From: Raillietiella orientalis
Lineage: Eukaryota
Length of the DNA stretch: 64,000 bases
Direction of reading: 5' to 3'
Assembly (NCBI GenBank): GCA_036172245.1
Contig: JAYWIR010000019.1
Coordinates: forward strand, 3,472,001-3,536,000
Shown: positions 1-64,000 of the stretch, in pieces
Numbering within the stretch: position 1 is the stretch's first letter
Layout: each line of letters opens with the position of its first letter
Notes under the pieces: generated by a model
What the model saw: only the letters and a program-made list of their open reading frames with translations
The model's database searches: none
What the model was told of the DNA's origin: nothing
Program-made: the position numbers and the translations under genes

Positions 1-1848
1 CTCGCTTTTAGCTTATCTTCTCTTCTAGGGGAAACTTTGTCGTGATGAGTCGTTTTCTTATCTGCCTCAAAAATTCCGCTCTCTCAAGACATGGCGACAG
101 GACGCTCTGGTCGCTAAAGACCAGCGTCTGTACATCGATCTGAAAGTCTTCCGTTTGTTTCCAGATAATCGGATCGTTCCCTGTCTCCGCCTCCGGAACG
201 GATCCTCTCTGGACCTTCAACAGAGTATGTTCTTTTGTATGAACAGTTTCCGTTGCGATAGCAAAAATCCCCTCCCCGAATCGTGCAGATAGGAGGAGGA
301 GGTGTGCTCACCTCATTTCCTATCTCTGCATCAGGAATCCAGATTCTGTTCTCATTTCTCAAACAGCGCTGCCTTCCCAGCGATGCAGGAGGAGCAAAAA
401 CCATCATCAGATCTGCTCTTGAGATCGAGTAAACAGCACGAGTCATCTCCTGTCCGGAAAAGCCTCTTTCCTGATCCCAGCGCGACGGGTATGCGTCGAA
501 GCTGTGCTCAGTCCGTGCTCTTTTTGCCGTTTCGCTTCCCGTTCTTCCGACAAGGACGAGAAGGGCTACCCTCAACTCCTCGCTTCCCGAAAATCCCTCT
601 TTCATTTCAGTGCATGCGACGGGACTCTCGGAGCTTAGAACGGAAAACCTTTGAGAAAATCAGAGCTTCCTTGTAACTCCTATCCTCCTTATGGATTGTC
701 ATTACCCTGCCTTCTCGGTCGAATCATCTTCCTAACTCGCTCGCTCTTCCCATGGGAGATCAATTCTGAAGAATCGTCTTGTATGAATCCAGGACTGGTT
801 TGTCGTGCCCTTCTCTTTGGCTTTCACGTGGCCCACCCTTTTGATGCAGGTGACCCCTTCGCACCCTCGTCTCGTTGAGTTTCCGTTGTTTCCTATAGGA
901 ATTTCCTCTTCGTTCTTTTTTCGGGATCTCTCACTACCAATTGCTTCCGGATCAGAACAGAAGAACAATGCCGAGCATCCACAGTGGCCACTTTGGAGTT
1001 TTCCAGACACTGACTCTCTGTCGGCAGCTGGTGGCGTTCGCAGATGCTTTGCTGCGGATCTCATCTGCCTTTGCATCTTCTTTAGGTGTATCTTCGGCAG
1101 CCCAGGGTCCCCCGAGGAGGAACACAGAGTCGTGAGTGAGCATCGAAGGCACGGAAAGCAGTAAACTGGTGGTGGTGGTGGGGAATAAGAGATAACCTTA
1201 AAAAGAGTACGCCGGACCGGTGGAAAAGGAATTCGATTTCCCATAGGAAGCGGAAGGAAGATTTCTACTACCTCGAAAATTTTTTCCTATGGTCTGCACG
1301 AAATTCTTCTCGGGAAGCAGCAGGTCGCCGAATAAACGTGAACTCGCCATTAGGCAGGACAGACATGCTTTAGCAATCCGTTGGATTCGTCTGAACACAG
1401 CCGTTCTTTCTTAGCTCTCTAATCGGGAGCTTCGTATGCTCCGCGGTTTCCGACTGGAGGTCCAATGTGGATGAACCACACAAGTTCCTCAAAGTGCTTA
1501 TCAAAGCATGTGACCCTGTGATGAGCGACTTCGAACTTTCCTTAACACTCGATCTTTGCAGAGTGTTGGACATCGAATGCACTCGCATCACTCTTGCTTC
1601 CGGAACTTTCCACTGTCATCACGTTTCAGTGGTCGCCGACTATCCCTCATTTCCTTTCTCTTAGGGACGGAAGATTGATGTAGTTTCATTGGTCCGGTAC
1701 CTCTTCAGTCTTGTCGCCTTGAAAGGAAGATCCAATCATCTCCTGGTGATATCGCCAACGAAGGAACGTCTCATCCAGAGTGTTCAGTGAGGGAAGACTG
1801 TTTGTTCCTGGATACCGAGGGAGCTCGAGCCACAGAAGCAGATAAGCA

Positions 1849-2050
1849 TAGATGGTGATGGAAAGCTCTCCCTTGTCGAGGACCAAGCCAGAAGGATCTC
1901 TGGTAGAGATCCCACCTTGAAAATTAATCGTAAAAAGTGAATGTAGGAACGAAAGACCAATGAAACCATTTCGTCACCGAGGGTGCCCTCCGAAGTTTCC
2001 CTCAGGATGGCTAACATCGGTCCAAGAGAAAGGAAAATGGAGTCTCATTT
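1849..2050 (+). pseudogene. Heavily decayed 28S rRNA fragment
   Basis: Retains LSU motifs 'aggaccaagccagaagg..tctctgg', 'taggaacgaaagaccaat' and 'ccctccgaagtttccctcaggatggct'. The following 'gaaaatggagtctcat' matches the 28S copy near 47470. Confidence 0.65.
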
Positions 2051-4699
2051 GAACAGAATAATTGAAATGACATGAATGGGAACTGGGTGTCCTTACCCTA
2101 TTCTCAACATTTCAGTGGGTGAAAACTTTTCCGGCTTGCCAGTACATCGCTGGATCCATGAGCGCATAGTGAATTCTCTTTGGTAAACGGGACTCGCTCT
2201 ATGGGACGAACAGAACATTGGCTTACAAAGCACCTGATGAGCTGCCCATCGGACCCCATAGAAAGCGTTGGTTGACATAGACAGCAGGACGGTAGCCACA
2301 CAAGTCGTGATTGCTGGCAGAGACTCGACCATAAGGACAAAGTCCTTCCTTTTCTCCGGCGTTCGTTGTCGGAGGGACAGCAGATTCCGTCAGGAGGTTC
2401 GAGAGAGCAAGAAGGTCGCGGCGACGAAAAAAGGTTTCGACGCGAGCTCGCCTGAAGATGCCGTCGGCTCACATCATGGTGGTCAGATCCTGGAGATCCG
2501 ATGTGGAGGAGGGCTCTATGCTACCAGCCACTGGACACGGTTCACTCGATTAGAAGTCTGTGCATTCCTGCACATGATGGATTCCCCACTGATGTTCCGT
2601 GTCCGATGGAAATAGTAGCACACCCTAGCGCCGACTTGCACATTCGCTGGAACTGCATTTCGACCTAGATAAAAATTCTCCTGTGACGGAAATTTCCCCA
2701 AAACATTACCAGAATCGCGGGATTTCACCATGGAAGATCACGGAAGAGAAAAGCACTGTTCTCGACTTAAGTGGCACTTTAATTTTTAAAAGGAAACACC
2801 AAACCTCTCTTTTGATTCCTTTGTTTTGAACCTTTAAAGCCTCAATATATTCTTGTCTTCTCAATGGAAAGGTTATGAGGAAGAGCCAGCCGATGGTGCA
2901 GCTGTCAGATGACGAGTAGACCGCTTTGCTCAGGTTGAGGCGTGATGGATGAGAAGATGCAAAGAGAGGGTGGTTTCTTCATCGACTCAAAAGATGCAAA
3001 AGATTCTGACTTTGCTTTTCAATTCGCACCCTTTCAATCAGGATGTATTTCCCTAGAATGATGAGATTCATGGCAGATGGGAGTCAATTTGAGGAACATC
3101 ACCTGAATTTCCTGTTCCGATCTTCAGCATAGGAAGAAAAAGGGATAGAAAATGCATCAGAATACGTTACGGAATGTCTTTTGAAAACCGAAAATAACGA
3201 AAGTTCGGAATGGATCGCCAGCAGGGATGTTCGATTAAAGTTGCACTCTGGCAGCTCCGCCCATCTCTCTTTCTCTTATCCGAATCCCCAGCACATTTTG
3301 GATTCTGGCGCTTCGGCGCATTCCCTACCATTTCCGATATGTGGCTGCATCATCTACATCAGCAAGAACCTGTCTGCAGCTTACTAAGCAAAGGAGATTA
3401 CGAATGAAAAGGCTCATGTCGGTCCCCACGAATGTCCATCGCTCAAGAATCGAAACGCCGATGAGTCCGGTGTCAGTGCTCTCAGCTCAGGTAGCTGAAG
3501 AAGGTATTTTTGCGCTTATCGACGGATTCGGCTGCGATGCTTCCTAACCTCCAGGAGGAAGCTTTTCCGTGCTGTTTCCCGTCATCTCCGCATCACTCGG
3601 AATGCGGCTTGTTGATGGTGATGACAGTGTAGATTGGTCTTCCAAACACGTCCGCCAGCTAGCTGAAGAGAACAGCCACGAGGAAGATGAATAAAGAAGG
3701 ATGAGAACACGGAAGGAGTCGGGAAAACGCATAAAGTTTCCCTTTTCGCACCTCTTTCAATTCCCCTAGGTCGAATGGTTTCACAACTCCGTAGGTTCCA
3801 GCTTCGGCGCTGGAAGGGCTCTCATCCGTGGAAAGATGAATTCGAGGCCATATATAGTACTCTCCTGAAATATATGTTTTGCTGTTCCATTAGGACGTAA
3901 AACGAGCTGTCAGGGGGAAGTTTTCTCGACTTCTCTTTTTTCTCATTTCTCAGCGAATGCTGAGCCCATTAGAGATAGAAAAGCTGTTTGTGAAACGGTA
4001 CAGGGTCAGGACGTATCTTAGTCAAATTGACAGTTCTTCAATTAAAAATGCACTCTGTACAGCTTTTATCCTTTAGCAAACGAGGAAAAGACCCATGCCC
4101 ATATCAGAAGGTCCTCATACCAGAGGAAATAACAGATGCATGAGATCCAGTTATTGCATTCACGTTCTCCAGTTCCCCCTTGTGCGGAAGGTTGCGGCCA
4201 ATCGATTGAAAGACGTTGACGGTTATTCCAAGGAAACTCGGGCATAATGATGGGACGCGCACCAGGAAAATTGCTGAACAAGAAATGGCAACCTAAAAGC
4301 CATCGTCGTGGATGTCCTTGGAGGAAAACGTGGAATCTCCATTCGTGAGATTTTGGGGAAAAAATGCACGTGAAAATTTAAGCAGAAATGAAATTAAAGC
4401 ACCTGAAGAATTCAAGGAAAGTGCAACGACCAGACATTGAGGAGATGTCCGGTAGTATACTTGGCGAAAGACGAGTCAGAAACCAGGAAGGAAGCCATTC
4501 CAGGCAGTTAACTCAGTCTCAGAATGAAAGGAAAAGACTTTGTGCCACAAATCGACTGCGCACAGCCACCGATTGCAAAGAAAGAGGAATCGAAGAGAAT
4601 GCATCCGGACCCTGTGCCAAGTGAATTCCTCAGCGGAAGACGGACGTCGGTCGCGATGAGATGCTGGGTGTGCCGACTAGGACCGGGCATGCTGTGCTG

Positions 4700-5170
4700 C
4701 TCTGTTTAGAAGCCTTTTTTCTTCTAAAGAAACAGAAATGGTCGGATATGCTCGGTTTCAGTGATGACTTGATGGTCTGCGATTCCTCAAATCACAGTTC
4801 GTGCTGCTCATTTAGGTAAAGCAACATTTAGGTGACTTGGAAACGTTCGCGAAGAGATTGCAACAAAAAATTTGTTGCTTCTGTGATCGATGTGAGCACA
4901 CCATACCCCTCAAGTAATGTTTCAGGTCTCTTCACTCCTTTGAAGAACTTCTTGGATGCTGCTGAATGCCTTATTTCTTTGAGTTGCTCATCTGTTATCA
5001 CACTTTCACTAATTTTCAGAGTACAAAAACGCGAAGGGATGAAGCCATTCCTTGAAGAGCATGTTATTCCGGAGTTCGAGTAATACGACCATTGTGACCT
5101 CTGGGACCAGGAAGACAGGAATGTGTGGCTCTTTGTTGCGGCCATGGAATGCATTAAAAATCCCAAGGCA
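4700..5170 (-). mobile_element. Very degraded LINE (CR1/L2/Jockey-like) reverse transcriptase remnant
   Basis: ORF 4828..5166 has 'NGFIPSRFC...GYGV', resembling the Q-GF-RSC and KL-YG motifs. No intact catalytic motif. Confidence 0.25.
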
Positions 5171-8100
5171 TTGCTTTCCTTCGTTTCAGAGACTGCATAA
5201 GCAGAGAACCTTCGATGACACCAAACTTTGACGGGGAACTCAATCCGAAGTATCCGGGATTACCTTTTTAAAGATGGGAGCCCCTCTGAAGTTGATAGCC
5301 AAAAAAGTCTATTTTGATGACTTCCGCTTTTTCTCTCGACTGTGCTCGCGAGGAAAAAAATTCTTCCACTCCAATTTTCATGGAGGAAGCGCTTCGTCTT
5401 CCTTACCAGAATCTTCTCATTCTACCAACCCAACATTTTTTCCGTTTTCACAGCTGCTCACTGAAAAAGATGCTCCGGTCGTTTATCATCACAGGATTTA
5501 CATTTTCAATGGTTTCTAATGATTTAGGGGACTCTCCCAGAGGTTTTTGTCTTTCCATTAAGAGATGCTTTTTCCATTGCCTCAGTTCTGCACTCTACAA
5601 TCCTGTTTGACTACAATCCTCTTGACCCGAATTCTTAAATTTACGTTCTCCATGACCTCGGCGTGCTCTTTTTGGTGATGAGTTTCTTTTTTTTGCTTCA
5701 TGGTCAGATAAGGACCAGTTACGGTCTGGTTGTTGAACTGTCCTTCAAGCAAAGAGATGAGCATATGTCTTGCAAGCCCACATCCATTCTATGTGATGGC
5801 TCTGTATGGATGGAGTGCAACGATGGGATACTCATTCTCTTCTTATAGCTCTGCTTAAGTCTTATCTACTTTTTCATGAAGAGCTTTCCGATAATGTGAA
5901 TGGCCGTGCACATGTAAATCTACAGCACACATCCAATTCCACTTTGAGATCGATGACATATGAGGTCCCGGAAAAGATTATCGCAGGGACCTTGAAAGGA
6001 AAAACAAATTGGGAACAAACCTTCAACTTGACTGGACGGACAACTCTTTGCTACACCGTGGCCGATGACTGGATGGAGAACGACTCGTCTTCATTCCTAT
6101 TTCCTAGTATTTGAGGGTAAGAGGTTCCTTACTTCATAGTCACTTCGACACACTGAAGAGGTCTTCCCATACTAGATATGGTTTTAAAAAGATTTCCTGA
6201 CGTCTTTCATTGCAACGGCATTGCCAACCACTGAAGACTCCGTTGAAATCCTCAGGGAGAAAGAGAAAAAACAAAATCTCTTCACGCCCTTGCTTCAAGA
6301 CGAGGGATTTTCCAGTGAAAGAGTGAAATCTGTAAAGAATCCAGCACATGTCGTGGAGCGTGATGTTGCAGACTAAAGGGCTGAATTCAAGTTCTTGCAA
6401 AAGAAAAGGAAAGTGAGTCGGAAAAAAAAAAAAAAAACTGACAACGACTGCTGCTGTGGGACTTTCCCATTTAAAGAAGTAAGAGCAAAACAGCAGCGTG
6501 GAACAAAGTGCTCTTCAGAGTGTCTCATGCCGGGAAGCCCCTTGTTCAGGAAGCTGTCATGAGTAGCCGGCATAATCTCTGACTACAGCAATTTTATTGG
6601 AACAGGAGATAGAAATGAACGATCATGTGGCACATTAAATGGATGAGATCCTTAGTAGGGAATGAACTGATTAGTCAAGGGCTAAAGTGATGGGATAGAG
6701 GTGGTTAAATCCGAGTGTGCTTTGTATCAGAATGAAATCAGATGGATGGAATTGGATACTCGGATGTTGATGAACATCCAAAAGATCGATGCACAGTACA
6801 ATGTAATGGAGCTGCATCGTCTTTGGAGACAGATGCTGTACAGCCGGTGTTCTCAGTCGTTAATTGGCAGAAAATGGGATGGAGTTCGTTTTCGTAGAAA
6901 ACTTGAAGTAAGGAACCAGCTAGTTTGGTGATAGGGCATAATACCGGCGAAAATTATTTTAAAGTTATTAAGACCGAGGAAGTAATTGAGGAGGAGCAAC
7001 TGCATGGGCTGATGTTGACTCTATAAGAAGAAGGACGAGATGTTCATGGCAGGACGAACAAGATGAAGAATGACTCGCAGAGAATGTTTTCTTCTGATTG
7101 AAACACGGACGGACAGCATAAGGTCAAAGTCATTTGCTTGCAGTCGAATTTTGTAAAGCGTTGGCTACTGTCACCGAAAAATCATGCACCATGCTGGAGA
7201 AACTGAAATGGAGCTTGCTGATATTTCCTTTCGAAAAGTCATCCGTTCCAGATGGAACACAAGGAACACATCCGAAAAAAAACCTTTGGCTTTTAATTGC
7301 ATTCGAAACCAAAGGCACACTTCAAATCTCTACAAATTGCACATCTAAAATCCTTTATGGACAACCAACTGCGGATGCAGCAGCTTTACTTTGTCTTGAG
7401 ATCTCAGATAGTCGAGCTAATGTTAACCAAGTAGCTCCTCAAACAGCATGGAGTAGATATCGGAAACCAAAAGCAAAAACCCATTCTGAAATTTTTTCCT
7501 TCCCAAATATTTGAGCGAATAATGGGAAAATCTTTATGCACTGACGGTTCCATCCTGATAAGAAATTGTTCGCTGCCACTTTTCTTCGGGATTGAAAGCT
7601 CTTGAGATCCAATTTTTCTATCCATCGAATTTTTGATTGGTGGTTAAACGCTGGAAAAAGAATCCAACCTTTCTGTGATTGGTAACAAATAATTGAGCCA
7701 CAAAAGCACAAAGCAGTATCTTTTTTTTTCTCCTTCGGCTTTCTCGGCCGCTTGGCTAAGATCAAAGTGGAGTCTCCTCCCATTTTGGGGATTTCTAAAA
7801 GGAGATTTCTAAAAGAGTTTCTTAGTGTTTCTTGTATCGATGCAGTTGTGTGCTCGGGTATGACGGCAGCACACATAGCTGTTGCCATGACTACATGGCT
7901 CTTTCATTTCATTGCTGCTGCCTGCAACAGCCTAGTCTCCTTTCGCGGTTCCTTGTCTTCCGTAGAGGGGTAGAAGGGACTTTTCAAGCAGTCGAAATAG
8001 AAGTCAATCCAACGAGTTTCCTCTTTCCCTGCCAGAGTCCAGAAGTCATGGTAGGGTGATGGCATTTGTTGTCTAGGGCGAGGCAGGTCGTAAATCTTGC

Positions 8101-9564
8101 AGGCAATTTGCGACACGTGAGAGTAGGGATCTGACAGCAAGTCGCCTTGGTTTCTTGTCCGGGGTCCGTTCAAACATCCCGATGTGCGAAGGAGCACTTC
8201 CTCTCTGCGAGTCGAATAACGATTCGCACTGAACTTTGAGGAACTTTGCCGATGACGATGAAGCGTGAAGAAAGCGGGGAGAAGGGATGCAGAGCGTGCA
8301 GGACGAATTTCTCACCCTTTAATTCTTGGGACTGGATGAGGGATCCCTGCCAACAAAACGAACAAGATCAGTTTGATTCAGGAAGTTCAATCCCGAGAAT
8401 GCTTGGAAACAAGTTTCGAAGTACAAGAAGCGCAACGGCAAAAGGTCCTGGAAACTTCCTGCTCCTGCAGGTTATCGGCGGATCGCATCTGGCACATAGC
8501 ATTGGGAGGCAAACTTTTAAAAACAGAATGTCGCTGATAGCCTTAGTGGTTGTTGCGTTGTTGTGAACTCGGAAGATTTTCGCCTTGGGGTGAAAACATG
8601 GGCTGAAAAATCGCTGATTGGAGTAAATTGCAATGCATTTTCATGCATTTTCTTTTTTTTTTCAAAAAAAAAAAAAAATGCGAAAGGAATTTTCCTTTTT
8701 TGGGATGTCAAATGTCATTGAAGAACCAGAACCAGCACGAGATTCGACATTCGTCAGGCAAGCGGGCTGGATGCAAAAATGAGCACCAATTGGGTGCTTT
8801 CTTAAGCGATTTCCAAAATGAAGAGCGACTTTCATGGAGTCACGTTATTGTGTCTGATCTTGAATTTCTTCGATCCTTCTTTTTTTCTCCCTCCCCCGAA
8901 ACAAAACATCAACAGCCGTTGAACGAGGTTTCTGCATCAAGGAAAGGACATGATCGAGAAGAAGTCAAGACTACGGGACAACGAGTTGATCATTAGCGAG
9001 ATCCGCATAGCTTGAATCTGAAGCTTGCGTTCGGGAATGGATCTCCCGTTCCTGGGAAACGCATCCGGCCATTCGTGTGAAGTGTCGCAGTTTGAGAAGC
9101 CAATCCCCGGGATGAACTCCCTCGCGACGTATGATGAGGGTAAATGGGATACTTTAGGAGCTGCTGAGGGGACGGAGGGTCCTTTTGCCTCAGTCAAACC
9201 GGTTACAGAGTGGTCGCTTTCGAATTTCGGAGTCTCCAGAAAAGGGTTGGTGCTGAGTTTCCAAAGGAACTGCTCGTAGCCGTAGGATCGATTAAAGAAG
9301 CAAACGGAGCGACAACTATAGGCTGCAGGACGGAAAGGACATCCAAGAACGCGATGGCAGCAAACTGCGTACGTGGATCATTAATACGAAGCAGAGGGAG
9401 TGTACTAATGGGTTGTAGCGAATTTGCCTCTTGATGAGCGGAAGGGAGGAAAGCAGCTTCGGTAAAAAATGCGACAGGCAAACGAAAAGCGGTGGGAGGG
9501 CATTCCTAGTGACGAAGGGGGGGGGAGGACAGACTGTCCTGGTGATCAGGATGCAAGTTCTTGG

Positions 9565-11069
9565 TTTATCACCTGGTTATTTCAGGACATTTATTATAAA
9601 AAATAAACACACATGTGTAGGGTCAGCGACCTCATATTGTCCGAAAATGCCCGGAACCTGCCGAGTAACCGGCACGCAGGCAGCCGAGGTTCGCTTCCGC
9701 AGCGGAGGGGGAGAGGGCAAACAAAAATAAAAATAAATAAAAACCGATAATAAAAAAAAAAACTCTGAGGGGGCACAGGAAGGGACCATGTCTGCTGGAG
9801 GGTTCCTCTGCATCCTTTCCAGGATTCCGGCAAGTTCCATCTGAGTATATCCCAGATGGGGGCCATCTTGCTGCCATCCGCAGAATGCGCGGGGCGAAGC
9901 AGAAGGACTCTCTGTCGCACCGTCCTCCTCTCTCGTAGCTCCAGGCCGCCACAATCCCCAGCAGAGAGCAGTGGGCAGCAAAGAGTTGCTGGGTATGCTG
10001 CAGGTGAAAGGGCATCGCGCACGAAGAGGCGCTTTATCACGTCCCTGGGATTGTCCGTCGGTGCACCAAGGGCCGTTGCGTAACGCACCCACAGGGGTCG
10101 GCGGGCAACACAGTCCACGAGCAAGTGCAGGAGGGATTCTCGTTCCCCGCAACTGCAGCAGTTGGGGTCCACAGCCCCCCGGTGAGACCGGCGGGAGTTG
10201 CACGGGAGACCCCAGTGCAACAGCAGAAGTGCCAACTCCTGCCACTTCAGGGGGAGGGTCCGGTTGTTATTCGGCACTGGGGACCACTCGAGGTCTTCCT
10301 GTAAAATTCCCAGAAACTCACCCCAGCGCAATAGTCCCTTCGGTGGGGCACTTGGGTCGCAGCGTCCGTGAGCTGGCCCGTGGTCCAACCATCTAATTTC
10401 TTCGTTCTTCCACCGATCTCACATCGGACGTCCCATTTGGCCGGCTGGTTACTGTCCAAGTGCCCCCTGAGGGAGGGCAGTGCCGCGGCTAGGAAGGTTC
10501 TTTGTGTCCACGCACGCGTGGTGGACTGCACGATGACGCCCTGCAGCGAGCGGCTGCTGTAGAAGGAGTGCAGCAGTCGCTGACTCATCTCTGGGCTCGC
10601 TTCGTTGTTCTTGGCCCATATGAGAACGGTTTCCTGCAACCAGGCATTACCGTTCGCGGGCCAGAAGAAGATCCAGTTGTTGGTCTTGGTCAGCTTGACT
10701 ACTCACTGGAGCTACAGTCCTCAGCTAGGCACGTTGCGTCTGCATCGCCGCGCCGGAAACGAAGGCAGTCTCGCGTAGCCGGTGGCTCGCTTGACCAGAT
10801 ATCGTGCGGGCTCGCACCAGTTTGTTCTCCAAAGCTTCGCCACTAGGGCAAGCTTCCTCCAATAAAGCTGTATCTCCAGGCTCTCCAGCTTCAGGGGAAC
10901 GAGGCCACCGTGGCGATGCAGAGCGCACAAGTCCTTCAGTCGGACCCTGGACCTCTCTGTGCCTTACAGGGCGATTCTCAGGAGGTCCTTCGTCCACCTC
11001 TTTATGCTTCTCAGCGGGGGGCAAACAAAAAGAAGGGGGCGGTAGAGGGGAGCCGCGAACGTGCAGAGT
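9565..11069 (-). mobile_element. 5'-truncated L1/Tx1-clade element (ORF2 C-terminus plus 3'UTR)
   Basis: ORF 9594..10388 has 'LPLKWQELALLLLHWGLPCN..PNCCSCGERESLLHLLVDC' (C-terminal zinc finger). T-rich 3'UTR. 11-bp TSD caagttcttgg at 9554-9564 and 11070-11080. Confidence 0.85.
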
Positions 11070-12294
11070 CAAGTTCTTGGGGTGCCTTTCTTTTTGTTCT
11101 GTAGTAACAAGCGACAAAACGCTGTTGTCATTCCGTCGAACGGGACCTTTTGGTAATCGAATTTCGTTCTTGCAGGCAGATGGTTTGTAGCGCAGGGAAT
11201 GGCCCGGTGGCGGGGGAGCCGCACACTCAAATTAGTTCAGCACTCCTCGATTACGTGTGTGTTCCTTGTGTGAAGCGGCGAGAATGGAGCAGAAAGTGGT
11301 TTCACAAGGGAACAGCGGAAAGAAGCTTCCAATACCGGCGAATTGCAAGGGATCTCTTGCTTTGATCTCAGATAAAGGGTCCTTCTTGATCCCACTCTGT
11401 TTCAGAGGCTCCCTATCCAGTTACTGGTCGGTCGCAAATGACTTGAAAAAACAGAAGAAAATAGGCAGATACGCTTTTTTTTCTTCCCCTCCCTCCTGAG
11501 AAAGGATGCTTATTACGGTAGTGAATTGAGATCTTTTTTTGTCCACCGAGAAAAAGGTTCAAATAGAGATTCTTCTTGATCCCAGAGATCAATCAAGTGG
11601 AGAACAACTCCATTAAAAAAAAAAAAGGAAGAAAAAGGTTTTTTTTTTTGGGGGGGGGGGATTCTATTACAAGCAACACTGGTTCATCTTTAGAATGTAC
11701 GGTACTCTCGAAATTCTTTTCCTCTGTCGCCAGATCCAATTGCCGAAATTTTAGTTCGTCTGCAGCCTCTCCGCACAGCCGACCTCTCCTCATAGGCCAG
11801 ACGGAATCCGAATCTCCTCTTAGAACGGCACAGAGATGTCATCTCGCCACATCCCCACAGACTCCGCAAGTAAGCTGACATCGTTATCGTCCTGTTTCCG
11901 CGGTGTGCGGCGGCAGACCTTTGAGGTCTTCCCTTGCTGGACACAGTCTTGAGTGGACCGTCCGCCTCCAGCTGCCAGGCGCTCTCTCCTTAGTCGCGCG
12001 GCAGCGGCTTCACCCAACCGGCGCCCTATCTGTCCTACCCGGAGGTGGCGGCAGCGGTGCGCGTCAGCCCCGAGGTCTCGCGCAGCGGCTATGCTTCCGC
12101 CGTGGAGGAGGAGGGCTGCTGGCTGACAGCGGCGCGCGGGCCCCGCGCGTCTTCCTTTTCCGGGACGAGCGCCACCTCATCAAGGGAAACGTCATCGACA
12201 TGGCTCACGGGCGCGTCCAGACTTCCGAGGAGCTGCCTCGGCAGGCGTCCTTCTGCTTCTGCAGAGTCGCCACGCGAGAACTGCAAAGTGGATG

Positions 12295-12935
12295 GTGAAA
12301 ATCCTTCTGGGTCTTTCCTTTTCTCGCTGCTTTCCCCCCCCAGTTTGTGGTTCGCCAAGTGCTGAAGAATAGTTCATCTCCTTAGGGAGAGGTCACAAGG
12401 CACTGGCCACGCCGCCCGAGGGTTTGTGCAACTCTTAAAGTTGTAGGGGACCACCCCGGAAGGACTACTCTATGAATTCGGGAATGTTCTGGAGAAAAGA
12501 GTCCGTTCCTCTCACCCTTGGGAGGAAACCCCGAAGGGAACCTCTCGCTTATTTTCTCCGAAGGGACCCCTGGAACAGGTTTCTTTTCATTTTTTCTCCG
12601 AAGGATCCCGGAAAGGATCCATTCCTGGAATTTCTTCACCGGAGGGAACCCGCAAGGGAACCTTTCCCTCTTTCCTCCTCCTCCGAAGAGAACTCCGAAG
12701 GGACGCTTCCCAATTTTCTCTGAAAGGTCGCTTTTGAAGGGATCAGTGCGCTTCGCACCCTGGAGATACGAATTCCCGAGGGGTGCACCAACCAGCTCCA
12801 TGGTACGGATCCAGTTTCTTAGCCTCGACGGCAACCGGCGTTCCTTGATTCCTGGAAGGACACCAGAGGGTCAACTTGCAGTGCCGGCCATTCGAGGGGA
12901 GACCCGGTTTCCAGTTTCTATCAATGCTTCATCCG
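12295..12935 (-). mobile_element. Body and 3' part of the tRNA-headed SINE-like repeat (head at 14012-14172)
   Basis: Reverse complement aligns by eye with ~58690-59400. Contains repeated 'ccgaagggaacc'-like subunits. Confidence 0.65.
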
Positions 12936-14011
12936 CCTCTCGAAAGGTAGTGCCTGGCTGCAGAAAGCCATTCGTACGTGGGCAAGAATCCAGGAACCAT
13001 GCGCGGAACAGGTGCGACGTTTCCTGTACGCGTGCAACAGCAACTGCATGTTCCAGGAGATCCTGGAAGCTCCAGCGAAGAGTGCGTGAGCAAGCAGAAC
13101 CTCCCTTGCCGTCTCACTGCCCTTCCTTAAGGAGCACATGGACAACAACCTTGAGGCTAGATGGAAGGTTACTGTGGGAACCTCCGGAAGCAGAAAAGGA
13201 CTGGACGAGTGGACGACGAGTGAACTCACCGACGCTGCGACCCCGAGTGCTCAGCCTCGCAAACTGTTGCGCTGGGGCGTGTTACTGGGTATTCTGGAGG
13301 AAGACCTGCAGTGGCCGCCGATGCTCATGAACATCCGCATTCTCCCCTGAAAGTGGCAGGGGTCGGCATTGATGCTCCCGTGCTGCAACGCCTGCAGGTA
13401 TCATTGGACACGAGGGAAGGGGGTAGACCCAAACTGTGCAAGGTACCTCCTAGTGGACTGTTTTCTCCTCCAGACCTTTTGGGGACGCTCTGCTCAGACC
13501 CTTGGATGTCTTGGCAACGGCAGAGACAATTGAAATCGTTTCTTCCTGCACGACGCCCTCACGACGGCCGCATCCCTAGCAGCACTTTGCTGCATACGCG
13601 GGATAGTGGCTGCATGGAGCAGCAACGCGAGTCCAGGACCACAGGAACGCCATTTATTCTGCTGTCCTCTTTATGAGAATAGCGTCAAGATGGTCCCGTC
13701 TGGGAGTTTTGAAAAAGGAACTTGACGTTATCCTTACAAGGATGCGGAGGACGCCCTTCAGCACACAATGATCCCTTCCCTAACCCCCTCTCCCATTTTT
13801 TTGAGTATATGTTTTTTGTTTTTTGTTTTATTTTTTTTCCTTTTTTGTCCCCCTTCCCCAGTGCTGCCGAGGCGAACCCCGCTGGCCCGTATGACAGTTC
13901 CCGGCAGGTTCCTTCTCGTAGCTATAAGTAACGTCGTGGGATCGGACGTCTTGCCATAGACATGTATGTTTATTTTTTATAAATAAACGCTCCGGCGTGA
14001 CCGGATGTCAA
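12936..14011 (+). mobile_element. 5'-truncated Tx1-like element inserted in the SINE-like repeat
   Basis: 'EWTTSELTDAATPS..LLRWGVLLGILEEDLQWPP' matches the other copies. Ends in the family terminus 'aaataaacgctccggcgtgaccggatgtcaa'. Confidence 0.85.
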
Positions 14012-14172
14012 CCATTGCCTCACTTGAAGCCCATAGGCCAACCGGCGCCATCTGCGAGGGGATCGGAACCCTCGACGGATCCCCCATCCAAGGCGTCGAT
14101 CCTTCCTCGGGTGGGAATTCGAACCTGCGACGCTTGATACCACGCGCAGAGTCCAGGCCTCCAGCGTGGACC
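14012..14172 (-). mobile_element. tRNA-derived head of the SINE-like repeat
   Basis: Minus strand carries a B-box-like 'caggttcgaattccc'. Homologous to 26887-26968, 56551-56700 and 58528-58700. Confidence 0.7.
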
Positions 14173-14439
14173 TCAGGTAATTTAAGACATGATGATCCTC
14201 TTCTTTGGAAGAACAGAGATTGAAACAACTGATCTCGGAAGTGAAAAATAGAAAATTAGAATGCAGTCTGCATATATCTTGAAAGTCCAGTCTCAAGTCA
14301 CGTGAGATTCATATTATGCTATTTCGTTTCTTTCCCATGAAATTCCTGCACCGACTCGGGACAGTTTGCTGAATTCAATGCAGGTGTTGATCTGCCCTGG
14401 GGGCAGCGAGCGTAGTAGGCGGAAATTATACAGCCAATT

Positions 14440-15100
14440 CAGCTGCGTCTCTCTCTAGCACTCCCGTAACACTCGGGTTGCTGCATCTTCCACTCCACTC
14501 TATCCGCATGCGATTGACTTGGGATCTGCCTTCGAACTTTTGCCCTCCAAAGGAACACTGCAACGTTCACTACTGGGGCACCTCCCATCCACTTAAAAAT
14601 ACTCCCCCAGAATTCGGGAGGCTCCCCAAACCGGAGATCGTGATGTCTGCGTATCGGCTTCTGGTGCTGGTGGGACCCCCGATAGGATGAGAAGACCCTC
14701 GACAGGATGAATTTCTGCCAGAGTTGGAGGTGCCACGCCCACACACGGATGGGATGTGGCGCCCGATGGTGCCCTCAAAAAGCCAGTGCAGCCACGACGT
14801 GTAGACGCATCAGCAGGACGGATGGACCACGACAATCCTTAGAACTAGAGGGAGTGAAAGAGAGGATGGCTCACCATTGCAACCGGATCTTGCTGAAGAT
14901 GACAGTGCTGCCTCGCTGCATCCATAATGGGCAGACTAGGGGTTGCCGCCTCACAACAGACCACTCGACGCGGCGTGCGGGCACACATGGTGGAAAATGG
15001 GAAGTTACTACTGAAAGCAGGGGGATCCGCTTGCATGGCGTGGCGTTCCTGACTCCTCGCTGGCATCCCTTTCTTTCTTATAATAAGACTGTGGCTTGGG
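14440..15100 (+). mobile_element. Decayed 3' fragment of a second L1-like family
   Basis: 'AYRLL..PIG', 'NFCQS..CP' and 'ILLKMTV' parallel 'FCKACGD..CP' and 'MIRMTV' in the 22939-23460 element. Confidence 0.35.
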
Positions 15101-16499
15101 AATGCTCATCATAGAAATGAAAATCCCGACGCTTCTTGTTGAAGTTCAGAAACCGAGAAAATCCGACAGCAAATGGCGGCCGAAACCCAAAAACGAGTGA
15201 GGGATTCGCTCATTGGGAAGCAGATGAGGCATAAACAAGAGATTCAGAACGTTCCGTGAGCAGACGGATGTTTCACGGGTAGCGTTGAGGGAACAGCCAC
15301 GTATGACCAAACAGGAGGAAGATCAATCGGAGACACTTTTGAAAGAGGAGTGGAGGATATTCGCTGTTGCTGTTGAGAAGAAAAGCGCTCTTTCGGTGTT
15401 CTGCCTTGCTACCCGTTGTTGCGTTTCTTGAACAGAGTGACCATAAAACTCACCTGTGGGCTGAGAGGTGGATCGCGCTAGCCTCCGGAAACCCGACAAA
15501 GTTTCATGAGTGACACGAACAGGAGCGAAAGTGCAGCGATCTAGATGAAAATCATGCTCGAAAGCTCCTGAGAGTTTCCAGCAGCTGCTGGTGACATCTA
15601 CCGAGTTCAGAGGATACTCGAAAACGAGACCTTGAAAACTAAAATGCAGATGGTACGAGGAAAATGCCCTAGAATGTCTGGAACGTGCCAAGATATTCCC
15701 ACCTAGCATGTTTGTAGGCGCTGGATGACGTGGCGAGAAACTCAAGACGGATGTTTTGGGGAGAAATTCTCATGCAATCAAAAGGGAAGCAATCAAAGAA
15801 TTAAAATAAGCAATTAAAGAATCAAAAGATGGATCGGACCCTCTATACTTCGTGGGGATTCAAGTAGGAGCCATAGCAGGTCTCTCTGCTCACGGACAAT
15901 CTGACAAGGTTTACAGAAGAACTACCACTGCGCTTCCAAAAGTTACATAGAAAGCTGTTCAAGAAGGTAAATAAATGTGTTTGTTGCACTTGAAGCTTTC
16001 AGAGTAGCTATGAACAGAGATGTAGATGTAGATGATCTAGACTTAGACTGCAGTCGCATCTCCGATGGAGTTATACGGAGCGCTTACCTAAACAAGATGT
16101 GGATGTCTATGAAGAGATCTGGATCATTCACAAATCATTTCAATGTGTGTGTATATGCATTCTCTAAAATTGGTTTCCGATGTACATTCATGTAATCATG
16201 CCGTGAACCGATTCTGCGAGTGCTCGCATCCCGAAAATTCCACGAGCAGCTCCCATTGGAAACACTGGAAACTCAGATTTGTCAGCTTCGACTCAACGTG
16301 GTCACAGGAGGGACACTTATTTGAAAGATAAACCACAGGTCAGAGGGGAAGGCGTGCCATGAATATAAAAAGTGCCAAAAAGAAAAAAGTCCATTGGAGA
16401 TGGCCACCAGCACGCAGGCTGGCTTACATGGAGGCTTCGAGCGGGACCATTGATGTATAAAAAAAGATGGGAGAGTAGGTACAGGAGTCTTTGTTTTGA

Positions 16500-17533
16500 G
16501 CCGATCCTTTCTTCCTAGAGCTGGCGCTGAATGCTGGCCGTCTCCATGGTGACTTCCTGCAGATGAGGCCGCCACGTGGCTGCTTTCATCAAGGGGGCTG
16601 CCGCCCTTGCCTGCAAACGAGACTCCATCCCAACGCGGACTGTCACTATGGGAGCGGATGCAGCATCTCGTTGCTACACGACACCCATCTGGACTCCATG
16701 TCAGCCAGCTGACGCGGCAACAGCAAGAACCGGCTTCAAAGGACTGGGACGTTGGAGCAAACTCTTCTCCATTTAGCTCGAGGAGTTGGAATTGCCCTCC
16801 GTGTTTATAGACAGGAAGCTGCTTCCCCTCAAGTGGCAGCAATCGGCGCTGCTGGTACAGCACTGGGGTCTTCCATGCAATGCTCGCCGGCACCACTGGA
16901 CGAGGGGAAGCGCATCGACGAACTGTGCCAATTGGGAAGAGAAGCAGACTTTCCCCCACCTCATAGTGCAGTGTATCGCTCTCCTGGAACTGTGGGAACG
17001 TTTCTCTGCGCCCCTTCCTCACCCCTTGGACGATCCCAGAGACTCTTTGAGGCGCCTCTTCGTGCGGGACGCCATGACGCCCGCAGCCGCAATCACAGCG
17101 CTGTGCTGCGTGCGCGGTGTCGTCGCGGCGAAGTGCGACGCCGAGGGAGGCCGAAGCGATGGGGGGGCTGTCCTGCACGCCGTTGGTTTCCTGCGGATAG
17201 CTTTGAGGTGGCCCCACCTGGAAAGGGAGGAGGAGCTCGCCGGCATCCTTCAACGGATGCAGAGGCCTCACCCATCATGAAACGTGATCTCTTCCCTTCC
17301 CCCCAACTAAATTTTTTTTGTGTTTTAGTTTTTTATCATTTGTTATAGTTTGTTTCCTTTTTTTCCTATTTTCCGGTTTTTTTTTTTTTACCCTCCTTCC
17401 CCTTCGTGGACGTGATAGACCTCTCTGGCCTCCCCCTTTGTTTTTTTCAGTGCAATAATTAAAATCGTTGGGCTTTTGGGTTCCGTCGATTCCTGTAAGA
17501 GTAATCAACTCCCTGGCACACCCGGGTGTGAAA
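16500..17533 (+). mobile_element. 5'-truncated Tx1-like element
   Basis: ORF 16786..17280 'LPLKWQQSALLVQHWGLPCN..NCANWEEKQTFPHLIVQC..WPHL..ELAGILQRM', T-rich UTR, terminus 'ccctggcacacccgggtgtgaaa'. No TSD found; 5' end approximate. Confidence 0.8.
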
Positions 17534-17559
17534 CCACGACGCCTGCCAGCAGCCTACCT

Positions 17560-18240
17560 TTCGTGAGGAGGAAGCGCCGCAGTATTTCCGCAGCGGTGCC
17601 CTGCAGATGGCGGAGTGTTCCAAACTAGTCTCCGCCACATGTCCTTGCGGCTGCTGTAGTCCAAAAGAAGGTGCAGGAACGATTCCATCGCCCCGTACCT
17701 GAAGCAGTTAGGGGAGGCATCTTCCCCGGAAGCCGGGTGCCTGCTCTGGACGCACTGGTATCCCACCAGTGAATAAGCAGCAGAACGTCCCGTTTCCAAG
17801 GCAGCGGGAACGCGGAAATGTCCTCACACAGGAAAGGGACCGCGAATGGTTCAAGTGGGGTGGGAAAGGAGAGCACACACATCGAGCAGGTCTCTCCACC
17901 GAAGGAGTCCATTCGTCCGGGAACGAGGAGTGGCGGCGTTGACCAACTGGTCCGTCTTGCGGCCGTCGAGGAGTTTCTCGACTCCCGCTATGTTGGAGGA
18001 CAACTCCCACCCAACCGGCTAGCTGCTGTCATCCCTGAGGGCAAGCAGTGCTGCGGCAAGGGGCGAGACGGCCATCCGGGACCGCTGTATTCCAGTCCCG
18101 CAGAAGATCTAGTGGTTTGCACGGACGTTTCCGCACTCAACATGATGAGTCCGATTCCTGTACGAGGTGCTTCAGGCCTGCGAATTCCCACGCAGGGGCA
18201 GCTGCCTGAGGAGGAGGAGGCAGGTCCTCACGGAAACGCT
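17560..18240 (-). mobile_element. Divergent Tx1/L1-like ORF2 C-terminal fragment
   Basis: Frameshifted 'PLPWKRDVLLLIHW' and 'SPNCFRYGAMESFLHLLLDY' match the family zinc-finger region. Confidence 0.55.
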
Positions 18241-19629
18241 AAAATCCGAAAGCAGCGGCGAGGTATCGAGAGTTCGAACCGGTTCCCAAGAGAGCACCGA
18301 CAGCAACTATGGAGACCAGGAAACCTCGTGCGGACGTTTCTTTACACGGGAATAGCGAATGTTCCGTGAAATTCGGAATCGAATGCTTCTTTTCCGGCTT
18401 CTCTACGATTCTTTCATTTTCCGCTTCCCTCTTTTCGGTTTCCACGATGCTTCCTGATCAGTGGAAGCCAGTGCTCGTACGGATGGGCGGCTTCCTTTTC
18501 GTGGGACGGCGGCTCTCCAGATTCGCGAGATGCATTTGGAACTGCCTTCGCTTCTCTGCTTCGCTTGCGTCTATGTATTTCGTAGGAGAGGTCGGGAAGA
18601 GTCCTTTTGCACTTCTGTCTGCGCAGAGGCCATCTTCTCTTCAACTCTTTTGTTATGGGAGTGACCCTTAAGATGGCCCTCTTTTCCCGGACCATGCACG
18701 CACCCGTGACGGACACCTACGCCGAGTTTGACGTCATGGCGATGCAGATCACTCTGCACAGCAAGCGAATTCAAAACCTCTGCACGCTGTAATCGATTTC
18801 CTCCTTTGAAGTCTGCGATCTGAGCAGCACGTAGAATTCCCACCTGCGTCCTGAAGACTGACGGCCGGGCGTGAATCTCGGGGCGGCAGCAGGAATGGAC
18901 GTCAGAGCAGCCACGGAACTCCAAAGTTCTTTACCGATAGCCCAGCACAGGTGTTTCAAGGAAAAGAGAGCTGCATGAAAGATGGATCTGTAGAGGTCCC
19001 CGGAACTCGTCGTCTACTGGCGAAGCAGAACACGAAAACAGTTTCGAAAGGATACCAAAAGAACGTAGTACGTTGGACCGTTTTCCGAGAGTGGTGCAAG
19101 CACACTCGGAGTCGGAAAGCGTTGTGTGATGAAAGCAGGAGGAAGGAGGAGCGGATGGAAAAAAGTTGCACTGGGAGCTGCCTTTCAGTGGGCATGGATC
19201 CGTTCCCATCCTAGAAAAGAAATCCACCCTCCCCCCTCCCTTTTTTTTTCTTGGAACAAGCCGTGGAGCGAATGTTCGTCGCCATGGTTGCCGATATAAG
19301 GAAGTTTCGGATATTCTGCTACAGTGAACCGAGTCCCTCAAGAACGGGGCACAGGGACGGTAAAAATCCGTTTGTCATCTGAGCCTCTGAGAGACATGCA
19401 GCTGGAGTGCTTGCAGAGAACCCAAAGAGCTCATCGAAACGGAGAAATGAGATGATAGTTACGCATCCGGTCACGGAGGATGCTCCGTGGACTGATCCCA
19501 TCGAAGACGAGATGAGGAATGAACAGATCAAGCGCATGTTCTGAGAAAATTGGCATTCACCGGACTCTCGAGAGATGGGCTGCAACGCAAGTCCGAGGAC
19601 AAAAAAGGACCCGTGGAGCCGCCTATGGG

Positions 19630-20018
19630 CTGAATTACGCGATCTTCGTTGTGCATTACATATATTAATATAAGGATTAATATATAAGTTAATATACATT
19701 ATGAAGATTATCAAAAAGAAATGTGTATTAATATATATATTTATTTATATTTATTTATATTGTCTATGCATGTGATAAGTGCATGAATTTATTTCCTACA
19801 ATGCCTAACATCTACATCAGCAGTATAATCAGCAACTTATTAATTATATTAAATAAAATATGTGTCCATTAATCTCAATGGATGCATCAATAATATTACT
19901 GTTAATAATATATACCTTAATTAATATGAATATCTATGCATATTAAAATGAATTTATGTATTGATCTATCTAGAATAAGCACAGACGAGTTCATCTCTTA
20001 CGATCTTTCGTGATTTCG
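19630..20018. repeat. AT-rich dispersed repeat, partial MITE-like copy
   Basis: 'cattacatat..tataaggattaat..attatgaaga' is shared with ~31775-31815. Right end 'gatctttcgtgatttc' resembles the right TIR at ~32567-32582. Confidence 0.5.
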
Positions 20019-20811
20019 CTTGGCATCCCTTCTTGCGTACCTTAGAACAGAGCAGCTCGATGTCGTTTGCAATACACTCCGAGCCGTACGCATCGATTAT
20101 CATCATTTTTCTTTTTTCTTTTTCCCTCACTTTCCAGCCTCGATTTTTTATAGGCTGTTTGACTATTTAGTAGGGTTTTTGTGTATCTCACAGTTGCGAT
20201 TGTTCGTGCAAGTTTGTACATTAACCCGAATAGGAAAACTCAAGGACAAAAACTGCTGGCTTTATCCTTAGCAGGTCACGATAGAAACCGGTAGGCCGTT
20301 TTTGTCTCATGGTCCTGCTTTTGCTCTGGCAGACTTGGCGGAGTCTCATCTCAGGTGGAGCACAACTCGGAGAGGACGAAAGTGGGACGACTTACGAACG
20401 GGGGAAAGTTCCACGGGAAGCGAATGAAATCCGAGCACGACAACACGGTTCTGGTCGGTTAAATATGTCTGTTCCTGTCGTCGCGATCAAGTCGGCAATT
20501 GCAAATGGGAGATTGCGCTCATTCAGTGAGTAGAATGGGCGGCTCTCGTCACCCCATAATCGCGCCAATAGTGGTGGCATCTGATTTCGTTACGATTTAC
20601 ACGGGCTGAAGCACGCAACATCTGGAAGCTGCGTAAAAGGTCTCGTAGGGGAAAACAAGTTCACTTGATGGAAACATTACAAGAACGAGATGAACTCAAG
20701 GTGAGGAAAGTGCCGCCCCGTCAAACACTGGCTGCTGGTCGCACTGATTATGCAACTCTTGCGACGGTGCTTCCTTGCAGAATGCCATCATAACGTTGCC
20801 GGCGCATCGTA

Positions 20812-21537
20812 CTTCGCTGCCTGGGAGGACTTGAGGATTCCGAGTGCTGGTGCTTCGCTGCCTGGGAGGACTTGAGGATTCCGAGTGCTGGTGCTTCGCT
20901 GCCAGGGAGGACGTGAGGATTCCGAGTGCTGGTGCTTCGCTGCCAGGGAGGACTTGAGGATTCCGATGCTTCGCTGCCAGGGAGGACGTGAGGATTCCGA
21001 GTGCTGGTGCTTCGCTGCCAGGGAGGACGTGAGGATTCCGAGTGCTGGTGCTTCGCTGCCAGGGAGGACGTGAGGATTCCGAGTGCTGGTGCTTCGCTGC
21101 CAGGGAGGACTTGAGGATTCCGAGTGCTGGTGCTTCGCTGCCAGGGAGGACGTGAGGATTCCGAGTGCTGGTGCTTCGCTGCCAGGGAGGACGTGGGGAT
21201 TCCGAGTGCTGGTGCTTCGCTGCCTGGGAGGACTTGAGGATTCCGAGTGCTGGTGCTTCGCTGCCTGGGAGGACTTGAGGATTCCGAGTGCTGGTGCTTC
21301 GCTGCCAGGGAGGACGTGAGGATTCCGAGTGCTGGTGCTTCGCTGCCAGGGAGGACGTGAGGATTCCGAGTGCTGGTGCTTCGCTGCCAGGGAGGACGTG
21401 AGGATTCCGAGTGCTGGTGCTTCGCTGCCAGGGAGGACTTGAGGATTCCGATGCTTCGCTGCCAGGGAGGACTTGAGGATTCCGAGTGCTGGTGCTTCGC
21501 TGTTAGGGAGGACTTGAGGATTCCGAGTGCTGGTGCA
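20812..21537. repeat. Minisatellite, 41-bp unit, about 18 copies
   Basis: Head-to-tail unit cttcgctgccagggaggac(t/g)tgaggattccgagtgctggtg. Two units lack 7 bp. No spacers. Confidence 0.95.
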
Positions 21538-22938
21538 TCTGGAACTCTCGATCATTTCAGATGATGCCCGAACCGTGTTTTTAAGCTAATGTCTACACCG
21601 TAGTTTTCAACCTCTGATGCAATCGAAAAGCCTTCCATCTATTCTTGAACAGTGTTTTCAAGATGAACGCTGAGATGAGCACGTTTGTGTGTGCAGTTTT
21701 CGTTGGATAGCGTTAAATTGCAGTTTCAGAAAATTGATGGAATTTCAGTAAAATTAATAAGGCACTGATCTATGAATGAACGAAAGCGAAAGGCAAAAAA
21801 GAAAAAAAAAGGAGTGATTTAGTTGATTAAAAAAGGAAAATTACGAATAACATCTGAAAATTGGGAGAATGCCATTCCTGAAGAAGACTATAGAAGAGTC
21901 TAACGTTGAGGGACACCGCGCTGTGCCCTTGTAAATGCAAATTGCATGTATCTTTAAATTCAAGGCTGTTTTTTTTACTGATAATCGCAAACAAGCAATA
22001 AAACACAAAATCATGAACATTACATAAAGCCATGGGATCATATGCCATAATAGTGGCAACGATGACGTATATCGACTAACAGTTTGCATTCTCATCCAGG
22101 AAATAAGTTTGCTCCGTATTGCCCTAACATCTAGGCTTCAGCCATATTTGAAAGGAGCTTTTTAAAATGTGCATAACGCTGAATGGCAAGATATGAGAAA
22201 TTCATTGAGGAATCAGCATCGTCGAGAAGACACTGGATGCGACTCCATACCTTCGTGGTTAATTTACTCGGGGCGATCTCTGTGATTAGAGTGAATAATT
22301 TAGAAATACGTATACGCTCCTATACATGTTCACTTGAATTTCCAAGTGTAGCTGCATCCTCAATAAGGTCATAAACCTCAATACTGGTCGGAAATGCATT
22401 CCAGTCTTGGTAAGGGCTGCCAGCATGGTGGTAATCCCTCAGCTGTTTCTATTAAGCAGGATGTCTAACTACGGGCAAATCTGCAGATCAACTTTGGAAA
22501 ATATTCTGCTCAACGAACCTCAGTTCTTGCACGGGTTCCATTCTGGATGCCACTGCGGTTAAGAGCTTACCTGCTTTGTGTGATTAATTGTAACGTAAAC
22601 TGGTCTCAAAAAAAAAAAAATGTAAATTAAAGCGTGCCGTGTCATTCTTCGCGAAAAAGACGCAAGTTGCTAATTACCTCTCTAGGAGGGTGGTTTCAGG
22701 TTTCGTGCTTCTACTGCCCACTAATCATCTCTCTGCTCACCTCCGACACTTCCCACGTGAGGATGTCCAATGTCTGATGATATTTCGTTATTTGTAACGT
22801 TTGCAATCTCAAAAGCAGTAAATGTTGCGCAAATCAGCGGACCTCGCTCGTTGCCACCTGATGTTTGCTAGCGATCGAAATCCGCCAATTTCAAGCTCCT
22901 CTTCGACGGTTCCCTGCAAACCTCCGCAAGATCACTTG

Positions 22939-23460
22939 TTTCCCCAAGTCCCACAAGGGGTGGGGTGAATTTATTTTCTTTGATCATTTACTCTAGGTAT
23001 TATCATGCATTCGTTTTCTCCAGTTATTTCACTTATGTCTCCTGGGATTATCACTGAGGTTCACTACACTTGGGGAACTGTTTATGCCTAGACGTTGTCC
23101 TCAATCCTTCTCAGGATATGTTGGTAGTTCCAGGCCTGTACGATTCCACAGTTTCTTATGCCGATCTCCTTCTGGATAAGCCCTTTCAGGATTTCCATTG
23201 GAGATACGGCGGTGCTGGTGGTCTTCATCTTCCACTACCGCACATGGATGGCGGTGATGAAGAGGGCGACGGTCATCCTTATCATGGGATTGTCACAGGG
23301 AACGTTCCCATTTCCTTGGAACATGCCTGCTAAAATTCACATGGTCGATGTGGTGGGCAACCCGATTACCCTTTTGAGGGTGTTGCCACTCTTGTTGCAT
23401 GGTGGGACAGGTGAAGACGTGGAGTCTTGTATCCTTGTCTCCACATGCTTTGCAGAACGG
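22939..23460 (-). mobile_element. 5'-truncated L1-like element (second family) with a 25-bp TSD
   Basis: Minus frame reads 'FCKACGDKDTRLHVFTCPTMQQEW' (zinc finger), followed by AATAAA. Perfect repeat ctgcaaacctccgcaagatcacttg at 22914-22938 and 23461-23485. Confidence 0.7.
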
Positions 23461-26400
23461 CTGCAAACCTCCGCAAGATCACTTGCCCACTCCATCGGGC
23501 CGATTGGGCCGTTGGGCCACCCATTCTGCGATCCCGTCGACAGCCGACGCCGCCGATATACAGCCCGGAACCGACGCGCTTTTGCAAAAACGAAAATGGC
23601 GGACGAAATCGAAATATATATATATATTTTTAAGTACAGGAGCGGCAGGAAGTGCGGTCTACAAGGATCCGTCTTGTGCAGATCGAATTTTCCAAAGAAT
23701 TTGAACAACCGAACATGAGCACCCTGTTTACAATCACGTTCAAAAATGGGGAGTTTTTGCGCGCCAGCAAAGTCCCCCTGGACTTCTGCTTTGCAAGGAA
23801 GTGTTCGTGGCTTGGTATCAAAAGGGAAACATGACCATTTGGGACAGAAAGGAAAGACGCAGATCAGCCTTAAACGTGCTGTACTTTATTCACTGGTTCC
23901 CTCTTCGGTGAGGAAGGAATTAATGCGTTCCGGGGAAGCTAATCGCTTCCCCAGCACAGAGTCTCCGAGGAGGAGAGACAGACAAACGTGATTGGGAATC
24001 GCCCAACCAGCGTTCGTTCCAGAGTTTCCAAAGGTCACTTTTCCGTGACAGTGTTAAACTTGGTTCGTGGTGCATCCCAGTGACGGCGAGCTCTTTTTTC
24101 GTGCGCTTTCTGTCTTTTGGCCCAGACTTCCGTTCACCAGTCCTTTCGGAAACGAAATGCTCGAGGATGCTGGATTCGAAATTTCAATGGAACTTCAAGA
24201 AACGTATCTGCACGAGCCATCTCAAGAACGTGATGGAAGCACTGCAGAGAGAGCCCCGAAGAACTGCGTGTGCTGCCTTCTAGGGATGAACACCCACCTA
24301 AGCAAACATACCCCATTCAGCCACGTGGACAACTCCCTTTTCTGCACTTGAAAATGGGCATAGGCGTGCATCGAGAACAGGAGCACGCTGGAGGCACAGT
24401 CAGCACACTGGAAGGGAGGGAGGAGAGAAAGTTGTCGTCCAGATGGATACCGAGAATGGACGACGGAGGAGTTGCCGATCTCACGGAGCATTCAAATGGC
24501 CGAAATAGAAATTCGCTATTGTCCAGGGAGATCCGTGCGCCATCAGTGTTTTCTTTCCACCTGGTTAGCAGGAGCAAACACTGCTCTTCCTGCTAAACAC
24601 GTGACGGTCGCCCCCGGATGTGGAAAGTGATGCCCTGACATGCTACCCTCTCTGCACAGCACCTTTCCACGATGGCGGCTCGAATGCATGAAAAAAGAAA
24701 AAGAAAAGATGCGACTACTTCAGAAATAAATTTTATTCGAAGGCTCTTTTTTTCTTCCTTCCAACCTTTTTTTTTTTTTTTTGTCTTCTCCCAGCCTCCC
24801 CGTTTGGCAACTTTGAGTTTTTGCAATGTGTCAGAGATCCCAAGTCTGCGAAGTGCGATTTATAACTCCATTGGAGATTAAAAGAGAGCAACTTTGTGAC
24901 AGCATAATGCTGCTAGGTATTTGAGCCAGCACGGATAAGCAAACTCTGAATGAATCTAATAGGAACTAACCTAAAAAACTGCTCAGTTTTTAATGACGGA
25001 AAACAGCAATAAATCAAAACATCCCTAAGTAAAGCAATTTAAACTGGAAGCTCGATTCACACGTGGCAACTCTACCGGAGATCATTACTAGGAATGTTCT
25101 AGTTTCGAAAGCAATATCTTAATTGCTCATGATTAATTCAACACTGAAATAGGCAAGAGGGAGCTTGGAGAATCGGCGACCCTGTCGAGTAATTTCGAAA
25201 TCCCCACCGCGCCCTAAAACAGGAGGAGGGAGGGGGACACGAAGAATAGAGGCCGGGAATGAATAAGGGGGTTTGCGATCTTCAGTTCGAAGATATCGAG
25301 TTCAGTATTGCCAGCTCAGAGGTTTTCCCTATACATCTAGCGCTTTGGGAAACCCCTCTAGCGGCCAAAAGCATTTTATCCCTCCGAGAGGGAACTCTAA
25401 CACTTTTTAAATCACTAGTCGCCGCCGAATCCTGCAGGTTTTGCATGGTCGCAAGGAAAATTTTCAATTATGGATGCTGTAGATAGTCTTAAACAGAATT
25501 CCGGGTATTTCATCCACTCCTGTTCCAATTTTGGCGGATGTGGAGTCGCATCAATAAATTACTACATGGTTCATAAAGGGAAAACGACTTTTTTTAATTA
25601 TTAAAATACTTTGATATTTAAATTGTGATTCTTGTAGTGCAGCGGCAACTAATTTGGGCATTTCATTACTATTTCCAGACTGTTCCAGCGTTTTCTTTCG
25701 ATTATAGGTAATATAAGACCGGCAGTGCGGCCCTCTCCATACAAACGTATAGAGCATGCGCAGCAGTCGCTTAATAACATAAATTCCACGTGATCAGCAA
25801 TTAATATTTCTTGCCAGTTTGCATTTTATTTTCGTACTACTGAATCTGAAGATTAGATGGCACTACGCATGCTGGACGTGTGCTGTGATATAGAGGGAAT
25901 CTGAAAATTTTTTTTTGGAAAATCGCGGGTTTCTCGAAGGCAGGATTCCATTAACTTGTGTTGGCAACCCTGATCGGGCACCACATTCGGAAATGCAAGT
26001 TGACATGAACGTACGTAAATACACGAGTTGGCATTCAAAAAATTTGAGATCGAGGTGATCGTAAAATCGGTCAGAGCACCGGTCGGTCAAAAAGGCTCTG
26101 CACGTTAAAAATCACATATGAACGAGGAATATGGAAGTTGGGGTAGCGAATCGCGTTTGCTGTCGCCGTTTTCGATCGTCGTCGGTGGCGCTAACAGCCA
26201 CCCACTTCCTTCCCGAAGTGCTCCTGATAGTGCCGTGGACTCTTCCGATGCTGACAGCAAGAAACAGATGTCATCTGTTTCGTTGCAACTCCCCTGAGTG
26301 ACATCCAGTTCCAAGCAGCGTGTCGCTGTTCAGCTCTTTCGTTTTTTTTTCACTCTGTCTCTCCAGAGCGATTCGGCGGCAAAGTGTTCCCTGAATCCTC

Positions 26401-26968
26401 TTTTTCTCATCAAGTATCGTGTGGACCCCTGGAGCTGGAAAGCGCTGAACCATCTTCACTACGCGACAGGTGACGACGTCTCAGCTGCCACCACGGTGGC
26501 CCGGCGGAGCAAACTCAGAGAGTAGCAAGGGAGTTTCTTCATACAGAGACCGATCTTCGTAGGAAAAGCAAAGAAGGCGCGCATTCCTGCAAGAAAACTT
26601 ACCTCTGCTAAGTGCAGCTCAGAGGGACGACGGTGGTAAAGCACAGTCAAAGAAACACGGTGAACGCCGTTCATGCAACGCGAACGCCATCATCAATGCA
26701 TTGCTTAAACAACCATAAATGAGCGGAAAATCAGCAGAATAAACGATTGGTTTCTGAGCCGAAGAATGAGCCGAGTTCACAACACATACTGGCAACGTCC
26801 ACCACTTTCAAAGTGGATCGGCAAGGGTTCATTTTCAGAATGAAGGGAGCGGACGCCATTTTCAATTAGTGTCATACACTCGCCATGACCGCGTTGGCGG
26901 CCGTGTGGCCACGGTCACCGCGCGTGGTACCAAACGTTGCAGATTCAAATACCCGTGGAGGATCGACT

Positions 26969-28561
26969 GCTTTTTTTTTTTTTTTTTTTCGATCGACTCC
27001 TTTTGCTCGCAGAGATGCGGTCATCCTGTCACCTTTCTCATGAAGCAGCAGACAATTGCGAGGACCTCACCGTTTGACCGGCCTCTTTCGGCGCGGCTTC
27101 TCGCCTCCGCAATCCCACGGAGGCAGCAGCACGGAGCTGCAAGGGAAGCTGCAGGCGACATCGAGTCGCGCCGTGAAGAGGAATCGCAAGACCTCCCTGC
27201 CGTTGTCCATCGGGAGTGGGAGGGCCTCAGCGAAGCGTTCCTGGACACTCAGGATGGCAACACAATCCAGCAACAGGAGCGAGAAGATTTCCCGTTCCCC
27301 GCACTTGGCACAATCCAGGACCACACCCCCTCTTGTTCAGCGGTGAACTCTTCTGTCGCATGGGATCGCCCGGTGCAACAACTGCAATGCCGAGTGCAGC
27401 CATTTAAAAGGAAGCGTGTAGAGCTGCTCACAAGCACTGGGATAATTTCTAGCTCTTCAGGAGGAACGTCCAGGAGTTCTACCCAGCGAAGAATTCCTTT
27501 GGGAAGAGAGGCAGGAGGGGGAGAGCATGCGTCAGCCAGCTGAGGCGCCGTCCAGCATTCCAGCTGCTTCTTTTTTCCCGCAACTTCTCAGGATACTTCC
27601 CATCTCTCAAGGCCATTGCCATGTCCACCTTGTGACATCGTGTTGAGCGCGGCTTCAAGAGGGGTATCCCATGTCCGGGTGCCTTCCTTAAGCAGCCCAT
27701 GGTTTCCTGCAACGGGCAGCGAGCATAGTTCGAGAATCGCATGCATCGCTATGGCTCCGGGCTCTTTTCACCCAGACGAACTGCTCCCTATTTCCAGGCA
27801 CTGTAGTTGGCGGAGCGGCAGGAAATCCAACTGTTCTCCTGAAACAAGGCGACCACTTGCCAGTGCTGGCACTTTCATCGGGGCGACTCTCGGTGACCAT
27901 GCACGAGGAACGTAAAGAGTCCTTCAGCACCAGCTGCTCGCTTGGTCAGGAGTCTGGCTGAGGCTCACCAATGATTGGCTTGGAACCTAGCCGCTAGGAC
28001 TAGTCTTCTACTCTAGAGCTGACTCTCCATGCTCTCCAGCGTCAGCACGCCGAGAGCAGCGTCCCAACATGGCGCGCACAAGTCCTTCGAGCGGACCCGA
28101 GACCTCTGAGGTCGCCAGAAGGTTTTTCGCAGGAGGTCCTTGGTGCACTTTTTTTACATCTCGTAGCAGAGTGAAAACAAAAAGCATAGGTTGGAGAAAA
28201 AGCAGGAGGGAGTTGCCAACATCCTCCAGAGGATGCTGAGGATGCGAGAAAGAAATCTGTGATCCCTTCCCCCCCAAAAAACATTTTAAAACCAAACTTG
28301 TGTTGTTAGCGATTTTTTTTGTGTGTGTTTGTGTTTTTTGTTTCTGTTTACCTCTTCCCCCTCTCCTACTGTGCGGACCTCACGGGGAAGCTGCTCATCG
28401 AGGAGCAGTGCCTCTGAGGCGGCATTTTCCTTTGTAGTGGTGATGTGAAGAAACTACGAAGAAAGATATTTTTAACATTTTATATGATTGTTCTTATTGT
28501 AAATATTGATTTTTTTTTTTTTTCTTACAATAAACGTCTCGTCATGGCCGGGTGAAAATAA
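26969..28561 (+). mobile_element. Tx1-like element with a 5' inversion (~27000-28190 minus, ~28190-28561 plus)
   Basis: The minus part ends at '..PHLCEQKE' and the plus part resumes at 'QEGVANILQRM' plus 3'UTR ending 'ccgggtgaaaa'. TSD aggatcgact at 26959-26968 and 28562-28571. Confidence 0.75.
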
Positions 28562-28656
28562 AGGATCGACTTTGAGAACGGGGAGTGCGTAGTGAGTTTC
28601 GATTACCTTCCGCAGGATGACGCTGACTGCCCTACAGGCATCGGACGCGGCACTGG

Positions 28657-29474
28657 TTGACACATGGTCACGCCGGGGCGTTTATTATAAAATAAACATA
28701 CATGTTTGTGGCAGAATGTTAGATCCCCGCGAACGGTGGTGCCTGGTAGCAGGAAACCTTTCGAGAATCCAGGAGCCAAGCTAGGAATAGTTGCGACGTT
28801 TCCTGTACGTGCACAACAACAACTGCACTCTCCGGGAGATCCTGGAAGATCCTGCTAAGAGTGCGTAGGCAAGCAGAATCCTCCCTCTCCGTCACACTGT
28901 CCTCCCTTAAGGAGCACATGGGCAGCAGCCTTGCGGCCAGATGGAAGGCTACTGTGGGAACCTCCAAAAGGAGAAGAGGACTAGGCGAGTGGACAGCGGG
29001 TGAGCTCACCGACGCTGAGACTTTGATTGCTCGACCTCGCGGACTTTTGCGCCGAGGCGTGTTACTAGGTATTCCGGAGGAAGACCTGCAGTGGCCGCCG
29101 GTGCTCATGAACACCTGTACCCTCCCCTGAAAGTGGCAGGGGTTGGCATTGATGCTGCTGCAGGTCTGAGGTCTCCCGTGCGGCAACGCCTGCAGGCATC
29201 ATTGAACACGAGGGAAGGGGGTAGACCCAAACTGTGCAAGGTGCTGGGAGTAGGATTCCCTCCCGTACCTCCTAGCGGACTGTTTTCCCCTCCAGTCCTT
29301 TTGAGGACGCTCTGCTGAGACCCTTGGATGTCTTGGCAACGCCAGCGACATTTGAAATCGTCTCCTCCTACACGACGCCCTCACGCCGGCCGCATCCCTA
29401 GCAGCACTTTGCTGCATGCGCGGGATCGTGGCTGCATGGAGCAGCAGCTCCAGAAGAGGCCCGAAGGACAGAGT
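28657..29474 (-). mobile_element. Tx1-like element with an inversion: 3' terminus 28657-28727 (minus), ORF2 segment ~28728-29474 (plus)
   Basis: ORF 28861..29130 matches 13138..13350. TSD gcggcactgg (28647-28656) and gcggcactag (29475-29484). Confidence 0.75.
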
Positions 29475-31693
29475 GCGGCACTAGTGGAAACCGGAAACCA
29501 AATGCCACAGTTGACTGGCCGGGATTGAAGTGGACCCTCCGGGGTCTTTCGAGGAATCAGGGAGCCGTTTCCCTTCAGGGTTCTCCTCCGGCTGGGAAAA
29601 AGGAAGCAGTGCAGGAAATGCAGATGGCTTATATAAAGAATCGGTTTGGTCTTCGCTCACAAGCACTGCCGACTTCCTGAGAATGGATTTGCGGGGCTGA
29701 GGGATTTCTCTGCGACTGCTCACGGACCTCCTTTCGCTCAAGCAGCCGAGCCTTAAGTCGCAGTGTGATTTTCCAGGAACGAGGCTGTGAAAGTTCATCG
29801 AGATGGAGAACGAAGGGAGCAAGAGAAAACTGTACCTGACGTGTGACCTTCAGCTGTGCGCCACATTCGTCTTGTCATGTCTGCGCCACATGAAAAATGC
29901 CTGCCACTAGTCACTTAGTTATGTCGGGTGCTGCCAACCTGCTGTCCCGATCTCCGACAGGATGTTGGAAAATGTAGCTGAAGTTCGGATCGCTCTTGAG
30001 GATGAGACACCCGCGAGCGCAGCATTTGTTTGCTTTCCATAGCCAAGGAACACCCTTTGTGCGATCGTTTCGTACTATGATTCGTGTCCACGGGGAGATC
30101 CATAATGGCGCCGTAATTAACATGGATGCAGATGGACCCGTGTGCTGGCTGATTATGCGAGACCTTTCACTTCACTCTGAGATAGCTGCTCACACACCTC
30201 GTGTGCTTGCAAATTCTGGAGTCTGGAAGCGTGCAGTTCGATTCCATGCAGTTTGAACACTTTTTACGCTTTTCTTTTTTTTTTAAATTTCATTTTCAAA
30301 ATCACCCCTTATTATTCTGCAAAAACTTCTATTCCAGAATTACTCCTTCGGATCATTCTCTTTCACTTACAGACGAACGGGATTCAGATGTCCATCATTA
30401 ATGATCTCCCAGCAACCACGAAACCAATTTAATTTTTTTCGCGAGGAATCGCTATTTACCTTCAGTTTTTTGATGCGAATAAAAATTTGCCTTGTCTGTC
30501 CTAAATTTTCAAATTTTCAGTGCGACCTTCAAATTTTGATCTACTGCAGAGTCCCCGCATTCTAATGGAACCGAGACGAAGTTTCTACTTCTTTTTGTTG
30601 TGCAGGCACCGCACTACTCGTTATTTATGGGTACCGGGAAAATAAGGATGAATATTTCCCATAACGCCAACCGAGCTATACTAACCAGCTACTACGGACG
30701 AGTGATGAATTGGTCACTAAAATGGATGATTGCGATAGCTTTGTGCTTGAAGACAGATCGCGCAATCAAATGGAAGGTTCCCTCGTCTTCCACGAGTTCC
30801 CAATTCATTTCAGTCGATAGCTGAGAGGTTTCGCTGATCCAGCAGGGAGAGATGGAGACTCCTGCGGCCTGCCAATAAACGGCAATTTGAGAACTCGGAA
30901 AAGTTTTCAAATGCAGATTGCAAGAGATCGGAGCAAGAAGGTGAAGATGTGTTTGCTTTCCGGATCCAGATTCGTGCAGAAAGGGACTCCGAGAAATCGT
31001 CGAACCCTTAGGGGGTGCTTACGTTGAACGAAAGAAGGAGAGGAAGGGGGGGGGAGGAAGAGTACATCCCAGTTCTCAGAGAGATGCAGATCACGTGATA
31101 CAGGTTGCGATGCTGCTCGATTCCCCAAAGCGAGCAGATGAGAAATTACACTCCGCCGTGTGAGCCTGGGGAGTGCACACCTCGAGGATCAAAAAGCCGC
31201 TTTACCGAACCACCTGAAGAGGGGAATCGTGCAGTGATAATGACCGTCGCAATACTTTCTAATATTTGCAGTAGTAAGAGCATGCGCAGTACGGACTTGT
31301 TTGGTACTTGCGAAGTGGTCCAGAGGCACGTGCCTGGGCAGACTTTCTCTGCAGAGCAGGATTTCGGAGGCGAGCGGATGGAGTACCATTTCCGAATTTG
31401 TTCGATAGCGATTGTTCTACAATGCCTTTAGGATAGATTTCAGAGCCGTCCTGCATGCCATTTCTCTATCGCGCATCACGACGAAAAGCAACGGCTGCAG
31501 GAAAGCAGAGGCGGAATCAATCGGGTGCCCCAAGGAAGCGGCGTGCCGAATCGGAATGAGGTGGAGGCGTGCTAATTCATTTCCCAAGATGGACATTTTT
31601 CTCGTAATTTGAACAACCCCCTTCCCGGGGAACTGACTTGTTTCACCCAAAGGATGCGGATGCTCGAAGTCATCCGTCACAGTGGATCCCAAA

Positions 31694-32594
31694 TGGGTCG
31701 GTTCCAAATCCCGAACGATCATAAAATCTAAATATAGATGTTTATTATGTATATTAATATAATTAATAATGTGTTCATTACATATCAGTATAAAGATTAA
31801 TGTATATTATGAAGACTGTGTAGAAATAAATATATGCTTATTATGTATATGTATATGCAATTAATATGCAAATTTATTTTAACGCACACATTTATTAATA
31901 GTTCTTAACATAAATGTCATTAATATAATTAAAATAATATGCATCTATATATTATTAATATGTACAGTAAAGATTACAAAAAGTAAATATATATGTTCAT
32001 TGCATCTATTAATATATAATAGTTATCTGCATAATAAATATATGTAGCATGAATATGTACATATCGAAATGTAAGGAATAAACGAAATAATGGTGGCAAT
32101 TCAAAATAGTGAAAAAAAAATGAAAGACAAGCGAATTAATAAAAAAAGAAAAAAAGAAATTTGGTATTTCCTTTCCCTGCCATTTCCAATTGAAATTTCC
32201 GCAACTGATGGATTCTATTTTCGGCATTTTGCACGTTCCATGTACGTTTATAATTGGATATCTGTATATTTACTTCACACATATTTGTTGTGTACGTGAA
32301 TATGTATTATTACATTCAATAAGCATGTACATTTTTTATAATTTTTATGACATGTATTGAATATTTGTATTGATGCATATTATTAACCACGTTAATAAAT
32401 ATTAATGATTATAATTCTAAATACTTTGAATAAATTTTTGTATCAATCTATATAAAAATATACACATTTGTATGAATATTAAGAATATATATTTACTATT
32501 CACAATATTTACTATGTATATAAATATGTGTACATTGATGTGTATCATAAAGTATTTATTTGCGATGGTCTTTCGGGATTTCGATCAGCACCCA
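31694..32594. mobile_element. AT-rich MITE-like element with imperfect terminal inverted repeats
   Basis: Left end tgggtcggttccaaatcccgaacgatcat versus reverse complement of right end tgggtgctgatcgaaatcccgaaagaccat. Interior is very AT-rich and non-coding. Confidence 0.5.
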
Positions 32595-34080
32595 TCCCAG
32601 ATATTCATTTTCGGCAACAACGATCCAGGGAACAGTGCAATGAGAACAAATAAGGCAGCAATCCTTCAGGTGTTTGTTTATTCGATGGAAGCATTCCATA
32701 AAAGCATCGGACCTTCAAGAACCACAAGGATGGACAGTTCACTAGCAGGTCAATACAAGACAGCAATCGAATTATTGGCATCTCCATTCCAAATATTTTT
32801 CCAAAATAAACGGTGCTCTGTTCAACCTTTAACCGCCTGTTTCTTCCTTTCTTTCCTTCTCCCCCCCCCCCTCTTATCCTGAACAGGGGGGATGTTATGA
32901 ATATCACGCACTCTCCGTGAATATCATAAGCGCTTATTGGTATGGCTCATAGCAGCGGATGTAGAAGAACTGGTCAGGATGTGCATTGGATCGCTAAGAC
33001 TCTTGTTGGAGTTTTCTATTTTATTCCCTCCTCATTCCCAATTCAAGACCGCTTTCCACTTTTGCGCTCGATGCAATTCTATTTAAGGTGGTGTTCGGGA
33101 AACTTCATTTTCATATGGAAATGTGATTTGCGGGTATTTACGAATCGCTTATCCCAAGGATTTCCATCCCGGGAGTGGGAGGAAATTTTGCAGCCCTTCG
33201 GCCCCTGAGTTGAATTTCATGTTGCGGATGCTTCCCTGGTTGCCTTAACTCCCGTCGAGTCCGAAGAGCTGACTTCCAATTGATTCGTTTGCTTCGAAAG
33301 AAGAACAGCGCTGATTGCTGAAGTGAAAATAACCGGAAAGGATGGCTCCGTGACTCCTTGCTCTTAGGCGATTCACTTGACATTCTTCCGTTCATCAAGG
33401 ATGCGCCCGATGTTTTCTTGTCGCATCTCGGCTGCAGGAAGGCACACGGGTAGGGGAGACAGACACATCCACGCGGACAATAGGGATGCGATCGATGAAG
33501 ATGGAGGGTGGAGATGGTATCGAAGGGGGAGAATCGAGCATCTTCACGGGAAGATTCTCCAATGACTTCGCCTAAGCCTACACAGCTTGTCGAGCAGCAT
33601 GGAACCCTTCATTCCTGTCGCCCTTTTTCTCCGTGGACTGATGGAACGAAATCTTCCAACAACTCTTTCCGCGATCCCGATGCCAAGAAACAAGGAAGGC
33701 AGGACCACCAGAGATGTCAACACACGTCGATTTTTCCAGAAGGAAAATGGTAAACATTCCTTAGGCTAAGAAGACAGTGAAAATTCAGGCAGACATCAAC
33801 CTTCCCTGCATCTCCGTTCCGGGGGTGTCGGGGCGCATGGGCACCGCGTTTCGTGGGAACGGGACTCAAGCATCGCACAGTCCTGGATCGCTGGGATTTT
33901 TCCCCTCTTCTGATCGTGATCGCAAGCGAAGTGGCATTCCTGCGAAGGAGACAACCACGAGCGGCAGCGTCAAACGATGGGAATGCCTTCCCTCAGGAAG
34001 GACGATAAGGGAAGACCCTTGTGCAGGAAGAAATCCCGTCGTTCCTGATTCGGCGGCCCATTCCAGTTCCTACCTCTGGA

Positions 34081-34736
34081 TTGTCACCCCTGTGAGCCGG
34101 GTGTTTATTTCCATATAAAAAAAATAAACAATCAAAGTCTACACATAAAAAAATAAACAATCGTAATCATAGCATGTGTTTGGACCGGTGGTCCAGTCAC
34201 GTGCAATTTACCGGGAGCCTGCCGGGTTACCGGTACGCAGCCAGTGAGGTCCGCTACGACAGTGGAGAGGAGAGGAGGGCAAAAGAAAAAAAAACAAAGG
34301 AACAGAAAAAAATAAACAAATTTGGGAAGGGGTGCAGGAAGGGGTAACGTTCTGCTAGCGGCGGTCCTCTGCACTTTCTGTAGGATGCCGGCAGGTTCCT
34401 GCTGTATGGATTTGCTCAGATGGCGCCATCTCGTTGTCATCCTTATGAATCGGACGGCAAAGTGGATGTAGCATCCCTGTCGCTGTGCCCTCCTCTCGAG
34501 TAGCTCCAGGCAGCCACGATCCTGCGTAGGCAGAAAAGAAGCTGTGAGCCGAAGGGCGACGCGTAGGAGGAGGGGTTCCAAAGCGTCCCTGGAGTTGATG
34601 ACAGGGGTTCCTAGGATCGCGACAAAGAGTTCCTAGAAGGGGCCGGAAGGCAACACAATCCACAAGCAGGTTCAGGAGGAATTCGCGCTTCCTGCACCTG
34701 CCACAGTTCGGGTCCACAGACCACAGTATCCAGAGC
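34081..34736 (-). mobile_element. 5'-truncated Tx1-like element
   Basis: 'DPNCGRCRKREFLLNLLVDC' and 'QQEPAGILQKV'. 13-bp TSD tcctacctctgga at 34068-34080 and 34737-34749. Confidence 0.85.
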
Positions 34737-35499
34737 TCCTACCTCTGGACACGCTGCGAGGAGATACTGGTGCTCACCCACAGCCGGCACGCCTTTTCGA
34801 AGCTGCGGTGCGAACGCTTGCGTTCTTTCGGAATGCAGAGGGCTATGAAGGACCTTGGAGTCACTAGAGGTGTGACCACATCAGGAAGAGGATTCTGGTT
34901 TCTGAGCAATTTCTTCTCGCAGTTTTCCCCAGGTTCGACAACGGGTGGATGGGACGAATCTATTCATCCTCACTACATTTTGTCTACTGCGGTCTTCTGA
35001 CAAAATTCCCCAAAACAAAAGCTTCCACGGTGAATTTTTCACCTGCGCACTGCTCACAATGAGGTCGACTCAGAAGGTCTTACTCCGGTTCTCCGTCCGA
35101 ACGCTCTTCACTTTCGGATCGTCTCTTTTGGAAAGATAAGCGAGGGGTGTGGCCTTGTACTCATCCGGCCATCTACAGTCTTTGCAAGATGTGCCAGAAC
35201 GTCCGTCGTGATCTTCCTGTCACGATCCTGTCATGATCTTTTTTTCCGGAACATTTTTAGAACAGGACAAAAAGCAGGAAGGCGGAAGGAGGTCTCGGTA
35301 GGAAGAAGACAAAGACGACATCCGGAAGCCTCCGCGTCGCCGTAGAAACACTCGAGAGGAAGAAGAGAAAGGAGAAGAAAGGGAGGAAAGGAAGATGAGG
35401 AGGAGGATGGGAAGACGAAACTTATAGAGAGCGTTGGTAGTGATGTCGTTCGAGGGAGAGAGAAGGTTGACTTGGGATTTCCTTCCGGATCTGGCGATG

Positions 35500-36780
35500 C
35501 TCGTGACAAAGTAGGATGAGGTCGCCCATACTATCTGCTTATATGCCGGGAACCATGGAAGAGTCCACTGAGAATCTCAGCTCACAGGTTTTCTGAGCCT
35601 GTTCCTTGTCGGACCACTTTCTAGCCTTGCGTCACGGTCCAGCAAATGAACAGGTGGTGTTCGGTTTCCCGCCCACTTCGCCTTACGTCCTGCAGACTTC
35701 TTGGGTTCTGCTTGTTAGCTCTCGGAGTCGAGCGTCGCACGAGAGACCTCTGCTGTAGAATAGGAGGGTCAGGTGAGAGCGTCTGGTCGCGAGAGCCTCG
35801 CTCCAGATCACCGCTCTGAAGTTGATCCGTGCCTTGGGGAAACGGTGGTTCTGCCGCAGCAACGATCCCCTCCTCCGTTTCCGGTCTGCAGGTGCTTTCC
35901 TTCCTGAAGCCATTTTCCCCTCCCTCACCTTTCCAGAGTTCCCTGGTCCATTGGGTCATTCTACTTTTCATTTTGCCTCTGCACCGGGGCAGACGCATTT
36001 CGTGACGATTTCCGCTTGTTGCGAACTGTTGGCAGCGCTGAATACTCAATTCGGGTGTCCGCTGAGCTCATCAGACCGTTGGAGTGCGACAAAACAGGCA
36101 ATCACAAGAGCCGTAGGTCTCCGTCCCGGAGGTCCTTGCTCCTGGACACTATTCCGAGTAGGCAGAGGATCCCTTTTTCTCAAGCACGTGGGGTAAACCG
36201 TTGTCCCATGCTGACAGAGATGCCGTGGCGCCCCTGGATCCATATAGGAAATCGCCATAAAGTCACTGTGTGAGCATCCCAGCTCATCCCAGTTCATCTT
36301 CGTAGAATCCAGGATTCGCTGCATCCTTGAGCTGGGTTGCTCCACTACCAACTTCGTTCCGAAGCCACCTTCTCTCGGGAGGCAAAGGCGTTTGAGCTTC
36401 GCCCGATGCCCATGGATGCTCTAGATTTCTTGCGTGTTTTGATCTGCTTCCTGCTTCAAAGGGTAAAAGACCTCTCCTCTCATCTTGTGCAACACGCTGC
36501 TGCAGAAGATGATCTCTTCCTCGAAGCTAGAGTCTACCTGGCTGCATCAGGTATTTTCTCCTGCTACCCTCTCCAGGATTTCCTTTTATTGGTCTGTTGC
36601 CACTGAGGTGTCTCCAATGTAGATTCCTGGGTACTTGATGGTATCCACCACTCGAAATCCCTGATCCCTGATCTGTTGACATAGTAAGGTCCAGAGTGGA
36701 AGGGGGCCCGCTCCCGAGTTCCAGTTCTGTCCCGGTGCAGGATCCTGGCAGAAGATATGCGAATTTAATCTTCAAGTTCG
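35500..36780 (-). mobile_element. Very degraded CR1/L2-like LINE ORF2 remnant
   Basis: Scattered motifs in the expected order: 'PSTLDL' (endonuclease end), then 'FPQGT' (RT PQG motif). Many frameshifts. Confidence 0.25.
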
Positions 36781-37439
36781 ATCTGATATATCATTCACGG
36801 TCATGCTAGAGGCGCAGGTACACCAGGAAGAGCGCACGTAAGGCAAACCTGAACGGAGCTTTCAGACCCTGAGGGCATCGCAGCAATGCGGCTCGTTGAA
36901 ATTCATCGCCGGAGGCGAGTTCTTCTCAGCCCCCCCCATCCCCCGAGGAAGATGCACCCGGGAAACATCGAGTGCGAAACATCGCGGTGCACGAAAACAC
37001 TACGGCGTTTCTCAGGCGGGATGTGAGGAGGAGGCCCCGTTGTGCGGACGGCTCGACCTCTGTCCGCCCGCGCCCGAGTTGCAGGCCGGTCACGCGGGCA
37101 GGGGCTTCGCCGAGCACCCCTGTGCGCTCCGTTTCCTGACCACTAGGATGGAGGAAAGAGGTCAGAGCAACAGCCTGCCCTCCCTCCACTACCATGGCTC
37201 CTCCGGGAGGACGTTTCGTCCCGCTCTTTGGTTCTCCCGGCTGCTGCTCGAGCGCTGCAGGCCACACGCTGCATCTAAGGAGGCGGGTGGATTCTGGGCA
37301 GATCTTTCCCCCTCTCCCATGCCACCTGCAAGAGGAACATCCAGTTGCGCTTCTTCTCCTCTCTCTCTCTCGTAGCGCGGTAGGCGGTGGTCCATGTCAG
37401 GCTTTTTGCTCGCATCCTGCGCTGGACCAGTCGGTCCGG

Positions 37440-37820
37440 GAGGGATGCAAGAAACGTCATCCCCGAGGCCCCATGGCCTCTGCAGACTCCTCGACACTCA
37501 AAAAAATGAGTGACCGTCGCTGCCTGGAGAGACACAAGAGGACGGCACAGCGACAGGGATGATACATCCACTTCGCCGTCCGATTCATAAGGATGGCTCC
37601 ACCTGAACTCCACACAGCAAGAGTTTGCCAGCATCCTGCAGAGGATGAAAAGGACCGACCCTAGCAGTTCCCTTACCGCAGCCCACCACTAAATTTATTT
37701 ATTTTTATTTTTGTGTCCTTTTTTCCTTTTGTTTGCCCCCCTTCTCCCTGCTGCCGTGGCGGATCTCACCGGTTTGCGAACTGGCAGAGCGGCAGGTTCT
37801 CGGTGAAACGGACGTGGTTG
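37440..37820 (+). mobile_element. Tx1-like 3' fragment lacking the terminal hairpins, followed by a SINE-like internal piece (~37822-37895)
   Basis: 'gcacagcgacagggatg.tacatccactt.gccgtccgattcataaggatg' matches the 34081-34736 copy. 'gcgcgtcatgggtttc'-like sequence matches ~58626-58640. Confidence 0.65.
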
Positions 37821-40800
37821 GTCGCGTCATGGGTTTCAGACCTCCTCACAAGGTGATGACTCCGGGATGGCTCCAGGCTTCGGCTGTGCACTTCCAATAC
37901 GCAGCTCTCTGGTCAGAAGGCCAGAGGTCCCGTTGGCTAGCAGAGTCAAGGATGGAGTTTTCCCTAGATATCTTTTTTTTTTAAAAAAAAAAAGGAAAAG
38001 AAGGATCTTCGTCAGCGGAGCGACGTGATTGTTTTTGGCATCAGCCTTTGGCCACCTGCGCGTTCCTGTCGTCGCGGGGTGCAGCAGCTACGCGTGAACC
38101 ACCAGTCCTTATCTGCATCTTCCGCTTCCCTCTTCCTATTCCTCCATCGTCCGTGCATTTCTTTTACAGGGACTTCCTCTTCCGATGTCGGTCCTTTGGG
38201 AGCAACGATGCTGTTGGTCTCCTCTCTCCCTTGACTCTCCGCGCAGGGATCATAAGGGAGAGCTCGTGTTTCCCGGAGGAACAAAGGAGAAGAGGAAGGA
38301 AAAGTTTGCTTCCTGAGCTCCAGTTGGGGTTCCTCTAGATTCCCCTTCTTTTCTTCCGTTGAACCTAAAGTCTCGAGTGCCCGTTGCGCAGCAGCGGCCA
38401 GCCAACGCAACGAGCGCTCGCCGCCGCCTCCAGCCAGCTCTTCCAACCTCAGTGCCTCTCGCAGGAGCGGGCTCGCCTGCACCCATCCCGGCCGGTTTCC
38501 AGGAAAATGCCGGTTCCAAAAGAAAGAAAAAAAAATCTTCTGAAAATTTCGGGACGCCACGTGAGACGGGTGTCGACGAAAAAGAGCGGGGTAGGAAACC
38601 CAGGAATGAAGAAGAGATGGGACGAAACCTCTGGTCCACGTACTTACCTCGCAACAAGCGAACTGCTTTCCTGACCACTTGAGCGGGTCGCGGCGACCCG
38701 TACCCTTGCAGGGGTCAGCGTTGTCAGAGTCTCCCACGGGAGGGATCGTGGACCTTTCCCTCCCCTCTCGTCCTGCAGCCAGGAGCTCCAGCCTTTGCCG
38801 TTACCTTTCCTGCAAGTGGCAGCAAGGCTGGCAGGGGGAGTGCGAGCGAACCTTCTCCTGGGGAGGAGAGGAGGAAGTGAAGAGGAGGAGGAAAAAGGGA
38901 AGAGTAAGAAGCAGGAAGTGAGGAGGAGGGTGGCAGCGGTCTCATTCGAGAGATTGGAGGATGCTGCCCCAGGCCTTCCCTTCGGATCCCTCGAAGGCAA
39001 TTGCCGCGCGGAGGCGGTCGCCGTTCGAGAGGGGGGAAAAAAAGGCCGGCGATCCCTCGGGAACGCATCTTCTCCATGGAAGGAAGCAAAGGGATTCGGG
39101 CGAGCGGAAATTTCCTCTACGCCGTCCCTTGCCGAGCGCGGCACGAAGATACGGAAATTTCCCCGGGGCAGCAAGCTTGCATGCGTTCCGGGAAGTCGAA
39201 CCTCTGGAGAACCGGGTGTGATCTGCAGCCCCGCATGCAAACCGTGGGGACTGCATGGGAGGGCAGCACTTCCTGACTCAGGATTCGTGACCAAGAGCAA
39301 GGCAGGAAGTTCTTCGTTGGTTTTCGTTTTCGTTTTCCATTCTTCCCATCACTCTTGGATACTTTCCCGCATCCCATTGATCGGGAACGAAATCGTCTTT
39401 GGCGGTGTTGTTGTCCCTTTCCTCCCGAAAACCACGTGGACGCGAGCGCAAAGGATTCCCGCAAGGGAGAGGTCTTGGCAACCCGCCCGTCCGTTGGAAA
39501 TGGGGATCTTAATAAATTCTTTTTCTTTCCTTTTTCAAGTCAGGGTAAGAGAGGCGTTCCTGCAGGATGGCCAGGAAGCCGAGTCAATGAGAGTGAGGGA
39601 GGACTCATTGGACGGATGCCGCTCCTCCCTCACAGTGCAGCATGGTCAGGGTCCTCGAAAGGTTTCTGGAGGAAGAGCCATGAGTGAGCAAAAAGTATCC
39701 CAGAGACGGAAATCTCCAAAGAAACAGCGCATTCCTCTCCGGAAGCGACGCTGCTGCATTGCCGGCGCCGGCATGAGGGCGATGGGCCGTCGGTAGCACT
39801 TGACGACCCTCCTCTGCTGAAGATGCGGCCTCCGTGGCGGACCCTTCAGAGCTGCGTCTCAAAGTGCAGCGCAGTTTTCGCTAGCAGGTCCGGTTCCCGG
39901 GAATCTGACTAGCGGCTGCTTCCGGGTATGATTGGTGGATGGTCCTATCAAAGGACGCGGCGCGGTTCCCCTTCCGCAAGGGAAGGAGGAGGCCCTGATG
40001 TCGCCTGTCTCCAAGTTCACCAAGAAGTAAAAAAAAGAGAGGTCTCCTACGCCCTCGAGTTTGGAAGGTGAAGGAAGGCGGTGACTTGCGCGCGCGTTCC
40101 GGAACTAACTTCCGGTTGCCGCCGGCGGGACGAAGGAAGGAATCAGGCTCAAGGATCGTGCTCTCATCTGCGATCTCATTTCCTCGTTGATCGCTCTTTC
40201 TGCTTCTTCGGAGCCGGAACGTTTGATCGTTTTCGCAGCTCACGCCCCCTCGCCGTCTCCGGACGTTCGGGAAGCTCTTCCATCTTCCCCTATCTTCCGC
40301 CTGCTTGGCTTTTCCGCGTCACGGCGGGTATCTGGACAACAGCCGCACACCGCAGGAGTGAGGGGGAGTCGCTGCGCGAGGGCTGCGCAGCCGCTCGCGC
40401 AGCAGTGAGAGCGGCTCCGGCGAGGAGCAACCAGGCAACGGGACCCTTCCCGACTGCGCGGAAGCAGAATCTCCGGCGGACTCGCTTCCTCTGTCTGCTC
40501 CAGGCTCACCACGCTGGTGCCATAGCCATTCTTACGCGGTCCACCGCAATCGGCCCTGGGGTTGACCTGCTTGTTCGCGCGCGTCAACGCACCTTTGTGT
40601 TCCCCGACGGCTCCCTCTCCTCCCCGAGACAACGTCGCTCGCGGCGACGAGCTTTTTGACCGTGTCCAGGCGCGTTCCCTCCCGGCGCGCGCGCGCACGC
40701 GCCATCTTCCACCGAGAAAGACGGACTCTGACAGGTGGCAGACGGACCGAGAAGGCATCTTCCGCTCCGTCTGCCACTCGTCGGCGCGCCTCGGCTCAGC

Positions 40801-43800
40801 TGGGCGCCCGGGACTCCCGTCCTTGGGAGTGTGGCGCATTCTACGAGGATGGTGTCATCCACCGTCCGCACCCATCGTCCGCCCGCAGCTCACGTGGAGG
40901 GATGCTCATTAGTGGCAGAACAAGATCAAAGCGTTTCTCGGAGGAGGAAAGTCGACGGAGGAAGAGGGGAAAGCTGCGCATTCTACCCCCACTGCCTAGT
41001 CAACGCCATTCCGAAGAACAGCTAATTCCGAGGTTCGCGTGAGACAAGGAGGACAACCGGGGAGGATGGGAGCGGGGGATCGAGCCGGCTGCAGATAGGA
41101 TGCGAAGTCTCCCTCTTCAGAAGCAGCACCTGAGGCAGCACCTACCTCCCTCTTTCCCTTCGAGAGAACGCCCCGGGAGATCGTCCGCCTACGCTCATGC
41201 CAGGGGAAGCGGCAGGCTATTTTTAGACCTGCTGCTGTAGACGCCGTGAGAGTGACACCAATCGGGAAGAGGAGTCCCGCATAGTAGCATCCGGAAGAAT
41301 TGCCCGACCTTCACTTTTTCCCACGGATCGAAGGACAGGAAACTCAGCACAGGCAGTTTTTCGCGCGGAGGCAGCGGCAAGGGTAAGTCAGCCGTGCTCT
41401 TCGTCTTTAGCAAGGGAGGGATGAAGCGTCGCTCACGATCTTGAGGTGGCCCTCGATCTGACACCGATCGGTCGCCGACTGGAACAAAGTGCGCGGTTGG
41501 CGGTGCCGGAAGGGTCGGGCAACCAGCAGAAGAGGCTCTTTCGCGCTCTCGGGACTTGCATCGAGCAGTCGCTAAGAAGACGGTTGCGAAGGATGCAGAA
41601 GGCGCGCGGATTCTCGAAGAACGAGGAAAGGGCGCCTGGATCAGACGGTCTCTGAGGCCAAGCAGACACGTTCTCAACGGATCGATAAACTGGTGGAGAG
41701 GCAACTCGGAAAGAAAACGCCTCTTCATCCCGCGGGATCGCGAGAGGACTCGTAGGCACCTGCCGAGCTTTCCTCGAGGACCAGCGTCCCGAACATCTTG
41801 CAGGCCGGACTAGGGACGCGCTGGATGCCGGGCAGGCGACAGCGCGAGCTGTTCGAGCGCAGAACGAAGCGGGGAGACGGGCAAAGGAGAAGATGGCGGC
41901 AAAGAGAGGACGGGCGGGGGATGAGTGGATACTCGGTGAGCCGTCCCTGGATCTGCCTGCTGTATCCCGTGCACAGAGGTACAATCTGCCAAAGAAAGGT
42001 GACACGAAATGACCCGGACGGCTTGCGTAGGACGCGACTATGGTCTTTGGGGGTGTCAGAAAGGGGCTGAAAGAGCAAGAAGGCGGCATCATGGGTGGGG
42101 TGTGTGCCATCTTCCTCCCCTTCCCCACTTCCCCCTTCCCATCTCCATCCTGGAAAGGAGTGCCGGAGGAAACGCGTTCACGTTTCTTCAGCACGGAAGA
42201 GGCAGACGTGTGCGTGGAGCCGCCGCCTTTTCGATCATCTCGCGCTTTTGGCGGCAGAGGACCGCGTGAGGAACGGGAGGCGGTTGTTCTGAGACTCCAG
42301 TTTGCAGGAAGAAGCAGCATTTCCTCGAGTGTCTCGCAACAGCAGCCGGTGGAGAGTTGGAGGCGGCGCTCTGAGCAGCGGCTCAGAGACGCACGCCAGA
42401 GGTCGGCTGCCTGCAAAACCCGCCTCCGGCGGCTTGTCCTCACAGTGGAAACCTCCATGGGTCGGATGCAGATCGACCAAGAGGGCATCCCGGCACATCC
42501 GCGTAGGGGTTTTCGGAAACGCGAGCAGAAAAGCCTGATGCCTACAGTCGGAAATCTTCGATGGTGGGGACGTTTCCCCTTCTGCCCTTTCGTTCCCATG
42601 GTTACCAGCTGCGAGGATCGGCTCACTCTGCTGCCCGAGTATCGCATCGACGCAGACGGGAAAATCTGTGGCGATGGCCCCCCGCTGTGCTCTCCACATT
42701 GATTCCCGAGAGAAGAGGGAGGATGCTTGCAGCCCTCTGCATGCCGAAGGTGGTGAGTGAGAGATGCAGAGTGTGCCGGGGTGCTGGGGTGGACCCAAAG
42801 CCTTGAGCACGGGCAGTATCACAGGCGAGGAAGGCGACTGAGCCGTGATTATTGCTAGTTGAAAACTTGACTCAAAGCCTTCTCGAGATGTTTCCGTTTC
42901 CGTGCAAGAGGCACGTCTTATAGAGAGCACTGGTTTTCCTGGAGTCCAGATGCGAAGTCCGTTGAAGCCTTCTTTGGTGGGGATTTATGGCAATCCAGGT
43001 GCTAGCATCTCTTAGGAACTTGTTCGACCCTCTCTCGCCCCTCTTTTCCAGTGACGTCAGAGCTTCGTAGTCATGGCACCGCTAAAGGTCGCTATCCAGC
43101 TGAGGGCTCCTCGAAGAGAACGCCCAATCGAAGAAGAATCGAAGAAGTCTGGGTTGCCAAGTCGTCAACCGGCGATTGAGGATCGGAGTATACTCTAGAA
43201 GGGCCTCAAGAAGTTGCAGATGCAGGTGCACATGCGCAAGAGAGGAAAAATACACCTCGAGGAAATAGGAAAGTCGCCCGCCAGTATGTAGCGAAGATGA
43301 TGCGGAAGTTGGAGATTTTCCGAGCAGACAAGTTTCCTGAGATGCATCTGCCGCACCGAGAGGAAGTAGTGGCACAGGCGGACGATGAAAAAACGACCAG
43401 GTCCGGTCCGTGGGCTCCTCGCCTTCACGTGGAGACAGCATCTGGATTGTGTTTCCAGGAAGCGCGCTGGTAGCCATGGAGGATACATTCTCACTTCCCT
43501 CTCATTCTCGATCCCTCGCAGAGAGGACAGCCAGCCGGGGAAGAGGATGGGTCTAACTTGAAAAGATAAGCAGGTGCTTGGAGGGGATTAGGAAAAAGAC
43601 CCTCAAGCGAGTAAAGCGCTGAGGCGAGGGAACCCAAAGTCGCTTGCGAACGCCTCTGGCCTAAAAGAATGAGAGGAGTCTGCGTTCATTCCCATGGCAG
43701 AGTAAGGGAAAGACGATGCAGGGCTGAAGAGCTGGGAGGAAAGGGACCGTCTTCGTCGTGAGTAGAGAGAAGGAGAGCACACTCTTTCATTAAGAGACTC

Positions 43801-44499
43801 TGCTCCCGAAACGTGAGACCAGAGGGAATGTTCATTCTGCGGGGGAGGAAATTGAGAACACCCTCCTCCGTTTCCTTGACAACAACATCTTTCCATGAAC
43901 ATTAGGATGAAAGGACAACAAACAAATGAAACAAACAGCAGCAGACAATGCCAATCAAGCGAGGGCGTCTGTAGTGGTCCGCGTCGAAAGTGGACCCCGG
44001 CTGCGTGGCAATCTTCAACCTGGTTTCCGAGATTACCGAGAATCAAAAAAGAGGCGCCAAAGAGAAGATCCCACATTCTTGAGTTTTGGGGAACGGTCTC
44101 GAAGTTGCTGCTTGCGTCTGAGATCTCATTCCTTCCCTGATCGCTCTTTCTCAAGAACGGTCCACCACTTCTTTTTTGATTCGCCCGGAATGTTCGAACG
44201 TTTCTCAGCTCCCGACCCCCTTGCTAGCTCCAAATGCTCTGGAAGCTCCCCGTCTTCCTTGATCTTCCAAGATAAAGAATACAAGATCCGGGATCCAAGA
44301 TCCCGTGCTTAACGGATGAATGATCTTCCAAGATCTCGGACCTTATTTCCAAAGGAACAAGGTTCGAGATCCGAGATCGGTGGCTGCCAGCGTTCCTGCG
44401 ATCTTCTCTTGGTTTGTTGCAGGAAGGAGACCGGAAGTTGTTGCCAGCTTTTTCTTCTCGTTCCCGCTGAAGATGACAGCAGATGACAATAAGGAGAAA

Positions 44500-44980
44500 A
44501 AGTGGTACTCATCGAAAATGTCAAGGGATTCTGTCGTCACTAGTCCGGTTCCCGTGACCTGGAGAGACTCGTCCATCAAATTAATTGACTCGAGAGTTTT
44601 GGGCAGCTGCAGGCTACGGCCGCATGCCGCGAGGGCTCTGGGCAGCGGAAGAGGCTGCACTCCTTGCAGCTACCTTCTCAGGAAGCTTCTGAGGGGAGGA
44701 AAGGAAGAGGAGGAATGTGCATTTGCCACGAGATGTCCGTCATCACGGGATGAAGACTTCCTCTCCAGGAACTCCAGTGAAGGAGGAAAAGATGGGATGT
44801 CCCAAAATGAAAGCAGTCGGCGATTCCTACTTCTCTCTGCTTCTGGAGGAGGACTCGAGTGGCGCCACCGCGATGAGACCGAGAAAGGTTCCAACGTGGT
44901 CATCCCGCCGTGTCCTGGAAGGAATGGAACATCTCTGCGCTTTGCTGCGAACAATCTAAAACGAAAGGAGATGTCACGCG
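44500..44980 (+). mobile_element. Very degraded CR1/Jockey-like RT remnant
   Basis: 'PVPVTWRDSSIKLI', 'GCPK..VGDSYFSLL' and 'FAANNLK' occur in the order of RT motifs P..WK.A.I, PQG and FADD.K. Confidence 0.3.
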
Positions 44981-45194
44981 CATCCAGCTATCCCAGAGGC
45001 TGGAGTTCTCCTACACGAAATAGGCGGCCGTTTCGTGTCCCCAACACACGATGGCAGCTTGGCGGTGACCGGCGGGCAGGCTTCAATCCTTCGTGATTTT
45101 GCATCAGGAAAGTTTCACTGAAGACTTATTTCTACGGTCCATCTCCAGTTTCCCCAAAACTGACTAGACGTTTAGCTTGCTCCCAGGGTCAGCT

Positions 45195-45335
45195 CTATTT
45201 TCCCAACCGGAGGGGAACCACGAAAGGAACCGGTGCTCCTTGATTCCCGGAAGGACCACTGAGGGTCAACTTGCAACCTTGGTTAGTCGACGGGGGTATC
45301 CAGGGGGTTTCCGGCTTCCACCAGTGCCGCACCGG
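45195..45335 (-). mobile_element. 3' half of a SINE-like copy whose head lies at 56551-56700
   Basis: 'ccttgattcccggaaggaccactgagggtcaacttgca..ggtttccggcttccaccagtgccgcaccgg' is homologous to 12843-12935 and to the reverse complement of 29475-29600. Confidence 0.7.
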
Positions 45336-47139
45336 CCATTTTGAAGTTGTCAAGTTTCGTATGCTATTTTAATCTCAATCTATGTTGACTAATAAATATG
45401 CCTTCGGTTGGAACTGCTATAAATTCAGCTCCTTTAGGTAAAACAACTCCGCTGTATGGAAAAAAACAGTAGGGATACTGAATCCCAGCTATATGCAGCA
45501 TTCAGAGTATCCTGCTATTACCAAACAAGATTCTGAAGCTGAACAGGAGGAAAAAAATGGAAAGAAGAAAAGGAGAAAAACCAGGTGGGATAATGACGAT
45601 AGAAAGGAAATTCTTATTTCTATCTATTATATTATCCATTTTTCCTTGCAATCTCTCTAAATCACGAGAAGAAGCATATATCATGTAGCTACAGATTGAA
45701 GAATTGAGTCGCATGCTTAGAACAAGTGACCTGGGAGCCCCGGTCAACCTTGATGAAAGGTCACCATCACCAGAACCAGTAGTGATGGCAAGCGGCTCAA
45801 CACTCGGGGATTTCGTACAAGGAAAAAAAAACTAGAAGATGACCGTCACATGCTGATTCAGAGACTGATGTGCATCAACATGGATTACAAACCACCAGTC
45901 ACTCGAGTGAGTGATAAGGTGATGATTTCTCAAGATACATATCCTGACATAAACTTTATGGGCTTGCTCATAGGTCCCCGGGGAAATATATTGCAAGCAA
46001 TGAAGGAGGATACTGGGATCAAAATTATCATTAGAGGAAAAGGATCCGTGAAGGAAAGCTTGGAAGGAAAGTTGGGCAGCCCTTAACAGGAGAGGATAAG
46101 CCTCTGCATGAATATGTTACTGCACATAACATTGAAAGTGTTAAGAAAGCGGTATATAAAATCGAAGAAATTATTAGACAAGGGACTGGAGTACCAGAAG
46201 GGCAAAATTATTTGCGCAGAAATCAGTTAAGAGAGCTGGCCTTGCTAAATGGGACACTGCGTGAATCAGATGGTTTTCGTTGTACCAACTGTGGTGCCAT
46301 TATGCATAAGTCTTGGCAGTGTCCTGAGAAACCCAACATGACTAACATAACACAGTACTGTGCAGTATCTGTAGGGGAGCTGGTCATATCAGTAAGAACT
46401 GCATGCAGAAAGGTGCTGGCGCTGAAGCATCTAATCTGGACAAGAGCAAAAACAGTTGAAGAGTATATGTCGCTAATGGCACAACTTGGTGAAGGGCCTC
46501 CTTCACCACAAAAGGAAGGCATGACTGCTGCTGCTAGGTCTCGTTTTATGGCAGCAGCATATACCTCAGTAACTCTGTTTGCTCCACGGGTGGCACCTCG
46601 CCAAGTTATGGCTCCACCTCCACAGCCACCAGGTCAAACTGAGTATCCTGAAGGTACAAAACTTGGCAGTCAGCACTGGTCTCAGCATCATCAACAATGA
46701 TGACTCCTTTAGCTCCCCCAGGTGTTTTCGGCTGGAAAATTTTGCCACGAATTCCACCAAGCGCTGCACCTCTACTGCCACCCTCATTACTTCAAGGGCC
46801 TCCTTCATCAACAGCTATGCTGGCTACTACTGGTACTCCTATGGTGAGCCATCTGCTCCAATTCCTCCTTGACATCAATCTCCTCCTCCTCTTCCACTGA
46901 GAATGTCCATGACTCCTTGGCAGAAACTTTCACCTCCACCTGTACCAATGCCACCTCCCAGAGCATCTCTAAATCCTGGTCAGCCACTTCCTTGGTTGCA
47001 AGGATATTCTAATATCCACAATCAGCACAAGTTCCATCCACGTCTTCTGAGAACATAGATTTAAACGCATTAGCACAGGCAGACCTTCCTAATTTTCTGG
47101 CATCTTCCCCACCAGCTCCACCTACTTGACTTGTTTCAT
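45336..47139 (+). pseudogene. SF1: Processed pseudogene of splicing factor 1 (branchpoint-binding protein)
   Basis: ATG 45398 'MPSVGTAINSAPLGK', then 'KKRRKTRW', 'RSPSPEP', KH domain 'YPDINFMGLLIGPRGN..IIIRGKGSVKE', QUA2 'QLRELALLNGTLRE', zinc knuckle 'CTNCGAIMHKSWQC' and a Pro-rich tail ending at TGA 47127-47129. Continuous with no introns; multiple stops and frameshifts. Confidence 0.92.
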
Positions 47140-48075
47140 GTACAACGATGCACTTTGTTCCCGGCGCGTCGGCGCGCGCGGGTGTCCGATCGCGCACCAA
47201 GCTGGGAAGATACGCCTGCGAGGGCGCGTACCTGTAGCGCGCACGCTGGGACCAGAAAGATGGTGAACTGCACCTGGCCAGGACGAAGCCAGAGGAAATT
47301 CTGGCGGAGGTCCGCAGCGGTCCCCATGTGCAAATTGGTCTGGCTGAGAGTTGGATATCTGATTCATGCAGTGTCCCATTTAGGAGCGAAAGACGAATCG
47401 AACCATCTGGTGCATACTGGTTCCCTTTGAAGTTTCCCTCAGGATGGCTGGCGCTCACTGAAGAGGAAAAGGAAAGGAGTCTCATCCGGTAAAGCGACTG
47501 ATTAGAGAACTTGGGGCCAAAATGACCTCAACCTATTCTCAAACTTGAAATGGGCGAGAAGTCCGGCTTGTTTGGAAGCTGGAGATCAACTATCAGATCC
47601 ATGAGCGCTCAGTGGGCCAATTTCGGTAAGCAGAACTGGTTCTGTGGAATGAACCAAGCGTTAGGTTACCGCGCCAGTTGCGACTCTCATCAGATCCTAT
47701 GAAAGGTGCTGGTTGCTATGGACAGCAGCACGGTGGCCATGGAAGTCGGAATACGCTAAGGAGTGTGTAACGACTCACCTGCCGAAGCAACTAGCCCTGA
47801 AAATGGATGGCGCTCAAGCGTCGAGCCTGCACCCAACCGCCGGGACAGAGCCGTTCCTGCCTTCCGGACACGTTCCATCGAGGAAGAGCTGGGCTCAGGG
47901 CTCAGAGGAAGAGGAAGGCTGGTTCCTCAGGTTCCATCGAGTAGGAGGGTAACGACGGTGTGCGCAGAATGGTTTGGGCGTGAGCTCGTCTGGAGCCGCA
48001 GTCAGCGCAGATCTTGGTGATATTAGCAAATACTCCATTGAGATCCTAGAGGTCTGATGTGGAAAGGGTTCCATG
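47140..48075 (+). rRNA. 28S rRNA pseudogene fragment (~0.93 kb)
   Basis: Conserved LSU blocks 'gaaagatggtgaact', 'gaagtttccctcaggat', 'acctattctcaaact', 'ggtaagcagaactgg', 'gctaaggagtgtgtaac.actcacctgccga', 'gcagatcttggtg' and 'agggttccatg', with many substitutions. Confidence 0.95.
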
Positions 48076-49590
48076 GTCTTTGAGCACGGTCCCTAGTCGA
48101 CCCCGAATCCTCGAAGAAATTTCCTGGTCTTCGTATGATAAGAGAAGGTTTTCTGGATTCTCCGGCTGGTTGTCGGTTTTCCTTGCGACGTGGGCTGCAT
48201 AGACATCACTGGAGTACCGGATGCACGAAGCCACTATCCGATGCCCCAGTTGCACCAATTTCTTTTTTGGGATTCCTAAATCTTGTAATACTTCATCACC
48301 AGGATAGCATGCTCCCAGAGAGCCAACGGTGAATGCTTGTAGTTTGCTTTGCTTTCCACCTTTTCCTAGCTGTAAGGCTATATCTTTGTATTTTCCTTCC
48401 TTGTTCTTCCTGACTGTGCTGAACGCCTCTCTTCCATTTTCCTATGGGCAGTAGACATCTAGCACACATACCTGGTTTCCTTATTTCATGACCAGGTCCG
48501 CTTCTAAGGTGGAAGCTCCTGGCACGATCTGGTTTCTTGACACAAGACTCCACTTTGTTTCATCCACTGTGGCCTTTCTGATGATTTCCTGAATCGCGCC
48601 GTGGAGTGCTATGGACAGAGAAACGTGTTTTTTTACATCTATTCATCATGTGGGACAACGTTTCGTCCTGTGTCCAGCAATGCCAACATATGTTTTTCTC
48701 TTTGTCCAATGTTGATTGGCAATACGTTGTCTTGCTGCGCGAATGAACTTGTAATCGTGAAATCTCAAGTGTTATCCATTGGTGTAGAAAAAGCTTGAGG
48801 CGTGATACACGTTGCATGGCTTTTCCTCCACTAATGTGATTTTGGATTAGGGACCGCCATGCGTCTTCCCTTTGCAGTGTTCTCACGCCGGTGGTAAGCT
48901 TTCTTCTCGTGCTGCTGGTGAAGATGACACCATCGACCGTTAAACCGTTGAAATTCCAGTGGATTTTCGCTCTTCTAGAGACCTTTCTTCCTTTTGACCA
49001 AAGGCTCTCTACGTCGTTTCCGGATAGTGCGGTTCTCCTGTATGAAATCCCCGTCATGAATTCTTCTAGATTTTCATCTGTCGGGCTTCGCGGATTCTTT
49101 TTTGGACCACTTGACCTAGTGTTTAATGCGTTGACCTTTTTACCGTGTTGTCTGGCAAGACGAGTAAATTGAAGCAGCCATGCATGGTAAACATGTCAGA
49201 CTCGGTAGGTAGCTTCATCAGTCCTAGGCAGACTTTGCTTCTTTCTCTCTTTCTCCGTACAGGTATTCATTAGTTGCCTAGGATGGAAGGTGCCAGGCCT
49301 TCTTAACTTTGCGTCTGATTTATTTATCTATATAGTGCCACTCTTCCTCTCGATGAGTTGCAAGCCTCTCGTAATGAACCAGGCTGGAAAAGAAGAAGGT
49401 TTTCATTGCATCCATCTTCTGGAATCCTGTTAGTTCATTATCTAGGATGGCACTTGCCTTCTGGCAAATATCCTCCTTGGACGGACACGAGTTAAATACC
49501 TTGAGACCGAAGGATTTCCCTAGGTATTTGCATGCCTCTGATAAGGCAGTACAAGAGATTTTCTCTTTTTTCACCTCAATGTGGATTTCT
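48076..49590 (-). mobile_element. NeSL/Utopia-like non-LTR element fragment with a restriction-like endonuclease (RLE)
   Basis: 'KYLGK..FQKMDAMKTFFF', 'SLWSKGRKVSRR', 'GKAM', 'RFHDYKFIRAAR', CCHC 'CWHCWTQDETLSHMMNRC' and RLE 'ADLVMK*GNQVCVLDVYCP*ENG..KEGKY..AFTVGSLG..IRYSSDVYAAH'. Truncated at both ends. Confidence 0.8.
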
Positions 49591-50919
49591 TTTGGCCCTC
49601 TCGGGGCTTTCCCGCTGTAGTACGACGATGCATACAGAGCCGCCGGTGACTTTAATGTACGCCTGGTGCCAGATGAGCCGGACCCAGAACAAAACCTAGT
49701 CAACGAGGTGTGCGTGGCGATGCACACACACAACTTGTTGGCCGAAGAATTGAAAATGGAGACCAGCATCTACCATGTCTTCCTTGATCAGTACCTGTGC
49801 TCCTGCGTGAGCAGGCGCAGCATGGTACGGTCGACGCTTCTGATCATTCCCGAACTGAGTTCGAAGTTCGACCGCGCGACAGGGGCCCTCCTCGGATGCG
49901 TGGAGTCTCCCAGGGAACTAGTTAAACCTTCCGGGATCCGTGGAACACCCCCGCGTGTTCTTACGGAGTTTTAGGCTTGAGGGCTGGGAGCGCTTCAAAC
50001 GCTCGGTCCGAGAGTTCTGTCAGCAGTTCCCCCTGGACCGCCTACATGCAGGCTTCAGAGTTTTCAACTAGCAATAATCGCGGCTCAGTCGCCTTCCTCG
50101 CCTACGATACTGCCTGTGCGCAAGGCTTCAGAGAGGGTGTCCATAACGAGCGGACATAACTGTGCGCCCGCCATTACAGCAGAAGCTTCATTAGCCCGAT
50201 ATCCGGAGGCTAGCAGAATACAGAGAGGGAGCTGAGACAAGCTTGGCGATCCGAGTCGGCCACCTTGCTGGACGACGAGGGCTGGGAGCCCTCGGCCCCG
50301 CACAGAGTAAGAGGCATAGTTTGCAAGTTATCCGGATCTGGATTTCGCAAGATTCGCGCTCCAGGAAGGTGCTCCCAGTGATCGGGGAGGAGCTCAGGAG
50401 AAGCCTCGACGAGCCTTTCTCGTCCAGTGAGATCATCACCGCGATCGGGAAGCTCAAGAGGCGTAAGACTCCAGGGAAGGATGGCCTGCCTTCGGAGTTT
50501 TTCCGATGCTTCGCGGCAGAGCTCACGTCCCTGGTACAGCAATTGACCTTGCTAATACGTGGCACAGCTTATTTTGCTCAGCTAAGGTAAGGCTCCTCCT
50601 CAAAGGTGGAGACCTCAGGAGCATTGGCTTCTGGCGGCCGATTACCGTGGTAAACGCGGTCGCTAAGTTTCTAGAGAAACTATGGGCGGAGAGGGCTAGG
50701 ACGAGTGGTGGAAAGCTTCATTAGCCCGAAGCAATCATATGCTGTTCCCAGGCGGAGCATGGACGCCAACCGGCTCTGTGCTAACACCTGGTTCGCGCTT
50801 CAACAGGAAAGGGAGATGATAGGCAACCGGAATTCCGGAGCGTCCGTCGGTCAGGGACGGGAAGGTCGGGCAGGGATGGGAGTTCTTGCGGCCTCAATTG
50901 ACTTGAACAAGGCGGTCGA
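49591..50919 (+). mobile_element. Tx1-like ORF2, 5' part (AP endonuclease C-terminal half and RT start)
   Basis: 'GDFNV' (49645), 'SDH' (49839), 'KTPGKDGLPSEFF', 'WRPITVVNAVAK', 'ISPKQ' and 'IDLNKAVD'. Confidence 0.88.
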
Positions 50920-60488: not shown

Positions 60489-63400
60489 GAGATATCGTCA
60501 TGCTTTTGTGATAATTGAGGGCTGAAAACCACCCGAAACGCTCACTGAAGTTTTCAAACAGTCTTCTCCGTTGAGGAAGCACGCTGCATCGATAAGAGTT
60601 GGTTTCGTGAGAGATCCAGAATTCCGTTGCGGGAAACTCCCACTTCTCAAGCAACCCCATTTTTCTGTAAGCTGAATTCGAAGGGAGAAGAAAAAAAAAA
60701 AAGGGTCCTCCAAGAGTCGATAGTTTTGGATCTTCTGGAAGGAATCTTCTGGAATCCCATCCCTCCCCCTGCTAAATCATAATTCTTCAGAGACGCAATT
60801 TTCGGAATTTTTGTCGTCGTTATACGAACGAAAATAAGGATTCTTTTTAGGACCAGAAACTGCTTTTCTTTTCTTTTTTTTAATGTCATGCACGGAGAGG
60901 AAGAATATTTGCTAGGCATCCGTATTAGCTGGCAAATGCATGCAAACAAAGTCTCCCAGATGCTAGCAGCTGAGCGTTTGCTCCAGCTGCAAAGACAAAT
61001 GAGGTATTTTAACATGTGGAATCATTCTGAAGGAACTGGTACGAAGCTTCATCTCTGTTCTCAGGTTGAATTTTTGCATTCGTGTGGATGCACAGGGAAA
61101 GACCATTCTTAACAATCTGAGCATTCCATACACGTGAATGAATCCGTTGCTTTGGATCAGTCAGGGGATTCCTTCCTACTCAAAGCGCCCGTTGCCTTCC
61201 GCTTCCTTCTTGATAGAAGAATTTCTTTCTTGTGGATTCGAACGAAAGACTTCGGAGAGCAATCCAGAGTGGCTCCGTCTTCTGGTCAAAAGGGTTCCTT
61301 TCTTAGGTCGTCTTTGGCGTCCGACTTCGACTCTGCCTGCCTCTAGCCGGTTAAAAGAAAAGCTGAATCCTTCACGAAAGCGCTCATGGGGGTGAGATTC
61401 ATACTTTCGCCGCTCACGCGCTTGAAGAGAAGTAACTCGCAACAGGAGCTTCCAGAACCAAGCAACGAGGAGCCCCATTAATTGCCTTTTGCCTTCCCTT
61501 GGGACTTTTTTATTCATCGGCACGTAATCTCATTCCGTTTTAACCTTCGACTCATCTTTGGCATGGTTCTGGAATTTCGCTCTCCATCCTCAGGAGTCAC
61601 CAAGCCAGAAACCACAGGAATGTAAAGACTGAAATTACTGTAAATCTGGTCGTCATCGCAATGCAGGAAACTGAAAGCTGTGCAGAGCGTCTTAGAGTCT
61701 GGAGTTACTTGATTCGAATCTCTCTGACAGTCGTCGGACGGACGCCGTGGACGAGAAAATTCCGGACAAGAGATTGAAAGTTTTCAAGGTCCGCCAGTCC
61801 ACCGTTTCCTGATGCGCACTTCGATAGGATGAAAGATGGAATCCTCTCGCGTTGTGATCTCATTGCACAAGGTTCTGTGATTTGGCTGCGCCAGGCTCCT
61901 TTTCAGTCTCTAATTCTGAAAAGGAAACTGAGTCCATCATTAAACGGATGCAGAATGTAAGCGAGAACGAAATTATGGTTGTTAATAAATAATAAATGCA
62001 CTTTAGACTTCATCTGAATACAGCGCTGTTTCTAATCAAGCCGTTTCTTCGTGACTATTCCAGATGAATTTCATGCAGCACTTCTCCCCAAAATGAAAAA
62101 GGTAGGAACCCATGCATAAAACACATGGGTTTCTATGAATTTCCAAGATGAACTTCATAAGTAATTTATTCTTCGAAAGCGTAAGAAGATTAAAGTATTA
62201 GTGATAGTATGATTTCATTCCTCAAACCATTCCATAAACCATCCCAAAGATAGAAGACGAATTTTATCCCCGAAGTTGAAAAGCACTTCTTGAGGATTGG
62301 TTCGTATCCTAGGCAAAGGAGTTACTTTTATCATTACCTACATGATTCCCTTCTTCCATTTGAAAAAGAGGTGCAAACTTGCATTAGCTGTTCTGCTCCC
62401 TTGAAAAAACGTTCTCTGCATCTCTGCTAAATGAATCCCATGTTTAATTTCACATCTCTGACTAGTATGCAGCCCAGGCTGTAAACTGCATAAAACAACC
62501 AACTTGTTAAGAACAGTATACTTGTAGGTATTTCCTGCTTTCTTTAGAGGACCAAGAGCGTCCTGCCATTCTCTCCGAAGCGAAAAAGTCAGCCAGAGTT
62601 GACGAAGACAATCCATAACTAATGGCTCTGAATGTTATGGCAGCAAAAGTTACTCGAATGCAAGTGCGTGTCAAAGGCTACTATTTCTACTGAAGGTATT
62701 TGTCTGATCTTTAGGTCCATAACGCTGTACTTGTGGTTTTAGAGGAAACAGAGGAGTTCTTCAGAGGCTTAGAAGGAGATGGAATCCCACATGGCCTGGA
62801 GATTTTGGCAGGAGTTTATTAGGTTTCTTCAGCTCCCCCTGGGCATCTATGAGGAAGCAAAGAGTGGCTTCATTCGATCATATGAGGTGCAGCCGACGTG
62901 ACGAAAGATTTGGTACCTGGTTGGAAAGATTGTCACATGGATCGATAACCCCCATTGTCTTTCTTTTCTTAGTTGCACTTTTTGGATTCGATTGTGAGAG
63001 GAATTCTTCAGAGACAGGTCGAGAATGTCAAAGTGCGATCTTTGCTGAATGTGAAGCTTTTAACCTCACTTCAAAGTGGCATAACGAATTTTCTTAATAA
63101 ATTCGTCTCTCAACTGTGAACAGCAGCTAACGCTGTTTTTTTTCTTTTTCTCAAGTGGAAGTTTTCCTCTCGCGGCTGGAAGAACTAGATTTACGCATCA
63201 GAAACCTCTTGTGCAAAGACGACCTCATTTTCTGAGGTGGACCGTGACTTTGAATGACCTCATCTGTGCTCAAGAGAGTGGCACCTCGTGATTCGAGAAA
63301 GTGCTTTTTAAAAAGCACAAGGAATAGCAGGGACACAAGGGAGCGATTGGTTTAGGTATTGGTCCATGAGGGAAAGTGCATGACAGTGATATGATATACA

Positions 63401-64000
63401 TTCGGTTGCCTTTCGGTTGCAAATGCATAGAAGCACATTGAAAGAATTCACGTGAACTAAAAAACCTTAATGAACGAGCATGGTACTGATAATAAGGTTA
63501 TAAAAGAAGAAAAATGAATACTTCTCTTGAGGACTGAAGAACAGTGAGGGAGGGCAGCTATCACTTCATTGAGGTTGCAGGATCGATGGCAGTTTGGGTC
63601 TGACTTTCAAAGAAATCAGTGATGATTTCTTGTCTTTTCCTCAGCATCCTCTTTTCTGCTAAATGAGAATATTCTTCAGCTGTTATTCCAGATACATGCT
63701 TCTCGGCATCCAGGAAGGATTCACTTTGGAATCTTCTTGAAGAGTCCAAACATCGAGGGAGTTCACCAGATTTTTTTGATATGATAGATTTTTTTGAGCA
63801 TGCACACCTTTCTCGTACTATCAGTGCACTCAGTCAGCCTACTCTCACGAATGGCAAGATGGTGGAGTTGGTAATGTGGAAGGGCAGTCTACTGGTGTTT
63901 ATCAGTTCTTTTAGCCTCCAGGCTCTCTGTTTTGATAGTTGCTGACCATTGGCAAACTCCCTTGCATCTTCCTGCCAAAGGGAAACTGCTGGATTCATTT

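What the first reader, a model, noticed from the sequence alone, without database searches (positions are those of the whole stretch)
47357..47383. 27-nt inverted piece of SF1 embedded in the adjacent 28S fragment
Seen: 47357-47383 is the reverse complement of SF1 46245-46271 (ctaaatgggacactgc(g/a)tgaatcagat, 26/27). It interrupts the conserved rRNA segment GGxTAT|AGGGGCGAAAGAC and has 2-3 nt of microhomology at each side. Inference: a brief template excursion, during reverse transcription or later repair, that physically links the SF1 and rRNA pieces.
Basis: partly seen in the sequence, partly recalled or inferred. Interest (0 to 1): 0.7.

Follow-up and report, generated by a model that had tools for sequence, protein, structure and literature searches.

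The report
Backwards-copied repair scar in dead rRNA
A dead copy of a ribosomal RNA gene carries 23 extra bases copied backwards from a dead splicing-factor gene copy one kilobase away, which looks like an ordinary DNA-repair or replication scar with an unusually distant template rather than a slip of the reverse transcriptase.

Summary
Real. 47357-47383 is the reverse complement of 46245-46271 (26/27). The 27-mer occurs three times in the 210-Mb genome: SF1 retrocopy, insert, and the intron-bearing parent on another contig. The species' intact-looking 28S and all 32 other 28S copies reaching the site lack it. Net gain is 23 nt with 0-2 nt microhomology left and 2-3 right. The insert carries the retrocopy's allele, not the parent's. 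An excursion during first-strand reverse transcription fails on geometry: it needs antisense SF1, and that cDNA is made later. Best reading: a DNA-level template switch in cis after integration, polymerase-theta-type fold-back or a replication switch. Timing support is modest (likelihood ratio 1.6-18); an event while the insertion was being finished stays open. The 1.1-kb reach is atypical but within a described minority class. No other such event turned up in 38 other 28S copies or 533 kb of other DNA. No reads were listed, so read support is untested. The scan noted similar inverted scars on other genomes. Known kind of scar in dead DNA; low interest.

The parts
47359..47381 (-). 23-nt templated insertion, antisense copy of SF1 retrocopy 46247-46269; T at 47360 is the allele shared with the retrocopy, T at 47367 the private difference
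47357..47358 (+). left microhomology (2 nt against today's rDNA; possibly none against the older rDNA allele)
47381..47383 (+). right microhomology (2 nt, or 3 nt counting 47381)
46245..46271 (+). donor tract inside the SF1 retrocopy; differs from the parent gene at 46268 (synonymous Ser codon, third position)
45335..47141 (+). processed pseudogene of SF1/BBP: nine parent introns missing, frameshifts and stops, ends 12 nt after the stop codon without poly(A); 8.2% diverged at 0-fold sites
47142..47158 (.). 17-nt linker of unresolved origin between SF1 and 28S
47159..48120 (+). decayed 28S-alpha rRNA retrocopy; 3' end at L029 position 3288, between the two markers of the protostome hidden break (3222, 3347); 10.3% from today's rDNA, 59 of 834 differences private
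47877..47909 (+). second, 33-nt insertion in the same 28S copy, a patchwork of short local repeats
47401..47409 (+). 9-nt inverted match to SF1 46267-46275, overlapping the donor end and 20 nt from the insertion; possible tether, weak
45187..45334 (.). left part of a high-copy SINE-like repeat, ending in the left copy (45320-45334) of a degenerate 15-nt target-site duplication
56550..56704 (.). right part of the same repeat family, beginning with the right copy of the duplication (56550-56564, 11 of 15 alike)
48120..49613 (-). truncated high-copy LINE-like repeat abutting the 28S 3' end ('RLE type' is my reading of motifs from recall and note e1-7514127; Pfam found no family on its three ORF pieces)

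Best explanation
A DNA polymerase made a short switch-and-return in cis after both retrocopies were in the chromosome. Most simply: a break fell in the dead 28S copy at 47358/47382; resection left more than 1.1 kb of single-stranded top strand; its 3' end folded back on the SF1 retrocopy with 0-2 paired bases, copied 23-25 nt, let go, and used the new terminal 2-3 nt to anneal to the other end, after which the gaps were filled (polymerase-theta-type inverse-repeat templated insertion). Shown: the insertion, its donor, orientation, junctions, the allele shared with the retrocopy, and a polymerase-theta-like gene in the genome. Inferred: the break, the resection, the enzyme and the timing. It has no function; it is a scar.
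For: Only two possible donors in the genome, and the insert matches the neighbour at the one site where they differ. Retrocopy and parent differ at 92 of 1118 0-fold and 28 of 292 4-fold sites (Fisher p 0.48), so most differences arose in the retrocopy. Donor and insert differ at 1 site where about 4.1 would be expected if the scar were as old as the retrocopy (P 0.085). Combined likelihood ratio for post-integration 1.6-9.6, or 2.7-18 if a copying error of 1 in 30 is allowed. The donor is on the side and strand a fold-back of the resected top strand would reach (sequence shown directly). Short first and longer second microhomology and an inverse-repeat class are described for polymerase theta (PMC7165422, section 7 part 1); 2-3% of worm delins come from more than 1000 bp away, single-base priming suffices and about 1 base in 30 is miscopied (PMC5068794, passages). 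A family-A polymerase whose best solved relatives are polymerase theta (E 3e-29, against 1e-16 for polymerase I) is encoded at C11. The same copy has a second, patchwork 33-nt insertion whose start repeats sequence just downstream, including two bases derived in this copy.
Against: Polymerase theta templates lie typically within 30 bp, first tracts are rarely over 10 bp, and distal templates were under 0.1% of repair in mouse cells (PMC7165422); here 1085 nt and 23-25 nt. The shared allele is at a synonymous site: A/T exchanges are 4 of 498 at 0-fold and 3 of 216 at 4-fold A/T sites, and T>A 0 of 178 against 3 of 118, so a change or polymorphism in the parent is quite possible, which gives the low end of the ratio. 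Two of the three insertions of 15 nt or more among 39 copies fall in this one copy, which may point to a single messy episode, possibly at integration. The sequence cannot tell break repair from a replication switch.
Confidence: 0.45

Rival explanations
1. Replication template switch after integration (MMBIR/FoSTeS-like, inter-strand). On a leftward fork the nascent bottom strand stalls at 47382, pairs 2-3 nt on the unwound lagging-strand template 1.1 kb ahead, copies 25-27 nt and returns. A 9-nt match 20 nt behind its 3' end could have held it there.
For: Inverted, microhomology-flanked insertions that return to the same place are the described signature (PMC8421209, passages and section 10 part 1; PMC5453318, passages, which finds inter-strand switches and none intra-strand). 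Little or no target DNA is lost. The 9-nt match overlaps the point where copying stopped and is perfect only with retrocopy alleles (6 nt with the parent's). All timing evidence fits equally.
Against: The 9-nt match is not significant after the fact: P 0.013-0.11 by window size. The cited surveys cover templates within 100 bp or one fork. It needs over 1 kb of uncoupled single strand.
Confidence: 0.28
2. It formed while the retro-insertion was being completed: during second-strand synthesis or gap filling the growing top strand jumped to SF1 sense sequence (its own earlier part or displaced mRNA) and back; or the 28S cDNA was made beside an SF1 copy already in place and strayed onto that DNA.
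For: SF1's 5' end lies exactly where LINE-like insertions break this SINE family, and a degenerate 15-nt duplication brackets the 11.2-kb block; SF1 (8.2%) and 28S (7.1% private) are of similar age. Two large insertions cluster in this copy. R2 cDNA ends prime synthesis on cDNA or nearby target DNA in cells (PMC11371274). Background events of this kind are rare in older DNA.
Against: Needs the parent to have carried A then, and donor and insert to have stayed 26/27 alike over an 8% age (likelihood ratio 1.6-18 against). Described snap-backs lie at 5' junctions, not inside a segment with return to the same base. The top strand would already be paired and the SF1 mRNA already released.
Confidence: 0.21
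3. First-strand reverse-transcriptase excursion from 28S rRNA to SF1 and back.
For: The genome holds many 28S retrocopies (278 candidates), 30 of 39 examined ending at the hidden-break position, so the enzyme was promiscuous.
Against: Template switching between RNAs gives same-sense pieces (PMC13174262, passages); this piece is antisense. Antisense SF1 would have to come from the parent's DNA on another contig or from an antisense RNA, and the insert has the retrocopy's allele.
Confidence: 0.03
4. Assembly or read artefact.
For: No read evidence could be examined.
Against: The insert is not an exact copy of any sequence in the assembly, is short, returns to the next rRNA base, and lies inside a 3.7-Mb contig.
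Confidence: 0.03

Closest known systems
Polymerase-theta templated insertions, inverse-repeat class (PMC7165422, passages and section 7 part 1; PMC5068794, passages)
   Same: Short insertion copied from DNA on the same side of the break in reverse complement, short or absent first microhomology, 2-3 nt second one, one mismatch, polymerase gene present.
   Different: Template 1085 nt away instead of within about 30; single tract of 23-25 nt instead of 10 or fewer; little or no deletion. It matches only the distal minority (2-3% of worm delins).
MMBIR-type templated insertions, MMB-TI (PMC8421209, passages and section 10 part 1)
   Same: Inverted copy, microhomology at both junctions, return to the original place, fixed in the germ line.
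   Different: That survey defines templates within 100 bp; here ten times further.
Four-point short template switch (PMC5453318, passages)
   Same: Leave, copy a reverse-complement fragment, return; makes a new inverted repeat.
   Different: Modelled as short-range within one fork; 1.1 kb is outside what it treats.
Chimeric LINE retrocopies with 28S rRNA or mRNA (PMC13174262, passages) and R2 cDNA snap-back (PMC11371274, passages)
   Same: Describes the surroundings: sense 28S and mRNA pieces 5' of a LINE, within a target-site duplication.
   Different: The insert is antisense, internal, and its donor lies on the side not yet copied during first-strand synthesis.

Membership tests
Polymerase-theta templated insertion | Insertion of 3-30 bp identical to DNA of the same locus | tested here: met
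   23-25 nt, 26/27 identity
Polymerase-theta templated insertion | Template typically within about 30 bp of the break | tested here: not met
   1085 nt; only the distal minority class fits
Polymerase-theta templated insertion | First synthesis tract rarely over 10 bp | tested here: not met
   one tract of 23-25 nt
Polymerase-theta templated insertion | Short or no priming microhomology, longer resolving microhomology | tested here: inconclusive
   2+2 against today's rDNA, 0+3 against the older allele
Polymerase-theta templated insertion | Inverse-repeat insert primed from a hairpin on the same end | tested here: met
   donor is 5' of the site on the top strand, in reverse complement; geometry only
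Polymerase-theta templated insertion | Genetic dependence on polymerase theta | not testable with these tools
   a theta-like gene is present; dependence cannot be read from one fossil event
MMB-TI / short template switch | Inverted copy with microhomology and return to the same place | tested here: met
MMB-TI / short template switch | Template within 100 bp or one replication fork | tested here: not met
   1085 nt
Reverse-transcriptase template switch between RNAs | Captured piece in the same sense as the other templates | tested here: not met
   antisense to SF1 and 28S; rule
cDNA snap-back at retrotransposition | Donor lies in cDNA already made (3' in RNA terms), at the 5' junction | tested here: not met
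   donor lies 5' and the insert is internal
28S-alpha retrocopy (host of the insert) | 3' end between the two hidden-break markers, shared by dispersed copies with unrelated flanks | tested here: met
   30 of 39 copies end at 3275-3290, markers at 3222 and 3347; the break itself was not shown in RNA
Processed pseudogene (donor) | Parent introns removed, reading frame decayed, no purifying selection | tested here: met

The most novel reading that the evidence does not exclude
The distant template was chosen by an internal 9-base anneal 20 nt behind the 3' end, a tether that sets both where copying starts and where it stops, and the same episode also wrote the 33-nt patch 500 nt away (whose best match in the window, 14 of 15, is again inverted SF1 retrocopy 1000 nt upstream with a retrocopy-only allele). 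The locus would then record one polymerase hopping over about 1.5 kb of single-stranded DNA, possibly the unfinished chimeric retro-insertion itself, and genomes full of rRNA and mRNA retrocopies with known originals would be a natural assay for kilobase-range template switching.
Probability: 0.12. Interest if true: 0.5.

Novelty: new member of a known kind. Interest (0 to 1): 0.2.

Why it matters
Little by itself: a neutral scar in dead DNA. It is a clean natural example of the kilobase-range inverted class of templated insertion, because both donor and recipient have known originals, so length, junctions and order can be read. It also corrects an inference: such a scar shows that two pieces were neighbours, not that they were reverse-transcribed together. 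If tethering by internal matches held genome-wide it would explain how a 2-base primer finds a template a kilobase away.

Tried and rejected
Sequencing runs: none was listed for 45300-48300; this is no evidence either way, and no reads were laid. Rfam on 19 loci failed internally; rDNA extents were taken from blastn against L029 instead, so C371 is called intact-looking from its sequence, not from an Rfam scan or from RNA. Idea that the 28S pieces are 3' tails of the LINE at 48120: rejected, the 19 copies examined have unrelated flanks. Idea that the linker is the SINE's continuation, making SF1 and 28S separate insertions: 15 of 22 match, P 0.018 against random 26-mers, but part of the match is explained by 28S and the family's right part lies at 56547; dropped, linker unresolved. 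CpG decay as the cause of the private difference: CpG transitions 7 of 62 against 53 of 757, p 0.21, not shown; a copying error is as good. A 9-nt-primed fold-back from 47409 would leave a 25-nt duplication that is absent, so it needs a second exact deletion; not adopted. A tree of 30 of the 28S rows (those over 740 nt) was star-like and did not place the window copy. No second full SF1 retrocopy exists to polarise the T/A site. Pfam gave hits on 2 of 11 ORF pieces. The organism was not identified. Literature searches listed no paper on this locus or on such insertions between neighbouring retrocopies; the library lacks most subscription papers, and no supplements were read.

Full report
Observation. 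The inverted pair is present as described: 46245-46271 and 47357-47383, 26 of 27 complementary, 1085 nt apart, with a chance expectation near 1e-6. The right arm lies in a decayed large-subunit rRNA fragment. The window is C19:3472001-3536000 of a 210-Mb animal genome in 491 contigs; the organism was not identified.

Recipient. Contig C371 (L029) holds a 5.8S-ITS2-28S stretch that looks intact. Against it the window has a 23-nt insertion at 47359-47381 with 2 shared bases on each side and no loss. A search with the fragment gave 278 candidates, of which 40 were scored; I examined the window copy and 38 others, 29,176 aligned bases. None of the 32 others reaching the site has the insert. Thirty of the 39 end at L029 3275-3290, between the two markers of the protostome hidden break at 3222 and 3347 (markers from PMC6925239, passages), and the 19 checked have unrelated flanks. 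They are therefore best read as retrocopies of mature 28S-alpha (inference; notes e1-7511018 and e1-7509948 saw the same end elsewhere in this genome). Older copies share alleles absent from today's rDNA. One lies at the junction: 18 of 21 old copies read G, 0 of 10 young ones. The window copy has many of the old alleles but not all, so the junction is either 2+2 nt microhomology without loss or blunt plus 3 nt with 1 nt lost.

Donor. 45335-47141 is a processed pseudogene of the SF1/BBP gene at C50: nine introns gone, frame broken (family). With up to two mismatches the 27-mer occurs three times in the genome: retrocopy, insert, parent. The insert differs from the retrocopy at one base and from the parent at two; at the informative site it sides with the retrocopy.

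Setting. A lead from note e1-7514127, which I checked in part: the left part of a high-copy SINE-like repeat ends exactly at SF1's 5' end, the right part begins at 56550, and 15 nt are duplicated, 11 of 15 alike. A LINE-like element on + ends at 56549 and breaks another SINE copy at the same site at 12947-14008. So SF1, and probably the 28S piece, came in sense orientation by LINE machinery ('Tx1' and 'RLE' labels are from that note and my recall; Pfam confirms only RVT_1 and zf-RVT on the minus-strand element). Whether all 11 kb came at once I did not settle; the 17-nt linker is unexplained.

Geometry. First-strand cDNA is the bottom strand and grows leftwards, 28S before SF1. At 47382 it would have to add SF1 sense letters from an antisense template that has not yet been made. 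RNA-to-RNA switches give same-sense pieces (PMC13174262, passages) and cDNA snap-back copies what lies to the right (PMC11371274, passages). First-strand excursion is therefore very unlikely. What remains is a DNA-level switch: the top strand folding back on itself, or the bottom strand crossing to the other bottom strand at a fork, or the same during completion of the insertion.

Timing. Differences from the parent are 92 of 1118 at 0-fold and 28 of 292 at 4-fold sites, so the parent has changed little and the shared A is probably retrocopy-derived. Against this, T>A changes are 0 of 178 at 0-fold and 3 of 118 at 4-fold sites. Donor and insert differ once where 4.1 differences are expected at the retrocopy's age (P 0.085). 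A three-branch likelihood gives 1.6-9.6 to 1 for post-integration, 2.7-18 if the one difference may be a copying error. This is a lean, not a proof.

How common. Among 39 copies there were 126 insertions, 14 of 7 nt or more and 3 of 15 nt or more; two of the three are in this copy, and no other had a long match at kilobase distance (best other, 13 nt at 27 nt). A scan of 597,369 bases for isolated matches of 20-80 nt at 90% or better within 5 kb gave 8 candidates: 2 inverted (this one and one with a 32-nt gap) and 6 direct, 4 of them multi-copy; a Markov control of 928,000 bases gave 1 inverted and 2 direct. Outside the window (533 kb) there was no inverted match at more than 100 nt. The event is uncommon in this genome, not an everyday product.

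Mechanism. Polymerase theta writes inverse-repeat insertions from a hairpin, with weak first and stronger second microhomology, usually from within 30 bp and under 10 bp long; distal templates were under 0.1% of repair in mouse cells (PMC7165422, section 7 part 1) and 2-3% of delins in worms (PMC5068794, passages). The genome encodes a theta-like polymerase. The insert is 13 of 23 A+T against 46% for 47001-48000, in the described direction but weak. The neighbouring 33-nt insertion looks like iterative local copying. I give break repair by fold-back 0.45, a replication switch 0.28 (PMC8421209; PMC5453318), completion of the retro-insertion 0.21, first-strand excursion 0.03, artefact 0.03. A 9-nt inverted match that overlaps the donor's end and lies 20 nt from the site could have acted as a tether, but its P is 0.013-0.11 by window size.

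Verdict. It works like a polymerase-theta or MMBIR-type templated insertion; it fails the typical distance and tract-length features of both, so it is filed as a distal example of the known kind and not as a proven member of either pathway. Similar inverted scars were noted by the scan in other genomes, one also about a kilobase from its donor (e1-7940847; not checked). PMC10923293 was read in passages and adds only that theta fillers can come from other nearby molecules. The other papers in the search listings were seen as listings only. Dead DNA, known process, modest oddity: interest 0.2.

Noticed in passing
window 47877-47909: Second insertion of 33 nt in the same 28S copy: starts with a repeat of sequence just downstream that includes two bases derived in this copy, holds a 7-nt tandem repeat, and ends in a 14/15 inverted match to SF1 retrocopy 46887-46901 with a retrocopy-only allele; a 9-nt local direct repeat explains that end as well. 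A 10-nt stretch also equals the rRNA just left of the 23-nt site (seen by eye).
   Followed up: partly
G000 28S copies L010-L027, L058-L077: Hundreds of dispersed 28S pieces; 30 of 39 end at the hidden-break position and most begin near L029 2460-2490, just 3' of a GC-rich expansion segment. The retrocopies map the likely 3' end of 28S-alpha without RNA data.
   Followed up: partly
same copies, about 20 sites: Old copies share alleles missing from today's rDNA, mostly towards G or C, some at positions I recall as near-universal; a record of an older or second rDNA type, or of a pseudogene master.
   Followed up: partly
window 22914-22938 and 23461-23485: Exact 25-nt direct match 522 nt apart with unrelated flanks and no other copy in the sample; a long target-site duplication or a direct templated insertion.
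   Followed up: partly
window 12803-14177, 28561-29604, 45187-56704; L048, L053: The same SINE-like family is broken at one position by related LINE-like insertions, suggesting a site-specific element that targets the SINE.
   Followed up: partly
window 42799-42941, 49988-50127, 60383-60487: Two U4 and one U6 snRNA copies; in L048 a U4 piece sits inside the 3' end of the LINE-like element.
   Followed up: no
window 1941-2307: A second, much older 28S fragment, 65% like 47378-47748.
   Followed up: no
window 50905-51415 and 53998-54508: A 511-nt direct duplication at 94% around a minus-strand LINE-like element.
   Followed up: no
L063, at L029 position 2776: A 48-nt insertion in another 28S copy with no donor found within about 3 kb.
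   Followed up: partly
G000:C50:446033-446118: An 86-nt, 87% copy of part of SF1's last exon about 4.5 kb downstream of the parent gene.
   Followed up: no
window 20809-21539: Tandem array with a period of about 41 nt.
   Followed up: no
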